64,000 bases of DNA. Origin: Candidatus Vogelbacteria bacterium. GTDB taxonomy: Bacteria > Patescibacteriota > Minisyncoccia > Phycocordibacterales > XYD1-FULL-46-19. The translations under genes and the position numbers were made by a program. Where the stretch lies: the NCBI GenBank assembly GCA_021414225.1, contig JAIOOX010000004.1, positions 66,206-130,205 on the forward strand, read 5' to 3'. The notes beneath the pieces are model-generated. The model was given only the letters and a program-made list of their open reading frames with translations, had not been told where the DNA came from and made no database searches. How positions within the stretch are numbered: the first letter of the stretch is position 1; the number at the start of each line of letters is the position of its first letter. Shown here one piece after another: positions 1 through 64,000 of the stretch.

Positions 1-151
1 CATTCGGCGCTTCAATAAAAATAGCATCGCCCTGACCTATGTTAAGAAAAGACACCCGCAACCCCCGATTAGTTGTTTGCCAAATGAATAACCAGACCAA
101 ACTCGTTATAATTATCAGAGTAGTTAATATCAGCCAGCGAGTTTTTTTCAT
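1..151 (-). CDS. MBL-fold metallo-hydrolase resembling the ComEC C-terminal beta-lactamase domain. It is N-terminal only; the gene runs off the window start.
   Basis: Minus-strand ATG at 151 gives MKKTRWLILTTLIIITSLVWLFIWQTTNRGLRVSFLNIGQGDAIFIEAPN.... This is an N-terminal TM helix followed by the LxVxFLxVGQGDaxxI motif of ComEC MBL domains. The ORF is open to position 1. TATAAT lies 7 nt upstream of the ATG. Confidence 0.55.
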   Translation of the reverse strand, partial: MKKTRWLILTTLIIITSLVWLFIWQTTNRGLRVSFLNIGQGDAIFIEAPN

Positions 152-170
152 AAACTAATTATAGCAAAAG

Positions 171-210
171 AAAAAACCCGTCGAGCCATAGGCCCGACGG
201 GTTTTTTCTT
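171..210. terminator. Rho-independent terminator hairpin, bidirectional: A-tract on the left, T-tract on the right.
   Basis: cccgtcgagcc-atag-ggcccgacggg forms a 10/11-bp GC-rich stem, followed by ttttttc. It lies downstream of the minus-strand ORF 216..428. Confidence 0.6.
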
Positions 211-215
211 TAAAA

Positions 216-428
216 CTATTTCTTAGCTGGAGTTGAAGCTTGAGTAGTAGCTGGAGTGCTAGCTGCTGGCCCTACCGCCCCGTTAAGAAACTGTACAATT
301 TGTTGAATTTGAGCGTTATTTTGGATAGTCAAAGATCTTACTTGATAAACCATATAAGCATGATAAACAAAGACTACAAAAATTGCTCCCAAAATAAACG
401 CTACAACTATATTTTTATTATTTTTCAT
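216..428 (-). CDS. Hypothetical small membrane protein (70 aa, one N-terminal TM helix, Thr/Pro/Ala-rich tail).
   Basis: ORF with hydrophobic segment IVVAFILGAIFVVFVYHAY. It sits between the two ComEC-related genes and is followed by a terminator. Confidence 0.4.
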   Translation of the reverse strand: MKNNKNIVVAFILGAIFVVFVYHAYMVYQVRSLTIQNNAQIQQIVQFLNGAVGPAASTPATTQASTPAKK

Positions 429-486
429 AAAAAATATTAAGACCTAATAATTCTGTAAAAACTACGTGCTACCTATTATAAATAAT

Positions 487-1971
487 CTATAACTTCTTGC
501 CTAGTGGATGAAGACTTTTAAAGCCCAACCAAAAATAGATTCCATACCAAACAACCACCACCACCAAAGGTAAGGTCGGCACCAAAAAAGCAGCAAAAGG
601 TAAAAGCGACCACCATTTCACAATCATTAAAATATAAGACAGGGTCACCAAACTAAATCCGGCGAAAATAAAACTAAACCAATGACCAACAAAACCAATT
701 AGACCAGTCAAAAAAACTACCAACATTGTTAGGGGTACCATTGGTAAAACCAACAAGTTAACTGGTAAGGCCACAATTGATAACTGTCCCACCTTATATA
801 ACAACCACGGTAAAACAAATAACTGAGTGGCTAAAGTAGAACCAACAATATCTCTCAAACCAAATCTTTCCGGCACTCTAGTTAAATAAGGTTCCAAAAT
901 AGTGGTGCCATAAATCAAACCAATAGTCGACAAAAAAGATAACTGAAAACCGACATCAAAACCTAAGACCAGTGGGTTATAAAAAATCATCCCAAAAGCC
1001 GCCAAGACGAGGGCCACTGTAATATCATAGTTTCGCCCTGTCGCCCTAGCCATCAACACCAAAAGAGCCATAACTGAAGCCCGGATCACCGTCGAACCAC
1101 CACCAACCATGACCGCAAATAAAATTATACTAAAACCACCCACCGAGAGAGCCACCAACCGCGGTAAAAACAAACCAGCTAATTTCAAAATATTTTCCGC
1201 TACAATTGTAATATTGTAGCCAGACAAAACAACAATGTGGACTAGGCCCACCCGTCTGAAATCTTCTTGCCGGTCTTTACCTAACCCTTGCTTAGCACCA
1301 ACCACTAGGCCACTAGCCAAAGAGACTGCCGGCTCGGGTATGTCACGCTCTAAGTTACTAATAAAACTTTGTTTAATTGTAAATAAAATTCGGACTGGCG
1401 ACCACCACTGACCGGCTTTTATTTTCTTCACCTCTCCCCGACTGATTAGGTACTGGACTCCTTGAACTTTCAGATAATTAACATAATCAAATTCTCGACC
1501 AGTATCCGTTAGAAAATTTTTAGGTTTAGACAACTGCCCAACCACTTCTACTTTGTCACCGTACTCTACTTGGGAACCCAAAGGTACCACCACCAACACT
1601 GATTGATCCAAATTATTTGGCCTTACCAACAATCGTAGTCCAGTCTCACGTTCATCTGGTTCATCAACTATTTGGCCAGTTACAGAAATATTCTGACCAA
1701 GCTTTGACTCCAAACTGGCGACTGGTTGAATTTGGGTTTGATTAAATCTAAAACCACCCACACAAAAACCCAACAACAATAAACCAAGAAACACTAATTT
1801 GAAACTGGTTTGAAAATAAGACACTACTATCAACCCAAAACCAATCAGTAATATTAAGCCTAAATAATAGTTACCTACAAGCTGATAACTAGACCAAACA
1901 ACCCCTAGGAAAAAACCACTAATTGTCAGTCCGACACTCCACCGTAAATCATTAATCGCCAGCCCCACCAT
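487..1971 (-). CDS. comEC: ComEC/Rec2-family competence membrane protein. It has the DUF4131-like N-terminal TM region, an OB fold and the polytopic competence domain, but no MBL domain.
   Basis: 494 aa. N-terminal TM helices are followed by a soluble OB-like segment (VTGQIVDEPDERETGLRLLVRP...), then about 8 TM helices typical of the ComEC competence domain. It is adjacent to a separate MBL-domain gene. Confidence 0.6.
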   Translation of the reverse strand: MVGLAINDLRWSVGLTISGFFLGVVWSSYQLVGNYYLGLILLIGFGLIVVSYFQTSFKLVFLGLLLLGFCVGGFRFNQTQIQPVASLESKLGQNISVTGQIVDEPDERETGLRLLVRPNNLDQSVLVVVPLGSQVEYGDKVEVVGQLSKPKNFLTDTGREFDYVNYLKVQGVQYLISRGEVKKIKAGQWWSPVRILFTIKQSFISNLERDIPEPAVSLASGLVVGAKQGLGKDRQEDFRRVGLVHIVVLSGYNITIVAENILKLAGLFLPRLVALSVGGFSIILFAVMVGGGSTVIRASVMALLVLMARATGRNYDITVALVLAAFGMIFYNPLVLGFDVGFQLSFLSTIGLIYGTTILEPYLTRVPERFGLRDIVGSTLATQLFVLPWLLYKVGQLSIVALPVNLLVLPMVPLTMLVVFLTGLIGFVGHWFSFIFAGFSLVTLSYILMIVKWWSLLPFAAFLVPTLPLVVVVVWYGIYFWLGFKSLHPLGKKL

Positions 1972-1992
1972 TTTTAAATTCTAAAGTAAAAA

Positions 1993-2418
1993 CTAACTAT
2001 TTGTATCCATTGCCTCATTAGCTAGTCGATCCGCTTCTTTGTTTTCCTCTCTAGGTATTTCTACGACTGAAAAGTTTGGTATGTATTTTCCAAGTAAATC
2101 TTGAACCACCAACCATAAATCTTTCATCCGTGGTTCTTTTATTTTGTACTTTTTGGTAATCTGCCTAGCCACCAACTGAGAATCCATTCGCAACTCCACC
2201 TGAGCCAACTTTAACTCTTCCATTCCAACCACCTCTTTAATTTGCTCCAAGCCAAAAATCACCCCATGATACTCGGCTTCATTGTTGGTTGCCTCCCCAA
2301 GGGCCTTGGAGGCCTCGTGGATCATCTGTCCAACCTCATCTGTAATCACGATACCTACCCCTGCATTTCCAGGATTACCTCGTGCTCCTCCGTCAGTATA
2401 TAAAATATATTTCTTCAT
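1993..2418 (-). CDS. rnhA: Ribonuclease HI
   Basis: YTDGGARGNPG and TNNEAEY motifs; about 140 aa. Confidence 0.8.
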   Translation of the reverse strand: MKKYILYTDGGARGNPGNAGVGIVITDEVGQMIHEASKALGEATNNEAEYHGVIFGLEQIKEVVGMEELKLAQVELRMDSQLVARQITKKYKIKEPRMKDLWLVVQDLLGKYIPNFSVVEIPREENKEADRLANEAMDTNS

Positions 2419-2427
2419 CTTGTTATT

Positions 2428-4185
2428 TTAAACTACCGATCTAATATCAACAATCCGCAGTCTCAATTCAGGATAATTCTTAAAATTAGACTTCTCCAAG
2501 TTGGCCAATAGATCAATCCGGTGCCCAGAAATCAGGGCTACGTCCGGAAAATTATGTCCATTGTGACCATCAAACTCTTCACTTTCATCTAAAACCGGCG
2601 GACAACCAAAAAAGCCAATCGCTACCAACTTCTTACCGTTAACCTGAAACGATAATTCAATATGAATACCGCCATTGCCAAACGTTTTCACTCCCCCAAT
2701 CTCAATATCTCGAAACAAAAAAACTGGTTTCGGATTATCAATCCCAAACGGCGACAATCTGTCCACTTCTTTAAAAGTGTCCCAGGTCACTTCACTCAAA
2801 TCAAGCTCGCTGTCGATCATTTGCTCGATCACCACTTCTTCTTTCGGTAACTTGCCATAGGCCTCAATCAGTCGATTTTCTAATTCATCTTCTTTTTCTG
2901 GCGCCAGTGAGAAACCACCTGCATGAATATGTCCACCCATGTCATTAAAAAAATCTCGTCCTCCAGCCGCCATCATCAGCTCCACTAAATTAACCGAGCC
3001 ATCCGACCGACAAGAACCTTTGATTAGACCATCGCCATTTTTACCCCAGACAAATGATACTCGATTGTATTTTTCGGTAATCCGAGCTGACGCCAAACCA
3101 AGTACTCCCAATCCCCAACTAGGGTCACCTACTACCACCACCGGTGCCACTTCCTTATGAGCAAAGTGATCAGTTACTGTTTGCATAATAGTTTCCACCA
3201 ACACCTTTCGCTGTTTATTATTTTTCTCGAGATTGGTAGCAATCGTTCGAGCCACTGAATCACTGTCAGTCGTCAGAAGTTCATAAGCTTCCGAACCATG
3301 AGTCATTCGACTAGCCGAGTTGATCCGCGGACCAATCATAAAACCAATATCATCTTCCGCAATCACTCCTAATTTTAATTTAAGTACGTGAACCAAAGCC
3401 AAGAGTCCCGGTCGCCGGGTTTTATTGAGTACTCGCAAACCAAAGTTCACCAGCACTCGATTTTCTCCCACTAGCGGCACCATGTCCGACACGGTCGAGA
3501 CAGCCACCAAATCCAGCAACCACTTCTCCCAACCAGGGACAATATCAAAACCACCTCGAGCGATCAGGCCTTGAACAAGTTTAAAAGCCACCCCCGCTCC
3601 ACATAAGTTTTTGTTGGGATACACATCGCCCTCCCGTTTCGGATCAACAATTGCTAACGCTTCCGGCAAGATTTCGTGAGGTAAGTGGTGATCAGTAATA
3701 ATCACATCAACACCAAGCTCTCGCGCTTTGACCGATTCCGCAAAAGCCGTAATTCCACAATCGATAGTAATGATTAATTTCACACCATCAGCGGCAAATT
3801 TATCAACTTGGATTAAATTAAGACCGTACGACTCTAAATGCCGATCAGGAATATAGGGTACAAAGTTTATAAAACCAACTTGTTTAAAAAATGTCGCCAA
3901 AATCGCTGTTCCCGGCACACCATCCGCATCGTAGTCACCAAAAATCACTATTTTTTCGTTGTTTTTGATCGCCAGCAAAATCCTCTCCACCGCTTTATCC
4001 ATATCGGTCATCAGAAACGGGTCATGAATATGCTTCTCGTAATCTGGATTTAAAAAGGGGTCCGCTTCATCAATATCTGTAATCCCGCGGTTGTATAAAA
4101 GTTTGGCCACCAACTCCGGCAAGGGAGCAAGTTTTTTCTCAGCTTGTTTAGTAATAGCCGGTCTCAGTGACCATTTTTTTGCCAT
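2428..4185 (-). CDS. recJ: Single-stranded-DNA-specific exonuclease RecJ (DHH/DHHA1 family)
   Basis: IVIFGDYDADGV, ITDHH and DHHA1-like C-terminal region; 585 aa. Confidence 0.8.
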   Translation of the reverse strand: MAKKWSLRPAITKQAEKKLAPLPELVAKLLYNRGITDIDEADPFLNPDYEKHIHDPFLMTDMDKAVERILLAIKNNEKIVIFGDYDADGVPGTAILATFFKQVGFINFVPYIPDRHLESYGLNLIQVDKFAADGVKLIITIDCGITAFAESVKARELGVDVIITDHHLPHEILPEALAIVDPKREGDVYPNKNLCGAGVAFKLVQGLIARGGFDIVPGWEKWLLDLVAVSTVSDMVPLVGENRVLVNFGLRVLNKTRRPGLLALVHVLKLKLGVIAEDDIGFMIGPRINSASRMTHGSEAYELLTTDSDSVARTIATNLEKNNKQRKVLVETIMQTVTDHFAHKEVAPVVVVGDPSWGLGVLGLASARITEKYNRVSFVWGKNGDGLIKGSCRSDGSVNLVELMMAAGGRDFFNDMGGHIHAGGFSLAPEKEDELENRLIEAYGKLPKEEVVIEQMIDSELDLSEVTWDTFKEVDRLSPFGIDNPKPVFLFRDIEIGGVKTFGNGGIHIELSFQVNGKKLVAIGFFGCPPVLDESEEFDGHNGHNFPDVALISGHRIDLLANLEKSNFKNYPELRLRIVDIRSVV

Positions 4186-4214
4186 AGGACGTGATTATAG
4201 CATATACTTAGTTC

Positions 4215-4574
4215 ATGACTGATTGTATATTTTGCAAAATAGTTGCCGGAGAAATCCCATCACACAAGGTTTACGAGAATGATAACTTCCTAGCCTTTTT
4301 GGATATTCATCCTCACTCCCCTGGTCATGTCCAAGTAATACCCAAGACTCACTACCGCTTCGTCTGGCAGGTACCAAATGCCGGCGACTATTTTGAAGTG
4401 GCTAAAAAGATAGCTTTAGCTCAACAAAAGGCTTTTAATACTGACTGGATCCTCAGCAAAATCGTTGGTGACGAAGTACCACACGCTCATATCTGGGTCT
4501 TCCCTAATGATAAAGTTAAAGGCGACAAAATGGATTTCGAAAACAATAAGCAAAATATTATAGCTAATTTATAA
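4215..4574 (+). CDS. HIT-family hydrolase (histidine triad)
   Basis: CIFCKIVAGEIP...HVQVIPK and the HAHIWVFP histidine triad; 119 aa. Confidence 0.8.
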   Translation: MTDCIFCKIVAGEIPSHKVYENDNFLAFLDIHPHSPGHVQVIPKTHYRFVWQVPNAGDYFEVAKKIALAQQKAFNTDWILSKIVGDEVPHAHIWVFPNDKVKGDKMDFENNKQNIIANL

Positions 4575-4576
4575 TT

Positions 4577-4954
4577 ATGACTAAAAAAATACTCTTGTTA
4601 ATCAGTTTGATTGTGATCTTGGGTGGATCATATTTAATTTACAAAACGTCCATTCCTTTTAAGTCAGATGACCAAATTATTACTTATACAGACACATCTC
4701 TGCGGGAAATTATAATCCAAAATAAAAGTCTGGTATGTAATACGGGATACGCTTCCGGCCTTAGTGGTTTTAAAGCTACTATTTACATTAAAAATCAAAC
4801 AGCGGAAATAGAGTATAAGGGTTCCGCTTTTAACCCAGAGACTGAATCAACAGAAATAACTCAAGAAAACTATTCCATCGACCTAAATAAACCAGACAAC
4901 AAAAATTTATTTGATATAGACAATCAATATTTTACCTATAAGTGCACGAGGTGA
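4577..4954 (+). CDS. Hypothetical secreted/membrane-anchored protein
   Basis: N-terminal signal/TM (KKILLLISLIVILGG). Its start overlaps the HIT gene's stop in operon style. Confidence 0.4.
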   Translation: MTKKILLLISLIVILGGSYLIYKTSIPFKSDDQIITYTDTSLREIIIQNKSLVCNTGYASGLSGFKATIYIKNQTAEIEYKGSAFNPETESTEITQENYSIDLNKPDNKNLFDIDNQYFTYKCTR

Positions 4955-5029
4955 GTATTTATATTTCACTTAATAAACTAGATTTTGAAAATAACAAACA
5001 AAAGATTGTAGGGAATCTATAAAAGTAAT

Positions 5030-5062
5030 AAAGCCGGAAGAATATTTATTCTTCCGGCTTGG
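5030..5062. terminator. Hairpin terminator shared by the convergent + gene (4577..4954) and the minus-strand rSAM-peptide operon
   Basis: agccggaaga-atatttat-tcttccggct, a 10-bp perfect stem. The minus strand is T-rich after the stem. Confidence 0.5.
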
Positions 5063-5075
5063 CGCTATCTATAGA

Positions 5076-5234
5076 TTACTTACCTTCGAGATGACTCGGG
5101 GTATCACTCGAAACGGAATTAGGTTTCGGTCTGGGCACTAGCCGGCCTTTCGAGCCAGACACAATGCACAACCGCACTTTTTCTCCGCTAGGGCGAGGCA
5201 CAATTCGCCCTTTGGAGCCCGACAAAACACCCAT
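5076..5234 (-). CDS. Short peptide ORF (52 aa) with two copies of the SGSKGRxVPRP motif. Candidate precursor peptide of the adjacent radical SAM enzyme. Not in the ORF track.
   Basis: Minus-strand SD agaagggaggtg (5240..5251), a 5-nt spacer, ATG at 5234, stop TAA at 5078..5076. Translation: MGVLSGSKGRIVPRPSGEKVRLCIVSGSKGRLVPRPKPNSVSSDTPSHLEGK. Confidence 0.55.
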   Translation of the reverse strand: MGVLSGSKGRIVPRPSGEKVRLCIVSGSKGRLVPRPKPNSVSSDTPSHLEGK

Positions 5235-5266
5235 TACAACACCTCCCTTCTAGATGAGATCAAAAG

Positions 5267-5362
5267 CTACTTGGAATTCGACCCGCTCGTTACCTTTTCA
5301 GGTCGAGTGATCAAATTCGGCCGAGGAACCACTCGCCCTTTGGATCCTGAGACTGTCGGCAT
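5267..5362 (-). CDS. Short peptide ORF (31 aa) with the SGSKGRVVPRP motif. Candidate precursor peptide. Not in the ORF track.
   Basis: Minus-strand SD aaggaggtg (5368..5376), a 5-nt spacer, ATG at 5362, stop TAG at 5269..5267. Translation: MPTVSGSKGRVVPRPNLITRPEKVTSGSNSK. It starts about 30 nt after the rSAM stop. Confidence 0.55.
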   Translation of the reverse strand: MPTVSGSKGRVVPRPNLITRPEKVTSGSNSK

Positions 5363-5391
5363 ACTATCACCTCCTTTCTAATCTGATTCAT

Positions 5392-6357
5392 TCACGAAAG
5401 TATACGCGACCAAACGCGCATCTCTTGGGTGAAAAGTTTGTTCACCGACTGACTATGCCCAGCAGGCATCATGGCCGGCTCGGCTTCGGTGCCCGTGCGA
5501 CCATCAAGAGTTGGCAGGTAAAACTTCCCATCCCAACGCAGATTGAGCTCACCTGACCACATCAAGCTTTGCGGACGATATACCAACTGCGTCCCAGACG
5601 ACAACTCTACTATCAAAGCATCGCCTTCTATCCTATCTGGTTTCCAAGGCAACGTCCGCAGGACTGGAATCAGATGTTCGATGTGAGCCAGGTCATACAG
5701 ATTGATAATTTTCGGCACCCCATTAAGAAGAGTTTCAAAAGCCATCCGGCATGACTTCTCGTCTGAAAAGTCAGCAGTCTCTCGCTCCACCACCGCGTCA
5801 GCTGTTGAGATCATGGCTACTGACAACGGAACATCATTATCAGCGAGCATCACTTCAAACTCGGACCACCGACCCAGGTTAGTAGGAGAAAGGCAAGATG
5901 AGATGATCGGATCAAACCCTTGATCTTTCAGCTTGAGCACAGCGCCCCAAGCTTTATCGAAAGCCCCCTCTTTGTTTCTCTGGATATCGTGGTCCGCTCT
6001 CACTCCATCAACTGAGATGTTGATATAGTCGAGTTGCCGAAGTAGTTCTATAGGAGCGTTGAAAATAGTATATCCATGATCAACAATTCCTATTTTCTCT
6101 ACCCCTGCTTCAAGACAAGCCTGGAGAAAAGCGAGACCTTTCGGGGTCAGCATTCTCCCGGCATAACCAACAGTGGCACCCCAACTAGCAATGAGCTTCG
6201 CCTGACGAGTCCAGTCATTAACTGTCTTTTCTTCCAAGTCGTGATGCCAAAAGCAATGACGACAAGACAGATTGCAAACCGCCACGATAGTAGCCACGAC
6301 TCGAAGTGGGTTGATAGACCCGTCGAGTTTATTTTCCAACCACCGATCAATCAACAT
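5392..6357 (-). CDS. Radical SAM enzyme of the AnSME/PqqE-like (SPASM/twitch-related) core type, apparently lacking the auxiliary Cys clusters
   Basis: CNLSCRHC (CxxxCxxC) at residues 28-35. ISVDGVRADHDIQRNKEGAFDKAWGAV matches the vSlDG...HD..Rg motif of peptide-modifying rSAMs. Only about 3 further Cys downstream. 321 aa. GC is elevated relative to neighbours. Confidence 0.8.
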   Translation of the reverse strand: MLIDRWLENKLDGSINPLRVVATIVAVCNLSCRHCFWHHDLEEKTVNDWTRQAKLIASWGATVGYAGRMLTPKGLAFLQACLEAGVEKIGIVDHGYTIFNAPIELLRQLDYINISVDGVRADHDIQRNKEGAFDKAWGAVLKLKDQGFDPIISSCLSPTNLGRWSEFEVMLADNDVPLSVAMISTADAVVERETADFSDEKSCRMAFETLLNGVPKIINLYDLAHIEHLIPVLRTLPWKPDRIEGDALIVELSSGTQLVYRPQSLMWSGELNLRWDGKFYLPTLDGRTGTEAEPAMMPAGHSQSVNKLFTQEMRVWSRILS

Positions 6358-6507
6358 GACGTCTCTCCTCTAAAATAGTGTTGTTAATTGCAAAGATCCT
6401 TCTGGAAACATCATACATAAATCAACAAGTCAATACTGACAAATAACATAGCCCACCAAGAAATAGTCAAAATAACGTTATTTTACATTGTAAAATAACT
6501 AATCTAT

Positions 6508-6536
6508 TTGACGAAAAAATCGTCACTTTGTATACT
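6508..6536 (+). promoter_or_regulatory. Sigma70-like promoter (TTGACG-17-TATACT) for the downstream regulator gene; predicts a leaderless transcript
   Basis: ttgacg (6508-6513), a 17-nt spacer, tatact (6531-6536). ATG at 6543 is 7 nt after the -10 box. Confidence 0.4.
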
Positions 6537-6542
6537 AAACTA

Positions 6543-7364
6543 ATGTTTATTGAAGAAGAATCCAAGTTACTTGGTCTAACCTCTAAAGAAAAGAGGCTCT
6601 TAACCGGTCTTTCAGCTACTCCTATAAGTGTCTCAGCCTTAGCTAAACAGACCAAAATAAAACGCACCAGCCTCTATTCCCTACTAGACCATCTCTCTAG
6701 TAGAGGCTTAGTATCTAAAACCCTTCAGGGTAAGCGTTGGTATTGGTTTGCCACTCCAGCGAAACAGCTGCAAGAAAAGTTTTTTTCTTTGGCCGAAAAT
6801 CACCGCACTACTAGTGAAGTTCGAGAACATGAGATTGGGATTATTGCCTCCCAAGACAGCGAGTATAAAATTTACCGAGGCAAGAATAAACTAATTACGA
6901 TTTATACTGAATTAGCTAATTTACCAAGACATAGCCGCTTATATGGAATACAGCCAAACATTTCAGTCGGCAGTGTCTTGAAACACTTACCTGATGAAAA
7001 TCTTATTACTATTAATGAGAGTTTTAAGAAACGTAATATTATTGTAGAAGCTCTTTTGCAGGAAGATTTTCTAACTGCCTACGCTGGCATACTTAAGCAA
7101 AAGAAACCCAAAAAAGAAATCTTACAATCATATGGAAATCGATTAGCAGTAACAACTTACATCCCTAAGGCTACCCTTAACTTTGATTCAGAAATAATTT
7201 TTTATGGAAATATTGTTTTATTCCTCAACTGGCAAGAGTTGGTTGCTATTGTTATTAAAAATAAAGATATCGTTGGTATTATGAAAGCCTTATTTGAGTT
7301 AGCAAAACTAAGCGGTGATCGTGTTGATCAAAACCCCCATGTAGAAAAACTGTTGGGCAAGTAA
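6543..7364 (+). CDS. Winged-helix (TrmB/MarR-like) transcriptional regulator, divergent from the rSAM operon
   Basis: N-terminal LGLTSKEKRLLTGLSATPISVSALAKQTKIKRTSLYSLLDHLSSRGLV resembles a TrmB-type wHTH. The ORF track begins at TTG 6528; ATG 6543 (MFIEEES...) fits the promoter better. Confidence 0.45.
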   Translation: MFIEEESKLLGLTSKEKRLLTGLSATPISVSALAKQTKIKRTSLYSLLDHLSSRGLVSKTLQGKRWYWFATPAKQLQEKFFSLAENHRTTSEVREHEIGIIASQDSEYKIYRGKNKLITIYTELANLPRHSRLYGIQPNISVGSVLKHLPDENLITINESFKKRNIIVEALLQEDFLTAYAGILKQKKPKKEILQSYGNRLAVTTYIPKATLNFDSEIIFYGNIVLFLNWQELVAIVIKNKDIVGIMKALFELAKLSGDRVDQNPHVEKLLGK

Positions 7365-7367
7365 ACT

Positions 7368-8435
7368 TTATTTCTTAAGCGCTTCCAGCCCAGGCAATGT
7401 TACCTCGGCTAAAAATTCGAGCATCGCACCACCACCAGTGGAGATAAAGTCTATTTGTTCATTAATATTCAAACCTTCTATCGCGGTCACCGTATCGCCT
7501 CCACCAATGATTGAGTAAGCCTTAGACTTAGCGATCGCTTTAGCAATAAGAGTTGTAGCTTGGCCGAAACCTACTTCAAAATTACCTTGAGGACCATTCC
7601 AGACCACTAGTTTAGCTTTACTAATTTTATCAGCCACAAAGGCTACCGACTGCGGACCAATATCAACGATCTTTTCTTGTTTACCGGTCGCTTCAGGCAT
7701 TTTAATCGCATCACCCTTAGGACCACTAGTCACCACATCGATCGGCAACACCACATTTTTATATTTCAAAATCTCAGCCAAACCTTTAGCCTCGCGATCC
7801 ACTACCGACTTCCCCACTTCATAGCCTTCTTTCAGAAAAAGAGCGTTGGCCAAAGCGCCACCAACAAACACAGTATCAGCTAATTTCGCAAAACGTTTGA
7901 TCAAAGGCAATTTGGTCGAAAACTTTACCCCACCTAACACAAACACAAAGGGGTGTTGTGGTTTGAAAGCTTTAGATAATTCTTTAACTTCTTTTTCGAC
8001 AAGGAGACCAGCATAAGCGGGCAACAACTTTGGCAGTGACACCACTGAAGCATGTTTACGGTGACAAACTGCAAAAGCTTCATTCACATAAATATCTGCC
8101 TCTTTGGCTAATTGCTTAGCAAAAGTTTTATCGTTTTTCTCTTCACCAGGATTGGAGCGAAGATTTGGGAGGAAAATTAAATTACCATAAGGCAACTTTT
8201 CACTCACGTATTCAACAATAGGTTCAATCGAGGCTTTCTCGTCACCAAGATGAGTCGCTAAGACAAGCGTCGCTCCACCGGCGACCAAATAAAGAAGAGT
8301 GGGAAAAGATTGATCAATCCGATAGGTATCCATAATTTTTCCATTCTTAATCGGCACATTCCAATCCACTCGGACAAACACTCGTTTACCAGCTAAATCT
8401 TTTTTCTTCAATTGTTTAATACTTCGTAGTTCCAT
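7368..8435 (-). CDS. pgk: Phosphoglycerate kinase
   Basis: RVDWNVP N-terminal signature and GGGDTV / GGGAMLEFL C-terminal motifs. 355 aa, compact. Confidence 0.85.
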   Translation of the reverse strand: MELRSIKQLKKKDLAGKRVFVRVDWNVPIKNGKIMDTYRIDQSFPTLLYLVAGGATLVLATHLGDEKASIEPIVEYVSEKLPYGNLIFLPNLRSNPGEEKNDKTFAKQLAKEADIYVNEAFAVCHRKHASVVSLPKLLPAYAGLLVEKEVKELSKAFKPQHPFVFVLGGVKFSTKLPLIKRFAKLADTVFVGGALANALFLKEGYEVGKSVVDREAKGLAEILKYKNVVLPIDVVTSGPKGDAIKMPEATGKQEKIVDIGPQSVAFVADKISKAKLVVWNGPQGNFEVGFGQATTLIAKAIAKSKAYSIIGGGDTVTAIEGLNINEQIDFISTGGGAMLEFLAEVTLPGLEALKK

Positions 8436-9223
8436 TATTTTGTTTGAGTTTTAGCTACCACTTCACTGAGTCGTAAAATTTCACCAAAGTTTTTGGGATC
8501 AAGACAAGCCCTACCAACTAGCAAGCCGTCAGCTTTGCCAACACCCAAGAAACCCTCAGCATTTTTCGGACTAACTGAACCACCATATAAAACTTGAATA
8601 GTGTGAGCGGCTTCTTTACCAGCCAAACCACTAATCACTTTACGAATAAATAAGGCGTTGTGTAAAAAATTATCAGGTGTATCCACTCCAGTCGCATCTT
8701 TACCTATCGCCCAAACTGGTTCGTAGGCAATGACAATATCGGCAAATTGCGTTTTCTTTAATCCAGCCAAGCTAAGTTCCAATTGATTTTTTAAAATATT
8801 TAAATAGTCTCCATGAGTATCACGAACCTTTTCACCAATACACAAGATAACTGACAAACCAGCACTCAAAGCATTTTTAACTTTCACATTGATTTTCTCA
8901 TCCGTGTCACCACTCGCCCGCTTTTCGGAATGGCCGACAATCGTGTATTCGGCGCCGGTGTATTTGATCTGACCAGCGGATAGCGAACCAGTGAAAGCGC
9001 CAACTCCTTTTTCCATTGATATATCTTGAACTCCTAAGTGAAAATTTTTACTGGAACGATGATTCAAAAAGCCCAAGAAGACCGCTGGCGGACAGATTAC
9101 CGTCTCAGTATTAACCAGCTTTAGGGTTAATTTTTTAGTTTTTTGATACAAATCCTTCGCTTCCCGAGGAGTCTCAGGGTTCATCTTCCAATTCGCCACA
9201 ATTAGTTTTTTTGCCTTAGCCAT
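8435..9223 (-). CDS. tpiA: Triosephosphate isomerase
   Basis: VANWKMN, AYEPVWAIG and YGGSV motifs. Start taken at MAKAKK (ATG 9223) rather than the longer ORF. The stop overlaps the pgk start by 1 nt. Confidence 0.85.
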   Translation of the reverse strand: MAKAKKLIVANWKMNPETPREAKDLYQKTKKLTLKLVNTETVICPPAVFLGFLNHRSSKNFHLGVQDISMEKGVGAFTGSLSAGQIKYTGAEYTIVGHSEKRASGDTDEKINVKVKNALSAGLSVILCIGEKVRDTHGDYLNILKNQLELSLAGLKKTQFADIVIAYEPVWAIGKDATGVDTPDNFLHNALFIRKVISGLAGKEAAHTIQVLYGGSVSPKNAEGFLGVGKADGLLVGRACLDPKNFGEILRLSEVVAKTQTK

Positions 9224-9387
9224 GTGGGTATTGTAGCACAACAGACCAATGGTCAAAACTGAGATTTTCAGAGACGAGCGAAACTAGTTCTGTAATAAAC
9301 CCTTGCGTAACTGTCGGCTAGCCGGTTTTTGCCTCTAGTATTTAGACTGGTACTCCAGTAAGGCAAAATAGCCGACGTGGAGCAGAA

Positions 9388-9421
9388 GAAAACCACCCGC
9401 TGGGGTGGTTTTCTGTGGTTT
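9388..9421. terminator. Hairpin terminator downstream of the minus-strand 577-aa gene
   Basis: aaccaccc-gctg-gggtggtt plus a T-rich tail. Confidence 0.5.
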
Positions 9422-9444
9422 GGAGCAGAAGCTAGTTGAGTGGT

Positions 9445-11178
9445 TTATTCAACCTCTTTCCACCCTGTAATATTCCACCCACCTGACGGACCACTAACAA
9501 AATTTTGATTGGCTAAACCAGAATCATAAACAATACTGGCATTATTAGAGAGAACAATTCGATTAGCTGTTGCTTCTTTGGCCCCAGAGTTATTAGAAAA
9601 AGTAATAGTGCCATTTTGCGCATTAAGAATCACCGTCCCAGCGTTGTTAGACACTGTAATAGCACTATCACTTGGGCTAGTGGTTAAGAGCATGATATAG
9701 CTCCCAGTCTGTCCAGAACCAGCAAAAGTGGCATTATTAGAAATCGAAATCGTGCCATCAACCACTATCACACCACTACCCGCACCATAACCAGATCCCA
9801 GACGAACACTGGTGTTATTAGAAACAGTAAAATTACCAGTCACCCACAATGTACCGTTAACCACCAAGGTTTTATTGTTAGACAAAGATAGATCACCCAC
9901 AATCTTCCTAGAACCAAGATTAGTTGTCGATGTGGTAGCCGTAAAATTACCATTCCATACTCCTCCCGCCTGAGCTCCCGCCTTCCAAGCCTCAATATTA
10001 GCTTCGGATACGGGCCAGTTTTGGGCCACCGGATCAGCTTGTGAAGTGTTGCAAGCTTTATTATTACCAGAGCCAGTCTGACAATAAAGACTGCCAGCAA
10101 TAGTAGAGTTGGTGACCGTATGAGCTTGGGCATTCCCCACTCCACTTTGGCCAACAGTAACCCCTGTAATAGTGGAGTATAAACCGCCTAGATATAATTT
10201 AAAGTAACCGTCTAGAGTGGCTGGACTAGTGGCTGACCAGGTACCACCATTTTGACCAATCTTAGATTGACCACCACTATAACCGTCATCATTAGCCCCA
10301 ATAACATAATAAGCTGAGCTACTCTGAGTAGCATTATCAACCACCAACCAATAAGTGGTTCCGGGTACTAAGATCGGATTGGAGTTGAAGGTGGTGGTAA
10401 TCCAGCCGTAATTAGTAGTCACCAAAGAAGAATTCAAAGTGCCTGTAGTAATAGAAGTAGATCCAGGTTTGCCAGCATTATCATTTCGAATATAAACGGT
10501 CGCACTAGCTGGGCTACCAACCTTTTTTAAATAAAGATCCACCTTGTTAACAGGTGAGGATGTGCTAACAATAAAACTTTGAGCGAAGTCTTGAGTCCCA
10601 GAAGTATTGCGGAAGTTGATACTGTTAGACGGACTAGTTGGAGTATCATTGCTTTGATCAGTCGAAAGAGCTGAGCTGTTAGCCGCAATTGCTGTTCCTC
10701 TAATATAGGAGCCGTTGGAACCGGTGATACTACTATTACTATAAACGTTACCGATTACCCCAGAGTTGTTAGACAAAACAAAACCACCCTGACCAACTTG
10801 CACCCCGTAATTGAAAGCAATTCCTGTACCTGTCACAGCTTGAGCTTGAATTTTACGAATATAATTAGTGATATTTCCTAAAGCGGTGATGGTTTTACTA
10901 TTACCAGAGTCGGTCACCGCGGTATTGGTTTGGTTACCATCTAAAGACAGGACTTCGTTACTAGACACAGTTAGGCCATTCTTCAGTCGATACAAAACAT
11001 CTTCTACTCCTGATTCAGCCAAATGAAAACTAGAGAGACTTGAGTTGATCGAAGTGGCATCTTTGGAACTTCTGACACCTGGATTGACAGAGCCAGTCAT
11101 CAATAACATTCCCGCCAACAAAACAAAGAGTACCGAACCAATCATCGCTTGACCTGCTTGGTCTTTGTTGTTTTTCAT
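9445..11178 (-). CDS. Large secreted Ser/Thr/Asn/Gly-rich protein with an N-terminal TM anchor. Possible pilus-associated tip/adhesin protein.
   Basis: 577 aa. N-terminal hydrophobic segment with no canonical prepilin cleavage motif. Beta-rich low-complexity composition. It is the first gene downstream of the pseudopilin genes. Confidence 0.4.
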   Translation of the reverse strand: MKNNKDQAGQAMIGSVLFVLLAGMLLMTGSVNPGVRSSKDATSINSSLSSFHLAESGVEDVLYRLKNGLTVSSNEVLSLDGNQTNTAVTDSGNSKTITALGNITNYIRKIQAQAVTGTGIAFNYGVQVGQGGFVLSNNSGVIGNVYSNSSITGSNGSYIRGTAIAANSSALSTDQSNDTPTSPSNSINFRNTSGTQDFAQSFIVSTSSPVNKVDLYLKKVGSPASATVYIRNDNAGKPGSTSITTGTLNSSLVTTNYGWITTTFNSNPILVPGTTYWLVVDNATQSSSAYYVIGANDDGYSGGQSKIGQNGGTWSATSPATLDGYFKLYLGGLYSTITGVTVGQSGVGNAQAHTVTNSTIAGSLYCQTGSGNNKACNTSQADPVAQNWPVSEANIEAWKAGAQAGGVWNGNFTATTSTTNLGSRKIVGDLSLSNNKTLVVNGTLWVTGNFTVSNNTSVRLGSGYGAGSGVIVVDGTISISNNATFAGSGQTGSYIMLLTTSPSDSAITVSNNAGTVILNAQNGTITFSNNSGAKEATANRIVLSNNASIVYDSGLANQNFVSGPSGGWNITGWKEVE

Positions 11179-11211
11179 ATTGTTTTTATTATAGCAAAAT
11201 TTTTTCTCAGA

Positions 11212-11727
11212 CTAATATCCTCCACGCACCACGGCGGTGTCAGAAAAAGTACCAGTTGAGGAGGCCCGACCGCCAGCAGTCACTGTTAGATCAAAATTAA
11301 TCCCCTCCGAACTAGCGGTTGAAAAACGAGTAGCCATAAATTTTGATATTTTAGTACTACTAGAGGTCAGGGCTTGAGCAGTGTTCACTCCAGTTTGGAC
11401 AAACAAGGTACTAGTCGCGACAAAAAACTTAACAGTCGTTGGGCTACCGCCACTATCGTTTGTATTAAGTTGCAAAGTACTGAGATTAGCCCCTAAAACA
11501 CTATTAGCCACATCAATAGAAGTAGCTTGCCTGGTTTCCAGGACCACTCTCATTAAAGTATTCTGCCCATCAGTCCCCGCCATGCGACGATTGTAAGCCA
11601 AAAGAAAAGCGTTGGTCGTAGACAGTAAAATTAAACTAACCACGAGCGAAACAATCACAAACAAAGCTAAATAAATTAAAGTTTCTAGTAGGGTAAAACC
11701 AGCCTGTTGATTAAGTTTATTGGCCAT
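11212..11727 (-). CDS. Type IV pilin-like protein (prepilin-type N-terminal cleavage/methylation domain)
   Basis: MANKLNQQAG|FTLLETLIYLALFVIV: class III signal with Gly at -1, Glu at +5, and a hydrophobic helix. Confidence 0.7.
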   Translation of the reverse strand: MANKLNQQAGFTLLETLIYLALFVIVSLVVSLILLSTTNAFLLAYNRRMAGTDGQNTLMRVVLETRQATSIDVANSVLGANLSTLQLNTNDSGGSPTTVKFFVATSTLFVQTGVNTAQALTSSSTKISKFMATRFSTASSEGINFDLTVTAGGRASSTGTFSDTAVVRGGY

Positions 11728-11728
11728 C

Positions 11729-12232
11729 TTAATTAGCAAAAAGATTAGTTAAATAACCACTAGTCACCACTGTGGAAGTAGCCAAGCGGTAAGGCCAAGC
11801 CACCGTGACTGTAATCAATTTAGTGTTAGTGTCCAATGTTCCAGACGGAGCAATCCGACTATTAACATCACGATAAACTGGCGCTAAAGAAATAGTTCTA
11901 TAAAAGGGGCTATTGGTTTGAACGGTAGTGGTTGCCTGCCAAGCACCAGCATTAAAACGTAAATAATAATTTCTATTGGTAGTCAGCGGGGCCACGTTGG
12001 CAGTCCAACCACTATCACGTAAAACCCGAACCACCTCCAGACCCTGGTCAGCCAGTAAGCTAGCTTGTCGTTTTTTGAGCGTCTGACCTTCAAACACCAC
12101 CATAGTTTGAATAGTCATCACAATTCCGCCCAGAATCAAAGAAATAATTGCAATCGCAATCACCGCTTCTACTAAAGAAAAGCCAGCTGATTGATTGAGA
12201 TTAAGTCGATTACTTTTAAAAAAAAGAAGCAT
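11729..12232 (-). CDS. Type IV pilin-like protein (pseudopilin)
   Basis: ...NLNQSAG|FSLVEAVIAIAIISLILGGIV prepilin motif. Confidence 0.7.
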   Translation of the reverse strand: MLLFFKSNRLNLNQSAGFSLVEAVIAIAIISLILGGIVMTIQTMVVFEGQTLKKRQASLLADQGLEVVRVLRDSGWTANVAPLTTNRNYYLRFNAGAWQATTTVQTNSPFYRTISLAPVYRDVNSRIAPSGTLDTNTKLITVTVAWPYRLATSTVVTSGYLTNLFAN

Positions 12233-12236
12233 GATT

Positions 12237-12695
12237 TTATAATTGACCAGCTACTCCACTGGCCGAGATTGTAACCGTTGCTACTTTGGTCATATCAGAT
12301 AACGACTTAATAGTAATATAACCAAACTGAGTCGTCTCGCCGGTTAGACGTTTAAAATAAACATTGGTCGCTCCGCCAACTAAATAGGGTTGAATTGTTA
12401 AATCACCAGACGAGGCAATGACTTGATTGTCACTAGCTGAAGAATTAAAGCTACTACCACTAAATAAAGTAATGGATGTGCTAGCAATATTGACCCCATA
12501 AGAGGTGTCATTATAGCCAGCGACCGTTTTGGTTCGAGCCTGACTAAGAGCGGAGATTACATTGGTCGCCATATCGCTAACCGCATGCCGGGAACGGTAA
12601 GCTGAGAGACTGACAAAAACAGTCACAGCCACTAAAGTTACAATCGTCATCGCGATTATTACTTCCAGCAACGAAAAACCTTTATTGTTAGTCAT
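12237..12695 (-). CDS. Type IV pilin-like protein (pseudopilin)
   Basis: MTNNKG|FSLLEVIIAMTIVTLVAV prepilin motif. Start trimmed to the Met at 12695 to avoid overlap with pilC. Confidence 0.7.
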   Translation of the reverse strand: MTNNKGFSLLEVIIAMTIVTLVAVTVFVSLSAYRSRHAVSDMATNVISALSQARTKTVAGYNDTSYGVNIASTSITLFSGSSFNSSASDNQVIASSGDLTIQPYLVGGATNVYFKRLTGETTQFGYITIKSLSDMTKVATVTISASGVAGQL

Positions 12696-12697
12696 TT

Positions 12698-13912
12698 TTA
12701 TAGTGCTTCGGTTAGTGAATACATTGGACCAATCATCGAAATAGCAAAGAAACCAACCGCACAACCAATCAAGACTAAAAGAACTGGCTCAACAATGGTT
12801 GAGAGATTCTTGGTCTTGTTATCGACTTCTCCTTCAAAAAAGATAGCCCCTCGTAATAACATAGCCGCCAACTCACCGGTCTCTTCCCCAACTTCCGCCA
12901 TCTCACCAACCAATGGCGGAAAGAGATCTTCACGCGCTTTAAAAACCTGAGAGACCAAAACGCCCTTCTCAATCGCTTCAATTGAACCTAGTAATAAATT
13001 TTGATATTCCGTATTGTTAACCACCGATGAAGTGATTTTTAAACTCTCAGTTAGACTGACCCCAGCTGAAATCAAAGCTGATAAATTTCTCATCACCAAG
13101 GCTGAATTTAATTCTTGAACCATCACACCGATCACTGGCAATTTCAAAGCCAGCCGACTAATCATTATTTTACTAACTTTTGTTTTTCGCCAAAAAGAAA
13201 AACCAACCACTGAGGCTAAAGTCACAACAATGACAATCAAGTAATAATTAACAAAAAAGTTACTCAGACCAATGATTGCTCTAGTGGACAACGGTAAGTC
13301 TAATTTTAATTCTTGAAAAGTAGCAGTCAAAGCCGGTACCACAAAGATCATCATCAAGATCCCAATCAAGATAATGACCACAATAATAATGGCCGGATAA
13401 ATCATCGCTCCGCGAATCTTGCGTTTCAATTCATAACTTTTGTCGAGCTGTTCGCCGATCAATTTGAGCGAACCAGGCAAAGTACCAGACTCCTCTCCCG
13501 CCGCGACCATGGCCGCAAAGACACTTGGAAAAACAGCTGGCTGTTCTAACAGGGCCATCGATAAGGACTTACCCGCGTTCACTTTGGCAATGATTTTGGC
13601 AATTGATTTTTTTAAAAATTTATTCCTAGTTTGTCGTTCAAACACAGATAAAGACCGAGCTAGGGCTAGTCCCGCCTCAAGCATAGCCGCTAGATTTTGG
13701 GCAAACATTATTTTTTCTCTTAAAGACACTCGCCCTATAGTTAAACCCCACCTCTGTAACAAACCAGACTCTGTTTGGTTAACTTCTGCTAATGAAGTAA
13801 CAATATAACCTTCGTTACGAAGAGCTAGAGCGAGAGCTTGCCGGTCAAAAGCCTCTCGAGTCCCTTCGATACTCTGACCAGTCAAGTTTTTGGCTTTAAA
13901 TTTAAATTCCAT
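12698..13912 (-). CDS. pilC: Type IV pilus assembly platform protein PilC (GspF family)
   Basis: 404 aa with two T2SS-F repeats. N-terminal MEFKFKAKNLTGQSIEGTREA is typical of PilC. Confidence 0.85.
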   Translation of the reverse strand: MEFKFKAKNLTGQSIEGTREAFDRQALALALRNEGYIVTSLAEVNQTESGLLQRWGLTIGRVSLREKIMFAQNLAAMLEAGLALARSLSVFERQTRNKFLKKSIAKIIAKVNAGKSLSMALLEQPAVFPSVFAAMVAAGEESGTLPGSLKLIGEQLDKSYELKRKIRGAMIYPAIIIVVIILIGILMMIFVVPALTATFQELKLDLPLSTRAIIGLSNFFVNYYLIVIVVTLASVVGFSFWRKTKVSKIMISRLALKLPVIGVMVQELNSALVMRNLSALISAGVSLTESLKITSSVVNNTEYQNLLLGSIEAIEKGVLVSQVFKAREDLFPPLVGEMAEVGEETGELAAMLLRGAIFFEGEVDNKTKNLSTIVEPVLLVLIGCAVGFFAISMIGPMYSLTEAL

Positions 13913-13914
13913 AA

Positions 13915-15660
13915 TTACTCAGAGACCACTCGCAAAACTTCTTCTATGGTAGTTAGACCTTGAACTGATTTAAAAATCCCATCTTCAAGCATCGTCAACA
14001 TCCCCTCAGCCTTACCTCTAGTTTCAATCGCTTCCGCTGTTTTACCCTGCATCACCAGTTCCTTAATAGTTAAGGTCATTGGTAATATCTCATGAATACC
14101 AACCCGACCAGAATAACCATCTTCCGATTCTTCGGTCGCTTTTGGTTTATAAAATGGAATACTCGCCCACTCATCTTTTGGACCAACAATATTTTCTTGT
14201 CTAAGGGCTTCTAAAACTCTAGTTAGATCCACCTTTTTACCTAGCGAATCAATCTCGGCCGAGCTCAAGTTATATTTTTCCTTTGATTCACACAATCGAC
14301 GAACTAAACGCTGAGCAATAATGACATTGATAGTCGACACCACCAAAAAAGGCTCTGTCCCCATATCTAAGAGGCGTGGGATGGTGCCAGCAGCGGAGTT
14401 GGTGTGCAAGGTAGAGAGAACCAGGTGACCAGTCAATGACGCATTGATAGCTAAACTTGCTGTCTCGCCATCACGGATTTCCCCGACCATAATAATATCC
14501 GGGTCTTGGCGAACCAGAGAACGTAGGCCATTAGAAAAAGTTAGACCAATATCTGGCTTAACTTGAGTTTGATTAATACGAGCAATTTGGTATTCAATCG
14601 GGTCTTCAATGGTAGAAATATTAACATCGGGTGTATTTAACATCTGAAGCATGGTGTAGAGAGTGGTTGATTTACCAGAGCCGGTCGGTCCAGTCACCAA
14701 AATCATACCCGTACTAGCTCTCATTGCTTTATGGAGTCGCTCAAGACCCTCTCCATGAAACCCACTACCTTCTAGAGAAAAACCTTTAACCGAATCAGGT
14801 AACAGACGCATCACAATCTTCTCGCCAAAGTAAGTCGGTAAGGTAGAGACCCGGAGAGCAACATTTTGACCAGAGAGATCGGTTTTAAAACGCCCATCTT
14901 GTGGTAAGCGTTTTTCATCAAGGCGCAGATTGGCTAGCACTTTAACCCGAGCGGTTAGACCGGGAGCAGCCGACTTAGGCAAAATCATAGCGTCGTGCAG
15001 TAGACCATCAATACGGTAACGAATAACTAAATCTTTTTCGAATGGTTCAATATGAATATCAGAGGCTTTTTGTGACACCGCATGAGACAAAAGGGTGTCG
15101 ACAATACGAACCACTGGCAAATCTTCAGCGATTTTTTTTAATTCTTCTGGTGAAGTCGGACCTAGGTCGCTAGTCGAGGATAAACTACTAGCTTCCTTTT
15201 GAATCAGGTCCCCAAACTCAGCTTTTAAACTTTTCTGATACTGAAGTAAGCTATGTTTGATAGATTCAGAATCAGTTAAACGAGGTAAAACCTTAACCCC
15301 TACTCCCTTGCGAATGAAATCAATCGCCTGTAAATCGCCCGGATCTAGCATGGCCACTTCGAGACCTTGGTCGGACTTAGAGTAAGCAATAATATTGTGA
15401 CGGCGAGCAACTGGTTCGGGGATCAAAGTCAAAATAGTACGATCAATTTTATTTTTTTTCAAATCAACATACGGTATACCTAAAACATAAGCTTTAGCTT
15501 TTCGCCAATCGTCTTCGGAAATTTTACCATTACTAACCACTAGATCGGCGAACTTATTTTCATCCCCCCCTGCTTCAGTCCACAACAAATCAATATCAGC
15601 TTTACTGATCAAACGAGACTCGACTAAAAATTTTTTGAGTTCTAGCACGTCAGTGTGCAT
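13915..15660 (-). CDS. pilB: Type IV pilus assembly ATPase PilB (GspE family)
   Basis: Walker A VTGPTGSGKSTTLY, GspE_N region and Asp/His boxes; 581 aa. Confidence 0.9.
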   Translation of the reverse strand: MHTDVLELKKFLVESRLISKADIDLLWTEAGGDENKFADLVVSNGKISEDDWRKAKAYVLGIPYVDLKKNKIDRTILTLIPEPVARRHNIIAYSKSDQGLEVAMLDPGDLQAIDFIRKGVGVKVLPRLTDSESIKHSLLQYQKSLKAEFGDLIQKEASSLSSTSDLGPTSPEELKKIAEDLPVVRIVDTLLSHAVSQKASDIHIEPFEKDLVIRYRIDGLLHDAMILPKSAAPGLTARVKVLANLRLDEKRLPQDGRFKTDLSGQNVALRVSTLPTYFGEKIVMRLLPDSVKGFSLEGSGFHGEGLERLHKAMRASTGMILVTGPTGSGKSTTLYTMLQMLNTPDVNISTIEDPIEYQIARINQTQVKPDIGLTFSNGLRSLVRQDPDIIMVGEIRDGETASLAINASLTGHLVLSTLHTNSAAGTIPRLLDMGTEPFLVVSTINVIIAQRLVRRLCESKEKYNLSSAEIDSLGKKVDLTRVLEALRQENIVGPKDEWASIPFYKPKATEESEDGYSGRVGIHEILPMTLTIKELVMQGKTAEAIETRGKAEGMLTMLEDGIFKSVQGLTTIEEVLRVVSE

Positions 15661-15700
15661 AATTATTTTCCATTATATCAAACAACCGTCATTCCCCCCA

Positions 15701-15735
15701 ACAAAAAACTCCCTAATTGGGGAGTTTTTTGTTTT
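15701..15735. terminator. Rho-independent terminator after the giant-protein gene
   Basis: aaaaaactccc-taattg-gggagtttttt. Confidence 0.55.
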
Positions 15736-15750
15736 TAAAATTAATTATTT

Positions 15751-18700
15751 TTATTTAGCACAAACCAGACTAGCACCATTAGGCTGTGAAGACGTACTGC
15801 CAAACAAACTACTAGTCCTTCTACAGCTTATTTTCCATGAGTTAGCACTATTCGGCCTACTTTCTCTCAAAGCGTTCATTGACCCAAAAGATGAGTCACA
15901 CCAAGCACCTCCACTAACTACTTTGTAAGTAGCCGGGCAAGTTAGAATATAGTTATCATTAGCATCACTTGAAGCAATAGAACCCGTACAACCTCCGCTT
16001 GCCACAAAATTTCCACTAGAATTTTTTGTCCATTCACAATAAATAGAAGCAATCTTAACATCATCCCAAATCGCCTGACCAGTACTATCTTTAGCTGTTA
16101 GAACTCGTCCCACTGCTGGAGCAGGATCTCCACCACTAGAGCCACTAGAGCCTTGCACTCTTAATCTATCAGTCAAGACGCCACCCATCACTCTTAATTT
16201 CTCATTAGTTGACTGTAAAGTAGCCAGCCCAGGAAGGTTAATACCTACTTTACCAGTCCCAGATTCCATAATTAAGTTAGATCCGCCTGCTACCCAAGAT
16301 GTGCCATTTGATTTCAAAATCTGGTTAGCGTTAGTCGAGTTAGCTACTGGTAAACCACTTAGTGTTTCGTTGGAAGGCGCCCAAGCTGAACCATTCCATT
16401 TTAAAACTTGTCCGTTACTAGGAACAGTAGCAACTACTGAGCGACCTTGTAGTTGGTTGGCGTTCCATAGGGCTTGAGTATTTTGAGTGCTTAAAGTATT
16501 TCCAGAAATAACCAAACCTGTACCAGCTGAATATAAAGGTATACTATTCCCCCCAGAAATCGCTAAGGTGTTGTTACTAAATGATAAAGTCTGCTTATCA
16601 TTATCAGTAACTGATGGAATAATAACTGATGCATTTTGCCAAGTAGCTAAACCATTAGCGTCAGATACTAGAATTTTATTAAGGCCCGGACTACCACCAC
16701 GAATACGAATCTGACCATTTACGTCTAGTTTAGTTGTAGCTTGACCCAAAATACCGAGTCCAAGATTACCAAACACAGCCTGGTTACCAACCACCAATGA
16801 AGCCCCCATTACTTGAAGATCGGCTCCAGCGGTCACAACTCCTCCATCGGCAATCTTAAGACTATCAGTTCCAACCCAAGCACCATTATCATAGCGCAGA
16901 GTTTGATCAGCTTGTCCGCCAGGTAAACCACTACCACCACCTATTTCAGCCAAAGTTTTCCAAACTGCTTTTCCAGTTGAATCGGTAGCTGTCAAAACTT
17001 TATTTAGACCTGGAGTGCCACCACGAACAGTGATTTCTCCACCAATATCTAGTTTTGTACCAGTTTGAGTTGGAACTCTTCCTATACCGACGTTACCGTT
17101 AACTCCCTCAATCATAAAAGCTTCGGTCGGCCATTGGGCTTGATTGGTTCCCATGTTTGCTTGACGATAAATACGAAAACCCTTATCCAATCCACCGCCT
17201 GTGTAGTTATCTAAGTTCCAAACAGGAGTTTGGGTTGGGTCTGGATTTGTTGATTCAGAAGAAGCTAGGAATAATCGCGCTCCATTACCACGAATCAAAG
17301 CTTGGCCTGTTACTTCTAGGTTAGCCCCTGAAAATCCAGACTCAGAACTAACAATTAGTTTACCGTCTACATTAGTGTCTCCATTTACGTCCAATTTAGT
17401 TTTTGGCGCATTAGTACCAATACCAACGGAACCGCCTGATTTGATTCTCATATATTCACTAAAACTACCGCCAGAACCGGCCACTCCATTCCAACCACTG
17501 AAAACCAAGTCGGCGGAACCATTAACGTTAGTCAAGATCGATTTAATCTGAGAATTACCAGCATTACCATTATAGGTGCTTGGCTCTAGACCAAAATTCA
17601 AAGCCGCTTCGTTATTAACTTGAGGATTTGCCCCATTAACAATAGAAATCTCACCTCCACGACCACCAGCAACATTCTTTAATACAGTAAATAATGAAGT
17701 TGGAGCATTGGTACCAACACCAACATTACCAGTACCATTATCAATCCTTAAGCGTTCGATACTGTTTGTTCCACTTCCCCTTCCGGATTTAAATACTATA
17801 TCTTTATCAGCATCAGCGTCTGAAATAACAACGGCTTGCGCAGGTCCATCATAAGCAAAGGAAGCTCTATTGTTTACAACAAATTCAGCCGATTCACCAA
17901 TCAGTGGAGAAGCACTTGAATTCAAATTTAAAGTATGTGAAGGATTTCCAGCTGTAATAACAACTTTACCAGAATTGGTATTAAACAAATCATTACCAAC
18001 CTTGGTCCAATTAGAATCACCACCAGAAATATTCAAAGTACTAGTTGCTTTCCAAGAAGCAAAACCGAGACTATTAGAAACAAGAACCTTTCCTTCACCT
18101 TGATTTCCGTCTCGTAGGATCAATTTACTTTGAGCATTTGAAGAATTGGTCTCATTTCCAATAGTAAGAATACCTGGAATATAAACCTCTCTGTTAGCCC
18201 CTCCACCATCTAGACTTAAAGCTGGGGTTGCATTGTTGTCTAAAGTGGTAGGCACTATCTTTATAGACGCAGTTTCTGTTTTCCCACCAATAACACCCAA
18301 GATATTAAAGACTCCATTTAGAAGGACGTTACTAGTTTGAGGACTAACATTCAAAACACTGTTCGGCTCCCACTTACTACCAGACCAGGCAAGAGTCTGA
18401 CCAGTACTAATACCATTTGAGACATTATTTAGAGAATCATCTACAAAGACACAGAAACCGTCCTCCCCACCAACACAAGGACGATATTGAGTACTATTAC
18501 GCATTTGAATGAGGCGTAAATTTTCAGATAAGCTTATTTTCCAATCCTGTGGTTCATAGTCAGCATCACTGGGGGTACAATTTGTACTACCAGAACCTGG
18601 GGCATAACCCGAACTAGTATTAGAGTCACAATGATAGGCGCCCGCATTATAAAAAGCTAAATAAGTATTGTACTCACCAGAACTAATCTTCCAATCTTTA

Positions 18701-20064
18701 TTAGTGTCGGCTGAGTGATATTTTTCAGAAAAAGTTGAACAGTTAAGGGCGCCATTTTGACCTTGAATACAAAATTCTTTAGCGATAGCTGAATTAGAAA
18801 CCTCTAAATTACCATTAACAGACACCTTGCCTGTTAACAAATTACCAGCGTCTGTCCTAATATCGAGAACTTTATTACCACTCTCATCAGCAAAGCTAAA
18901 ACCTTGAGCGTTAGGGCTATCAGTTTTTAGCATTAAAGACTTATCTGTATCATTAATTATGTACCAATTTTGGCCACTAGCACCCTGAAGACGGAAAAGT
19001 CTAGCAAGGTCACCAACCACACCAGTCGCACTAACACTCAATTTGGAACCAAAAGCTGAATTAGAACCTATAGCTAAATTCCAATTATTTTTTCCATTTA
19101 CTAGAGGGGCGTCAGTTTGGTCTATGGAAATAGAATTATACTCAGGCTTCTTTAACCAGTAGTTATCGCCGGTCATTTTCGTACAAACTCGACTAGCGCC
19201 AGTACCAACACAGTTATATAGGTCACCATCGTAAGTGATATCGCCACCAACATTAAGATCGTCGTAAACGTTAACCAATCTTTTACTACCAGCCAAACCG
19301 CCACCGTAAATATCAAGAGATCTAGGTGCGGTATTGTTGTATCTTATTTTTCCAGCATCAGTCGCCTTAGTACCTGGAAGAACGGTCCCAAATTCCAAAG
19401 AATTAGCACCAATAATTTCTGCCCCTTTACCCAAGATACTTGTTTCACTAACAGAGAATCTACCTGCAATACCTAGGTTAGCTTTAATCCCAACATTTCC
19501 ATTAGGGTTTTTATTTACCAGTTGACCCACATCATTAACCTCCCAATTGCTATCACCACCACTAGTGGTACAAGCACCACTTTGAACACATTCATTATAG
19601 ATAGTTTGAAAATCAGCCCAATCAGCACTACCAGAACTATCAGTTGAAATTAAAATTTTATTTTCACCAGCAGTCGAAGTGGCGTACTGGAAACTCTCAC
19701 CGGCACCAAGCATTTTGGTCGCTAAAATACTTCTAGCAACCAAAAAATTGTCCACAACAAGACTGTCGTTACCACTAGTCAAATCACCAGTACCAATATT
19801 AACAACATTACCAAAAAGACACTTAAAACCGCCCAAAAGACCACTGCCAGGAATACAATCTGGAGCCTCTATATTTTTTACCACCAACTTACCACCTAGA
19901 GTTAAACCACCATCTTTTTTCTGACTAGTAGCAGTGACGTTAATCGGTTCTGGAGCATTATTATCTGGTGGGTTGGACGGAGCTGGTGTCCAGGCGGCTT
20001 GAGCGGTAACCACCAAGGTCAGGAGAAGGAGAACTGAAGTGAGAAATATTTTACTGGATTTCAT
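15751..20064 (-). CDS. Giant secreted surface protein (1437 aa), adhesin-like, Gly/Ser/Asn/Thr-rich with a Cys-rich C-terminus
   Basis: Signal peptide MKSSKIFLTSVLLLLTLVVTAQA|AW. Long low-complexity beta-rich body. Cys-rich C-terminal module. Immediately upstream of pilB on the same strand. Confidence 0.5.
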   Translation of the reverse strand: MKSSKIFLTSVLLLLTLVVTAQAAWTPAPSNPPDNNAPEPINVTATSQKKDGGLTLGGKLVVKNIEAPDCIPGSGLLGGFKCLFGNVVNIGTGDLTSGNDSLVVDNFLVARSILATKMLGAGESFQYATSTAGENKILISTDSSGSADWADFQTIYNECVQSGACTTSGGDSNWEVNDVGQLVNKNPNGNVGIKANLGIAGRFSVSETSILGKGAEIIGANSLEFGTVLPGTKATDAGKIRYNNTAPRSLDIYGGGLAGSKRLVNVYDDLNVGGDITYDGDLYNCVGTGASRVCTKMTGDNYWLKKPEYNSISIDQTDAPLVNGKNNWNLAIGSNSAFGSKLSVSATGVVGDLARLFRLQGASGQNWYIINDTDKSLMLKTDSPNAQGFSFADESGNKVLDIRTDAGNLLTGKVSVNGNLEVSNSAIAKEFCIQGQNGALNCSTFSEKYHSADTNKDWKISSGEYNTYLAFYNAGAYHCDSNTSSGYAPGSGSTNCTPSDADYEPQDWKISLSENLRLIQMRNSTQYRPCVGGEDGFCVFVDDSLNNVSNGISTGQTLAWSGSKWEPNSVLNVSPQTSNVLLNGVFNILGVIGGKTETASIKIVPTTLDNNATPALSLDGGGANREVYIPGILTIGNETNSSNAQSKLILRDGNQGEGKVLVSNSLGFASWKATSTLNISGGDSNWTKVGNDLFNTNSGKVVITAGNPSHTLNLNSSASPLIGESAEFVVNNRASFAYDGPAQAVVISDADADKDIVFKSGRGSGTNSIERLRIDNGTGNVGVGTNAPTSLFTVLKNVAGGRGGEISIVNGANPQVNNEAALNFGLEPSTYNGNAGNSQIKSILTNVNGSADLVFSGWNGVAGSGGSFSEYMRIKSGGSVGIGTNAPKTKLDVNGDTNVDGKLIVSSESGFSGANLEVTGQALIRGNGARLFLASSESTNPDPTQTPVWNLDNYTGGGLDKGFRIYRQANMGTNQAQWPTEAFMIEGVNGNVGIGRVPTQTGTKLDIGGEITVRGGTPGLNKVLTATDSTGKAVWKTLAEIGGGSGLPGGQADQTLRYDNGAWVGTDSLKIADGGVVTAGADLQVMGASLVVGNQAVFGNLGLGILGQATTKLDVNGQIRIRGGSPGLNKILVSDANGLATWQNASVIIPSVTDNDKQTLSFSNNTLAISGGNSIPLYSAGTGLVISGNTLSTQNTQALWNANQLQGRSVVATVPSNGQVLKWNGSAWAPSNETLSGLPVANSTNANQILKSNGTSWVAGGSNLIMESGTGKVGINLPGLATLQSTNEKLRVMGGVLTDRLRVQGSSGSSGGDPAPAVGRVLTAKDSTGQAIWDDVKIASIYCEWTKNSSGNFVASGGCTGSIASSDANDNYILTCPATYKVVSGGAWCDSSFGSMNALRESRPNSANSWKISCRRTSSLFGSTSSQPNGASLVCAK

Positions 20065-20076
20065 ATTAAATAAAGA

Positions 20077-20427
20077 TTATTTAGTTTTTAATTGCTTCAA
20101 CACTTCTTCAATTTCAGCTGGTGTTGGCTCCTTAGCACCAGCAGAGCCAGAAGCCTGAGCGGATGGTTTAGACAATTGCTCCAAAATTGCTTTAGTTTCA
20201 GCTGCAGTTGGTGGAGGAACAGGTTTACCATCAGCTCCAACTGGGGGTTTACTCAACTCTTTTAAGATCTGACTCACTTCTTCAGGAGACAGATCTTGCC
20301 CAGAGTTTATTGAACCATCTCCAGCTGTATTTTGGCTGTTGGACAACCAAACCAGACCAACTACTATAAGGACAATTACTACGACACCGATAATAGTAGA
20401 AATAATTTTACTGCTGGATGAATTCAT
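20077..20427 (-). CDS. Small membrane-anchored Pro/Ala-rich protein with an internal duplicated ILxxLSKP motif
   Basis: N-terminal TM IISTIIGVVVIVLIVVGLVWL. The motifs SQILKELSKPP and KAILEQLSKPS repeat. Confidence 0.4.
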   Translation of the reverse strand: MNSSSSKIISTIIGVVVIVLIVVGLVWLSNSQNTAGDGSINSGQDLSPEEVSQILKELSKPPVGADGKPVPPPTAAETKAILEQLSKPSAQASGSAGAKEPTPAEIEEVLKQLKTK

Positions 20428-20677
20428 AAAATAAGTTTTTAAAAATTAATAAGTATTAAATATCCAAAAAATATAAAATGTAGGAGAAACCCACTACACC
20501 ACAATATTACATTAAACATAATACCAACAAACAAGTCTGCTCACAATAAAAAAGTTAACTCAATGTTGATAACCTGAATCAGATACGTGGCCACTTTTAA
20601 TTCGTTTTATTAAAAAAATATCTATTTATTAACTTATTTTTTAAAATAAACTCAAATATTTATTCCACCCACCAAGC

Positions 20678-20706
20678 TTGCAAAGTAGACCTGGACGTGA
20701 TATACT
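20678..20706 (+). promoter_or_regulatory. Sigma70-like promoter TTGCAA-17-TATACT upstream of nusA
   Basis: ttgcaa (20678-20683), a 17-nt spacer, tatact (20701-20706). About 100 nt upstream of the nusA ATG. Confidence 0.4.
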
Positions 20707-20734
20707 TAATCATAACGATATGAGACTGTCTGAA

Positions 20735-20766
20735 TGTCCGCTCCGAGAGGAAACGGACATTTTTAG
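20735..20766 (+). terminator. Intrinsic terminator-like hairpin in the nusA leader (candidate attenuator)
   Basis: tgtccg-ctccgagaggaaa-cggaca followed by tttttag. It lies between the putative promoter and the nusA ATG (20809). Confidence 0.4.
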
Positions 20767-20808
20767 TTAAAATTTCGTTTAAAATAATTATTCATAGCTA
20801 AAATATTT

Positions 20809-21990
20809 ATGATCGATTTAAAAGCACTCAAAGGAGCTCTTGATCAATTAGAAGAAGAGCGCAACATTCCTCAAGATAAAATAATCGAAGCGATTGCTGA
20901 CTCTTTGGTGGCCGCTTACAAAAAAGATTACGGTAAGAAAGGACAGATTGTCCGGGCTCATTTTGATATGGATTCAGGTAAAATTGAGTTCCAGCAAATT
21001 AAAATTGCTGTCGACAACACCACTGTCCGCCTAGCTGAAGAAGAACCAACTGACGACTTGGATGAACGACCTCGTTTCAATGAAGAACACCATATCTGGC
21101 TAGAAGACGCCCAGAAGATTAAGCGTGACTGTCAATTGGGAGACGAATTAATCTTTCCGCTCGACACTCAGGAAGATTTTGGCCGAATAGCCGCTCAAAC
21201 AGCCAAACAAGTAATCATCCAACGAATCCGAGAGGCAGAAAAAGTCTCTATTTTAGATGAATATGAGGGACGCGAAGGCGATATTATTAATGGAAAAGTC
21301 CAAAAACTAGATCGGGGCAACGTTTTCATCGACCTTGGTCGAACAACAGCCATCTTGCCTTACGAGGAACAAGTGCCAGGCGAATATTATCGTCAAGGTG
21401 AACGGATCCGCGCTTATTTGTTTAAAGTAGAAGACACTCCTCGTGGCATTGCTTTAAAACTGTCTCGTTCTCATCCTAAATTTGTTGAAAAACTATTTGC
21501 TGTAGAAGCACCCGAGATCGCCAATGGCACCGTAGAAGTCAAAGCGATCGCCCGAGAAGCTGGTTCGCGCACCAAAATAGCAGTTATTTCTCACGACCAA
21601 AACATCGACGCTGTCGGTTCTTGTGTCGGCCAAAAAGGCTCACGAGTAAACACCGTTATTACCGAACTAGGGGGTGAAAAAATCGACATTATTGAATGGT
21701 CAGACCGAACTGAAACTTTTATCGGCAGTGCTTTATCACCGGCCAAAATCAACGAAGTTAAGATAGACGAAGAAAACCGCTCCGCTACTATTAGTGTCGA
21801 TCCTGACCAGTTTTCACTAGCAGTTGGTAAAGGTGGCCAAAACGTCCGCCTAGCAGCCAAGCTAACTGGTTGGAGAATTGATATTGTTACCCCTGAAGGG
21901 TCAAATAAAGACTTAGCTGAAGTAGTAGAAAAAGTGACCACCGAAGAGACTCCCACTGAACCAGTTTCTACCGAAGAGGCTACTGTTTAA
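20809..21990 (+). CDS. nusA: Transcription termination/antitermination factor NusA
   Basis: NusA N-terminal domain (LEEERNIPQDKIIEAIADSL), S1 and two KH regions (GxxG: CVGQKGSRV, AVGKGGQNV). Confidence 0.9.
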   Translation: MIDLKALKGALDQLEEERNIPQDKIIEAIADSLVAAYKKDYGKKGQIVRAHFDMDSGKIEFQQIKIAVDNTTVRLAEEEPTDDLDERPRFNEEHHIWLEDAQKIKRDCQLGDELIFPLDTQEDFGRIAAQTAKQVIIQRIREAEKVSILDEYEGREGDIINGKVQKLDRGNVFIDLGRTTAILPYEEQVPGEYYRQGERIRAYLFKVEDTPRGIALKLSRSHPKFVEKLFAVEAPEIANGTVEVKAIAREAGSRTKIAVISHDQNIDAVGSCVGQKGSRVNTVITELGGEKIDIIEWSDRTETFIGSALSPAKINEVKIDEENRSATISVDPDQFSLAVGKGGQNVRLAAKLTGWRIDIVTPEGSNKDLAEVVEKVTTEETPTEPVSTEEATV

Positions 21991-22014
21991 TTATTAATTT
22001 AATCTAAATATCTT

Positions 22015-22548
22015 ATGAAAAATCTGTGGCACGACATTCCATTTGGAAAAAGTAACAATAAATTCAACGTCATTATCGAGATTCCAAAACTCTCTCGAGT
22101 CAAATATGAACTAGACAAAGAAACTGGATTAATTCATGTCGACCGTGTTTTGTATTCACCAATGCACTACCCGGCCAACTATGGTTTCGTACCTCAAACT
22201 TTATGGGATGACGGCGACCCGTTGGATGTTTTAGTTATGTCTCATGAACCATTTGTCCCAGGCTGCCTAGTCGAAGTTCGACCGATCGGTATTATGGAGA
22301 TGCAGGACGATGGCGAAGGCGATGCTAAAGTTTTAGCAGTGCCAACCAAAGACCCTCGTTTTAACACTGTCACTGACATTAGAAATCTAGAACCACACAC
22401 TTTGGACGAAATTTCTCACTTCTTCAAAGTTTACAAAGACTTACAAAAAAAAGAAGTGGTGGTGGGAGAGTGGCTTGGTCACGAAGAAGCCGAAAAAGCG
22501 GTAGACCACTCTATAGAAGTTTACAATCAAAAATATCCTCGTTCTTAA
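22015..22548 (+). CDS. ppa: Inorganic pyrophosphatase
   Basis: DGDPLDVLV and family I PPase motifs; 177 aa. Confidence 0.9.
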   Translation: MKNLWHDIPFGKSNNKFNVIIEIPKLSRVKYELDKETGLIHVDRVLYSPMHYPANYGFVPQTLWDDGDPLDVLVMSHEPFVPGCLVEVRPIGIMEMQDDGEGDAKVLAVPTKDPRFNTVTDIRNLEPHTLDEISHFFKVYKDLQKKEVVVGEWLGHEEAEKAVDHSIEVYNQKYPRS

Positions 22549-22665
22549 ACCCTTTCTGGACAATCACAACAAATAGCTCCATATGGTATACTTAAAGTTA
22601 CCCTATGGGCTTTTTGTTTAATGGTCTAAAAAGCCTGAGGGTTTAACAGATTTACTTAAAAACAT

Positions 22666-23397
22666 ATGAAATACTATAAAATTATTCCTTTAATAATCGC
22701 CATGGCTTTAGTGGTAGCTAGTCCAATCCCAGTATTAGCTGAGGACTCCCCCAGTATAACCAACACCCTAAAAGAACGAGCTCGTGAGGCTAGAGAAAAA
22801 TTCCAAGCTGAACGTGAAGCGGTTAAAGAGCAAGGACTTAAGGACAGGGCTGAATTTAAAGGAGAAAGAGCGGAGATCAGGGGAGAACACCAGGATAAAA
22901 TTAAAAGTATCTTAGATGATGATTCTGTCAGTACTAGCTCTAAAAGAGACCTTTTAAAAGATGAACGAGAGATGCGCCGAGGAAAGGTGGACGATTTAAA
23001 AAAAGATCGAATTGAAGCTTACGCTAGTCGTATCACTCGTCGACTAACCGCTGCTATTGAACGTATTAGCAGCCTAATTGATCGAGTAGAAGAAAGATTA
23101 ACTAAAGCTGATGCCAAAGGAATAGATATCACCAAAGCTCAAGGTCTCATTAGCGAAGCGCGGACCAACCTTAGTGAAGCCAAAGTTGGTTTAGCTGACT
23201 TCCAGGCCAAGGTTAGTGATTTGGTAACTACTTCCACCCCAGGTGAATCATTTGTGAAGGCAAAAGAAGCAGCCGGCACAGTGATTACTAAAATCAAAAC
23301 CGCTCATGCTAAAATAGTAGAAGCGATCACTTCTCTTAAAGCCGACCTGAAAGACAGTCCAGACGATCAATCAGATGATAGTAGTGCTTCAAATTAA
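22666..23397 (+). CDS. Hypothetical secreted coiled-coil protein
   Basis: Signal peptide, then a charged helical region. Confidence 0.4.
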   Translation: MKYYKIIPLIIAMALVVASPIPVLAEDSPSITNTLKERAREAREKFQAEREAVKEQGLKDRAEFKGERAEIRGEHQDKIKSILDDDSVSTSSKRDLLKDEREMRRGKVDDLKKDRIEAYASRITRRLTAAIERISSLIDRVEERLTKADAKGIDITKAQGLISEARTNLSEAKVGLADFQAKVSDLVTTSTPGESFVKAKEAAGTVITKIKTAHAKIVEAITSLKADLKDSPDDQSDDSSASN

Positions 23398-23417
23398 TTA
23401 TTAGTTATTTTTTATTC

Positions 23418-23705
23418 ATGGACACTCAAAACAAAAACCCAGAGTCAGTTGGACCAGTATTAGGTATCGTAATTATTATTGCTATTCTAGTAGTTGGTGG
23501 TATCTTCGCCTTTACCAATCGCTTAAGTATCAACAATAGTACTCAGTCAGCTGAAGAGATTGAAGTTTCACCTGATGAAACAACTATTAACCTAAGTACC
23601 CAGAGTACCTCCACCGATCTGACCACTATTGAAGCGGACGCTCAAGCCACCGACCTCAACAATCTCGATATCGAGCTTGAAGCGATGCAAAAGGAGTTAG
23701 AATAA
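23418..23705 (+). CDS. Hypothetical small membrane protein
   Basis: TM VLGIVIIIAILVVGGIFAF, then a Ser/Thr-rich tail. Confidence 0.4.
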   Translation: MDTQNKNPESVGPVLGIVIIIAILVVGGIFAFTNRLSINNSTQSAEEIEVSPDETTINLSTQSTSTDLTTIEADAQATDLNNLDIELEAMQKELE

Positions 23706-23730
23706 AAGAGATTAATAAATTTCTCGTCAC

Positions 23731-23763
23731 CAAAAAAACTGGCCCCTACGGCCAGTTTTTTTG
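23731..23763 (+). terminator. Rho-independent terminator
   Basis: aaaaaaactggcc-cctac-ggccagttttttt. Confidence 0.6.
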
Positions 23764-23824
23764 GTGGCAAATCAAATTAAACCCCTAATTGCAATTCCTA
23801 AAAAATCCGCTATGCTAGAGGCCT

Positions 23825-24880
23825 ATGACTAATATAAAAATCAATAAAATTAACGACAGTGAGGTAGAAATTATCGGTGAAGTTGAGTCGGTTGAGTTTA
23901 TGAAACACTGGACTCCAGTCGTGAAAAAACTTAATGAGCAAGTCACTCTCGATGGTTTTCGCAAAGGCAACGCTCCTGAAAAAATCTTACTAGAAAAAAT
24001 CGGTGAAGAAAAAGTTCTAATTGAGATGGCTGACACCGTCTTTGCTAAGCTTTACCCAGAAATCCTGACTGAGCACAAGATCGACGCCATCGGCCAACCG
24101 CAGGTTTCTATCACCAAACTCGCCAAGGATAATCCCCTCGGTTTCACTATTAAAACCGCTATTGTTCCAACTTTAAAACTACCCGATTATAAAAAGATTG
24201 CTAAAGAGACTGTGGCGAAAACCGAAAAACCAACCGAAGTAACCGACAAAGAAATAGAAGACGTCATCTTTGAATTACAAAAACAACGAGCCATGTCGTT
24301 GGAGGAAAATAAAGACCTCAAACCGGAAGATAAAGACAAGTTGGTCCTCCCGGAAATTACTGATGAGTTCGTGAAAACTCTCGGTAAATTTGAAAATGTG
24401 GCTGACTTTAAAGCCAAGATTAGAGAAAATTTAGGATCAGATAAAGAATTTAGAGCCAAGGAGAAAACTCGTCTCGCTATTATGGACGCTATTGCTGAGA
24501 AGATCGAAGTCACTATTCCTGACATCTTGGTTGAGAGCGAACTAAACAAAATGGTTCAAGAATTAAAATATGAAACCAATCGCATGGGCCTAAAGTTTGA
24601 TGATTACCTGATTCACCTCAAGAAAACCGAAGACGAACTCAAACATAACTGGAAAGCTGACGCTGAAAAACGAGTAAAGTTAGGTTTAGTGGTCAACGCG
24701 ATAATTGACGATGCTAAATTAGAAGCTACTAAGGAGGAATTGGAGCACGAAGTTAGTCACATGCTTGGTCATATGGGCGATCAACAGCCGAGCGATAAAG
24801 ATTTACCTCGTGTCCATTCCTACGCCGAAAACACCATCCTCCACAAAAAAGTCTTCGAGCTATTAGAAAATAATAAATAA
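23825..24880 (+). CDS. tig: Trigger factor, short form: N-terminal ribosome-binding and C-terminal domains, no PPIase domain
   Basis: GFRKGNAPEKIL (GFRxGxxP signature) in the N-domain. Immediately upstream of clpP (conserved tig-clpP order). 351 aa versus about 430 typical. Confidence 0.7.
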   Translation: MTNIKINKINDSEVEIIGEVESVEFMKHWTPVVKKLNEQVTLDGFRKGNAPEKILLEKIGEEKVLIEMADTVFAKLYPEILTEHKIDAIGQPQVSITKLAKDNPLGFTIKTAIVPTLKLPDYKKIAKETVAKTEKPTEVTDKEIEDVIFELQKQRAMSLEENKDLKPEDKDKLVLPEITDEFVKTLGKFENVADFKAKIRENLGSDKEFRAKEKTRLAIMDAIAEKIEVTIPDILVESELNKMVQELKYETNRMGLKFDDYLIHLKKTEDELKHNWKADAEKRVKLGLVVNAIIDDAKLEATKEELEHEVSHMLGHMGDQQPSDKDLPRVHSYAENTILHKKVFELLENNK

Positions 24881-24926
24881 TGATAAACTTTTTCTAATTA
24901 CTAGTCTTCGTTAAAACACAAATTAT

Positions 24927-25511
24927 ATGTTAATACCAACCGTAATCGAAAAATCACCACTCGGCGAACGAGCCTACGATATTTACTCACGCCTATTAAA
25001 GGAACGAATTATTTTTTTGGGCGGCATTGTGGACGACTATGTGGCCAACCTAATCATCGCTCAATTATTGTTTTTGGAATCTGAAGATCCTAAAAAGGAT
25101 GTCACTCTATATATCAACTCCCCTGGTGGCTCAGTCAGTGCCGGTCTCGCTATTTACGACACTATGAATCACATTAAACCAGACGTTTCGACTGTCTGTG
25201 TCGGCCTCGCCGCTTCCATGGGAGCTTTCTTGTTATCATCAGGAACCAAAGGCAAGCGCTTTATGCTTCCCAACGCTGAAGCCATGATTCACCAAGTCAT
25301 GGGTGGGGCGGAAGGCCAAGCCTCTGATATTGCTATCAGCGCTAAACACATCCTTCGCACTAAGGACACTTTAAACAAAATCTTAGCTAAAAACACTGGT
25401 CAAAAGGTTGAGCAAGTTGAAAAGGACTCCGATCGCGACAACTACATGACGGCCGAAGAAGCCAAGAAATACGGTTTAGTCGATGACATTGTAAAACCAA
25501 AGAGTCGGTAA
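24927..25511 (+). CDS. clpP: ATP-dependent Clp protease proteolytic subunit
   Basis: [20 protein letters not shown] (active-site Ser), MIHQ (His), catalytic Asp. Confidence 0.95.
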
Positions 25512-25527
25512 AACAAGAGACGGATAC

Positions 25528-25558
25528 CAAAAAACTGGCCACACGGGCCAGTTTTTTG
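25528..25558 (+). terminator. Rho-independent terminator, near-identical to the one at 23731
   Basis: aaaaaactggcc-acacg-ggccagtttttt. Confidence 0.6.
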
Positions 25559-25812
25559 GTATCCAACCACACTAGACAAAGACAAAATAATTTGATATTG
25601 TAAAAAAGTCCTTATTATTAAATTTGATTTTACGACACCCTTACCTTTTCGAATTTTTAAGCCTATTTTTTCCGATTTCACTCTTATGTTCACTCAGATT
25701 CACTTCTATCAATCGCTAGTCATTCACAACCAAAGAGTATCTTAAAATATCAACCGCTAGTGGAGCGGTTGGCTTCGAAAATTGACAAGGAACATTGGTG
25801 TTGACCACAGCC

Positions 25813-27342
25813 ATGTCACTAATTACATTCATCATTATCACCGGCGCCGCCGGTCTCGGTGGGATTGTGGTTGGTTACTTCCTGCGCTGGTTGGTCACCT
25901 TGGGCCAGAAGGGCTCAATGGAACTAACCATTAAACAGCAATTACTTGAAGCAAAAGAAGAAGCTCAAAAAATTGTTGCCAGCGCCGAAACAGAAGCAAC
26001 CACCATCCTCCAAGAAGCTAAGGTTCAAGAAAAAGAAAAAGAAACCCAGCTCAAGAAATTAGAAGACCGTCTTATTAATAAAGATGAGATTCTTGATAAA
26101 CGCCAAGTTGATATCGACAAAGAAGCTGAATCACTCAAACTACGTGCTGAGGAATTAAAGAAGATAAAAGAGAAGGTTGACGGTCTAGGAGCAGAAGCTC
26201 AAAAAGAACTAGAACGGGTATCTAGTATGTCAGCTGAAGAAGCCAAGCAAGAACTCCTAAACACTATTGAGAAAAACTATAGCGAGGATTTGTTGGTTCG
26301 GATGCATAAAATAGAAATGACTGGGGCAGAACGTCTAGAACAAAAAGCCAAAGACATTCTAGCTACTGTTATCCAACGGCTCTCTACTTCGACTGTCCCA
26401 GAAGTCATGTCCACCACCGTCGATATTCCTTCCGACGACATCAAAGGTAAGATCATTGGCAAAGAAGGTCGTAATATTCGAACCTTCGAAAAAGCGACTG
26501 GGGTGGAAGTTATCATAGATGACACTCCAGGTTCAATCGTTCTGTCTTCTTTTGATCCAGTCCGTCGACAAATCGCTCGGGTAGCTCTGGAAAACCTAAT
26601 TCTCGATGGCCGCATTCAACCAGCCAAAATTGAAGAGATGGTAGAAAAAGCTAAAGAAGAAATTTCCAAAATTATTAAAGAAAAGGGCGAGCAAGCGGCT
26701 TATGAAGTTGGTGTCTTCAACCTCGACCCCCGTATTCTTCTAATCTTAGGCCGACTCCACTTCAGGACTAGTTATGGCCAAAACGTCCTTCAACACTCTA
26801 TTGAAGCGGCTCATATTGCTAGTATGCTAGCTGAAGAGCTCGGTGGTGATGTTCAAGTAGCTAAGGCTGGAACCTTACTCCACGACATCGGAAAGGCTGT
26901 GGACCATGAAGTGGCAGGTACTCACGTGGAGATCGGCCGACGAATTCTCGACAAGTTCGGGGCTGGTGAAGCTATTATCAAAGCGATGCAGTCTCACCAT
27001 GAGGAATATCCTTATGAAACCCTAGAATCTATCATTGTTAAGGTGGCGGATTCTATTTCCGGTGGTCGCCCAGGTGCCCGTCGTGACAGTATTGAAAACT
27101 ATCTGAAACGACTTAAGGATCTGGAAGACATTGCCAACAGCTTTAAAGGTATTGAACGTAGTTATGCTATCCAGGCGGGACGAGAAATACGAGTTTTTGT
27201 TAAACCAGAAGAAATGAATGATTTTGAGTCCAAACAACTAGCTCGTGATATCGCCCTCCGGATCGAAAAAGAACTTAAATACCCAGGCGAAATCAAAGTA
27301 ACAGTCATTCGTGAGGCAAGAGTAATAGAATACGCCAGATAA
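25813..27342 (+). CDS. rny: Ribonuclease Y
   Basis: N-terminal TM, coiled-coil, KH (GKIIGKEGRNIR), HD domain (LLHDIGK). ATG 25813 preferred over TTG 25795. Confidence 0.85.
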   Translation: MSLITFIIITGAAGLGGIVVGYFLRWLVTLGQKGSMELTIKQQLLEAKEEAQKIVASAETEATTILQEAKVQEKEKETQLKKLEDRLINKDEILDKRQVDIDKEAESLKLRAEELKKIKEKVDGLGAEAQKELERVSSMSAEEAKQELLNTIEKNYSEDLLVRMHKIEMTGAERLEQKAKDILATVIQRLSTSTVPEVMSTTVDIPSDDIKGKIIGKEGRNIRTFEKATGVEVIIDDTPGSIVLSSFDPVRRQIARVALENLILDGRIQPAKIEEMVEKAKEEISKIIKEKGEQAAYEVGVFNLDPRILLILGRLHFRTSYGQNVLQHSIEAAHIASMLAEELGGDVQVAKAGTLLHDIGKAVDHEVAGTHVEIGRRILDKFGAGEAIIKAMQSHHEEYPYETLESIIVKVADSISGGRPGARRDSIENYLKRLKDLEDIANSFKGIERSYAIQAGREIRVFVKPEEMNDFESKQLARDIALRIEKELKYPGEIKVTVIREARVIEYAR

Positions 27343-27367
27343 TAAGACAATATTAAATAAAATCAGT

Positions 27368-27410
27368 CAAAAAGCCCGCTCTAAAACCTATGTATTGCGG
27401 GCTTTTTTGC
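27368..27410 (+). terminator. Terminator hairpin after rny
   Basis: aaaaagcccgc...gcgggcttttttg. Confidence 0.45.
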
Positions 27411-27473
27411 CCCACGTTATAATAAAGAGGTGGAGAAACTAAGGTCGTCTTATTAACATAAGGTAATATTAGT

Positions 27474-27746
27474 ATGAACAAACAAGCCCTTGTCGATGTC
27501 GTCCACGAAATAGTTGGCGGCACCAAAACAAATGCTGAAAAAGCAGTTGATGCTATCATTGAAAACATCACCAAAACATTGAAAAAGGGTGATGAAGTAT
27601 CAATCGCTGGTCTTGGTATTTTTTCTTCTAAAGTTCGCGCTGCTCGAACAGCTCGAAATCCTCGAACTGGTGAAGCTGTATCTGTGCCAGCCATGCGGGT
27701 ACCGAAGTTTCGTCCAGCCAAAGCCTTGAAGGACGCGGTGAAATAA
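27474..27746 (+). CDS. hup: DNA-binding protein HU
   Basis: RNPRTGEAVSVPAMRVPKFRPAKALKDAV beta-arm; 90 aa. Confidence 0.9.
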   Translation: MNKQALVDVVHEIVGGTKTNAEKAVDAIIENITKTLKKGDEVSIAGLGIFSSKVRAARTARNPRTGEAVSVPAMRVPKFRPAKALKDAVK

Positions 27747-27780
27747 TAAGCGCAAATATTTAATATTTGCCACTACAACA

Positions 27781-27810
27781 AAAATTCCCACTTCGGTGGG
27801 AATTTTTGTT
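27781..27810 (+). terminator. Rho-independent terminator after hup, preceded by a second 9-bp palindrome
   Basis: attcccac-ttcg-gtgggaattttt. Also gcaaatatt/aatatttgc at 27750-27770. Confidence 0.6.
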
Positions 27811-27823
27811 TCTGTTTTTTAAG

Positions 27824-28744
27824 TTAATTAAATATTGTTAACCATCTATGATGATCAACACTTTCCCCACGAAATATCTGCTCGTATTTATTTTTTATTT
27901 TCCCAGTCAGATGGCCAATTTTTTCTAAACCAATTGACCGACCATCAATTTCCACGATCGGAGCAATGAACGACGACGTCCCACAAGCAAAAACTTCATC
28001 GGCTATATAAACTTCCGTTAGATCAACCAGGCGTTCGACAGTTTTAATATTCATCTCCCCCGCTAACTCCAAAACTGTCTTGCGATTGATCCCCTCTAAG
28101 ATATCACTACTTTGACTAGGAGTAATTAGAATCCCGTCGCGGACGATAAAAATATTAGCTGCACTTAACTCACACACGTGACCATTGGTGTCTAAAAACA
28201 AACAATCATCATAACCACTATCAAGCGCATCCTGCTTACCTAAAACAGAGTTCACGTAAGCCCCATTTACTTTAGCCCGAGACGGAATAGCGTAATCCGG
28301 CACCCGCCGCCACACACTAGTTTTCAAGCGTGCTCCAGTTTGGGAAATAATCGGTTTAGCTTCATAAATAAACATACTCAATATTGTTTCCAAGCCTCGA
28401 GAGCGAGTACCAGGCACCAACTCACTGACATGGACCGTTGCTCTAATAAACACATTTTCATGCAAATCATTAACTTTAACCAATTCTTTGACAGACTCTT
28501 CAAAGCGCTCAAAACTCCAGGCCGGCGCAAAAGTATCAAGACCAATAATCTTAGCTGAGTTAAGTAAACGCTCAAAGTGATCTTCTAAACGAAAGGCGGC
28601 TGGACCAGCTTTCGTTACTATCACCGGGAAAACCGTATAAACACTCAACCCATAAAGAACAGCTGAACTAGCAATACTAAGGTTGGCCTGTTCTAGAGAA
28701 ACAATTTTATCACCTAAATAAGCCCGATTATAAATCTTAGTCAT
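27824..28744 (-). CDS. ilvE: Class IV aminotransferase (branched-chain amino acid aminotransferase-like)
   Basis: Fold-type IV motifs; ELSAANIFIVRDGILITP...ILEGINRK; 306 aa. Confidence 0.75.
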   Translation of the reverse strand: MTKIYNRAYLGDKIVSLEQANLSIASSAVLYGLSVYTVFPVIVTKAGPAAFRLEDHFERLLNSAKIIGLDTFAPAWSFERFEESVKELVKVNDLHENVFIRATVHVSELVPGTRSRGLETILSMFIYEAKPIISQTGARLKTSVWRRVPDYAIPSRAKVNGAYVNSVLGKQDALDSGYDDCLFLDTNGHVCELSAANIFIVRDGILITPSQSSDILEGINRKTVLELAGEMNIKTVERLVDLTEVYIADEVFACGTSSFIAPIVEIDGRSIGLEKIGHLTGKIKNKYEQIFRGESVDHHRWLTIFN

Positions 28745-28860
28745 AACCTTAGAATATAGATTTATCCGTTCATTGTAAAACGGAGGTTTTGTGCTAGATT
28801 GCAGTCAGGTATATGGCTATTTACTCTAACCCCAACATCACTACTCAGGGAGAAAATCAT

Positions 28861-29373
28861 ATGCAACACAAAGTTGCTACTGTCGTTTTTCTCCAGAATG
28901 AGAAAGGCGAAATTTTTATGGGTCGGAAAACCCAAAAAATTGGGATCGGAATGTACACCGGCCCAGGAGGGAAAGTTGAGCCGGGTGAAGCAATAGAAAC
29001 TTGCGCGCGCAGAGAGACTTTTGAAGAAATCCAAGTAAAACTAAAAGAGGCTAGTTTAAGAAAAATAGCCATCATCCAGTTTTACAATCACCACCAAGAT
29101 CCTACAAAATCATTCCTAATGGAAGTCCACTTCTTTCTAGCTAATAATTGGGAAGGGACTCCCCGTGATACAGAGGAGTTGAAGGATGGTAGATGGTTTC
29201 CTCTTTGGCGCTTGCGTTGGTTCCCGTGGTCAGTAAAGATGATGGCGGCGGACAAAATCTTTCTGCCATACATTGCGGCAGGGCAAAAGATCAAAGCCAA
29301 GTTCCATTACGACGGCACTGATCAGAAAAAGTTAACGAAGTACGTAATCAACCAAGTCGAAAGATTTCTCTAG
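28861..29373 (+). CDS. NUDIX hydrolase
   Basis: Nudix box GPGGKVEPGEAIETCARRETFEEIQV. RBS gggaga precedes ATG 28861. Confidence 0.7.
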   Translation: MQHKVATVVFLQNEKGEIFMGRKTQKIGIGMYTGPGGKVEPGEAIETCARRETFEEIQVKLKEASLRKIAIIQFYNHHQDPTKSFLMEVHFFLANNWEGTPRDTEELKDGRWFPLWRLRWFPWSVKMMAADKIFLPYIAAGQKIKAKFHYDGTDQKKLTKYVINQVERFL

Positions 29374-29410
29374 CACTAAATCGTCACGACGATTTAGTGC
29401 TTTTACTTTT
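29372..29410. terminator. Long-stem terminator between the NUDIX gene and tRNA-Gly
   Basis: agcactaaatcgtc / gacgatttagtgct (14-bp arms) followed by tttactttt. Confidence 0.5.
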
Positions 29411-29411
29411 A

Positions 29412-29484
29412 GGTGCGGGTAGGAGGAATCGGACCCCCAACTACAGTTTGGAAAACTGTCGTTTTACCACTAAACTATACCCGC
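29412..29484 (-). tRNA. tRNA-Gly (anticodon TCC); CCA not encoded
   Basis: GCGGGTA acceptor, D stem GTTT/AAAC, anticodon stem ACAGT/ACTGT with loop TTTCCAA (U33, TCC, A37). The T loop is slightly atypical (TCCGATT). Confidence 0.75.
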
Positions 29485-29529
29485 TTCAATAACAGGATTA
29501 TCGTAGCAAAAAAGCTTATCTAATTCAAT

Positions 29530-29949
29530 CTAAAACCAAATTGCCAGAGTGCTGAGGAAAATAGAGAAGCACATCAGCGATGACAATAGACAAAGAGTGC
29601 ACCATTCTCGCAAAATCTTTCCTTGGACATAAATCAAATAACCAGCGGTAAAAGTGGCCAACAAAGTTGGTAAGACCAACAGGGTGAGAAATAAATTAGT
29701 AGCCAAACCCGGAACAATAATCAAACCTAAGTAAGACACTGCCACTAAAGCATAATAAATTAAACCTAAATCTTCCCACGGTATCCCCTGCCAAGCCGAA
29801 AAGCGGCTATGAATCACCATTTCGCAATCAGACTCTGTTGGGCAAACAATTTTATGATTGTGACGTTTCGCCCAATCAATATGTAAACAAATACTAAAAC
29901 CGATCACCGCACACACCACAATTAAGATGTAAAAAATTAACATATCCAA
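29530..29949 (-). CDS. VKOR/DsbB-like thiol-disulfide oxidoreductase membrane protein
   Basis: 4-TM protein with a loop Cys pair (CPTESDC) and a CTLC (CxxC) motif at a TM start, as in vitamin K epoxide reductase homologues. Confidence 0.5.
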   Translation of the reverse strand: MDMLIFYILIVVCAVIGFSICLHIDWAKRHNHKIVCPTESDCEMVIHSRFSAWQGIPWEDLGLIYYALVAVSYLGLIIVPGLATNLFLTLLVLPTLLATFTAGYLIYVQGKILREWCTLCLLSSLMCFSIFLSTLAIWF

Positions 29950-30110
29950 ATATTATATACTCCCCACGACTGAGAGTCGAACTTGCTCACCTTCTAACCA
30001 AACACTTGTCTTTATTTTTTTACGTTGACACTACTATGACAAGGTTTATAGTGAATACAGGGGCTGAGGAACATTTTTAATACAACCGCTCTTTGAAAGG
30101 AGGTGAGAAA

Positions 30111-30431
30111 ATGGGTATGCCAGATAGTTTCATTTGGGATCGAGTTAAGACTATCATTAGTCGAACCTTGGAAATGAAAGGACACCAAGCGATTATTGAA
30201 GTCGCAGACCATTTGCCAAACGAAAGGGTTCGAACCATGACCGTGTTGAGCGCTGATCGGACAGAGCATCCTGGTTCATTTATCTTGGTGGTTACTCATC
30301 GCAAAAGCGGTCGAATAATTGCCAGGGCTAGTGATTCAGTCGGCTGTTTCCGCCACTTCGGCAAAGAAATAGCCGACCGAATAGAAGCAGCGCTTAACAA
30401 GAAAGAAGCCCATGCATCACAACCAAAGTAG
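30111..30431 (+). CDS. Hypothetical small cytoplasmic protein
   Basis: Strong SD aaggaggtga (30096-30105) 5 nt before ATG 30111. The ORF-track start at 30093 would include the SD itself. Confidence 0.4.
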   Translation: MGMPDSFIWDRVKTIISRTLEMKGHQAIIEVADHLPNERVRTMTVLSADRTEHPGSFILVVTHRKSGRIIARASDSVGCFRHFGKEIADRIEAALNKKEAHASQPK

Positions 30432-30490
30432 TTCCTCACCCCATCATGGGTCTATGTGCCAACTGACATAGACCCTCCTTATCCTCCAAA

Positions 30491-30524
30491 ACAAAAAACC
30501 ACTCCAGAAGAGTGGTTTTTTGTT
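30491..30524. terminator. Bidirectional terminator between convergent genes
   Basis: aaaaaaccactc-cagaa-gagtggtttttt. Confidence 0.55.
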
Positions 30525-30542
30525 TGATCAGGAATCTGATTA

Positions 30543-30809
30543 TTATCGGTCGCCTCTAGGTTCCATAGGACGAGCCTCACTAACTGTGAGATTGCGTCCA
30601 CCGAAATCCTTACCATTCCAAAGCTCAATACCCTTCTGAGCTTCTTCATCGGTAGCGAACTCAACGAAACCAAAACCTTTTGAGCGTCCAGTCATACGGT
30701 CTTTGATGACCATAGCTGAAGTTACCGTACCAGCTTGTGAAAACGCGTTCTTGAACTCGTCGTCAGTAGTTGAATAAGGTAGACCGCCTACATAAAGCTT
30801 GTTTGCCAT
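30543..30809 (-). CDS. RRM-type RNA-binding protein
   Basis: RNP-2 LYVGGL and RNP-1 KGFGFVEF; 88 aa. Confidence 0.9.
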   Translation of the reverse strand: MANKLYVGGLPYSTTDDEFKNAFSQAGTVTSAMVIKDRMTGRSKGFGFVEFATDEEAQKGIELWNGKDFGGRNLTVSEARPMEPRGDR

Positions 30810-30927
30810 TGTGTAACGTTCTTTTTTAATAAACGTGTAAGCTGACCTGCTTGTAGTCTCTACTTACCAAACGCACACTAAGCGCGAAGAAAACGTAGGA
30901 GCTAGAACGCAAACTTACAACTTCTCT

Positions 30928-30955
30928 ATTATACCATGTGGATAAGTAAAGTCAA
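30928..30955 (-). promoter_or_regulatory. Strong sigma70-like promoter (TTGACT-16-TGgTATAAT) driving the RRM gene through a ~105-nt leader
   Basis: Minus strand: tttgactttacttatccacatggtataat. About 105 nt lie between the -10 box and ATG 30809. Confidence 0.4.
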
Positions 30956-30976
30956 ACACGGCGATAAAAACTATTT

Positions 30977-31408
30977 TTACCAAGATATTTTTTTGGTTTC
31001 AACAAAATACTGGAGATCTGTCTGGGTTTGCTCCACAATATTTATCTTATGAGAATCCAGTGCCTCAGCCAGATCAACCCAAGCATAACCAGCTCCCTCT
31101 GTAAGAACAATCTGACGACCATCTAAATCTGTTTCAATATAAAAAACGAAACGGTGCGCATTATTCTCTTGATCAAAATAGTCGTAAAGAGCAACAATTT
31201 CTGATGCAGAGAATAAGATGCCAACCTCCTCGTTCATTTCTCTAATTAAAGTTTTTACTGGATCCCCTTGGTCTTCTATCTCAGAACCACCACCAAACAA
31301 AGCCCAAATATTAGGGCTAACCGGAGCAAAAACATCTCTTTTGTGTAATAAAACCTGCTTAGTAGCCGGATTAAAGAAAATGGCAGTGGAACAAGATTTT
31401 TGCGACAT
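30977..31408 (-). CDS. NUDIX hydrolase
   Basis: Nudix box GGGSEIEDQGDPVKTLIREMNEEVGI. Confidence 0.7.
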   Translation of the reverse strand: MSQKSCSTAIFFNPATKQVLLHKRDVFAPVSPNIWALFGGGSEIEDQGDPVKTLIREMNEEVGILFSASEIVALYDYFDQENNAHRFVFYIETDLDGRQIVLTEGAGYAWVDLAEALDSHKINIVEQTQTDLQYFVETKKISW

Positions 31409-31569
31409 TGAAGATATAATAACATGGAATCCCGCCGGGATTATCCTTCGACTCTCACCTCGTCGTCACTCGACTCGGTCTAGGCACCAGCTCACTTGTT
31501 TGGTGTACTCACCAAACACAGCTCCACTGTTCTAATCCCGGACGCAAGAGAAGCAGTTCTCTTGCTCGG

Positions 31570-31618
31570 CCCGAAATACTAAAAAATCCACTTTTGAGGT
31601 GGATTTTTTAGTATTTCG
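31570..31618. terminator. 21-bp perfect-stem hairpin immediately 3' of tRNA-Pro, overlapping its last 3 nt
   Basis: ccgaaatactaaaaaatccac-ttttgag-gtggattttttagtatttcgg. Confidence 0.55.
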
Positions 31619-31688
31619 GGCCGCCGGGATTCGAACCCGGAGTCGCTCGGTCCCAAACCGAGAATGTTAGCCGTTACACCACGGCCCG
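31616..31688 (-). tRNA. tRNA-Pro (anticodon TGG); CCA not encoded
   Basis: CGGGCCG/CGGCCCG acceptor, anticodon stem CTCGG/CCGAG with loop TTTGGGA, T arm CCGGG-TTCGAAT-CCCGG. Confidence 0.85.
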
Positions 31689-31773
31689 TTGTCATTTAAG
31701 TCTTATTCTATCGCTTCAAAAGCCTAAATACCTGGTAATCGTACCACACCAAAACAAAATAGCCAACGCCAGA

Positions 31774-32172
31774 TTAGGTTATATCCTCTAGATGTTCTAT
31801 TTTAAACACCTTATCACTCCCCTGTTCTAAATACACAGTAATAGCATCTAACTGCCAATCTATGTCGTCTTCATCAATCTCGTTGTCCTCTAGGTAGCTA
31901 TTTATCGCCCGATACAACCTTTTCAGTTTCCAAGGATGAATATTATCCTCTGGTTCATAACTATCTGTTTCATGAATAACATCCCCAAACACCCTACTAA
32001 CAGTCTTAACTTCAACAAAATAGATAGTAGTTCCCTTTTTGGCGACAATGTCTATTTCACCCCAAGGTTTACGATAATTTCTAGCCAAAATATAAAAACC
32101 CTTCTTTTTCAACAGTCCCACAGCTTTATTTTCACCTAAAGCACCAATTACTTGTTTAGTGGTTTGCGACAT
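31774..32172 (-). CDS. yraN: YraN-family (UPF0102) endonuclease
   Basis: GENKAVGLLKKKGFYILARNYRKPWGEIDIVAKK signature. Confidence 0.8.
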   Translation of the reverse strand: MSQTTKQVIGALGENKAVGLLKKKGFYILARNYRKPWGEIDIVAKKGTTIYFVEVKTVSRVFGDVIHETDSYEPEDNIHPWKLKRLYRAINSYLEDNEIDEDDIDWQLDAITVYLEQGSDKVFKIEHLEDIT

Positions 32173-32636
32173 CTTCTTTACTCTTTAGTATATCAAAACC
32201 ACCACCAGGTTTCATGATTAACATCTTAATATATGTTTCATATGAAACATATATTACCAGTTACAACCAAATTACCTTAAAAGTCAGTCAAGGACTATAA
32301 AACCTATATTTTAAGCCATATAATTGGATTTAGACATTAAGGGTCAGGTTTATTTGTAATTTTTTTACTGTCTCTTATACACCATATCCCCATAGTTATC
32401 CACGTTTTTCCACTTTTTAGGCCAATTTAGGTCACTTAAGAGACTGTCTGAGATTGGTCTTTTAATGGTGATTAGAAGGAGAGAATCGACTACTAATGAC
32501 TCTGAGAATCGGTCACAACTCTTCTGCCCCTAGATAAACTCAGGGTAATTCGACTATAAAGTCTTGTAATAGAACATAAACCAAGAAACTCTTAACAATA
32601 ATGAAACCTTGTGTTTACACTGAGCTTGTCGAAGTG

Positions 32637-32707
32637 TGCGGGTAGGGAGAATCGAACTCCCGTCTCATCCTTGGCAAGGACGTGTTCTACCACTAAACCA
32701 TACCCGC
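32637..32707 (-). tRNA. tRNA-Gly (anticodon GCC); CCA not encoded
   Basis: GCGGGTA acceptor, anticodon stem CGTCC/GGATG with loop TTGCCAA, T arm GGGAG-TTCGATT-CTCCC. Confidence 0.85.
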
Positions 32708-32812
32708 AAATATTTTTAAAAACAAAACTAGTATAGCAAAAACTTTGGATTATTCAATCACAATAGGTTGATTTTTGGCCTTATTTGTTGTATTTTTAGT
32801 AAGTTTATCAAC

Positions 32813-32887
32813 GCTCTCGTGGTGAAATGGATATCACAACGGTCTTCGGAACCGTCGTTGGGGGTTCGAGTCCCTCCGGGAGCACCA
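32813..32887 (+). tRNA. tRNA-Arg (anticodon TCG); CCA encoded
   Basis: GCTCTCG...CGGGAGC-A-CCA acceptor, D stem GTGA/TCAC, anticodon stem ACGGT/ACCGT with loop CTTCGGA. Confidence 0.85.
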
Positions 32888-32942
32888 AAATCTGAATCTA
32901 ATAGGAGATTTCTTAATCTAAAATCACCTCAGTTTTAATGAA

Positions 32943-34418
32943 ATGAAAATAGACCTAATTATTCCCAAAGAAGTTTCACGAATAACAAAAACCCTTGAAG
33001 AAGGGGGGTTTTCAGCTTATCTAGTTGGTGGTTGCGTTCGAGACTTGCTAATGAACCGACCACCCAAAGATTGGGATATCACCACCAACGCTACCCCTGA
33101 CCAAATTGTTGGGCTTTTTCCTAAAACTGTCTACGAAAACACCTTTGGCACCGTTACTGTTATTAATGAAGATATTGAACCACTAGATTTACGTCATATT
33201 GAAGTGACCCCTTTTAGAACAGAGGGGGCTTATAGTGATAAGCGCCATCCCGACAAGGTAGAATTTGGCACAAGTCTAACTGAAGACCTTAAGCGTCGGG
33301 ATTTCACTATCAACGCTTTGGCCTATAGTCCGTCTAATGGACAGCTAGTAGATGAGTTTGGGGGAGTAAAAGATATAAAGGACAAAATAATCAGAGCAGT
33401 CGGGGAAGCTGAGGTTAGATTGGGGGAAGATCCACTCAGAATCATGCGTGCCATTCGTTTAGAGGCTCAATTAGGTTTCACGATTAACCTCGAGACAAAA
33501 AAAGCCTTAAGAGGCCAGGCGGCTGACTTATCCAGCATCTCCACTGAGCGGATTAGGGATGAGTTTGAGAAACTAATCATGTCTGCCAACCCAATGTCCG
33601 GACTAGAGAGTATGAAAGACTGTGGTGTTTTATCTTATGTTATTCGTGAAACAGGGGAGATGGTTGGGGTAGAGCAAGGTGGCGCTCATATTTATGACGT
33701 TTGGGAACACTCTTTGCGAGCCTTGCAACACGCCGCTGCCAAAAACGGGAGCTTAGAGATTCGTTTAGCGGCTCTGTTTCACGACATAGGCAAACCAAAA
33801 ACTAGACGTAGTTCTACAGTTGTTGGTAAGAAGGCCTACACTTTCTACGGTCACGAAGTGGTGGGAGCGAGAATGGTCAAAAAGATACTGACGGAACTAA
33901 AATTTCCCCAAAAAACAATTAATATTGTTGAAAGGTTAGTCAGAAACCATATGTTCTTTGCGGACACTGACCAAATAACCTTATCAGCCGTACGAAGGTT
34001 GGTGGCTAAGGTTGGACCCGACTTAGTTTGGGACCTTATGACCATTAGGGCCTGCGACCGGATTGGAATGGGCCGCCCGAAAGAAGATCCTTATAGACTA
34101 CGTAAGTATGAGGCTATGATTGAGGAAGCCATGAGAGCCCCTACATCAGTCGGTATGTTGAAGTTAGATGGTAATGACCTAATAAAGCTCTCTCAAGAGA
34201 AACCAGGGCCTAAAATAGGCTTTATTTTACATGCCTTACTGGAGGAAGTCTTGGATAAACCAGAGTTAAATAATAGAAACTATCTAGAAAATAAAGCTTT
34301 GGACTTATTAAAATTACCTCTAGAGAAATTAAAAAAATTAGGAGAAGCCGGTAAAGAAAAGAAAGAAGAGACAGAGGAAGGGGAACTGGCTGAAATCCGT
34401 AAACGTCATCGAGTATAA
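32943..34418 (+). CDS. cca: CCA-adding enzyme (tRNA nucleotidyltransferase, class II, with HD domain)
   Basis: GGCVRDLLM...DWDI head motif, RRDFTINA, HD region (LFHDIGK); 491 aa. Confidence 0.85.
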   Translation: MKIDLIIPKEVSRITKTLEEGGFSAYLVGGCVRDLLMNRPPKDWDITTNATPDQIVGLFPKTVYENTFGTVTVINEDIEPLDLRHIEVTPFRTEGAYSDKRHPDKVEFGTSLTEDLKRRDFTINALAYSPSNGQLVDEFGGVKDIKDKIIRAVGEAEVRLGEDPLRIMRAIRLEAQLGFTINLETKKALRGQAADLSSISTERIRDEFEKLIMSANPMSGLESMKDCGVLSYVIRETGEMVGVEQGGAHIYDVWEHSLRALQHAAAKNGSLEIRLAALFHDIGKPKTRRSSTVVGKKAYTFYGHEVVGARMVKKILTELKFPQKTINIVERLVRNHMFFADTDQITLSAVRRLVAKVGPDLVWDLMTIRACDRIGMGRPKEDPYRLRKYEAMIEEAMRAPTSVGMLKLDGNDLIKLSQEKPGPKIGFILHALLEEVLDKPELNNRNYLENKALDLLKLPLEKLKKLGEAGKEKKEETEEGELAEIRKRHRV

Positions 34419-34748
34419 AACTCAAATATTAATACCTCAGACCTGTAGATTAAAATAGTCAGAAACAAACAACGCCCCAGAGGGACAGTGCCTTGGGACG
34501 GTAAAGCGCTTCACACAGGTATAGACCTGAACAGGAAACGTTGGATTATAAAATTGTTTCCTAAAACTTACAAAATTTAGTGTGGAGAAGGACTAAACTC
34601 ATAAGCCAGATCTTATCCTGGTTCATCACGACTTAGTGAAGACCAGATCATGTCTGATATGATTATACATGTGTCCTATATTAAAGGACAAACATTTTCT
34701 TGTGGATAACCGGTTCCACCTAAATAAATAAATTTGTCCTTTATTAAA

Positions 34749-35675
34749 TTAGCGCCTCTTCCCATGAAATTTACTGTGGATATCTTTTAGTTGTCTATCG
34801 GTAACGTGGGTGTAAATCTGAGTAGTGGCCACGTTAGCATGCCCTAACATCACTTGAACTGAACGAATATCAGCTCCATTCTGTAGTAGGTCCGTCGCGA
34901 AAGAGTGACGAATAACGTGCGGGGTTACTTTCTTATTAGAAATACCGGCTTTGATAGCATAAAATTTTACAATTCTCTCTACACTACGCGGCGTTAATCG
35001 TTCCGGCTCCTTTTTACCTTTCCCTATATTAACAAACAGCGCCTCATGCATATCATCTCGTTTAGCTAAATAAGTCTTAAGGTTATCTTTGGCGGTAGGG
35101 GAGATAAAGACTAAACGGACCTTCTCACCCTTACCTCTAACCGAGAATTCATCACGAGACAAGTCGATTGAATCCTGATCTAAGTTACACAACTCCGAAA
35201 CCCGCAAACCAGTTGAAAATAGCAGCTCTAAAATGGCCTTATCCCGCAAAGATTTTAAGTCAGAATCCTGTGGCCCAGCCATTAAACGCTCTAATTCCAC
35301 GTCAGTAATCAGATCCAGCTCTCGACCCGGGGTTTTGGCTAATTCTATTCGTTCCGGGGCTAAGGAGCTAACCCCCCGACGAGCCAAGTATTTAAGGAAC
35401 ATCCGCAAAGCGATCAAATGGTAGTTTTGGGTGTTTTTCTTCAAAGTCGCCCCCCTGACAGTCGGGGAAGGTTGACGGTTAAGCCACAAACGAAAGGCTC
35501 GTAACGAATCGTCAGTAATATCAGCTGGTTTGGATATGCCCGTCTGGTTAATGAACTTTGTTAGATAACGGTCATAGTTTTCAACCGTTTTCAGACTACG
35601 ACCCTTTTCAATCTCTTGGTATTCGAGAAATTCTCGTTTAATGCTTTGGATATCCATAAATATAGTGTCGCACAA
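34749..35675 (-). CDS. xerC: Tyrosine site-specific recombinase, XerC/XerD family
   Basis: C-terminal catalytic HVIRHSFAT, LGHANVATTQIYTHV (R-H-R-Y residues). N-terminal core-binding domain. 308 aa. Confidence 0.8.
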   Translation of the reverse strand: MCDTIFMDIQSIKREFLEYQEIEKGRSLKTVENYDRYLTKFINQTGISKPADITDDSLRAFRLWLNRQPSPTVRGATLKKNTQNYHLIALRMFLKYLARRGVSSLAPERIELAKTPGRELDLITDVELERLMAGPQDSDLKSLRDKAILELLFSTGLRVSELCNLDQDSIDLSRDEFSVRGKGEKVRLVFISPTAKDNLKTYLAKRDDMHEALFVNIGKGKKEPERLTPRSVERIVKFYAIKAGISNKKVTPHVIRHSFATDLLQNGADIRSVQVMLGHANVATTQIYTHVTDRQLKDIHSKFHGKRR

Positions 35676-35745
35676 TATTATAACACTAAAATCAATACGT
35701 CAGCCATTCCTCTGGAGATTATCTGGGTGTATCTAGTGATTCTAC

Positions 35746-35774
35746 TTGCAAAACAAAGGGTTTTATGCTATGAT
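35746..35774 (+). promoter_or_regulatory. Sigma70-like promoter TTGCAA-17-TATGAT for rpsO (leaderless or near-leaderless)
   Basis: ttgcaa (35746-51), a 17-nt spacer, tatgat (35769-74). ATG at 35782. Confidence 0.4.
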
Positions 35775-35781
35775 ACCCCTC

Positions 35782-36042
35782 ATGCTTACAACCAAGAAAA
35801 AGCAGGTAATCATTAAGAAAAGTAAAGTCCATGACACCGATACTGGATCCTCTAAGGTCCAGATCGCTCTTTTGACTGAAAGAATTAATGAATTAGCTGA
35901 ACACCTCAAGAAAAACGCTAAAGATAACCACTCTCGTCGCGGTTTACTACAACTAGTAGCTAAACGCCGCTCTCACATCAAGTATATGGAGACTCAAACT
36001 AAGAAAGAGGAGAAAAAAGAAGCAGCTAAAGCTTCTAAGTAA
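35782..36042 (+). CDS. rpsO: 30S ribosomal protein S15
   Basis: [40 protein letters not shown] matches the S15 signature. Start trimmed to MLTTKKK. Confidence 0.8.
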
Positions 36043-36186
36043 ACCATCCGTTTTTTGTGTTATACTTGGTTGGTAAGTAATTTTTAATAAAGTATTGGTG
36101 TTAGTCTTTTTTTATTGCTAATAAATTTGGTTAGATTTTTCTGTTTGTAGTAGCCAAAAGACCAGCCCCCTAATTTCATAATCTTA

Positions 36187-36771
36187 ATGTCTATCATTAA
36201 ACACAAAGGTCAGCGTGTCGGCGTTTTTATTGACACCCAAAACCTTTATCATAGTGCTAAAAATTTATACCATGCTCGAGTCAACTTTGGAGCTATTTTA
36301 AAAGATATTGTTGGTGCCCGCCAGTTAGTTCGGGCTTTAGCTTACGTTGTTAATACCGAAGCAGGGGACGAGAAAGCTTTTCTAGAGGCCTTGGGTAAAA
36401 TTGGCATCGAAGTTCGATCTAAGGACTTGCAAATCTTTGCTGGTGGAGCTAAGAAAGCTGACTGGGACGTCGGTCTAGCCGTTGACGCTATTCAACTGGC
36501 CCCAAAACTTGATGTAGTGGTAATCGTTTCTGGTGACGGTGACTTTATTCCACTGGTAGAGCATTTGCAATCCCTTGGTTGCCAAGTCGAGGTTGTTTCT
36601 TTTGGTAAAAGTTCTTCAGGTAAGCTAAAAGAAGCGACCGATGATTTTCTAGACCTAGATCTGCAACCGCGTAAATATCTAATCTCTTCAAATAACTACA
36701 GAGGTAATGGGCGCAAAGAAAAAACTAAGGATGAATCAGCCAACGAACCAGTAGTTCATATCGGAGAATAA
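36187..36771 (+). CDS. NYN-domain (LabA-like) protein
   Basis: VGVFIDTQNLYHSAK...DWDVGLAVDAIQLA...VVIVSGDGDFIPLVEHL. Confidence 0.75.
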   Translation: MSIIKHKGQRVGVFIDTQNLYHSAKNLYHARVNFGAILKDIVGARQLVRALAYVVNTEAGDEKAFLEALGKIGIEVRSKDLQIFAGGAKKADWDVGLAVDAIQLAPKLDVVVIVSGDGDFIPLVEHLQSLGCQVEVVSFGKSSSGKLKEATDDFLDLDLQPRKYLISSNNYRGNGRKEKTKDESANEPVVHIGE

Positions 36772-36871
36772 ACAGAAAAATTAGTTTTTTGATGGCTCCA
36801 GTTTTTAAATAAAAACTTAATCGAGTTTCATAAACAGAAAAAGCTAGAATCCTGTTCGTGGTCATTGTATA

Positions 36872-38101
36872 ATGATAAAACCTATGGCTGACGACTCTCA
36901 AATAAAAAATATTCAACCTTCAGAAAATTCTAGCGACGATTTTATTCCTTTACCAAAACAAGATCCTGTTAATATTGACCCCTCTGGTACTGTCACAGAT
37001 TCTCCAAACCGATCAAACTTAACTGACAAATTGAAAGCGGCTCGTTTGGCTATGCAGGGACCAGAACGAACTATTCAACGTGAACGCAATGAACGCGAAA
37101 GACAGATCGATAAAGAAAAAAGTGAATTGGGACAATCCTTAAGTCTGATTACGAAAAAAAAAGAAGATATGGAGATCGGGTGGGTAGTACTCGACAATAA
37201 ACGAGTTGATTTAAAAAAGATGCTCGCCCCGCTTTTGGATGAAGAAGAAAAATTAGAAACAGCTGAAGACGAACTCGAAGGCAGAGAACGAACAACAAGC
37301 TTACCAACTGATCGACAAAAAATAGAAAAAGAGCGTTGGGTTATTCAAGACAAACGAAAAGAACTTGAGAAACAGAAATGGGGATTTGAAGATAAGATCA
37401 CCAAAGTTGAAACCCTAATCAAAGAGAGTACTGAAAAATATCAGACTCTTTTAGACGAAGAGGAGATCACTATTAAAAAATTAGACGACTTGGAAAGCGA
37501 GCTATCACTAATCGCTGAGCAAGCCAGACTTGAAGAAGAGGAGGCAATGAGGAAGGCAGAAATAGCTCACTCCGAGATAGAGAAAAAAAGACGTGAAGAA
37601 GTAGCTAAAAAAGAACAGGCTGAGCTAGAGGTCAAAAGAAAAGAAGAGTTAGAGAAAAAAATAGCTGAAGAAAAAAAGAAGAAGGAAGCTGAGGAGATTA
37701 AAAAGCAAGAAGAACTAAAAAAACAAGAACAAGCAGCCAAGGCCAACACGGCCGCTAATTTAGAATTGGAAAAAGCCAAAGCGGCAGCTCTCGCTCAAAA
37801 AGCTATCGATGAAACCAAGAAAAAAGTTATCGAGATGGCGCAACTGAAAGCTCGAGGGGAAACTGAACTACAACGACAACAAGCTAGTAAAATAAATACT
37901 CTTGGAGTTACTCCAAATAATTCCGTTCCCGCTATTGATATAGTAAAAGAGGAAATCAAAACCAAACTATCTCAAATAAACACTAAAACTGAAAATGGGG
38001 ACATACCAGTTGCCACCACAGAAGAAGAAAATTTGTTACCCAAATTACGAACCCTAAAGAGTGACTTAGCAAAAATAAAAGGCATAGGTGGAAAAAATTA
38101 A
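36872..38101 (+). CDS. Hypothetical Glu/Lys-rich coiled-coil protein
   Basis: Long EK-rich helical region (EELEKKIAEEKKKKEAEEIKKQEELKKQEQ). Confidence 0.4.
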   Translation: MIKPMADDSQIKNIQPSENSSDDFIPLPKQDPVNIDPSGTVTDSPNRSNLTDKLKAARLAMQGPERTIQRERNERERQIDKEKSELGQSLSLITKKKEDMEIGWVVLDNKRVDLKKMLAPLLDEEEKLETAEDELEGRERTTSLPTDRQKIEKERWVIQDKRKELEKQKWGFEDKITKVETLIKESTEKYQTLLDEEEITIKKLDDLESELSLIAEQARLEEEEAMRKAEIAHSEIEKKRREEVAKKEQAELEVKRKEELEKKIAEEKKKKEAEEIKKQEELKKQEQAAKANTAANLELEKAKAAALAQKAIDETKKKVIEMAQLKARGETELQRQQASKINTLGVTPNNSVPAIDIVKEEIKTKLSQINTKTENGDIPVATTEEENLLPKLRTLKSDLAKIKGIGGKN

Positions 38102-38152
38102 TTTTTTTCTTAACAAAAAAAGTCTCTACCAATTAGTCAGTTTAAGATTATT

Positions 38153-39472
38153 ATGACCGAAGACAACCTACAAACAAAAATCCAAGCGGCTAAACAGGCC
38201 CTCACTGGAAATAAAAATCTAGGGTCTAATAATCTATTTGCGACTGAGTTGGTTTCACGACGTAAATCAACCTTGAGTTTAGTTGATGCCGATAGACAGA
38301 CTCTAAAGACCAACCCAACTTTAACCCCGGAAGAGATAGCTAAAAGGCGGGAACAAGCCAAGAGGGCTATGGAGAGCTTTGAACATAAACAACGTCGTGA
38401 AACTAGAGAAAAAAGGGAGCTTGAGAGTAGAGCCCTAGCCCAAAAAATAGAAGAGATGAAAAAAGCCAGACTAGATCTTGAACGTAAAAAATCATCAGAA
38501 GAATTTAAAGAAAGCGCTAAGATGGAAGAGGATAAGCGCAAGCTAAGTGAGGGTTATCAAAAAAAAGTAGCTGAAGCTCGGGCTGAAGTAGAGGCTATTA
38601 CAAAATCTCAGACCCAGAAGGTAAACACTTATCACACTCTTCAAACTGACATCAATGACCAAGTCACTTCTGGTGGCTTAACTTTGACCAAAATAGCTTT
38701 GGAAGATGAAGCAAGACATCGTTTAGAAACATTACCACGAGAACCAGTTGGGGTCAGTCGGGGTAAATTAATTTTAATCGGCAGTCTAGGTTTTATTATT
38801 TTAGGTATAGGATTTCTAACAATCAGTTTCGTAATAACAAGACCAGGTGTCTCTCAAGTACAACCAGTGGTTATTAACTCTATTGTTTTTGCTGAGGAGC
38901 ACCAGGAGGTGGTCACCGACAATCAAACACCAAACCAAATCCAAGATTTAATTAAAACTAATTTAAAAAAATCTTACTCCGCCAGTAAAGTAATTGATCT
39001 ATATCCAACCAAAACAATTACGACTGACAAAACCATCATCAAAAAAATATTATCTGGTCCAGAGATCTTAACCTTTTTTCAAATAGCTATTCCAATTAAT
39101 TTTACTCATTTTTTACTTGACCCTTTTATGATGGGGGTAGTCTCAGATCCAACCGCGACCAGTAGTGCACCCTTTTTCATTTTTAAAACTCGCTCATTTG
39201 AAAACACTCTCGACAGTATGTTACGTGAGGAAAATATCATTGTCGCCAATATTTTTGGCCCTCTAACTGAGAACAAAAACTCTATCCAGATTGGAAACTT
39301 TACAGACAAAATTATAAATAATATCGACACTAGGATTTTGTCTGACACAGATAACAACTCTCTCGCTATTTACGGTTTTGTTGATCGCTCAACCTTAATT
39401 ATGACTACAACGGAAGCGGCTTTCACTAAACTGTTAACGGCCTACCAAACTCCAAAACCCACTGTTAACTAG
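38153..39472 (+). CDS. Hypothetical coiled-coil protein with a central TM helix and a C-terminal extracytoplasmic domain
   Basis: N-terminal charged coiled coil, TM LILIGSLGFIILGIGFLTISFVI, about 220-aa C-terminal domain. Same architecture class as the preceding gene. Confidence 0.4.
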   Translation: MTEDNLQTKIQAAKQALTGNKNLGSNNLFATELVSRRKSTLSLVDADRQTLKTNPTLTPEEIAKRREQAKRAMESFEHKQRRETREKRELESRALAQKIEEMKKARLDLERKKSSEEFKESAKMEEDKRKLSEGYQKKVAEARAEVEAITKSQTQKVNTYHTLQTDINDQVTSGGLTLTKIALEDEARHRLETLPREPVGVSRGKLILIGSLGFIILGIGFLTISFVITRPGVSQVQPVVINSIVFAEEHQEVVTDNQTPNQIQDLIKTNLKKSYSASKVIDLYPTKTITTDKTIIKKILSGPEILTFFQIAIPINFTHFLLDPFMMGVVSDPTATSSAPFFIFKTRSFENTLDSMLREENIIVANIFGPLTENKNSIQIGNFTDKIINNIDTRILSDTDNNSLAIYGFVDRSTLIMTTTEAAFTKLLTAYQTPKPTVN

Positions 39473-39511
39473 ACTGATTGACCGACCCAATAGCTGTGTT
39501 AGACTATTTTT

Positions 39512-39886
39512 ATGGAACAAAATATATCTCATTTTAAAAATCTTTTATTAACTGAAAAAGAACAATTAGAAGCTGGTTTAAATGAAGTAGGCTTACCAGA
39601 CTCAGACCAGACTGGCGACTGGCACGCCGCACCAAGTGACCGCAGTGAAGTAGATATGCGTGACGATGTAGCGGACAGATTGGAGGACTTCGAAGAACAA
39701 GAAGCGACTGAGGTAAATCTTGAAAAACAATTACGTGATGTAACTTTAGCTTTAGAAAAAATAGAAGCTGGTACTTATGGTTTGTGTGAAATCGGAGGGG
39801 AGCCGATTGAAACAGATCGTTTAGAAGCAAACCCCGCTGCCCGTACTTGTAAAATTCACCTCAACGAAGAAGCCGATCTATCATAA
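39512..39886 (+). CDS. DksA/TraR-family-like protein (C-terminal zinc-finger region with only two Cys)
   Basis: Coiled-coil N-terminus and C-terminal GLCEIGGEPIETDRLEANPAARTCKIH resembling the DksA/YteA C-terminus. Confidence 0.45.
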   Translation: MEQNISHFKNLLLTEKEQLEAGLNEVGLPDSDQTGDWHAAPSDRSEVDMRDDVADRLEDFEEQEATEVNLEKQLRDVTLALEKIEAGTYGLCEIGGEPIETDRLEANPAARTCKIHLNEEADLS

Positions 39887-39900
39887 TTTAATTTTAAATT

Positions 39901-41451
39901 ATGTTTGCCAAAATTCACTCCGTCCAAATAGTTGGTTTAAGACCAGACATTATTGATGTTGAAGTAGATATTGGTAAAGGTCTTCATTCTTTTGCTGTCG
40001 TCGGCTTGCCAGACAAAGCAGTTGAAGAGGCCAAGGATCGTATAAATGCGGCCATTAAAAATAGTGGCTTCAAAGCCCCTGCACGTGGTAATAAAAAAGT
40101 AATTATTTCTTTAGCCCCAGCTGACATTAAAAAAGAAGGTACCCATTTTGACCTACCAATCGCTCTTGGTTTTTTACTAGCTAATGGTGATATAAAATTT
40201 GACCCAACTGGTAAAATATTTATTGGCGAACTAGGCCTGTCTGGTGACTTGCGTCCAGGTAAAGGTATCTTACTTTTAGTAAAGAAGGCAAAAGAAGCAG
40301 GTTTCACAGAAATATTTGTTCCAAAAGCTAATAGTAAAGAGGCTGCCCTAATAAGGGGTATTTCTGTTTATGGGGTTGATCACTTGAAAACTTTAGTTTC
40401 ACACTTATCTGGTCCACCCATCAGGGAAACATCTTCCCGGGTTGAAAAAATAAATCTAACAGCTGAACCTGTTACCGTTGTTGAGCCAACAGAAATTTTT
40501 ACATTAATAGATTTTGCTGATATTAAAAGTCAAAGTACCACCAAAAGGGGATTAGAAATTGCTGCCGCAGGCGGACACAATGTTTCCATGTTTGGTCCAC
40601 CAGGTACAGGTAAGACCATGTTAGCTAAAGCTTTTGCTGGTATCCTACCACCCTTATCATTTGAAGAAATTTTGGAAGTGACCGGCATCCATTCAGCCGC
40701 TGGAGTACTAGAAGAAGAACTTATTACCGCCCCACCATTTCGGGCCCCTCATCATACCGCTAGCTATGTTTCACTAGTTGGCGGTGGGACTTGGCCTAAA
40801 CCAGGTGAGATCACTTTAGCTCATCGAGGAGTTTTATTTCTCGATGAATTTCCAGAGTTTGAAAAGAGAGTCATTGAAGCCCTACGACAACCTTTAGAAG
40901 ATCGGGTGATCACAGTCGCTCGAGCCAAACACACAACCCGATTCCCAGCTCAAGTTATTTTGATCGCAGCTATGAATCCTTGTCCTTGTGGTAATAGAGG
41001 GACAAAAAATAAAGAGTGTGTCTGTTCCCAGCTAGATATCATGCGTTATGATCGAAAATTATCGGGTCCGATTATGGATCGAATTGATATCTGGCTTCAA
41101 GTACCACCAGTTGATTATATAAAACTATCTGACAACGCCAGCGAAGAGACTTCTCATAAAATAAAAACTCGAGTTTTAAGTGCTCGTCAAAAACAAATAA
41201 AAAGATTTGCTGGGACCAATCTAAAGAGCAACAGCGAGATGAATGTTAAGGATTTAAAAAAATTTGCTCCCCTTGGTGAAAACGAAACAAAACTCTTAAA
41301 TAATTCAGCAGCTCGCTTGGACCTCTCGGCCAGAGCTTATCATCGAGTTATTAAACTAGCCCGAACTATAGCTGATCTGGCCAGTGCTGAAAATATTGAA
41401 GAAAGCCATCTTCTCGAAGCTCTCCAATACCGACCTAAAAGTTTAAACTAA
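39901..41451 (+). CDS. comM: Mg-chelatase-like AAA ATPase ComM/YifB
   Basis: N-terminal Lon-like SSD, Walker A GPPGTGKTMLAK, arginine-finger region, C-terminal ChlI domain; 516 aa. Confidence 0.9.
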   Translation: MFAKIHSVQIVGLRPDIIDVEVDIGKGLHSFAVVGLPDKAVEEAKDRINAAIKNSGFKAPARGNKKVIISLAPADIKKEGTHFDLPIALGFLLANGDIKFDPTGKIFIGELGLSGDLRPGKGILLLVKKAKEAGFTEIFVPKANSKEAALIRGISVYGVDHLKTLVSHLSGPPIRETSSRVEKINLTAEPVTVVEPTEIFTLIDFADIKSQSTTKRGLEIAAAGGHNVSMFGPPGTGKTMLAKAFAGILPPLSFEEILEVTGIHSAAGVLEEELITAPPFRAPHHTASYVSLVGGGTWPKPGEITLAHRGVLFLDEFPEFEKRVIEALRQPLEDRVITVARAKHTTRFPAQVILIAAMNPCPCGNRGTKNKECVCSQLDIMRYDRKLSGPIMDRIDIWLQVPPVDYIKLSDNASEETSHKIKTRVLSARQKQIKRFAGTNLKSNSEMNVKDLKKFAPLGENETKLLNNSAARLDLSARAYHRVIKLARTIADLASAENIEESHLLEALQYRPKSLN

Positions 41452-41460
41452 AAAATACAA

Positions 41461-41490
41461 AAAAAAGCGCAAACCTGCGCTTTTTTGTTT
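41461..41490. terminator. Bidirectional terminator between comM (+) and the LOG gene (-)
   Basis: aaaaaagcgca-aacc-tgcgctttttt. Confidence 0.6.
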
Positions 41491-41503
41491 GTTAAAAATA
41501 AAT

Positions 41504-42232
41504 TTAAGCGTCAAACCGAACCGGAGCAATCTTGATTAATTCAACAATCGTTTCAGGGTCATCTAAAATAGTGTAGAGGTCCATATCTATTTCATCAATA
41601 GCCTGAAATTTTTCATAAATAGTTTTTTGAATAAACTCGTGCAATGGAGCCCAATATTCTTTACCCACCAAGATAACCGGCACGCGAGGAATTTTTTTAG
41701 TTTGAATTAAGGTGATTATTTCAAAAAATTCATCTAGCGTCCCGAAGCCGCCAGGAAAATAAACAAAGGCCTCGGCTGAAAAAGATAAGCACACCTTGCG
41801 AGTAAAAAAATAATGGAAACCAACATGTCCTGTAACATAAGGATTTGTAGCTTGTTCTTGAGGTAATTCAATTGTTAAACCCAACGAGGACCCTCCGGCT
41901 TCGTAGGCACCTCGGTTACCACCTTCCATAATACCTGGACCACCACCAGTTAATACCGCATAACCATTATCAGCTAGACGACGAGCTAAAATTCTCGCTT
42001 GTTCATAATAAGAATGATTTTCTTTAAAGCGAGCGGAGCCAAAGAAAGTAACTGATTTATGATATTTTCTAATAAAATCAAGGCCGTCCGTAAACTCTTT
42101 ATTAATCTCTAGTAATCGCTCCTGAATTGCTTCGCCCAACATTTCCATTGTCATTGGCTTAATCGGTAATTCAGATTCTGGCACATTAACTTCGTCTTTA
42201 GTTGGGTCTGAAGTATGAATATTTGGTTGCAT
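41504..42232 (-). CDS. LOG-family (TIGR00730) nucleotide 5'-monophosphate nucleosidase-like protein
   Basis: LTGGGPGIMEGGNRGA and PGGFGTLDEFFE motifs. Confidence 0.85.
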   Translation of the reverse strand: MQPNIHTSDPTKDEVNVPESELPIKPMTMEMLGEAIQERLLEINKEFTDGLDFIRKYHKSVTFFGSARFKENHSYYEQARILARRLADNGYAVLTGGGPGIMEGGNRGAYEAGGSSLGLTIELPQEQATNPYVTGHVGFHYFFTRKVCLSFSAEAFVYFPGGFGTLDEFFEIITLIQTKKIPRVPVILVGKEYWAPLHEFIQKTIYEKFQAIDEIDMDLYTILDDPETIVELIKIAPVRFDA

Positions 42233-42265
42233 ATGGAGGTTATATTAACACAAAAATGGAGTAAC

Positions 42266-42314
42266 CAAAAAACCCACCCTGTCACTCAATAGAGTGACAG
42301 GGTGGGTTTTTTTA
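42266..42314. terminator. 18-bp perfect-stem terminator after the M23 peptidase gene
   Basis: aaaaacccaccctgtcactc-aatag-agtgacagggtgggttttttt. Confidence 0.6.
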
Positions 42315-42321
42315 TTCTTAA

Positions 42322-43374
42322 TTAAAATGGATTTGGTGCCCCACGAATTTCAAAGTGGAGATGAGTACCAGTAGAACGACCAGAGGAACCCATTTGGCCA
42401 ATAACCTCACCTTGAGAAACCGTCTGCCCGACGCCGACATTAACATTGAGTAAATGGGCGTACAAAGTTTGAGTATTATTTTTATGTTTAATGACAATAT
42501 AATTACCATAGCCACCATTCCAACCACCGGTTTTAGCCACAATAACCGTTCCTGAAGCCGAAGCATAAATTTCTGAACCTAACTTATTAGCCAAGTCCAC
42601 ACCGTTTTGTCCGTGGATACCTTGTGTTTTTAAGCCACCACGAGTCGGCCTTAAGTAATAACCAGAATAAACCAATTTATTAGGACTAGGAATTCTAACT
42701 TCACCTCTGACTGGTTGTTTAACAACCGCCACAGGAGGGGCCACTTCTCCATTCGGTACGATTATTTCCATACCCACAGTCAGTTTTGTATCTACTTCTA
42801 AGTTATTAAATTGAGCAATTTCCCTAGCATCACCTTTATACTTTTTAGCAATCGAAGCAACCGTATCTCCTTTAACCACCAAGTGCTTTACTCCTGAAAT
42901 AGGCAAAATAATCAAAACCTGACCTTCCTTTATTGGCTGATTCTTCTTTAAGTCATTGGCCCAGATTATAGTGTTAACAGATACCCCAAACATATTCGCA
43001 ATAGCTGGCAAAGAATCTCCAGTATGAACCACATAAACACTAATATGATCAGCCTTACTAGGTAAGTCTTGGATGTCCACTGCTGTACCTAGTGGACCAG
43101 TCTCGGCCACTAAAGCACTATCATTAACAATCACTATTTCTGCATCAACTAAACCTTTCTTGTCAGCCCCTATGGACATATTACTATTCTCTAATAAAGG
43201 AATCGTCTGCGAGTTTAAAAGTGAAACACTGTCAAGAGTTTGATTTTTATTCACTATAGAAGACAAAACAGAAAGCACTCCAGCCTGAACACTGGTCGCC
43301 ACACTCAAACAAATAATCACACCCAAAAAAAAGACCGTCCGACTAAAAATCGATGCCTTGAGTTTAAATATCAA
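42322..43374 (-). CDS. Secreted M23-family metallopeptidase with two LysM domains (peptidoglycan hydrolase)
   Basis: Signal/TM N-terminus. LysM repeats (HTGDSLPAIANMFGVSVNTIIWAN; KGDTVASIAKKYKGDAREIAQFN). M23 HxxxD...HLHFE catalytic motifs. Confidence 0.9.
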   Translation of the reverse strand: MIFKLKASIFSRTVFFLGVIICLSVATSVQAGVLSVLSSIVNKNQTLDSVSLLNSQTIPLLENSNMSIGADKKGLVDAEIVIVNDSALVAETGPLGTAVDIQDLPSKADHISVYVVHTGDSLPAIANMFGVSVNTIIWANDLKKNQPIKEGQVLIILPISGVKHLVVKGDTVASIAKKYKGDAREIAQFNNLEVDTKLTVGMEIIVPNGEVAPPVAVVKQPVRGEVRIPSPNKLVYSGYYLRPTRGGLKTQGIHGQNGVDLANKLGSEIYASASGTVIVAKTGGWNGGYGNYIVIKHKNNTQTLYAHLLNVNVGVGQTVSQGEVIGQMGSSGRSTGTHLHFEIRGAPNPF

Positions 43375-43588
43375 GCCCTTTCTGGATAAACCAAGAACAG
43401 AACGTTTTAAGAATCGAGGTAAAATAAGTCCCTAAAATAAGCTTCTAATCAGCATCCCGACAAAATATGGCTCAACAAAGCCCTATTAAAAATCAAAGCC
43501 AATCTGATTAACTAAATAATTATACTAAATGAGGTCTTAAGAGCAATAACTCCAAGTATAAGACAGTGGATAGGAAAAACTGTCAAAA

Positions 43589-45964
43589 CTAACCCCTGAG
43601 GCGGTCTAAGATCTCTCTTTCAATGTCAATCAGGTCACGCCCGTAGGTTAAACGGGATAGTTCTTTTAGTTTATCTTTAACCTCACTTGATCCTGATACT
43701 GCTCGATTGGTCTTAAAGTTAAAAGGTTTGGCCGGTTCTCCATTTAAGAGTAATTTAGCAAAGGCATTTTGATTTTCAATCGTAATTAAATCTCGTTCAT
43801 TAAAGGTTGGCCCAAAATGTTTAACTAAGCTTTCCGCGTCAGCTGCACCCACCCGAAAGGCAGTCATTGACCCAACGTTACCAAAAACTGACTCCCTAAT
43901 CTCATCTGTTAATTGAGCAATAAACTGATGGGCAATTACTAAGTTAAGGCGATATTTACGAGCCTCGGACAAAATGACTGAAATCGAGTCTGTCGTAAAA
44001 TTTTGAAACTCATCAATATAGAGATAAAAGTCTCGTCGAGCTGATTCCTCAACATCGGTCCTTGATAAAGCTGCTAACAATATCCGACCGGTAATCACCA
44101 TCCCTAAAAGACCAGCGTTAATATCACCGATTCGGCCTTTAGCTAAATTAACTAGCAAGATTTTTCCTTCGTCCATAACTTGGCGAAAATTAAAAGCAGA
44201 TTGAGGTTGTCCAATAATCGGCCTCATATAGTCGTTAGCGATGAAGTTGCCAAATTTGGAAGTAATATAAGGGGTCATATTAGCCAATCCCTGTTCACCG
44301 GTTGTTTTACTAGCTTCTTTAGTCCAAAAATCAATCACCGTTGGATTAGTAATCCGTGCTAGTTTTTTATTACGAAATTCTGGATCAGTAAAAATCCGCG
44401 GCACTTCCATTAAGGTAGCTGGTTCATTTTTAGCATCCTCCATCAACAACAATAGCGAGTTACGCATATATTGTTCAAACATCGGCCCCATAGTCTCCTT
44501 ATCAAATAGGCGATTGAAGATTGATTGTATTTCGTTAACAATAAAAGTCTTTTCTTCCGGTCGACTAAAATCGTACTCCAACATGTTTAAGCCAAGGGGA
44601 CGAGATAAGTCACCTGGATCAAAAACTATCACATCATCAATCCTTTCAATTGGCACTCGAGCCAAAATATCGTCAATCAAGTCGCCATGGGGATCAATCA
44701 CACATAAACCTTTACCAGCTTCCATATCTTGGACTGCCATATTAAGCATCATAAAAGATTTACCGGTTCCTGTTTGGCCGACAGTATAGAAGTGGCGACG
44801 ACGATCCTTGTCTGTCATTCGGACCAATTTTTCCTCTCCTCTAAAAGTACTAGTACCAACAATTACCCCTTCATCTGGCAGATTATTCGGTGGCTCAGCT
44901 TCTCGAGCTTTAAGCCAATTAATGCGAGGAATGTTAATCGTCGCTGTTGGTAAATGGAAAATACTAGCCACTTCTTCAGTATTTAAAACCATCGCATTAT
45001 GACTAACGAATTCTCGAAAAATATAATCAAACATTAATCTTTTCAAGGTCCTTGGTTTAACTACTTTAAAACCATTACGCAACGGCGCTGTGTATTGACT
45101 AAATGAACCAGCTAATGACAATAAAATATCCTCCGCTCGAGCCTGGGTTCCCGATGAGGTAACCAATCTAACATTAACCGCAAAAAGAGGTTTAGATATT
45201 TTTTGGCTCAAAGTTTTTACCATCTCTTCATCAACTACTCCCGAATTAGCCGGACTAGCTTCAGTAGTAACAGTCCCAGGGGCCATCATTTTACCAACAA
45301 ACTCCAACTCTTTTGGCGGTTTTAAATCAAATAATGGTTTTTTTATAATATCTGCAAATTTTTTTCCTTGTTTTAGAGATTCAATCGCGTTATTTATTTT
45401 TTTATTTTCATCGCCATAAGCTGGCCGCAAAACTACTTGTAATGAAGCTCCGTCACCAGTTTCAGCCAACTTAGACAACGTAGTGACAATCCCAGCAAAA
45501 GTATCAATCCCACTTTCTCGGTAAGTTCTGATCGGCAAAAGCGGCGTTTTGTTTAAAGTTAGATAAGCACCAACGCTACCACCATCTGGATTAAAGATAG
45601 TGTAATCGTGAGCATCAGCCACTTGAGCATCAGGGAAAAAACCCCTAATTTGTTGTTTGACAAAATCACTGACTTCTCTAGGTACAGCAATGTAAAAATG
45701 AATATCGCCCAAACTATTGTGAACGGATGTTTCCAGGACACAAGGCTTGTTAATAGCCGCCAAAGCACTAATAAATTGTTCTGTTTTATTAATCTCGTCA
45801 GTAAAATCTTTCTGTTCTTCAAGTCTGGACTGAGGCAGCCGAACACTCATCACCTTTAAGTTAAGGGCATCGAAAGATGGCTTCCGTCTCAATAAAAAAA
45901 TCCCCACCACTATAGTTGTTAGGACCAAGAGTGAACCAATGACTAAAGTAGGAGAAATTAACAT
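43589..45964 (-). CDS. VirD4/TraG/TraD-like T4SS coupling-protein ATPase (FtsK/HerA superfamily, DUF87-like)
   Basis: N-terminal TM. Walker A VGQTGTGKSF, CVIDPHGD, Walker B LYIDEFQNF. 791 aa. Confidence 0.55.
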   Translation of the reverse strand: MLISPTLVIGSLLVLTTIVVGIFLLRRKPSFDALNLKVMSVRLPQSRLEEQKDFTDEINKTEQFISALAAINKPCVLETSVHNSLGDIHFYIAVPREVSDFVKQQIRGFFPDAQVADAHDYTIFNPDGGSVGAYLTLNKTPLLPIRTYRESGIDTFAGIVTTLSKLAETGDGASLQVVLRPAYGDENKKINNAIESLKQGKKFADIIKKPLFDLKPPKELEFVGKMMAPGTVTTEASPANSGVVDEEMVKTLSQKISKPLFAVNVRLVTSSGTQARAEDILLSLAGSFSQYTAPLRNGFKVVKPRTLKRLMFDYIFREFVSHNAMVLNTEEVASIFHLPTATINIPRINWLKAREAEPPNNLPDEGVIVGTSTFRGEEKLVRMTDKDRRRHFYTVGQTGTGKSFMMLNMAVQDMEAGKGLCVIDPHGDLIDDILARVPIERIDDVIVFDPGDLSRPLGLNMLEYDFSRPEEKTFIVNEIQSIFNRLFDKETMGPMFEQYMRNSLLLLMEDAKNEPATLMEVPRIFTDPEFRNKKLARITNPTVIDFWTKEASKTTGEQGLANMTPYITSKFGNFIANDYMRPIIGQPQSAFNFRQVMDEGKILLVNLAKGRIGDINAGLLGMVITGRILLAALSRTDVEESARRDFYLYIDEFQNFTTDSISVILSEARKYRLNLVIAHQFIAQLTDEIRESVFGNVGSMTAFRVGAADAESLVKHFGPTFNERDLITIENQNAFAKLLLNGEPAKPFNFKTNRAVSGSSEVKDKLKELSRLTYGRDLIDIEREILDRLRG

Positions 45965-45969
45965 AATCT

Positions 45970-46431
45970 CTAAGAAATTAAGCCTCTAGACTTTAACTCG
46001 TCATAAAGTTTGTCAACTAAAGCATCGTGGAAAGCATCCAAAATAAAAGGTGAGTGGGTGAGGGCTTGATTAATAACCTGCTTTATTCCCTTAACCGGAA
46101 CCAGGGCAATTAAATTATTTATAACAGCCACCGATTGATCATCTAGAGTATCTAAATAACTCTGGTCGCCAACTACCGACTTGGCGACCACCGGCGTAAC
46201 TCCCGCCGGGGCCAAATCTACCCCCACCTGCTCGGTTGAGGTAGTCTGTTCACTAGAGACAAAATTTTCTGTTATCGTCTCACTGATAACTTCGTGATCA
46301 GAAACCACCCCTCTTTCCGATTCTAGTTGTTTTCGTTTAACACTAATTTGACGAGACAACTCTGCTATTTCAGCTTCTAAATTATGAGAGTTGTTCCAAG
46401 TTATATTTTCAGGCATAATGACATTATACAA
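45970..46431 (-). CDS. Hypothetical protein; 6 nt separate its stop from the VirD4-like gene's start
   Basis: 153-aa ORF with a short coiled-coil segment; no recognisable motif. Confidence 0.35.
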   Translation of the reverse strand: MYNVIMPENITWNNSHNLEAEIAELSRQISVKRKQLESERGVVSDHEVISETITENFVSSEQTTSTEQVGVDLAPAGVTPVVAKSVVGDQSYLDTLDDQSVAVINNLIALVPVKGIKQVINQALTHSPFILDAFHDALVDKLYDELKSRGLIS

Positions 46432-46470
46432 TAAAAGAGACTAAACCCCAGACTTTGTAAATATAAATCT

Positions 46471-47247
46471 ATGGAAAAAATAGACAGCTCAAACATTAAT
46501 GAAGAAAATGGTCACCAATTGAATCCTGTTGATCAAAAAAAATACGACAGTCAAAATGAAAACCGTATTAACGAATTATGGGACGCCCTAAAAACAAAAG
46601 AGGCGACTAGACAACAAGAAAACCGACAAATAATAAAAGAGCAAGCTCCTGTTTTATCGGAAGAAAACTTTCTCACCAAATCAGGCGACTATGTAGATTT
46701 CAGTCAAGCCAAATCAATTCCTGAAATCATAGAACAACTAGCCGAACTCGGTGAAATACAACACGGCAATGGTGAAAATATCCAAACCATACCAGCTGAA
46801 CAAATCATTACTTTAATCTATGACCGACTTTACAACCCTTACGCTGACTGGACCAAGATTACCTTACGCCACCGTTTACGAGAATCTATTTATAGACTAG
46901 CTGAAGATTTTAGAAAAACCCCAGACTATTTTAATAATTTAAACGCCAGCCAATACCTAAAGGCCACCAACCTTAATGAATTAAAATTATTTCTAGAAGA
47001 TGAGGTGGCTATCCCAGCCACTAATGGTCAGATCATGACCGGTTCTCAGGCGATTGAAGCCATTGAATATGGCCGACTCGACCTCCTCCCAGCTCAATTG
47101 AGATTTAAAATCATCTCTTTAAACAAACTCTCCGCCACCCAATCAAACCAAACTGCGCCAGCTGTGAGTCCAGCCAAATCTCAAACTTGGCGCCAATCAC
47201 TTACTAATACTTGGTCTTCAGTTAAGTCATTCTTCTCCAGGGGCTAG
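46471..47247 (+). CDS. Hypothetical protein
   Basis: 258-aa ORF, no recognisable motif. Confidence 0.35.
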   Translation: MEKIDSSNINEENGHQLNPVDQKKYDSQNENRINELWDALKTKEATRQQENRQIIKEQAPVLSEENFLTKSGDYVDFSQAKSIPEIIEQLAELGEIQHGNGENIQTIPAEQIITLIYDRLYNPYADWTKITLRHRLRESIYRLAEDFRKTPDYFNNLNASQYLKATNLNELKLFLEDEVAIPATNGQIMTGSQAIEAIEYGRLDLLPAQLRFKIISLNKLSATQSNQTAPAVSPAKSQTWRQSLTNTWSSVKSFFSRG

Positions 47248-47292
47248 TTATCCTCAGACCAGATAACAGTGTGATATAGTAATCACACTTTC

Positions 47293-49230
47293 ATGATTAA
47301 ATCTGACTTAAACTCGAAACAGCAAGAGGCAGCTGACCACCAGACTGGCCCTTTGTTAATCATCGCTGGAGCCGGAGCTGGTAAGACCAAGACTATTACT
47401 CACCGTATTTTGAACTTGATTAATGCTGGTGTCGCTCCAGAATCCATTTTAGCTGTTACCTTCACCAATAAAGCCGCTCAAGAAATGTCTGAACGGGTCA
47501 CCAAACTACTTAAAGCCAACAACGACACCAAAAATCCCAACCCCTTCCAGAATCCAGCCAAACCTTTTGTCAGCACGTTTCATGGCCTAGGGGTTCATAT
47601 TATGAGAAATCATGGTGATCGCATTGGAGTGTCAAAATACTTTTCGATTCTCGACCGCGATGACTCTATCCGTCACATCAAAGAAGCCATGAAAGGCCTC
47701 AGTATTGACCCAAAACAATTTGAACCTAGGAAAGTCCTGAGTAAGATTTCTCACTTCAAAGGTAAAGGTTTCACCTATGGTGACTACCAGCAAGAAGCAA
47801 ACAAACACCCGTTCGGCCAGATTATCGCTTCTATTTGGCAAAACTACGATCTCCAAATTGCTAAACAAAAAGGGTTAGATTTTGACGATTTATTATTAAA
47901 AACCGTCACCCTCCTAAAACGTTATCCAGATGTTTTAGCCTATTATCAAGAGCAGTGGCAATACTTGCACATTGATGAATACCAAGACACTAACGGTATT
48001 CAATACGCTTTAGTCCAAATGTTGGCTAGTAAACGTCGAAATATTTGTGTCGTCGGTGATGTTGATCAATCAATTTATAGTTGGCGAGGGGCCAATTATG
48101 AAAACTTGATGCGGTTTGAAGAAGACTACCCAGAAGCAACCACCATTTTGTTAGAACAAAACTACCGTTCAACGAAAACTATTCTGGCTGGAGCTAATGC
48201 TATTATCAAAAAAAATACGGCTCGCCGGGAAAAGAATTTATTTACTGATAATCACGAGGGTGAGAAAATTACTCTAACTGCTGCCCTCGACGAAAAAGGG
48301 GAGGCTAATTTTATTGCTGAGACTTGTAAAACTTTAACTCAAAGTGGTGTCAGACCGGATCAAATAGCCGTCTTGTATCGAGCCAACTTTCAATCACGTA
48401 GTATTGAAGAAGCTCTCCTTAAAAGAAATGTACCTTACCAAGTGCTAGGGGTACGCTTTTTTGAACGCCAAGAAATTAAAGATATTTTAGGTTATGTTAA
48501 ATTCGCCCTCAATCCTGACGATTTAGAAAATCTGAAACGCATTATCAATGTGCCCACTCGCGGGATCGGCAAAGTGACCCTGGCCAAAATCGCCACCGGT
48601 CAGGCTGACACCTTACCAGCCAAGGCTCGTTTAGCCTATCACGAGTTCACTATCATTATCGATAATATTCGCCAATTTATTACCTCTCACTCCACTCAAG
48701 AGACTTTGAAATATGTTTTGGAACAAAGTGGTTTAGAAAAAGCCTTACGAAACAGCACCGAAGAAGATTTGGAAAGATTAGAAAATATAAAAGAATTAGT
48801 TAGTCTAGCCGAAAAATTTAATCCCGTGTCTGGTGAAGAAGGTTTATTGTCACTAATTTCGGAAGCAGCTTTAGTGTCAGATCAAGATACACTCGGCACA
48901 GCTAAAACTGGTGTTCGCCTGATGACTATTCACGCTTCCAAAGGGTTGGAGTTTCACACAGTCTTTATCACTGGTCTCGAACAAGGTTTGTTTCCGCACC
49001 AAGGTTTTGGTAGTGATGAGGGCCGAGATGATGAAGAGGAGAGGCGCTTATGCTACGTGGCCCTCACTCGAGCGGAACACAAATTGTATTTGAGTTATGC
49101 CCAGACCAGAAATATTTTTGGTTCCCGTCAGGTTAATATGCCATCAGAATTTATACTTGACCTACCAGATGAACTAGTAGAAGCTGAGGTGGTAGATAGT
49201 AGTGACACTATTGAATACTTAGACTTTTAA
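47293..49230 (+). CDS. uvrD: UvrD/PcrA-family ATP-dependent DNA helicase
   Basis: Motif I AGAGAGKTKTITHRI, motif III VGDVDQSIYSWRGA, C-terminal motifs. Confidence 0.9.
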   Translation: MIKSDLNSKQQEAADHQTGPLLIIAGAGAGKTKTITHRILNLINAGVAPESILAVTFTNKAAQEMSERVTKLLKANNDTKNPNPFQNPAKPFVSTFHGLGVHIMRNHGDRIGVSKYFSILDRDDSIRHIKEAMKGLSIDPKQFEPRKVLSKISHFKGKGFTYGDYQQEANKHPFGQIIASIWQNYDLQIAKQKGLDFDDLLLKTVTLLKRYPDVLAYYQEQWQYLHIDEYQDTNGIQYALVQMLASKRRNICVVGDVDQSIYSWRGANYENLMRFEEDYPEATTILLEQNYRSTKTILAGANAIIKKNTARREKNLFTDNHEGEKITLTAALDEKGEANFIAETCKTLTQSGVRPDQIAVLYRANFQSRSIEEALLKRNVPYQVLGVRFFERQEIKDILGYVKFALNPDDLENLKRIINVPTRGIGKVTLAKIATGQADTLPAKARLAYHEFTIIIDNIRQFITSHSTQETLKYVLEQSGLEKALRNSTEEDLERLENIKELVSLAEKFNPVSGEEGLLSLISEAALVSDQDTLGTAKTGVRLMTIHASKGLEFHTVFITGLEQGLFPHQGFGSDEGRDDEEERRLCYVALTRAEHKLYLSYAQTRNIFGSRQVNMPSEFILDLPDELVEAEVVDSSDTIEYLDF

Positions 49231-49238
49231 ACCAGCCA

Positions 49239-50099
49239 ATGAAAATTACTGCAAAAAAATCACTTGGGCAAAATTGGCTCAACTCACCAAGTGCTATAAA
49301 TAAAATAGTGACGGCCGGGGAGATTAAACCCACCGACACTATTTTAGAAATTGGTCCTGGCCGAGGCGCTTTGACGAAAGCTTTACTCGCCACTGGCGCC
49401 AAAGTAGTGGCTATTGAAAAAGACCATCAATTGATCAGCGACTTAGAAAATACTTTTGAACCAGAATTAAAAAACGGGCAGCTACAATTACTAGAAGGGG
49501 ATATATTGCAGGCAAGTGAGCTATTAAGTTTGAAGAATATTGCACAGGCTGACCGAGCCGAGCATAGCAATTTTCCAGCAGGAAAATATGCGCATTCTGA
49601 AAACCTAATAGCGAGCAGTTATAAGGTAATCGCTAATATCCCATACTATATTACCGGGGAGTTATTACGTTTATTTTTTGAAACAACAAATCAACCAAGT
49701 CTAATGGTCTTAATGGTCCAAAAGGAAGTAGCCGAAAGAATTGTGGCTCGTGATGGCAAAGAAAGTATTTTATCCATCAGTGTCAAAGTTTACGGTACAC
49801 CTAAAATCATTGCGACCGTGCCGGCCGGCGCTTTTATCCCAAAACCAAACGTGGATTCCGCTATTTTAGCTATAACCAATATCAATCACCAAGCTTTCCC
49901 TAACACACAAACAGAAGTGGACTTTTTTGCTATTGTTAAACAGGGTTTCGCCCAAAAAAGAAAATTAGTCAAAAATAATATAAACTGTTCAGAAGAAATT
50001 ATGACTAAATGTAATTTAAATATTAAAGCCCGGGCAGAAACGTTAACCGTTAGCGACTGGCTTTGTCTCACTAAAAACCTAAAACATAATGACCACTAA
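49239..50099 (+). CDS. rsmA: 16S rRNA (adenine1518/1519-N6)-dimethyltransferase RsmA/KsgA
   Basis: SLGQNWL, ILEIGPGRGALT SAM motif, NIPYYIT. Confidence 0.85.
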   Translation: MKITAKKSLGQNWLNSPSAINKIVTAGEIKPTDTILEIGPGRGALTKALLATGAKVVAIEKDHQLISDLENTFEPELKNGQLQLLEGDILQASELLSLKNIAQADRAEHSNFPAGKYAHSENLIASSYKVIANIPYYITGELLRLFFETTNQPSLMVLMVQKEVAERIVARDGKESILSISVKVYGTPKIIATVPAGAFIPKPNVDSAILAITNINHQAFPNTQTEVDFFAIVKQGFAQKRKLVKNNINCSEEIMTKCNLNIKARAETLTVSDWLCLTKNLKHNDH

Positions 50100-50574
50100 A
50101 AAAAAGTTAATCTTAGTATTATTTGGTCTATTATTTACAGGAGTGGTTGTTTTTTGTTTGAGTCAACCTAACCTTCTCCCCGTATTACCAATCAAACACA
50201 CTTCCGGGCAATCCCCACTAAAGACTGAGGTACTAACTATTGGTCAAACCAAAATAAAAGCAGAGATAGCCGACACCGAGACAACTCGTAATCAAGGTCT
50301 ATCCAACCGAAAAAGTTTAACTAAAAATACTGGAATGTTATTTATCTTTGACAAACCTGGTTTTTATGGCTTTTGGATGAAAGAGATGAGATTTTCTTTA
50401 GATATAATTTGGATCGACGAGTCTTGGAAAATAATCGATATTACTAAAAACGTTTCTCCAAAATCTTTTCCCACCACCTATGTGGCTAGCGAGCCAGTTA
50501 AATATGTTTTAGAAGTGCCGGCTGGTTTTACTACTCAAAACAACCTAGATATCGGCGATATCTTTACTCGTTAA
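50089..50574 (+). CDS. DUF192-domain protein
   Basis: N-terminal TM plus the GMLFIFD...FWMKEMRFSLDIIWID pattern of DUF192. Confidence 0.7.
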   Translation: MTTKKKLILVLFGLLFTGVVVFCLSQPNLLPVLPIKHTSGQSPLKTEVLTIGQTKIKAEIADTETTRNQGLSNRKSLTKNTGMLFIFDKPGFYGFWMKEMRFSLDIIWIDESWKIIDITKNVSPKSFPTTYVASEPVKYVLEVPAGFTTQNNLDIGDIFTR

Positions 50575-50583
50575 ATATTTTGC

Positions 50584-50952
50584 CTACAAAGAAGTTCCTA
50601 CCATAAAAATACGAGGAGCAATCATGATCGGCTTACAAGGGTGGTCTCCACCCACAAAGATCACACACACATCAGCTGCCACATAAGTACCCATAATAAA
50701 AGTGCCAGGTTTCCACAAATCAAAGAAAGGGTAAAGAATACTACCAATGCCAAAGATTAAAAACGGGTATGAGGTATTACCGATTGGTCGATTAATAATT
50801 AGGAGATTTAAACTACATACACAGGGGATGGTGGCAATAATTTGACCCCCAAAAGGTAAACCTGGGCCAGCTAAAGCGGGAAAAGGAGCAGCTAAAATCA
50901 AAACCAGCCAACTGACAAGGAACCATTTAGTAAAAGTTTTTACTCTATTCAT
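50584..50952 (-). CDS. Hypothetical integral membrane protein
   Basis: 122 aa, 3-4 TM segments. Its start overlaps the stop of the upstream gene. Confidence 0.35.
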   Translation of the reverse strand: MNRVKTFTKWFLVSWLVLILAAPFPALAGPGLPFGGQIIATIPCVCSLNLLIINRPIGNTSYPFLIFGIGSILYPFFDLWKPGTFIMGTYVAADVCVIFVGGDHPCKPIMIAPRIFMVGTSL

Positions 50953-51908
50953 TAGAGGGATAATTTAAAAGTTTTTGTATTACTAATCTTACCACTATCA
51001 TCTTCAACATAAATACCAACTGGTAAATCTAAATTATAACCACCAACAGAGACAGACATATCTGACGGTACCAGACTAGCCCCACCGTGAACAGGTGAGT
51101 AAATATTTACCACCCCACCAGAAACAGAAACAGTATTCCCATCAGGATCCTTCAGAGTGTCAGTGACATTTAAAGGACTTTTACCTAGAGGATTTTCAAC
51201 TACCACTTTTAAAGTTTTCCCATCGGAAGATCTGACCCTGGTTTTTCTGTTACCACCAACCGAGACAGTATTACCAGTAGTAGAAGTTGAAAAGCCAGCA
51301 CCAGTGATAGTGACACTGGTGTTAACACCCCCATTTTCGGGTGAGATTTTGCTAATTTTAACCTTACTAGAAACTGAGACCGACGGTAAATTGTCACCAT
51401 TAGACCCGTTAATGTTAAACGGCTTACCTCCGCCATAGGTAACTCCCGTCAACTCTTGAAGTGGTGGTGGTTCAGCTGGAATAGTAACACCGATCAAATT
51501 ACCAGGATTAAAGTTGGTAATAGCATTAAAAACATGTCCACCTGTTTCATTACCATAAAGCTCATTTAATACCGCCCTAGTGAGTTGACCCAAAATTCCG
51601 GTTCCTTTTTCTAAACCCAACGGTTCTAAAATAACATCCCCAAATTTTTCTTGAAATTTTGATAGGGCAGAGACCGTTTTAGCTCCAAAAAACTCAGTCT
51701 CCTGTCCAGGAGACCCCGGCCCAGACAAAGACACCTGGGTATTCGGGTCTTTGTTTAACAATTCTTGAAGTTTTTTAACATCTGATCCACTGTCACCTAA
51801 CTTTAAGTTTTTATCTAGACTAGCTAAAACTGGGCTAGAAATAAAAAAGGTGGCTATAATAATTAAAACTAAAAGCCAATGGGTTTTCATTAAAAAATTA
51901 TAGCACAA
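50952..51908 (-). CDS. Secreted protein with an N-terminal putative peptidoglycan-binding (PGBD1-like) domain and an Ig-like/beta-rich C-terminus
   Basis: Signal peptide. LKLGDSGSDVKKLQELLN...FFGAKTVSALSKFQEKFG resembles PG_binding_1. Thr/Ser/Gly/Val-rich beta region. Confidence 0.45.
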   Translation of the reverse strand: MCYNFLMKTHWLLVLIIIATFFISSPVLASLDKNLKLGDSGSDVKKLQELLNKDPNTQVSLSGPGSPGQETEFFGAKTVSALSKFQEKFGDVILEPLGLEKGTGILGQLTRAVLNELYGNETGGHVFNAITNFNPGNLIGVTIPAEPPPLQELTGVTYGGGKPFNINGSNGDNLPSVSVSSKVKISKISPENGGVNTSVTITGAGFSTSTTGNTVSVGGNRKTRVRSSDGKTLKVVVENPLGKSPLNVTDTLKDPDGNTVSVSGGVVNIYSPVHGGASLVPSDMSVSVGGYNLDLPVGIYVEDDSGKISNTKTFKLSL

Positions 51909-51991
51909 CTAAAAAAGTTATCGTTATCCCCGTTATTTAAGAACTTCTATCAACAAACAGTAACTGATATACTATAATTACTAACAGACGT

Positions 51992-52696
51992 ATGACTATT
52001 CGTAAGGTACTTTTTATATTAATAGGCTTAATGATATTAAGTGGTGTTTTGTTGGTAGTTTGGAAACTAGGAGATAAGACTATACAACAAAAACAACAAC
52101 AAGCCGCCGCCGAACAAGCAGCTATTTTAGCCAAAGAGGAACGGGCTAAAATGGTGGCCCTGATTCAAACCATCAACGGAGAAGAGTTTGAGCACTTTGA
52201 TACTGCTACTTGGCCCAAGTTTATTCTAGCCAGTCAACTCAACATCCAAAAAAGTACATCAACTAAAGATGTCCAATCTTATGGTTTGGCTGTAACTAAT
52301 TTAATGAGACCTTTAGTTATTTCGGCCACCCTGCCATCTGAATTATTATTGGAAGCCTACGAAAAAGGAACCCCAGAATCAACCAAACAATTGGATGAAC
52401 TAGCTCAAAATTTCAATTCGGCCACCACCAACTTAAGCCAATTATCTGTTCCAGCCAATGCCGAAGTGGCTCACTTACGCCTAGTTAACAGCCTTCAGCG
52501 CTACAGTTTTATCCTAAACAATATGAATCAAATTAGTAAAAACCCAGTCTGGGCCCTAGAAGCCAGCCAAGACCATAAACAGGTTTTTGAAGAGCTGGTT
52601 AACGACTTGATGTTCATGAATGCTTTTTTTTCGGAACATAAAATAAAAATCTCCAAACAGAACCAGATCCAATTATATATTCCAAATACTCAATGA
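51992..52696 (+). CDS. Hypothetical membrane-anchored protein (first gene of the T4SS-like block)
   Basis: N-terminal TM VLFILIGLMILSGVLLVVW. Stop overlaps the next start (ATGA). Confidence 0.35.
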   Translation: MTIRKVLFILIGLMILSGVLLVVWKLGDKTIQQKQQQAAAEQAAILAKEERAKMVALIQTINGEEFEHFDTATWPKFILASQLNIQKSTSTKDVQSYGLAVTNLMRPLVISATLPSELLLEAYEKGTPESTKQLDELAQNFNSATTNLSQLSVPANAEVAHLRLVNSLQRYSFILNNMNQISKNPVWALEASQDHKQVFEELVNDLMFMNAFFSEHKIKISKQNQIQLYIPNTQ

Positions 52697-55600
52697 CCAG
52701 TTTTTTAAAAAAATCGATCAGTTTAGTCACTATCACTTTTTTGGTGTTACAACCCTTTTTAATTATTAACTCCTATTCAGTTTCGATTATTCCGACAGCT
52801 GTCGCTCAAGACAACTCCGACTGTCAAGGTAACCCAAATTGTACCGGGGAGTATTGGGTAGATCCAAGTGCCAATGAAGGGAACACCGCTGAATCAAATC
52901 CTGATATTGCTAGAGCCCAAGCTGATCGAGAAAAAAAGGATGCGGAAGCAGCTAAAAAAGAAGCTGAAAATGCTCAAAAACTTCAGGAAGAAGACAAGAA
53001 AAAATGTGAGTCCATGCTCAACGGAGGTAAGGACCAAGGTGGAACTCTTGGTAAGGCTTTTAAAAACATTTTCACCAAAGCAGCGACTGGTCTTTTAGGT
53101 TCTCAACTCCCACCAGAATTCAGAGGTATTTTTAATAACACTATAAACACCGCTATCAACGATCCAGCCAACTTAGGTGTGGCCATGCAAGAGTCTTTAG
53201 GTTCTACCATTATCGCTGGAACCAACAAAGCTTTTTCTCAAAATTTTGAACGGGCCATTAATCAAGAAACCAACGGTGGTCAACTACCAATGACCGAAGC
53301 CCGACTAAAAGAAATTGTTGGCGAAGTTTTATCTGTTTCTACAAAAAGTGCTCTACCAGAGGCTACTCAAGCAGCTATGGATCAAGGACTAGCTGGCGCT
53401 ATCCGCAATACTTTAAAAACAAAAACACCCGAACTAGCTTCTGGTTGGGTAGAAGCAGGAGTAGCTAATAATTTCAACGAAAACGGGGCTGACGAATTAA
53501 GAGCTCAGATTGGTGGGCCCCTATTCTCTTTATTGTCTGACCACGCCCGACAAACTCAAAACGACTCTCTCAATCTAAACGGAGCTGATGCTGGGGACTT
53601 ACAAAAGTTTGCTAACACAATTATTGAATTTTTTGTTTCCTCTATTATTACCCAGCTAGAGAACACCACCACAGCAACTGCCATCAATACTGTTTATGAT
53701 GAGGAAGGTAATGTGGTTAGCACTAGTACAACCCAAAGAACCCAAGGCCCCTTAAATCAAAAGGTTGGTCAAGAAGTATTTGATGGACTCAGCACCCTGT
53801 TTGGGACCAATGGATCACCGATTGATAGTGAGGTAGAGAAGAGAATCGCTGAGTTACCAATCGAATCTCTAATTACCGATAGTGGTTTCGCTAGCGCTAA
53901 ACGTAAAATTTTAAGTAACCCGGAAACTCAAAGGGTTTTAAATGGTAATCTAGAAAAACTTCATACCGCCATTCCTTTTAATACTATTGCCAACAGCGTA
54001 AACACAGCCGGTTTAGTTAGTGGAAGCGGTCAGGTCAATATCCAAAAAACAGTCGAGCAGGTAATGATTCAGTTTACTAGTTCTGTTTCTTCTGGTGGAG
54101 GTGGTGGATCAAATGGTAACCCCCTAATTCAGCGAGCAGTTGGTGATGTGGCTGGAAATTTAAGTCAGTCTGTTGGTGGTTTCTTACAAAATTCAAACGG
54201 GGATTTCGCAGGAATTTCAGAATCATTTCAATCTGGATTATCAAACGGCCTTGGCGATATGACTGGAAACCTAGCTAATGGGTTACTAGATAAAGCCTTA
54301 GGAGATACCCCTTTCGCAGGAGTAGTGGATGTCTCTTTTTTAACTGACAGTTTAAGTAGTAGTGTCACCAATCTTTTTGACGGAGTCTTTAATGGTGAAG
54401 GTTTTAATATTGGATCAGCTTTTAGTGACGGTTTTGCTAATTTTAGTTCTGGTTTAGCTCAAGCCGCTTTAGGTGCCGTCCTCGATTTGGCTGGTATTCC
54501 AAAACCAATCGCTAGTATTGTTCAAGGGGTAGTGGATACAGCTACTGCCGTTATTATTCCTTTTGTTCCAAATCGAGAGCAAATGGGCCCGGAACTGACT
54601 GCTTCCAAAAAAACCGCAGCGGCCACTGGTGGGACTCAAGAAAATACCTCTCAAATCAACCAGACAACTCGTAGTCAGGAACAATTAGATGTAGAAGCTT
54701 GTACTAAGTTACGAGCAATTGACCGCAAACAAAACGCCGAAGAACAAAAACAAAAAGTAGAGGAGCCTGATCTAGCCCGTAAGGCAGCTACCGAATTAGA
54801 AAAATACCGTCAAGGTCTACTAGATTGGGTTAAAAAAGGTTATGACAGCACCGGCCAAGGACCTGATAGTCCTTTATATGTTGAAAACACCGACCAACAT
54901 TTAACTAACGTTAAAAAAGAAGCTGGCGAAGTTTTTTATGACGGCCTTAAAAATTCCCCAGACGCTTTCAAAGACCAGACGGAAACCACTCTCCGCAAAA
55001 CAGATCAACCTAATACCCCAGCTTCTGGTGCATACATTGATAAACAACAGTATGATAAATTTGCCACTGGCCGAATAACAAACACTGATGAATGGTGGAA
55101 GACTTATTTTGCTGTAACTGACCCTTTTCATCCAAACTCCCCACAAAATTCACTCAGTTTAGGTCAGACAGTCAAAAACACAGTTGAAACAAAAGCAGTT
55201 GAGCAGGCTAAAGAGGAAATTCAGGCTAGTAACGGTTTTCTCCCAGTTAGAGTTTGTGAAGAATTCACCGCCAATGGTCAAGCTTGTAAACGCTGGAAAA
55301 CGACTACCCCAGCTATTGAAATTAAAGACAGCGTCACGAAAGCTCTAGCTACTAGAGTCGACCAGTATCTAGACCCTAAACTAGGAGCTATCACCGAGGG
55401 TAACCAACCAAGTGTGGAAGAGCTTAGAAACTTCACCCCCCAGACTTCTGGTGGGGGAGGAAATGGACCAGGTACCAAAAATTCTTCCAATATCTTACAG
55501 ACCATCTTAGCTTTCCTTAATACCCTTCGAACCCAACAAGGAAATCAAGGCTCCTTAACACTAAATTATAGTTTGATTAACTCAGCCGGATCACCTTCTT

Positions 55601-55950
55601 CTATTAAACTTTCTTGGCAAGGAAGCAACGTATTGGCCTGCTCTGTCGACAATGACTGGATTGGCCCTGGCCTTAGTCCAAACTTTGTCAGCGTAATCAA
55701 AAGCCAAGGAGATGCCCTCGACACTTCTGGTAGTTTCACTTTTGGAGCACCGCTTACTTTTGACTTACGTTTTTCTCGGACAAGGGCCTCAAGCACTCCA
55801 CCCGAGCAATCAATCGTTGTTGTTACCGTTAACCGTGATCCAGGTTTATACCAACAGAAAAATATCACCTTACCAACCGATCTAAAACCTGGTGATCTGG
55901 CCATTTATCGACAACTTATCATTATCGGTGCCTATTGGTACAGATACTAG
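52693..55950 (+). CDS. Large (1085 aa) secreted or cell-surface protein of the T4SS-like cluster
   Basis: Signal/TM N-terminus. Low-complexity Gly/Ser/Asn/Ala-rich extracellular body with GGGGGSNG tracts. No catalytic motif recognised. Confidence 0.45.
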   Translation: MTSFLKKSISLVTITFLVLQPFLIINSYSVSIIPTAVAQDNSDCQGNPNCTGEYWVDPSANEGNTAESNPDIARAQADREKKDAEAAKKEAENAQKLQEEDKKKCESMLNGGKDQGGTLGKAFKNIFTKAATGLLGSQLPPEFRGIFNNTINTAINDPANLGVAMQESLGSTIIAGTNKAFSQNFERAINQETNGGQLPMTEARLKEIVGEVLSVSTKSALPEATQAAMDQGLAGAIRNTLKTKTPELASGWVEAGVANNFNENGADELRAQIGGPLFSLLSDHARQTQNDSLNLNGADAGDLQKFANTIIEFFVSSIITQLENTTTATAINTVYDEEGNVVSTSTTQRTQGPLNQKVGQEVFDGLSTLFGTNGSPIDSEVEKRIAELPIESLITDSGFASAKRKILSNPETQRVLNGNLEKLHTAIPFNTIANSVNTAGLVSGSGQVNIQKTVEQVMIQFTSSVSSGGGGGSNGNPLIQRAVGDVAGNLSQSVGGFLQNSNGDFAGISESFQSGLSNGLGDMTGNLANGLLDKALGDTPFAGVVDVSFLTDSLSSSVTNLFDGVFNGEGFNIGSAFSDGFANFSSGLAQAALGAVLDLAGIPKPIASIVQGVVDTATAVIIPFVPNREQMGPELTASKKTAAATGGTQENTSQINQTTRSQEQLDVEACTKLRAIDRKQNAEEQKQKVEEPDLARKAATELEKYRQGLLDWVKKGYDSTGQGPDSPLYVENTDQHLTNVKKEAGEVFYDGLKNSPDAFKDQTETTLRKTDQPNTPASGAYIDKQQYDKFATGRITNTDEWWKTYFAVTDPFHPNSPQNSLSLGQTVKNTVETKAVEQAKEEIQASNGFLPVRVCEEFTANGQACKRWKTTTPAIEIKDSVTKALATRVDQYLDPKLGAITEGNQPSVEELRNFTPQTSGGGGNGPGTKNSSNILQTILAFLNTLRTQQGNQGSLTLNYSLINSAGSPSSIKLSWQGSNVLACSVDNDWIGPGLSPNFVSVIKSQGDALDTSGSFTFGAPLTFDLRFSRTRASSTPPEQSIVVVTVNRDPGLYQQKNITLPTDLKPGDLAIYRQLIIIGAYWYRY

Positions 55951-56168
55951 CCCAGCAACAATTTTGTCTAACTTGAGACAAGCTATCAGCAACGTCCAAA
56001 GTTCCGATGAAAACCCATTACAGAAAGCAGAATTTTTGAAATACTCTTTCTCTGAACCAGAAGTGGCTAGAAAAATGATTACAGTCAAACCAAAAACTAC
56101 TTATAGTATTTCTTGTGTTGATAAACAAGGCAACAACATCAAAAAAAGTGTTACAATAGGGCTATAAT

Positions 56169-59126
56169 ATGCACCGGATAATTTCCGTGACTCTAATAGT
56201 TGGAATAATTGCACCAATTCTTATTGGCTTTTTGCCGGTAACAGTCCAAGCTCAACTAAATGATCCAGCTGAAACCACCCCCACCGGACAATTAGCTAAC
56301 ACTGCGGAATGTAGTGTGGCCACCACAAATGGCGCCACCGATGTTAATTCACTAGCTTCAGTTAAAAATAATCTGGCTGAAAAAGCCGCCAAGCTGACCC
56401 AACTTTCACGAGACCTGACTTCTTTAGATCAACAATTAGTTATTCTCCAAGAATTAAATAAAAATATTGTCCAAGGAGAGAGTTCTGGCGCAACTGGCTG
56501 GGTTTATAATACTAGTGAGTATAATGGTTGGGTAGAACAGCGGAGAAATATCTCTCAAAAAATATTACTCCAAATAAAAAATATAAGTGACGGTTTCCCA
56601 GAAAAAAGCAATGATTTGGGATATGTTTATAATTCAACATATTACCCTCAAAACACCAACCCTGTAACCATATTGAGTAACGATCTTACTAATCAAAATG
56701 AAGTAAAAAATCTAATTGATCGTGGAGAAAGAGTCATTCTTACCACCAAAGACGATGTCGCTACTATCAATAAAAATATTGATAGTATAAATATATGTAA
56801 CACCCAGACAACCACTCCTGACGACCAAGAGGCTATTACCCAGCAACAAGAGGACGCAGCTGCTAGAGCTTCCGCCGAAGAAGCAGCCAACAATACCCGA
56901 GCTGAATCTATCGCTGATACAAACAGCAACTCTACCCCAGCCTTACCCTTATCAGAATGTGTAATGTGGAAAGCTGGGACCTGGTTATCATGTTTCAGAG
57001 ATGCGGTCAGCGCTTTAATGCAAATTATGACCTGGCTATTTTCTTTTGTGGTTTATTTAGCGGCCAAAGTCTTTAATGCTGCTATTTCTTATTCTATTTT
57101 AGACTTCAAAGACATGACTGATAGTCTTTTCATTTCGACTCTCTGGGCCACAGTCAGAGATATCGCCAACATGATGATTATCTTTTTCTTGTTATACATC
57201 GCCCTAGCCACAATCCTCCAACTACAATCAGTCGATACCGCTAAAGCTTTTACGGCTATTATCATAGTCTCCCTGTTGGTAAATTTTAGTGGAGTTATCA
57301 CTAGAGTGGCTATTGATGTTTCCAATGTTAGCGCCCTGGTCTTCTATAATAGATTTGTTGGGACCGATGGCCAGGCCGATCTTAGTGGTTACTTTATTAT
57401 GAACAGTGATTTAGGTAAGTTAATTACAGTCGACCCCACTCGACCAGGAGGAAACAACGACGTATCAAGTCAAATTTTTGCTATTTTAGTTAAAGGTTTT
57501 TCGAATGCTATTCTTTCCTGTATAACCGCTTTTGTTTTAATTATGGCTGCCGGTTTCTTTATTGTTAGAACAGCTACTTTAATCTTTTTAATCATTCTGT
57601 CGCCACTGGCTTTTATTGGCTACGCTATTCCTTTTGTTAAAACTAAAGTTTCTGATGTTTGGTATAAAGAATTAATCGGCCAGATTACCTTTGCCCCAGT
57701 CTTTATGGGTTTATTTTACTTCACCATCAAACTTACAGAGGGAGTTAACAGTTTAGATGTTAGAGCAGTCGATTCCGCAGCTGGTCAGGTGATCATTTAC
57801 GCGATGTTGATGGCCATGATGCTTGGTTGTTTAAAAATAGCCAGAAACTCCGCTACCGGCATGGCTTCCAGTCAAATAAAATCTTGGGGTTCAGCTGGGG
57901 CTGGCTTTTTGGGAGGAGCCATAGCAACAAACACCTTAGGTAGGGGGGCTAGTAGTTTAGCTAAAAGTAAAACATTTAATAGTGCCGCGGCTAGAATACC
58001 TGGAGGTGGGTTGGCAATTACAGGTTTAAACAAAATGTCTAATTACGGTTTTGGTAGTAAGCAAGGTTATATAGCAAGAACATCGGCCAGTGAAAAAGTT
58101 CTTTCAGAACAAATGCAAAATATGAATACTGAACAAAAGGTTAAATTTATTTCTAGATTTAACACAAAAACCCAACAAATTAATGCTTATAACGCTCTCA
58201 GTGATAAAGATAAAATTGCTCTTGAATTAGAGGTCCAAAAGAACCCTCAGAAATATTCTTCCGAAGAAAGGATGTTTGGAACAGCTTGGGCTAGATCTGG
58301 AATTAGAATTGAATCAATGAAAGGCCAACTAAGAGGTGAGAAGCAAGAAAACTTAAATAAAGCAATTGAAACAGAAAAAGTTAAGGACATTAGAAAACAG
58401 GCCGCTGAGGAAAAAACTGAAGCTGAACGTTATAAAAAACTAGCTAGCCTGGTGGCTCAAATTAGCAGTGACGATGAAAGAAAAACTGTCTTTGGTGGAT
58501 TAACTGACAAAGAAAGGGCGGCTATTGTCTCTCACTCATCAGTAGAAGACAAGACAACTTTAGAGTCTCTAGCATCTAAACTTACTGGTGAAAAATATGA
58601 GAAATACCAAGAGGAAACAAGAAAAATGACTCAGGGTACCGCTCGAGTTGAGGTTAAAAACCACTTAAAAGAAATCGCCAATGGAAACAGAACAAGGATA
58701 GACACTGAAGCTGGTATGCCGATACTTGACGACTTAGAAGATAGTGTAAAAAAACTCAATCCAAATGATGTAATAACATTAGAAGAAGATTTATTAATCA
58801 ATCCTAATATCAACCGCTTCTTCTCTAAACAACACCTAACTGCTATTTGGAAAGATAAATTTATTAGCCAAGAAACCAGGGACAAGATCTATGAAAACAT
58901 AGTTACAAATAATAATGGTTACCCCGAATCCATACAATGGTGTCAAAACAATATAGGAATTCAAACCCAAAGACGTTTACATAGAGAAAGATTATCTAAT
59001 GAGGAGCGTGCCGAGAGAGCTCGAAGGGTTCCCGATAACGCTTATGTGCCACCAAGAGCCAGAGGATTAGGAAATCCTTTTAACGCTGATGAGGATGAGG
59101 AAAATAACACACAAAACCAAAATTAA
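56169..59126 (+). CDS. Large polytopic membrane protein, VirB6/TrbL-like by architecture
   Basis: 985 aa. Signal peptide and about 260-aa extracellular domain, then a block of 6 or more TM helices (aa ~270-600), then a long charged cytoplasmic tail. Confidence 0.4.
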   Translation: MHRIISVTLIVGIIAPILIGFLPVTVQAQLNDPAETTPTGQLANTAECSVATTNGATDVNSLASVKNNLAEKAAKLTQLSRDLTSLDQQLVILQELNKNIVQGESSGATGWVYNTSEYNGWVEQRRNISQKILLQIKNISDGFPEKSNDLGYVYNSTYYPQNTNPVTILSNDLTNQNEVKNLIDRGERVILTTKDDVATINKNIDSINICNTQTTTPDDQEAITQQQEDAAARASAEEAANNTRAESIADTNSNSTPALPLSECVMWKAGTWLSCFRDAVSALMQIMTWLFSFVVYLAAKVFNAAISYSILDFKDMTDSLFISTLWATVRDIANMMIIFFLLYIALATILQLQSVDTAKAFTAIIIVSLLVNFSGVITRVAIDVSNVSALVFYNRFVGTDGQADLSGYFIMNSDLGKLITVDPTRPGGNNDVSSQIFAILVKGFSNAILSCITAFVLIMAAGFFIVRTATLIFLIILSPLAFIGYAIPFVKTKVSDVWYKELIGQITFAPVFMGLFYFTIKLTEGVNSLDVRAVDSAAGQVIIYAMLMAMMLGCLKIARNSATGMASSQIKSWGSAGAGFLGGAIATNTLGRGASSLAKSKTFNSAAARIPGGGLAITGLNKMSNYGFGSKQGYIARTSASEKVLSEQMQNMNTEQKVKFISRFNTKTQQINAYNALSDKDKIALELEVQKNPQKYSSEERMFGTAWARSGIRIESMKGQLRGEKQENLNKAIETEKVKDIRKQAAEEKTEAERYKKLASLVAQISSDDERKTVFGGLTDKERAAIVSHSSVEDKTTLESLASKLTGEKYEKYQEETRKMTQGTARVEVKNHLKEIANGNRTRIDTEAGMPILDDLEDSVKKLNPNDVITLEEDLLINPNINRFFSKQHLTAIWKDKFISQETRDKIYENIVTNNNGYPESIQWCQNNIGIQTQRRLHRERLSNEERAERARRVPDNAYVPPRARGLGNPFNADEDEENNTQNQN

Positions 59127-59129
59127 AAT

Positions 59130-59588
59130 ATGACTAAAGACCTAGATATTTTTAGAGAAAAATTTGAAAGGTTACCCGAAGACGTCAGGGGTGCCATTTT
59201 TGCAGTTGAAACAACAGATGTTATTGCTAATATCCAAAAGAAGTTCAAACTTCATGTTGACCAAACAGGTAAACTAGCTGAGGAAGTTGGACTGGTGATG
59301 CTTGGTTTTAGTAAACCAAATGAGTTTGTTGGTAAGATAACAAAAAACCTACAGGTAACTCAAATAACAGCTGTAGAAATCACCAAAGATATAAACGACA
59401 AGATCTTCAACCCAATCAAGGAATCATTAAAACAAATTCACAACCTAGAAAACTCCGGCAACGAACCTTTAATAAAGACTAGACCAACAGATTCTGATAC
59501 TATTTTTGATTCTAAACTCAAAGGTTTATTTAGCGCCAGTACTACAAGCACTAATAAGGTGGCGGATCCTTACCACGAGGGGATATAG
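59130..59588 (+). CDS. Hypothetical soluble protein of the T4SS-like cluster
   Basis: 152-aa ORF, tightly packed 3 nt after the previous gene. Confidence 0.35.
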   Translation: MTKDLDIFREKFERLPEDVRGAIFAVETTDVIANIQKKFKLHVDQTGKLAEEVGLVMLGFSKPNEFVGKITKNLQVTQITAVEITKDINDKIFNPIKESLKQIHNLENSGNEPLIKTRPTDSDTIFDSKLKGLFSASTTSTNKVADPYHEGI

Positions 59589-59619
59589 TAAAACAACAAT
59601 ATGATATACTGAGTGAGTT

Positions 59620-60030
59620 ATGAATTTTCAAGTTCCTCAATTTATCGAGATTGAAGATAAAGTGATTGGACCATTGTCTTTCAAGCAGTTTATTTATGTG
59701 GCTGGAGCGGCTGGTTTGTCTTTTATTTGTTACGCTTTTTTACCTCTATACTTAGCTTTCCTACCCATTGCGGGTCTAATGACTCTTGGTTTAGCTTTAG
59801 CTTTTTATCAAGTAAACAACAGGCCTTTCATTATCACTCTCCAGTCAGCCTTGCGTTACTTCACTAGTCATAAACTTTATTTATGGCAACAGCGAACAAA
59901 CGACAACCTCTCAATCAGCCCCCAAAACGGCAAATCAGATGAAGGTGGATCACTTGAGGCCCCTAGACTATCTAAGAGCAAACTATCTGACCTATCTTGG
60001 AATTTAGATATTAAAGAAACTATTCAATAA
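59620..60030 (+). CDS. Small two-TM protein, VirB3/PrgI-like, immediately upstream of VirB4
   Basis: 136 aa. N-terminal amphipathic segment, then two adjacent TM helices (LSFICYAFLPLYLAFLPIAGLMTLGLALAF). Position and size match VirB3-like subunits. Confidence 0.45.
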   Translation: MNFQVPQFIEIEDKVIGPLSFKQFIYVAGAAGLSFICYAFLPLYLAFLPIAGLMTLGLALAFYQVNNRPFIITLQSALRYFTSHKLYLWQQRTNDNLSISPQNGKSDEGGSLEAPRLSKSKLSDLSWNLDIKETIQ

Positions 60031-60034
60031 AGTC

Positions 60035-60673
60035 ATGCCTATTACTGGTAAATCAACTCAAGATTTTGTGCCTATCAAAGAAATCAGGGATGGTGTCGTC
60101 ATCTTGCGTGACGGGGGACTACGTTTAGTTTTAATTGCCTCATCTATTAACTTCGCCCTTAAATCAGCGGATGAGAAAACTGCTATTTTACTTCAGTACC
60201 AAAATTTCCTTAACTCCCTTGATTTTCATATTCAAATTTTCATCCAGTCGCGACGTTTAGATATTTCTCCATATATTAGTACCTTAGAGGTTAGACTCAA
60301 AGAACAGACTAATGAGTTACTAAAAGTTCAAACTAGAGAGTATATTGGCTTTATTAAGAGTTTTACCGAGAATAACAATGTGATGACCAAAACTTTCTTT
60401 ATTAGTATTCCTTACGAACCAGCTGTCTATAAAAACAAAGATTCTCTCTTCAATAAAATAGTTCCTGCTTCTTTATTTGGCCAAAAGAATAACACGGTCT
60501 CCGAAACAGACAATTTCCAAGAAAATCGCGCTCAGTTAGAACAACGAGTTGACGTTGTTAAGCAGGGCTTAAATAGAATTGGAGTTCGAACAGAACAATT
60601 AGGAACCGAGGAATTAGTTGAGCTTTATTTTAAATTATTTAATCCTGGCGAAAAAACTGCCCCAACAGTTTAA
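60035..60673 (+). CDS. VirB4/TraE-family N-terminal domain encoded as a separate 212-aa ORF, separated from the ATPase body by a frameshift
   Basis: FVPIKEIRDGVVILRDGGLRLVLIASSINFALKSADEKTAILLQYQNFLNSL...IQIFIQS matches the conserved N-terminus of Gram-positive conjugative VirB4 ATPases. The ORF ends at TAA just after a gaaaaaa (A6) run. Confidence 0.6.
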   Translation: MPITGKSTQDFVPIKEIRDGVVILRDGGLRLVLIASSINFALKSADEKTAILLQYQNFLNSLDFHIQIFIQSRRLDISPYISTLEVRLKEQTNELLKVQTREYIGFIKSFTENNNVMTKTFFISIPYEPAVYKNKDSLFNKIVPASLFGQKNNTVSETDNFQENRAQLEQRVDVVKQGLNRIGVRTEQLGTEELVELYFKLFNPGEKTAPTV

Positions 60674-60680
60674 ATTAATT

Positions 60681-62525
60681 ATGTGGCCATTTTCTAAAAA
60701 AACTGAAGAGACAACCTTAACCCCCGTCTTACCTAAAGATGTTTATGAGACGGGGATCTTGCAGTTACGAGATATTATTGCCCCATCCGCCCTTAAGGTC
60801 ACTCCTAAAAGCTTAAACTTGGGAGACAAGATAGCTAGAACTTTATTTGTTATTTCTTATCCTCGGTTCCTCAACGAAGAGTGGTTTTCACCTATTATCG
60901 ACCTGGATAAGGTTTTTGATGTTAGTATTTTTATCCATCCTCTTGATTCAGCTGAAGCTCTGCGGACCCTACAGAAGAAACTGGCCGAGGTCCAAAGTCA
61001 GATTAGAATTAAAGAAGACAAGGGTTTTGTTCGCGACCCGGTCTTAGACACCGCTTATCAAGACATTGAAAGTTTGAGAGACCAACTCCAACAAGCTCAA
61101 GAAAAAATCTTTGACGTTGGTTTATATATCACTATCTATGGTAGTAACGACGAAGAAGTTGACCGAGTAGAATCCGAACTCAAATCAATGCTTGATGCCA
61201 AGTTGATTTACCTCAAACCAGCCCTCTTTCAACAAGAAGATGGCTTTCGCAGTGTTATCCCAACTAGCACCGATCTGATTGAAGTTCATACCAAATTAAA
61301 CTCCTCGCCACTATCGAGTCTTTTTCCTTTTGTCTCTTTTGACTTAACTTCCAACAAAGGAATCTTGTACGGTATTAACCGCCACAATTCTTCTTTGGTT
61401 TTGTTTGATCGCTTCTCTTTAGAGAACTACAATTCTGTGGTTTTTGCTAAATCTGGTTCTGGTAAATCCTATACCACCAAACTAGAGATCCTCCGTAGTT
61501 TGATGTTTGACACTGATGTGATTGTTATCGACCCAGAACGAGAATATGAATTCTTAACCGATGCAGTGGGTGGTAGATACTTTAACATCTCTCTAACGTC
61601 TGAACACCACATCAACCCATTTGATTTGCCACTACCTAGGGAGGACGAATCAGCCGCTGATATCCTAAGGTCAAACATTATTACTTTAGTTGGTCTCTTT
61701 CGTATTATGCTTGGTGGCTTAACTCCAGAAGAGGATTCCATTATCGACAACGCTATCAGTGAAACCTATGCCTTAAAAGATATTACCCCCGACAGTGATT
61801 TCTCTAACAAACCAGCCCCTTTATTGTCAGACCTGGCCTTGGTTTTAGCCGGCATGGAAGGTGGAGAATCTCTAGCCCAACGCCTCCTTAAATATACTCA
61901 AGGTTCTTGGGCTGGCTTTATTAACAAACCAACTAATGTCGATATTAATAAAAAATTCGTCGTTTTCTCCGTCCGCGACATGGAAGATGAGTTGAAACCC
62001 GTGGCAATGTATATTGTTATCCACCATATCTGGACAGCTGTTAGACGAAACCTTAAAAAGAGACTCCTGGTGGTTGATGAGGCTTGGTGGATGATGAAGT
62101 CGGAAGACACCGCTTCTTTCTTGTTTTCACTAGTTAAACGAGGACGTAAATATTTCTTAGGCACCGCCACTATCACTCAGGACGTAGGGGACTTTATGCG
62201 TTCACCTTACGGCTTACCAATCATTACCAACTCTTCAATTCAAATCCTTCTCAAGCAATCTCCCGCCTCAATTGATTTAGTACAAAAAACTTTTAACCTA
62301 ACCGATGAGGAAAAATTCCTACTCCTAGAATCAAACGTGGGGGAGGGTATTTTCTTTGCCGGTCTTAAAAGAGTAGCAATTAAAATTATTGCTTCTTATA
62401 CTGAAGATCAAATTATAACGTCCGACCCATCACAACTTCTAGCCATTAAACGAGCCAAGCAAGAATTAGCCCAGGAAGCAGAAACTGACTCTCAAGCACG
62501 TTATGGACAAGGAGCAAACCAATAA
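60681..62525 (+). CDS. VirB4-like T4SS ATPase, central and C-terminal ATPase portion
   Basis: Walker A AKSGSGKSYTTK, IVIDPEREY, Walker B LLVVDEAWWM, GRKYFLGTATITQD. The open frame continues upstream to 60618 and overlaps the previous ORF. Confidence 0.8.
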   Translation: MWPFSKKTEETTLTPVLPKDVYETGILQLRDIIAPSALKVTPKSLNLGDKIARTLFVISYPRFLNEEWFSPIIDLDKVFDVSIFIHPLDSAEALRTLQKKLAEVQSQIRIKEDKGFVRDPVLDTAYQDIESLRDQLQQAQEKIFDVGLYITIYGSNDEEVDRVESELKSMLDAKLIYLKPALFQQEDGFRSVIPTSTDLIEVHTKLNSSPLSSLFPFVSFDLTSNKGILYGINRHNSSLVLFDRFSLENYNSVVFAKSGSGKSYTTKLEILRSLMFDTDVIVIDPEREYEFLTDAVGGRYFNISLTSEHHINPFDLPLPREDESAADILRSNIITLVGLFRIMLGGLTPEEDSIIDNAISETYALKDITPDSDFSNKPAPLLSDLALVLAGMEGGESLAQRLLKYTQGSWAGFINKPTNVDINKKFVVFSVRDMEDELKPVAMYIVIHHIWTAVRRNLKKRLLVVDEAWWMMKSEDTASFLFSLVKRGRKYFLGTATITQDVGDFMRSPYGLPIITNSSIQILLKQSPASIDLVQKTFNLTDEEKFLLLESNVGEGIFFAGLKRVAIKIIASYTEDQIITSDPSQLLAIKRAKQELAQEAETDSQARYGQGANQ

Positions 62526-63102
62526 AATAAGCATAGTAACAAGCTCGGCAATGCTTCTTGTCGCATCCTTTTTTGACTTAATTAGCTTAATACCATTTGT
62601 TAATATCATTTCCAGCGTTATCGCCTGGATGATTTTCACTGTCTGGTTTTATTTCTTGGGCGCTGGATTACTTAACACTAAAAAACTAGCTACAGTTAGT
62701 CTTAGTTTTTTAGCTGAATTAATTCCTTTTGTTAGTATGTTACCTCTGATAACTACCGGTGTTTTTATTTTAATTTTCATGCAAAACAATCCAGTCCTAG
62801 GGAAATTAGCCCATAAAGGTCTCGATATAAAAAAACAGTCTCTAAATAAAAAGATTCAGGGTTTTGAATCAAATAAAAGTCAGCTACTGCCGTCAGATAC
62901 TAAAAAAATAGAAGGGGGCAAACAAATCACTAATTCAAATAAACAAAGTCTGGAAACTAAAACCGAGACAACACCCTCACCGACAACCACTACAGACAAA
63001 CGCTTAGAAAATCAAATACCCCAAAGAAGATTTATTAGAGACATTGACCCACCTGCCCCTTATGGTGAAGAAGACCAAGATGAGTTCAATATCGCCGCTT
63101 AG
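62503..63102 (+). CDS. Hypothetical polytopic membrane protein following VirB4
   Basis: 199 aa, 3-4 TM helices, Thr/Pro-rich tail. Overlaps the VirB4 end by 23 nt. Confidence 0.4.
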   Translation: MDKEQTNKISIVTSSAMLLVASFFDLISLIPFVNIISSVIAWMIFTVWFYFLGAGLLNTKKLATVSLSFLAELIPFVSMLPLITTGVFILIFMQNNPVLGKLAHKGLDIKKQSLNKKIQGFESNKSQLLPSDTKKIEGGKQITNSNKQSLETKTETTPSPTTTTDKRLENQIPQRRFIRDIDPPAPYGEEDQDEFNIAA

Positions 63103-63156
63103 TGGTCCACACCTTTCTAGACTGATAAATTCACAAATATGATAAAATAAGTCAAA

Positions 63157-64000
63157 GTGACAGTCTTAGAAAAAGCCTTATACCTAATAAAAAAAATATT
63201 CCTGCTAACCGCAGTTGTTTTCTGTGTCTTGCCACACTTAACCCAAGCTGTTACAGAGTCAACCCTAGGTGGAACTTTGATCTCTACCATCAATCCCAAA
63301 CACCCTAGACCAGGAGAGGTGGTCAATATTAAACTTAGTAGTTATGGTTATAGTTTAGAGAATAGTAAAATATCTTGGTTTGTAAACCAAAAACTTCAAT
63401 TAGAAGGGGCGGCCAAAAAAGAACACGTAGTTACAATGGGTCCAAATGGTAGCCAGACTAGTGTTACTATCCTGGTCGAAAACTCAGCTGGTAAACAAAT
63501 TGTTAAAAATTTAACTTTTAACCCGGCTGATGTAGACCTTATTTGGGAAGCAGATACCTACATCCCAGACGACTATCAGGGAGCCGCCCTACCCAGTCTT
63601 GGCAGTAGGGTGACGGTAACAGCTATACCAAATTTAAAAGAAACCGGTTTTAATATTCCAGCTAACGAGTTAATTTTTACTTGGACCAAAGACTACAAAA
63701 CCATACCAAACCAGTCGGGTAGAGGTAAGGACTCATTTAGTTTTGACCTAAATCAACCAAGTGCCCAGATTGATGTTTTGGTTCAGTCACCTAATTTTAA
63801 AATAGAAGCTTACAACCGAGCAATTATCACCGCTTATGAGCCAGAATTAGTTCTCTATCCAGTCAAACCACTTCTAGGTCGTATTTTAGAGGCTTTCAAT
63901 TCTTCTTTCTCTATTAGCCCTGATATGTCAGGACTTCAAATAGAACCTTATTTTGTATCCAAAAATTTAATCCGACAAGGCTTAGTAAACTACGAATGGT
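63157..64000 (+). CDS. Secreted protein, partial; continues beyond the window end
   Basis: Frame open from 63151 to 64000 with no stop. GTG 63157 gives VTVLEKALYLIKKIFLLTAVVFCVLPHLTQA|VTE, signal-peptide-like. Not in the ORF track because it is unterminated. Confidence 0.45.
   Translation, partial: MTVLEKALYLIKKIFLLTAVVFCVLPHLTQAVTESTLGGTLISTINPKHPRPGEVVNIKLSSYGYSLENSKISWFVNQKLQLEGAAKKEHVVTMGPNGSQTSVTILVENSAGKQIVKNLTFNPADVDLIWEADTYIPDDYQGAALPSLGSRVTVTAIPNLKETGFNIPANELIFTWTKDYKTIPNQSGRGKDSFSFDLNQPSAQIDVLVQSPNFKIEAYNRAIITAYEPELVLYPVKPLLGRILEAFNSSFSISPDMSGLQIEPYFVSKNLIRQGLVNYEW

Follow-up and report, generated by a model that had tools for sequence, protein, structure and literature searches.

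A radical SAM enzyme encoded with short repeat-motif peptides and a divergent TrmB-type regulator in Patescibacteria, a candidate for a new family of modified ribosomal peptides

The radical SAM (rSAM) gene described here, the two short peptide genes that follow it and a divergent regulator gene are, judged from their sequences and those of related loci, a well-supported candidate for a new family of rSAM-modified peptides. The best explanation, given a probability of about 0.7, is that they form a self-contained three-component module which makes an enzyme-modified ribosomal peptide and represents a new rSAM/RiPP-like family. The locus (Table 1) lies in a window of 64 kb, which is the whole stretch of DNA that was analysed. 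The combination of an rSAM enzyme, peptides with a KG-x3-PRP motif and a TrmB-type regulator is an undescribed module that fits no described RiPP class, and nothing relevant was found in the literature on the motif or on rSAM peptides of CPR. An earlier sequence-only reading of this DNA had proposed an rSAM-dependent, RiPP-like candidate cassette outside the described families. The proposal is supported, and none of the computationally testable grounds on which it was to be abandoned, such as short ORFs that are not conserved in relatives or a housekeeping identity of the enzyme, was found.

New peptide chemistry comes mainly from radical SAM maturases. To our knowledge, nearly all those characterised depend on auxiliary clusters, recognise a leader and need a substrate that offers a thiol or aromatic partner. 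Because the present family has none of these features, yet keeps a sharp substrate motif, its reaction cannot simply be read from precedents. A 321-aa enzyme with a 14-residue synthetic substrate would also make a minimal test system. Patescibacteria have very small genomes, and hardly any specialised metabolism is known from them; that a dedicated, regulated peptide-modification module is kept there suggests that its function matters to the lifestyle.

Table 1 Features of the rSAM-peptide locus (positions in the window)
Feature	Position	Strand	Description
rSAM gene	6357..5392	minus	321 aa; C28-x3-C32-x2-C35, I114-S-V-D-G...H123-D-x-Q-R127
pep1	5362..5267	minus	31 aa, MPTVSGSKGRVVPRPNLITRPEKVTSGSNSK; begins 29 nt past rSAM stop
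pep2	5234..5076	minus	52 aa, MGVLSGSKGRIVPRPSGEKVRLCIVSGSKGRLVPRPKPNSVSSDTPSHLEGK; begins 32 nt past pep1
pep1 Shine-Dalgarno AAGGAGGTG	5376..5368	minus	near-consensus; 5 nt ahead of ATG
pep2 Shine-Dalgarno GGGAGGTG	5247..5240	minus	near-consensus; 5 nt ahead of ATG
Intrinsic terminator	5060..5031	minus	13-bp stem, 4-nt loop, T-rich tail; ends rSAM-pep1-pep2 operon
TrmB/TrmBL2-type wHTH regulator	6543..7364	plus	divergent; 273 aa from ATG; alternative start TTG 6528
Candidate operator TGACG-N7-CGTCA	6509..6525	strandless palindrome	18 nt upstream of regulator ATG
Motif copies SGSKGRxVPRP	5350..5318 (pep1), 5222..5190 and 5159..5127 (pep2)	minus	

The layout is as the sequence-only reading had described it: the rSAM gene with its CxxxCxxC motif and the two short ORFs were present at the positions given, both ORFs are preceded by strong Shine-Dalgarno sequences, and the terminator hairpin at the operon end and the divergent wHTH regulator were both located. 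The gaps between rSAM, pep1 and pep2 contain no terminator, the single one found being that after pep2. The three motif copies, likewise reported before, are divided between one full unit in pep1 and two in pep2, and the C-terminus of pep1 is a degenerate, truncated second repeat that reads VTSGSNSK up to the stop codon. Three copies in these two peptides are far beyond chance, and the strict motif pattern was absent elsewhere in the six-frame translation of the 64 kb. The exact pep2 protein is also called on an independent public contig of 17.9 kb (P0157), and the related locus L007 carries an ortholog of pep1 in an identical layout.

The enzyme belongs to the radical SAM superfamily, having a single CxxxCxxC [4Fe-4S]/SAM site and a partial TIM-barrel core. 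Its core fold and ISxDG/HDxxR block are nearest to the SPASM/twitch group, and it is most closely related to the peptide maturases SkfB and SuiB (13-18 % identity). The ISxDG...HDxxR motif had been taken as typical of peptide-modifying rSAM enzymes; it is present, but it is general to the SPASM/twitch-type group and not specific to peptide modifiers, since the non-peptide enzyme BlsE has it too. The only cysteines invariant throughout the family are C28, C32 and C35. In the alignment of 22 members no auxiliary-cluster cysteines of the SPASM/twitch type are conserved, and none of the 22 matches the SPASM domain PF13186. No family member contains a recognition element (RRE), and no Pfam match to PqqD was obtained at E values up to 1. 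The lack of SPASM cysteine clusters in the enzyme and of an aromatic residue in the motif, noted earlier for this locus, thus holds family-wide. A further cysteine, C81, was considered as an epimerase-type hydrogen donor and rejected, being invariant in the seven closest sequences only and lost among the 22.

No curated family model matches the enzyme, and no significant match to the housekeeping PflA-type or QueE enzymes was obtained. The AhbD model for Fe-coproporphyrin synthase (TIGR04545) scored 19.9 bits, its cut-off being 500, and covered the N-terminal core only. The public name 'Fe-coproporphyrin synthase' of the deposited homologue P0004 is wrong, and would mislead metabolic reconstructions. 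Identity as a pVip defence protein was rejected, the PADLOC match (E 4e-5) extending over residues 23-123 only and a full-length match being missing; a role in anti-phage defence was rejected more generally, as the PADLOC matches reach the generic core only. Nor does the module appear to be phage-borne, viral contigs having given only unrelated rSAM proteins with 20-26 % identity.

The enzyme family is very rare: among 1.84 billion representatives it forms about 20 clusters (50 % identity), and its sole taxonomically labelled member is from Patescibacteria. One to three motif-bearing short ORFs lie directly downstream of the rSAM gene in 13 of 14 distinct metagenomic loci, which span enzyme identities from 89 % to 33 %. 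At the exception, L012, the contig ends 107 nt past the rSAM stop and has only a basic ORF of 25 aa, in which no clear motif is seen. These contexts cover about half of the family clusters; P0008-P0010, P0013, P0014, P0016, P0017, P0020 and P0022 lie outside the set, and so do the neighbourhoods of the orphan peptides P0160 and P0161. Downstream regions totalling 6.5 kb contained the KG...PRP pattern 31 times, whereas the other 385 kb examined did not contain it once. The motif is exclusive to the downstream regions, and in 13 of the 14 loci a putative precursor gene stands beside the enzyme, as in RiPP loci generally. Motif and enzyme identities are correlated (r = 0.80; Mantel 0 of 5000), the repeat unit being the better conserved of the two. 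The co-occurrence of enzyme and peptides which the sequence-only reading had put forward for checking in gene neighbourhoods is thereby confirmed, with the motif diverging in parallel with the enzyme.

A profile built from the full-peptide alignment gave six matches among 5.8 billion proteins, every one a short peptide of the motif type, and none in which the motif was part of a larger protein. Scans of genomes and JGI metagenomes added one locus. The only other conserved neighbour across the 14 loci was the TrmB-like gene. The co-conserved module comprises this regulator gene, the rSAM gene and one to three peptide genes, and does not extend to a protease, transporter or immunity gene.

The repeat unit has a consensus of approximately 14 residues, h-h-h-[SA]-G-[SP]-K-G-R-x-V-P-R-P, in which the core [KR]-G-x3-P is near-invariant and the residue after KGR may be V, I, L, P, K, T or A. 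An example of one unit is GIVSGSKGRLVPRP. No cysteine position is conserved among the 19 peptides, many of which have no cysteine at all. The motif has no aromatic position, and 11 of the 19 lack F, W and Y altogether. Proline content is 5-22 %, and 18 of the 19 carry a charge of +4 to +10. No leader peptide is present, the first unit beginning at about residue 5; the C-terminal tails vary and could be followers.

That the short ORFs are non-genic, either chance ORFs or a repeat maintained at the DNA or RNA level, might be argued from their shortness and from the three of the 19 peptide genes without a good Shine-Dalgarno (L006b and L018b have none, L011a just GAAAGGAG). Against this, a strong (A)GGAGG(TG)-type sequence stands 4-7 nt before the ATG in the 16 others of the 14 loci, no Rfam family matches the region, and the reading frame is kept at 33-40 % enzyme identity, where DNA alignment fails. 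The DNA copies of the motif in the window share 22-26 of 33 nt, the differences being almost all synonymous (pS 0.52-0.92 vs pN 0.05-0.09), which bears out the earlier remark that the repeats have diverged as DNA and are conserved as peptide. Across 19 repeat units from eight loci pS was 0.77 and pN 0.18: first and second codon positions of the invariant G, K, G and P are unchanged, whereas third positions are scrambled, and the arginine at one motif position uses CGN as well as AGR codons. Codon-level analysis thus effectively refutes the non-genic explanation, which is left with a negligible probability, and indicates that the peptides are real genes under protein-level purifying selection. 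The ORFs are conserved, and under such selection, in every related locus.

Granted real peptides, the enzyme might act on something other than a peptide (a nucleotide, a small molecule or another protein), with the cationic peptides being regulatory, nucleic-acid-binding or enzyme-activating. This is unlikely: strict adjacency and co-divergence are the pattern of an enzyme-substrate pair, the short tandem motif with its invariant K-G and P resembles a modification site rather than a binding partner, and the viperin/pVip matches are limited to the generic rSAM core and lie far under the cut-off (NCBIfam viperin_w_prok, 17.9 bits vs 180). Still less probable is that the peptides are a scaffold or precursor for a small molecule or cofactor, as in PqqA/PqqE or MftA/MftC, from which a modified residue or dipeptide is excised and used intracellularly. 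Beside the module there are no conserved accessory genes similar to PqqB/C/D/F or MftB/D/E/F, the RRE partner is absent, and the peptides have neither an E-x3-Y nor a C-terminal VY motif. The conserved unit is moreover long, approximately 11-14 residues with a conserved PRP tail, pointing to a role for the peptide itself.

The regulator matched Pfam TrmB with 26.4 bits (cut-off 25.6), and the family profile matched TrmBL2 (5bpd, E 6e-11) and TrmB (E 1e-6) over residues 7-100. It has the N-terminal winged helix-turn-helix followed by a dimerisation helix that is expected of TrmB proteins; in the single-sequence AF2 model the C-terminal residues, approximately 170, have a pLDDT <50, rendering the model unusable past the wHTH. 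The divergent TrmB-like gene was found at all 12 loci for which upstream DNA was recovered. TGACG/CGTCA half-sites at a fixed spacing of 12 bp occur in 8 of the 12 intergenic regions, including those of the distant L013, L017 and L018. The perfect palindrome TTATTTTACA-A-TGTAAAATAA (6478-6498) was rejected as operator, since it is lost even in the 89 % relative L007. A conserved TTGACT...TATGAT (6433..6410) was rejected as a sigma-70 promoter of the operon, its spacer being 12 nt; the promoter scanner made no call.

For the modified-peptide module proposed here, the TrmB-like protein would bind the predicted TGACG-N7-CGTCA operator and control the divergent promoters, and expression of the operon would yield the enzyme together with short cationic peptides in large excess. 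The enzyme may recognise each unit of approximately 14 residues directly, with neither leader nor RRE, because the first unit begins about four residues past the Met and the unit alone is conserved. Reductive cleavage of SAM would give a 5'-deoxyadenosyl radical, which would abstract hydrogen within the [KR]-G-x3-P core. As to the outcome, a redox-neutral one, epimerisation or rearrangement, is tentatively favoured, because the family has no ligands for an electron-accepting auxiliary cluster and the substrate no thiol or aromatic acceptor. Aliphatic ring closure from Lys/Arg to the Pro region, with the rSAM cluster as oxidant, is a slightly less probable alternative. Auxiliary clusters are essential in the thioether and C-C crosslinkers known so far, and peptide epimerases of the rSAM type require a strictly conserved Cys as hydrogen donor (PMC8326336); both are absent here, so that each of the two candidate chemistries misses a feature of its precedents. 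It is conceivable, though less likely than not, that the modification is of a type not yet described for rSAM RiPPs, possibly a carbon-carbon or carbon-nitrogen ring from Lys/Arg to Pro or glycine-centred backbone chemistry. After modification, general proteases would separate the units of precursors that have several. As the module includes no protease, transporter or immunity gene, the product may act intracellularly or be released by a general route. The absence of leader, RRE, protease and exporter, which are found in most characterised rSAM RiPP clusters, counts against this explanation.

Among known systems, SkfB (the twitch-type maturase of sporulation killing factor) and SuiB/StrB (the SPASM-type maturase of streptide) have auxiliary Fe-S clusters and an N-terminal RRE, and act on leader-bearing precursors in which a core Cys (SkfB) or Trp (SuiB) is needed. 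In contrast, the enzyme described here has no auxiliary cysteines, SPASM domain or RRE, and its peptides lack a leader as well as any conserved Cys or aromatic residue. Membership among the sactipeptides and ranthipeptides was rejected for want of a donor Cys in the core, and among the streptide and cyclophane (triceptide, darobactin, WprB) peptides for want of an aromatic residue in the motif. PQQ/mycofactocin membership was rejected as well, the RRE partner, accessory enzymes and precursor motifs all being missing.

There is a likeness in core sequence to enteropeptin ('KGR' RaS-RiPP; KgrA with the sactisynthase KgrC), in which K-G-R is also followed soon after by prolines. The original enteropeptin paper reportedly has an arginase and a methyltransferase as accessory genes. 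The enteropeptin core is S-M-K-G-R-C-P-P-S, compared with S-G-S-K-G-R-V-V-P-R-P here, and its chemistry comprises a Cys-to-alpha-carbon thioether (thiomorpholine) and conversion of Arg to N-methylornithine. KgrC is in the same paraphyletic rSAM group as SkfB, and enteropeptin needs a Cys immediately after KGR and a SPASM/twitch enzyme, occurs in Firmicutes and is Rgg/SHP-regulated (PMC10288494). The module described here has no conserved Cys, SPASM/twitch enzyme or accessory genes, and its regulator is TrmB-like, not Rgg/SHP; membership was rejected, although the K-G-R...P likeness is real.

Multiple copies of a short motif on one precursor are a likeness to the repeat-core rSAM RiPPs, which include freyrasin/PapB and the triceptides. 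Those have aromatic or Cys/Asp-pair motifs, SPASM-type enzymes and leaders, none of which occurs here. In the case of WprB, which acts on the repeated W-P-R of WprA, the same rSAM enzyme processes every copy (PMC11851443).

The peptides also resemble PrAMPs in being cationic and containing PRP, and the K-G-x3-P-R-P spacing is that of K-G-S-Y-L-P-R-P in pyrrhocoricin. In class I PrAMPs the central Arg of PRP contacts the ribosome and PKP variants are tolerated, and the definition demands at least 25 % proline and a net positive charge (PMC7736402). PrAMPs, however, are animal peptides that are not rSAM-modified, and the present peptides lack the Tyr/Leu pharmacophore; with just 5-22 % proline, membership was rejected and the PRP motif is a lead only. 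A much bolder version of the proposal, judged quite improbable, is that a SPASM-lineage rSAM enzyme which has lost its auxiliary clusters and needs no leader places a modification not seen before on K-G-x3-P-R-P, a unit of aliphatic and cationic residues only. The PRP-type cationic peptides so formed would be effectors of ultra-small Patescibacteria that act on ribosomes or chaperones, the cell's own or the host's.

The rSAM epimerases (PoyD/OspD type; EpeE/YydG) differ from the present enzyme in their strictly conserved non-cluster Cys donor. Proteusin epimerases carry the rSAM cluster only, and epimerases are leader-independent, act typically on Val/Ile and do not require the substrate to contain a Cys or an aromatic residue (PMC8326336). 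In mechanism, a single-cluster enzyme whose units are leaderless and V/I-flanked is best matched by these epimerases.

The sequence-only reading had described, on the minus strand of the window, a 321-aa radical SAM (rSAM) gene with CxxxCxxC at residues 28-35, two short downstream ORFs (pep1 and pep2) preceded by near-consensus Shine-Dalgarno sequences, a closing hairpin terminator and a divergent winged-helix regulator, and all of these features were found. The cluster site of the enzyme is C28-x3-C32-x2-C35 and its second block is I114-S-V-D-G...H-D-I-Q-R127. No intergenic terminator was found within the rSAM-pep1-pep2 operon, and no Rfam family matched over the cassette region. The 11-residue motif SGSKGR[VIL]VPRP, one copy of which is hereafter called a unit, occurs three times in the operon; a six-frame translation of the 64-kb window has no further copy. 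The DNA of the three copies has diverged as noted earlier, with only 22-26 of 33 nt in common and nearly all differences synonymous. The C-terminal end of pep1 is a degenerate, truncated second unit (VTSGSNSK-stop). The TTGACT-N12-TATGAT block upstream of the rSAM gene is kept in the five closest loci; its 12-nt spacing differs from that of a canonical sigma-70 promoter. An ORF of 125 aa with a hydrophobic N-terminal segment converges on the operon terminator and has no Pfam or PADLOC match; it is not regarded as part of the module, since it is missing from the corresponding place in the related locus L002, where the HIT gene directly follows the peptide gene.

Positions of features in the window and in related loci (L numbers)
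Feature	Position	Remarks
rSAM gene, 321 aa	6357..5392	minus strand; ORF translation
pep1, 31 aa	5362..5267	minus strand; starts 29 nt past rSAM stop codon
pep2, 52 aa	5234..5076	minus strand; starts 32 nt past pep1
Shine-Dalgarno of pep1, near-consensus		AAGGAGGTG, exactly 5 nt upstream of ATG
Shine-Dalgarno of pep2, near-consensus		GGGAGGTG, exactly 5 nt upstream of ATG
Terminator	5060..5031	13-bp stem; end of operon, past pep2
TTGACT-N12-TATGAT	6410-6433	
Perfect palindrome, 10-bp arms	6478-6498	TTATTTTACA-A-TGTAAAATAA
Candidate operator	6509-6525	18 nt upstream of regulator ATG
125-aa ORF	4577-4954	plus strand
ComEC-like	487-1971	ORF translation
RNase H	1993-2418	ORF translation
RecJ	2428-4185	ORF translation
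HIT	4215-4574	Pfam
PGK	7368-8435	ORF translation
TIM	8435-9256	ORF translation
577-aa Ser/Thr/Asn-rich protein and pseudopilin-like genes	9445-12764	ORF translation
PilC-like	12698-13912	ORF translation
PilB-like ATPase	13915-15660	ORF translation
Four tRNA genes	29414-32884	Rfam RF00005
P0004 gene	L001 6001-6975	rSAM homologue
Second TrmB-family gene (251 aa) and its two small ORFs	L013 7614-9034	gene divergent from ORFs of 79 and 74 aa
Second TrmB gene	L014 83-886	
Cys-rich 57-aa ORF	L016 1123-1296	MSNTEITIIVKKITSKEEWECDGCHQMTTAKPIDDEGGQYCFCSWQCLMRWEHARGY; own ribosome-binding site
NUDIX hydrolase region	L006 9073-10420	
NUDIX hydrolase region	L016 3607-4845	
NUDIX hydrolase region	L018 5276-5791	

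Searched by word index with the window enzyme, 5.8 billion proteins yielded only six homologues (89-44 % identity), and on all of their contigs, as on the JGI fragment L011, motif-bearing short ORFs lie directly downstream. The sequences read MSIVSGSKGRTVPRPGG...VISGPKGRAMPRPGG...IVSGPKGRPVPRPGG... in L001/L002, MAIRFGIYAGSKGHKPPRPTGN in L004, and MPACAGSKGKKSPRP... and MPGVAGSKGRKVPRPQK in L006, while L011 has two peptides with two units apiece. When 1.84 billion representatives were searched exhaustively with a profile, the family grew to about 20 clusters (50 % identity), matched over the full length at E 1e-104 to 1e-48, below which scores fell sharply to generic rSAM-core matches. The contexts of seven distant members (L012-L018, 38-32 % identity to the window enzyme) were looked up. 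L013 encodes a single peptide of 52 aa carrying three units (AGSKGVEPPVP, SGSKGQKPPDP, AGSKGVEVPKP), L014/L015 three short ORFs in tandem (...ATRSHFVPRP, ...TTKGCFVPRP, ...VTRGHNIPRP), and L018 two peptides with [ST]CKGxxVPRP; L016 has IPAGTKGEKPPIA and IPAGTKGEKVPKP, and L017 has MAVPAASKGCGVRVPTRK... In L012, whose contig ends 107 nt past the rSAM stop, there is only a basic 25-aa ORF without clear motif. The motif is thus present downstream of the enzyme in 13 of the 14 distinct loci whose contexts were looked at, which represent about half of the clusters in the family, with the family-wide core [KR]-[GS]-x3-P-x-P. Of 19 peptide genes, 16 are preceded, 4-7 nt upstream of the ATG, by a strong Shine-Dalgarno of the (A)GGAGG(TG) type; L006b and L018b, peptide genes of L006 and L018, have none, and L011a has just GAAAGGAG.

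The residues G, K, G and the first P never vary in 19 units from eight loci, and codon positions 1 and 2 of these residues are fixed while position 3 takes all four bases; the Arg of PRP uses CGN as well as AGR codons. This scrambling of third positions, together with a pooled pS of 0.77 vs a pN of 0.18, shows that the units are under selection as a translated product. In the downstream regions, 6.5 kb in all, KG...PRP was counted 31 times, against zero on both strands of the other 385 kb of retrieved DNA. A relaxed pattern gave 40 vs 4 matches, the four being antisense of one peptide gene found in redundant loci. Motif identity between loci correlates with enzyme identity (r = 0.80, reached in 0 of 5000 Mantel permutations), and the units are more conserved than the enzyme. 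A full-peptide profile matched six of the 5.8 billion proteins, all short peptides of the motif type, including the new P0160 and P0161, and no larger or unrelated protein. The net charge is +4 to +10 in 18 of 19 peptides.

The divergent gene, present in every locus having upstream DNA, encodes 244-292 aa with a TrmB/TrmBL2-type winged helix at the N-terminus. It diverges faster than the enzyme: identity to the window copy is 59 % in L001, 31 % in L006 and 18 % in L004, vs 65, 45 and 44 %, respectively, for the enzyme. The palindrome TG(A/T)C(G/A)-N7-(C/T)G(T/A)CA, whose half-sites are always spaced 12 bp apart, is found in eight of 12 intergenic regions, including those of the distant L013, L017 and L018, and its window copy is a candidate operator of the regulator. 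The perfect palindrome between the regulator and rSAM genes is overlapped by a second one, AAAATAACGTTATTTT, and is only partially conserved in the 89 % relative L007. The second TrmB-family gene of L013 and its two small ORFs, which have no Pfam match, may constitute a further small-protein module under TrmB control, and a second TrmB gene is found in L014 too.

In the loci examined the module has no further conserved gene beside it, and HIT, PGK and TIM synteny is common to close relatives only. The window neighbours (487-4574 and 7368-15660) were assigned from ORF translations, HIT alone by Pfam scan. These flanks contain housekeeping and competence/pilus genes and, judged by gene content, would fit a small-genome Patescibacteria-type organism; the sole taxonomically labelled module member is a Patescibacteria genome bin, with which the gene content of the window seems compatible. 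The tRNA genes are the only Rfam family in the 64 kb. The Cys-rich ORF between the TrmB-like and rSAM genes occurs only in L016. In three distant loci a NUDIX hydrolase gene lies 1-3 kb from the cassette, adjoined in two of them by a SAM-dependent methyltransferase gene, and in L002 and the window the hydrolase next to the cassette is instead of the HIT family; this nearness may reflect leftover synteny or a loose functional connection.

Pfam assigned to the window enzyme only the generic Radical_SAM domain, with neither an N-terminal extension nor a PqqD-like RRE, and NCBIfam gave 15-35 bits over the N-terminal core to NirJ, SkfB, DynA, MftC and others, vs cut-offs of 180-725. The sole deposited homologue, P0004 (MDQ5958010.1), is labelled 'Fe-coproporphyrin synthase', almost certainly an over-annotation, since the AhbD model gives 19.9 bits vs a cut-off of 500. 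As had been stated, the enzyme lacks SPASM Cys clusters: no family member matched a SPASM model, and the only invariant Cys in the 22-member alignment are the three cluster ligands. The best solved-structure match of the family profile is SkfB (E 7e-16), in an alignment that takes in the cluster motif together with the ISxDG...HDxxR block; the non-peptide enzyme BlsE has this block as well. A substrate other than a peptide would be compatible with the fold evidence; the pairing of enzyme and motif peptides across loci points to the peptides.

With the peptides as substrate, the TrmB-like regulator would gate the divergent promoters, and the operon would yield the enzyme and abundant short cationic peptides. 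The enzyme would recognise the unit of about 14 residues directly, as there is no leader and conservation is confined to the unit, and the 5'-deoxyadenosyl radical would take hydrogen from a position inside the [KR]-G-x3-P core. Thioether and C-C crosslinkers cannot do without auxiliary clusters, and single-cluster, leader-independent enzymes are epimerases with a conserved Cys as H donor (PMC8326336). Set against these precedents, the family has neither auxiliary-cluster ligands nor a conserved extra Cys, and the substrate has no thiol or aromatic acceptor, and we therefore lean slightly to a redox-neutral reaction, epimerisation or rearrangement (probability about 0.35). Aliphatic ring closure from K/R to the P region is only slightly less likely, and a reaction type without precedent is a real possibility.

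The earlier interpretation as a candidate rSAM-dependent RiPP-like cassette is supported, since the module resembles rSAM RiPP cassettes whose core is repeated. Each named class fails on a tested defining feature, in keeping with the earlier reading, which could place the locus in no described family. Streptide and cyclophane classes require an aromatic residue, which the motif lacks; PQQ and mycofactocin systems require an RRE partner and accessory enzymes, both absent here. Sacti- and ranthipeptides require a donor Cys and enteropeptins accessory enzymes; no donor Cys is conserved here and the accessory enzymes are absent. A donor Cys is also required for enteropeptins (PMC10288494). No Cys of the kind that rSAM peptide epimerases require is conserved across the 22-member alignment, and the peptides fall short of the at least 25 % Pro that defines PrAMPs (PMC7736402). 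Neither the enzyme family nor the peptides are described in Pfam (2025), NCBIfam (June 2026) or the searchable literature. As leads only, the enteropeptin core SMKGRCPPS resembles SGSKGRVVPRP of the window peptides, and pyrrhocoricin KGSYLPRP has the identical K-G-x3-P-R-P spacing. The rSAM, peptide and regulator genes form a very rare, self-contained module that is co-conserved in its three parts, with selection at the peptide level, an enzyme with a single cluster and, for most peptide genes, a strong ribosome-binding site, and from its sequence features it is best filed as a putative new form of rSAM-modified-peptide system.

Follow-up and report, generated by a model that had tools for sequence, protein, structure and literature searches.

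A probable Patescibacteria-type type IV secretion locus on the chromosome of Candidatus Vogelbacteria

Described systems and the present locus

Patescibacteria are ultra-small bacteria that depend on a host. Their type IV secretion system (T4SS) includes TrsD, PrgI and VirB6, lies close to KsgA and DnaA and has no relaxase (PMC12102498, Quinonero-Coronel et al. 2025), and in Southlakia, a member of the Saccharibacteria, epibiotic growth requires it (PMC10633639, Wang et al. 2023). The system was thought to be non-conjugative in the publications of 2023 and 2025, and it has been reviewed (PMC12857230).

We analyzed a window of 64,000 nucleotides from Candidatus Vogelbacteria (Patescibacteria, class Paceibacteria), which very probably carries a chromosomal, vertically inherited Patescibacteria-type T4SS in the Paceibacteria arrangement. 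The locus is a typical further example of the origin-proximal Patescibacteria T4SS already described, not a new system. Several of its surface proteins are still uncharacterised; otherwise it is of a known kind. What is new is a conserved domain without an assigned family in a secreted protein placed like virB5 of Agrobacterium, and the fusion of pilin domains to varied peptidoglycan hydrolases in relatives.

The published Patescibacteria systems (PMC12102498; Southlakia epibionticum SEML1_0006-0019, PMC10633639) and the present locus are both chromosomal, with adjacent PrgI, TrsD and VirB4 and a VirB6 homologue nearby. Both lack a relaxase and outer-membrane core proteins, have an unlinked coupling-protein homologue and lie near ksgA, in the relatives of our locus also near dnaA/dnaN/rnpA; a VirB2-like pilin is encoded near virB4, here in relatives. 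The Southlakia system differs in belonging to Saccharimonadia rather than Paceibacteria, in having been studied experimentally, and in its 6-gene pilin array, compared with one (or two) pilin-type genes in the relatives here. The published descriptions (PMC12102498, PMC10633639) assign no counterpart to the large secreted, 152-aa DPYxE, 3-TM and Ig-like proteins described below.

Gram-positive conjugative T4SS (MPF-FATA) share with our locus a monoderm architecture without VirB7, VirB9 and VirB10. The order VirB3-like, TrsD, VirB4 is that of TrsC-TrsD-TrsE in the trs region of pGO1/pSK41, the VirB6-like gene precedes the VirB3-like and VirB4 genes as in PrgH-PrgI-PrgJ of pCF10, and CTn2 (CD1110) provides the best VirB4 model. 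Unlike in pCF10, a gene for a 152-aa protein separates the VirB6-like gene from PrgI. The present locus also differs from these systems in lying off mobile elements, in having no relaxase or PrgB-type adhesin, and in that neither a VirB8-like protein (PrgL/TcpC) nor a multidomain PrgK-type hydrolase is detectable in its operon. We know of no pilin in Gram-positive conjugative T4SS, whereas one is present in the relatives of our locus.

The translocon core and its conservation

The original prediction of a contiguous T4SS-like cluster held: all listed ORFs were found on the plus strand where they had been placed, although VirB4 is encoded by two ORFs and the 1085-aa ORF represents a truncated version of its gene. 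Tight packing with overlaps was likewise seen, with a 4-nt overlap followed by spacers of 3, 31, 4 and 7 nt, a 23-nt overlap and a 35-nt spacer. The genes assigned to the cluster were right but its bounds were too narrow; it continues beyond position 63102 and, as the loci of relatives and the public-run contig L001 show, past the window end. Profile searches neither assigned the large proteins to unrelated families nor overturned the VirB4 and VirD4 calls.

A small membrane protein of 136 aa (59620..60030, plus strand), expected to be VirB3/PrgI-like, passed the Pfam PrgI model PF12666 (36.4 bits, cutoff 27; E 7.7e-9), and PrgI adjoins TrsD/VirB4 in 78 of 84 loci. VirB4, predicted as a single gene, is divided between two. 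The first (60035..60673, plus strand) carries the VirB4 N-terminal domain as a gene of its own, encoding a 212-aa TrsD-like protein that matches NCBIfam models of CD1110 VirB4 (E 1.8e-8), Mbov_0397 VirB4 (E 2.9e-10) and TrsD/TraD (E 0.002) and is annotated in a precomputed resource as Pfam TraC-like PF26593. The second (60681..62525, plus strand) encodes the C-terminal part, a VirB4-family ATPase of 614 aa in which Walker A reads AKSGSGKS and Walker B LLVVDE. It bears out the predicted VirB4 ATPase with 369 bits against NCBIfam NF045971 (VirB4-like conjugal transfer ATPase, CD1110 family; cutoff 325) and also matches Pfam P-loop_TraG (E 3e-26). Its best 120 database matches are 578-625 aa long and 79-97% identical, and those that are named come from Patescibacteria.

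On the full-length VirB4 model the two proteins are complementary, TrsD matching positions 2-127 and the ATPase positions 185-733. Their ORFs lie in different frames, the TrsD stop codon at 60671-60673 being followed by the next ATG at 60681. A separate TrsD ORF of ~213 aa is found in 83 of 84 loci, and comparison of these sequences indicates that the split is ancient and conserved. A two-gene VirB4 has a precedent in TrsD/TrsE of pGO1 (PMC12102498).

The third core component is a polytopic membrane protein of 985 aa (56169..59126, plus strand), of which an exact copy is annotated in a metagenome-assembled genome (MAG) of Candidatus Vogelbacteria. It had been described as VirB6/TrbL-like, with a ~260-aa ectodomain, at least six TM helices and a charged tail; we find a signal/anchor followed by ~255 aa of helical ectodomain, a core of seven TM segments (~279-555) and a charged, predicted cytoplasmic tail of ~430 aa. 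The protein itself gave no significant match to Pfam TrbL, but the TrbL/VirB6 family (PF04610) is matched by 11 of 60 orthologues, two homologues score above its gathering cutoff of 25.9 (P0123, 32.3 bits; P0138, 27.8 bits), and the core of the family consensus aligns with TrbL at E 1e-4. In the AlphaFold model, the TM core has a pLDDT mostly above 90 with a dip at residues ~400-430, and folds like TrwI of R388: R388 TrwI/VirB6 takes all of the top four places among the Foldseek matches in the PDB, with probabilities of 0.95-1.0 and target-normalised TM-scores of 0.39-0.56, at modest E values of 0.04-0.13 and only 11-14% sequence identity over aligned columns. Moreover, hhalign aligned the near-invariant W498 with W197 of A. 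tumefaciens VirB6 (E 0.045). Family matches in homologues and the modeled fold thus support an extended VirB6-like channel subunit. Large hydrophilic extensions are likewise found in the "extended VirB6" proteins of Rickettsiales (PMC12857230). The protein differs from VirB6 of Gram-negative systems in its N-terminal ectodomain and C-terminal tail, and no VirB5 partner is recognisable in our locus.

In 80 related species, KsgA is followed in order by a protein with a single TM segment, a secreted protein that varies, VirB6 and a soluble protein; PrgI, TrsD and VirB4 come next, then a small membrane protein and an Ig-like one, and finally a VirB2-like pilin and a TolB-like protein ahead of YidC/RnpA/DnaA. 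Conserved synteny ends at yidC-rnpA-rpmH-dnaA-dnaN. Because this order recurs across the genomes of 80 species, the clustering exceeds chance. The window stops before the pilin, TolB-like and origin-proximal genes, which are known from relatives only. There, a T4SS_pilin domain is present in 39 of 53 proteins at the pilin position, which is usually the third gene after virB4; ~12 of them also contain peptidoglycan-enzyme domains.

Surface proteins and neighboring genes

The first plus-strand gene of the operon (51992..52696) encodes a bitopic 234-aa protein with an N-terminal TM segment (residues 6-24) and a mostly helical extracytoplasmic domain. Its positional orthologues in 40 loci are ~300 aa long, and a bacterial TSP3 (DxDxDG) repeat is frequent among them; the family consensus matches TSP3_bac only, the PDB sequence search gave no match, and hhalign against A. 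tumefaciens VirB8 returned a probability of 0.14. Just upstream, at 51950-51978, lies the best promoter-like match of the region (10/12), although such sites overall are not above chance there.

The next gene encodes a large secreted surface protein and is disrupted in the window (52693..56167, plus strand; ORFs 52693-55950, 1085 aa, and 55892-56167, 91 aa). The Logan contig L001 contains 17 extra bases at window position ~55895 and is otherwise identical over 13,303 aligned bases; in it the gene encodes 1163 aa and abuts the next gene, and close homologues are 1159-1163 aa long. The 1085-aa protein originally taken as complete is therefore a truncated reading, and the leftover 91-aa ORF encodes the true C-terminus. 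Since an otherwise identical contig holds the intact gene, the 17-bp deletion reflects either strain variation or faulty assembly; if it is real, the T4SS could be impaired in this strain.

The full-length protein consists of a signal peptide and a G/S/N/A-rich region of ~640 aa, followed by a mostly helical domain (~230 aa, residues ~685-935) in which cysteines are conserved, then an Ig-like beta domain and a small alpha/beta C-terminal domain. The ~230-aa domain is common to nearly all positional orthologues, whose lengths range from 323 to 1256 aa. Searches of Pfam and PDB sequences gave no match, and fold searches with the AlphaFold model (mean pLDDT 80.8) returned generic Ig-like matches only. 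The gene occupies the position of virB5 in Agrobacterium, and hhalign against VirB5 gave a probability of 0.05.

Between the VirB6-like gene and PrgI lies the gene for a soluble 152-aa protein (59130..59588, plus strand), presumably cytoplasmic because it has neither a TM segment nor a signal peptide. Its N-terminal ~100 aa form a conserved domain, and the DPY(R/H)E motif at the C-terminal end hardly varies: among 49 aligned orthologues D146 and Y148 are invariant, and P147 and E150 reach 90% or more; Pfam and PDB searches gave no match. Directly 3' of virB4, a conserved family (39 orthologues aligned) is represented by a small polytopic membrane protein of 199 aa (62503..63102, plus strand; 183 aa if translation starts at the ATG at 62551). 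It has three hydrophobic helices and a hydrophilic tail that varies. It had no consistent Pfam or PDB match and is not detectably VirB2-like. The unterminated secreted-protein gene reported after the cluster turned out to be its next conserved member, an Ig/PKD-like protein of which the window holds the 5' part (63157..64000, plus strand; 281 of 340 codons). Its full length in L001 is 340 aa, the ORF matches a profile of 61 positional orthologues at E 3e-75 (hmmsearch), and the family consensus matches PKD_3 and Ig domains. No VirB8-like or in-operon VirB1-like component was demonstrable in the window.

The PG-binding-domain protein predicted on the opposite strand at the cluster edge is a divergently transcribed secreted protein of 318 aa (50952..51908, minus strand) with PG_binding_1 (25.0 bits, cutoff 23) and IPT/TIG (25.7 bits, cutoff 20.9) domains in Pfam. 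Homologues occur in 10 fetched loci, mostly on the opposite strand directly upstream of the cluster, making it an optional neighbor. It is co-transcribed with a gene for a small secreted, hydrophobic, Cys-containing protein of 122 aa (50584..50952, minus strand), which had no match in Pfam or NCBIfam and whose membership of the T4SS is uncertain; several relatives have a small TM ORF of 110-140 aa at this position.

Farther upstream, an M23 peptidase with LysM repeats (350 aa; 42322..43374, minus strand) was found as predicted (Pfam Peptidase_M23 E 4e-30; LysM E 4.5e-22). A homologue lies upstream of KsgA in four relatives (L021, L039, L043 and L060), with UvrD between in three, and directly upstream of PrgI in L032; the protein, outside the operon, is a possible VirB1-type cell-wall hydrolase. 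The predicted VirD4-like coupling ATPase is also present (791 aa; 43589..45964, minus strand), but this call is weaker, only the P-loop and TraG-D_C regions matching. It has one N-terminal TM segment and a Walker A motif (GQTGTGKS) at residue 396, and matches Pfam TrwB_AAD_bind over the P-loop stretch only (E 7.7e-6; 25.5 bits, cutoff 20.5), Pfam TraG-D_C (E 0.0015), NCBIfam TraD/CD1115 partially, and PDB TrwB over 44 residues (E 1.7e-4). Lying 6 kb upstream on the opposite strand, it is a candidate, unlinked coupling protein. Together with ComEC and a type IV pilus locus that the window also encodes, this ATPase is compatible with a DNA-related role.

Alternative readings and proposed function

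The cluster might instead serve an integrative conjugative element, or a degraded plasmid, as its transfer module and conjugate DNA between cells. VirB4 is indeed nearest to conjugative Gram-positive families (CD1110, Mbov_0397 ICE), the VirD4/TraG-like ATPase is close by, and a tyrosine recombinase is encoded at 34749-35675. However, the recombinase is 16 kb off amid housekeeping genes and probably of the Xer type, and relaxase families had zero matches among the larger ORFs of the window, which were scanned by profile, in line with the original remark that none is visible. Of 3,035 Patescibacteria genomes, only 103 have relaxases, seldom near virB4 (PMC12102498). The cluster is flanked by housekeeping genes (KsgA, DUF192, UvrD, ComM), GC content is uniform over the window and the nearest tRNAs are at least 18 kb away. 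In dozens of species the locus has ksgA on one side and dnaA on the other, the opposite of what a mobile element would show, and VirB4 is better conserved than neighboring KsgA (median identity to relatives 76% vs 46%). The conjugative reading is thus largely refuted and very unlikely.

A machine for DNA uptake or release, like Helicobacter ComB, archaeal Ced or the Neisseria GGI, could feed nucleotides or genes to a cell that does not synthesise them; nucleotide synthesis is presumably absent, as generally reported for Patescibacteria (PMC10633639, PMC12857230). In favor of this, VirB4 weakly matches the archaeal DNA importers CedB and CedD, and the window also encodes a type IV pilus, ComEC, RecJ and ComM. 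Against it, the window already has a dedicated ComEC/T4P competence route, and the Ced matches are far under the cutoff (39 bits vs 700). In Southlakia, deletion of comEC abolished competence but left the cells viable, in contrast to the T4SS, which is essential (PMC12857230). We consider this role unlikely. That the locus is pseudogenising in a reduced genome, as its largest gene, broken by the 17-bp deletion, and its VirB4 in two pieces might suggest, is hardly credible: every other gene is intact, L001 carries the unbroken gene, and the two-gene VirB4 has its precedent in pGO1 and is under strong constraint in both parts (57% and 76% median identity for TrsD and VirB4).

Taken together, we favor a vertically inherited Patescibacteria-type T4SS, whose role is inferred throughout; the essentiality data come from another class, Saccharimonadia. 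Sequence, profile and fold evidence shows that VirB3/PrgI, the two-gene VirB4 and the extended VirB6-like subunit form a cytoplasmic-membrane translocon, surrounded by a fast-evolving extracytoplasmic set of the 234-aa bitopic, large secreted, 3-TM and Ig-like secreted proteins. VirB4 hexamers docked on VirB3/VirB6 would drive the assembly of a channel, probably together with a short pilus or stalk, across the single membrane and cell wall. The machine would not conjugate DNA, because it has neither a relaxase nor an oriT-type module; the unlinked VirD4-like ATPase might supply it with substrates. The original prediction named effector delivery to a host cell beside DNA uptake or transfer, and host interaction instead of classical conjugation agrees with the work on Patescibacteria (PMC10633639, PMC12102498).

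Median identity falls further to 45% for PrgI, 31% for the 152-aa protein, 28% for the VirB6-like protein, 27% for the 234-aa protein and 23% for the secreted protein, and this drop from cytoplasm to surface is what one would expect if the surface parts meet a partner that changes. The variable surface proteins would touch the host cell and hydrolases would breach its wall, and the machine may thereby carry proteins or other material between epibiont and host.

Gene content and translocon core of the cluster

The plus strand carries a run of type IV secretion system (T4SS) genes that starts at 51992 and continues to the window end. ORF calling placed a 234-aa bitopic protein (51992-52696), a secreted protein read as a 1085-aa ORF (52693-55950), a 985-aa VirB6-like protein (56169-59126) and a 152-aa soluble protein (59130-59588) at its start. 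These are followed by a 136-aa PrgI/VirB3 protein recognized by Pfam PrgI (59620-60030), a 212-aa TrsD-like protein that matches the N-terminal part of the CD1110 VirB4 model (NCBIfam NF045971; 60035-60673), the 614-aa VirB4 ATPase, which matches NF045971 (60681-62525), a 199-aa protein identified by ORF calling (62503-63102), and an ORF assigned by family profile as Ig/PKD-like, which opens at 63157 and runs beyond the window end without a stop. Apart from one long gap, successive plus-strand genes overlap by 4 nt, are separated by 3, 31, 4 and 7 nt, overlap by 23 nt and are separated by 35 nt; the long gap (218 nt, 3' of the 1085-aa ORF) exists because that ORF is a truncated reading of a longer gene. 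A 122-aa hydrophobic protein (50584-50952) and a PG_binding_1+TIG protein (50952-51908), both on the minus strand, mark the 5' edge, the latter being the opposite-strand peptidoglycan-binding protein already noted from the sequence alone. A promoter/terminator scan gave no promoters above chance.

The original prediction, made from the sequence alone, had described a Gram-positive-style, conjugation-like T4SS cluster at 50584-63102. The cluster itself is confirmed, its interpretation as a T4SS is supported and every ORF it listed is present, with two corrections: VirB4 is divided between two ORFs instead of being one gene, and 1085 aa is the length of a truncated reading.

The ATPase part of VirB4 scored 369 bits against NF045971 (cutoff 325) and matched Pfam P-loop_TraG at E 3e-26, with both the Walker A (AKSGSGKS) and Walker B (LLVVDE) motifs in place, confirming the VirB4 assignment. 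The VirB3/PrgI-like call likewise holds, as the 136-aa protein directly upstream of TrsD/VirB4 reached 36.4 bits against Pfam PrgI (cutoff 27). Across the 752 positions of the CD1110 VirB4 model, the 212-aa ORF covers 2-127 and the 614-aa ORF covers 185-733; the former also weakly matches the TrsD/TraD family. A stop codon and 7 nt lie between the two ORFs, which are read in different frames. A frameshift or sequencing error as the source of this split was ruled out by the ORFs' own starts, by a separate ORF of ~213 aa 5' of virB4 in 83 of the 84 collected loci, and by the known TrsD/TrsE arrangement. All of the 120 best database matches to the ATPase part measure 578-625 aa, at 79-97% identity. 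Named relatives all belong to Patescibacteria (Vogelbacteria, Paceibacterota, Parcubacteria), and the best VirB4 models outside the CPR are MPF-FATA types. The order PrgI-TrsD-VirB4 is that of TrsC-TrsD-TrsE in pGO1, and the order VirB6-VirB3-VirB4 is that of PrgH-PrgI-PrgJ in pCF10.

In the 985-aa protein, a signal/anchor precedes a helical ectodomain of ~255 aa; seven more TM segments follow, and the charged tail (~430 aa) should be cytoplasmic. The window's own protein has no significant match to Pfam TrbL/VirB6. TrbL was matched by 11 of its 60 orthologues, among which no second family recurs; two homologues exceeded the TrbL gathering score, and the family consensus also matches TrbL. Structure prediction bore out this architecture: the AlphaFold model has a confident TM core, and its best four PDB matches are all R388 TrwI/VirB6 (probability 0.95-1.0, E 0.04-0.13, target-normalised TM-score 0.39-0.56). 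Additionally, hhalign against A. tumefaciens VirB6 aligned a near-invariant Trp of the family to VirB6 Trp197. On the TrbL matches of the orthologues and the TrwI fold matches, the VirB6/TrbL-like architecture claimed for the 985-aa protein stands, and we accept the protein as an extended VirB6.

Conserved order and chromosomal setting

With VirB4 as the query, we collected 80 loci, one per species' genome, and called ORFs in each. The conserved order opens with KsgA, sometimes followed by a minus-strand small TM protein and a PG-binding protein, and continues with a 1-TM protein of ~300 aa, a secreted protein of 323-1256 aa, the VirB6-like protein, a soluble protein of 150-380 aa, PrgI, TrsD, VirB4, a small 3-4-TM protein, an Ig/PKD-like secreted protein of ~335 aa, a 3-TM protein and a 1-TM protein of ~420 aa with PD40/TolB-like repeats, before yidC, rnpA, rpmH, dnaA and dnaN, each on its usual strand. 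The window ends short of dnaA; in relatives, one of which has a VirB4 88% identical to the window's, yidC-rnpA-dnaA-dnaN lie 3' of the cluster. The Ig/PKD-like family matches the window's last, open ORF at E 3e-75; therefore, about three more cluster genes lie past the window end, followed by the replication origin region. A Candidatus Vogelbacteria MAG has the exact 985-aa protein among its annotated proteins.

Median identity to the window protein declines steadily from cytoplasmic to exposed components: 76% for VirB4, 57% for TrsD, 45% for PrgI, 31% for the 152-aa protein, 28% for the VirB6-like protein, 27% for the 234-aa protein and 23% for the secreted protein. Across the same 80 species, the figure for KsgA (49239-50099), a housekeeping methyltransferase encoded next to the cluster, is 46%, far below that of VirB4. 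Such conservation is unusual for a secretion ATPase and, judged by sequence comparison, points to a probable core-gene status. Our data show that the genes of a membrane translocon (VirB3, split VirB4, extended VirB6) lie inside a conserved chromosomal operon that also encodes many exported proteins.

Elsewhere, the window has the gene content of a normal chromosome, encoding ComEC, RecJ, PGK, TIM, PilB, PilC, NusA, trigger factor, ClpP, RNase Y, the CCA enzyme, four tRNAs, a Xer-type recombinase, ComM, UvrD, KsgA and DUF192. A VirD4-like coupling ATPase and an M23/LysM hydrolase had been reported upstream. The ATPase gene is present (43589-45964, minus strand) and unlinked to the operon, with only a partial coupling-protein match, limited to the P-loop surroundings and the TraG-D_C region; the hydrolase is real and lies 8.6 kb upstream on the other strand. 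Genes for a 153-aa protein (45970-46431, minus strand) and a 258-aa protein (46471-47247, plus strand), neither with a Pfam match, flank the VirD4-like gene, and the 153-aa protein, encoded directly upstream on the same strand after a 5-nt spacer, may be a partner of the ATPase.

A type IV pilus locus occupies 9445-20064 on the minus strand, with the PilB ATPase (13915-15660), PilC (12698-13912), three small ORFs of 167-175 aa (11212-12764) and two large proteins without a Pfam match, of 577 aa (9445-11178) and 1437 aa (15751-20064). ComEC (487-1971, minus strand) and RecJ (2428-4185) are encoded nearby. With the T4SS cluster and this locus, the window therefore holds the two envelope machines on which an epibiotic way of life is thought to rest.

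In gene content and setting, the locus agrees point for point with the Patescibacteria T4SS described in the survey of Quinonero-Coronel et al. 2025 (PMC12102498). In that survey, the VirB4 clade is nested in the Gram-positive MPF-FATA class, TrsD is the commonest associated gene with PrgI and VirB6 nearby, coupling-protein homologues are mostly unlinked, relaxases are almost absent, and the Paceibacteria systems adjoin dnaA, dnaN, rnpA and ksgA. Like them, the window has its own TrsD-like gene beside virB4, ksgA in the vicinity and no relaxase match. A 2025 review (PMC12857230) counts these systems as the superfamily's newest members. The locus thus represents, in typical form, a kind of system that has already been published. 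In contrast to Gram-positive MPF-FATA conjugative T4SS, it has no in-operon VirB1-like peptidoglycan hydrolase domain among the window's plus-strand cluster genes by Pfam and NCBIfam, whereas in relatives hydrolase domains are fused to the pilin.

Exported proteins and conserved partners

A Logan contig (SRR15633504_140612) has 17 extra bases at window ~55895 and agrees with the window at every one of the other 13,303 aligned bases. With these bases, the secreted-protein gene encodes 1163 aa and abuts the next gene, and the 91-aa ORF at 55892-56167 encodes its real C-terminus; three close homologues are 1159-1163 aa long. The 17-bp deletion, which shifts the reading frame and leaves the 1085-aa and 91-aa ORFs, is either a MAG assembly error or a strain-level variant that knocks out the most variable T4SS protein. 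Members of the secreted-protein family have in common a domain of ~230 aa (residues ~685-935 of the 1163-aa form, window 54745-55500), which is helical, contains conserved cysteines and shows consensus motifs such as GGW..W, NNPYGAY and TPG; in shorter orthologues, it directly follows the signal peptide. Across Paceibacteria, the secreted proteins whose genes directly precede that of VirB6 are hypervariable except for this domain. A Pfam scan of all members or the consensus and a PDB sequence profile search detected no relative of the domain, and phmmer against 1.84 billion representatives returned 89 relatives only. AlphaFold gave a confident model of the secreted protein (mean pLDDT 80.8) with a long-helix domain, an Ig-like domain and a small alpha/beta domain, but its fold matches were generic Ig only.

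The secreted-protein gene holds the position of virB5, which adjoins virB6 upstream in Agrobacterium. An hhalign comparison of the secreted protein with a single A. tumefaciens VirB5 sequence, a weak template, gave a probability of 0.05.

The 152-aa protein combines a conserved N-domain with a near-invariant DPY(R/H)E at its extreme C-terminus (window 59565-59579; 49 species), a tail that looks like a short docking peptide for a partner protein; Pfam returned nothing for any member or the family consensus. The conserved 199-aa protein has 3 TM segments and belongs to no known family by Pfam (39 members) or PDB profile search. As a pilin candidate it was rejected, having no signal peptide and no T4SS_pilin/TrbC match in the 39 members. 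The 234-aa family frequently contains the TSP3 calcium-binding repeat and has no PDB sequence match; hhalign of the 234-aa protein against a single A. tumefaciens VirB8 sequence, a weak template, gave a probability of 0.14. PDB sequence profile searches with the 985-aa, 199-aa, secreted-domain, 152-aa and 234-aa families gave noise or coiled-coil matches only.

No VirB2-like pilin gene was found within the window; the pilin position is normally the third gene after virB4 and falls outside it, at an expected ~1-2 kb beyond 64000. We aligned 53 proteins from this position (alignment A8), mostly from the loci of relatives L002-L084. Pfam T4SS_pilin was found in 39 of the 53, and the family consensus scored above cutoff; by this profile match, the 3-TM protein that relatives encode two or three genes after virB4 is a VirB2-like pilin. 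Most of these proteins carry a long variable C-terminal extension, which in ~12 of the 53 is a peptidoglycan enzyme (YkuD, NlpC/P60, M15/VanY, SLT, phage lysozyme or amidase). Moreover, a relative's locus with a VirB4 88% identical to the window's (L086) encodes two pilin paralogues (13347-14363 and 15598-16530) with near-identical pilin domains and different C-termini, each followed by a TolB-like gene. One C-terminus is a lysozyme domain by Pfam; the other has no Pfam match at E up to 0.05 and contains an HxxGxAxD...HWH motif, from which we read it as probably M15/LAS-peptidase-like. Neither the 2025 survey (PMC12102498) nor the rest of the searchable literature mentions pilin-hydrolase fusions.

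Proposed function and significance

We propose that VirB4 hexamers seated on VirB3/VirB6 would drive the assembly of a channel and of a short pilus or stalk that cross the monoderm envelope. The fast-diverging exported proteins, together with the pilin-borne hydrolases in relatives, would make contact with the envelope of the host cell and open it. The system would serve epibiont-host exchange and not conjugation. An equivalent cluster is essential for the epibiotic growth of Southlakia, for which protein or DNA delivery to the host was proposed (Wang et al. 2023, PMC10633639).

One rival reading is that the cluster is the transfer module of an ICE. This is contradicted by the lack of a relaxase, by flanks made up of housekeeping genes and by a position that is fixed across species. 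Consistent with the prediction, Pfam found no relaxase among the scanned window ORFs of at least 120 aa, a set that omits a few ORFs shorter than 200 aa, and unlike a conjugative ICE or plasmid, the window has neither a relaxase match nor a linked coupling protein. Nor were signs of mobility such as an adjacent tRNA, a GC anomaly or a patchy distribution found: the tRNA nearest to the cluster is at 32.8 kb of the window, GC is even across the window (0.37-0.43) and the locus is in place in 80 species. That the cluster is a decaying remnant is contradicted by its strong conservation. A DNA-uptake machine is possible but less likely than epibiont-host exchange, given the separate ComEC/type IV pilus route and the comEC result in Southlakia.

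We consider it doubtful, though worth stating, that the extracellular parts (the secreted helical Cys domain and a pilin carrying interchangeable hydrolases) make this T4SS architecturally distinct. If so, the secreted protein could be a tip/stalk subunit docked on the VirB6 ring, and the pilus or stalk would itself display wall-cutting enzymes towards the host, a mode of display that the searchable literature does not describe.

A large part of bacterial diversity belongs to Patescibacteria, which live attached to other microbes. The T4SS is among the few machines shown to be essential for this attached lifestyle, in Saccharibacteria only (PMC10633639). The locus adds nothing new in kind; it gives a clear Paceibacteria case whose parts can be listed explicitly, comprising a recognisable translocon, six conserved partners without assignment and fast-evolving surface proteins, which are the most likely host-range determinants. 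What interest remains attaches to the conserved partners without assignment and to the pilin-hydrolase fusions of relatives, and these fusions and the virB5-position domain are concrete leads on how the machine reaches through the host cell wall.
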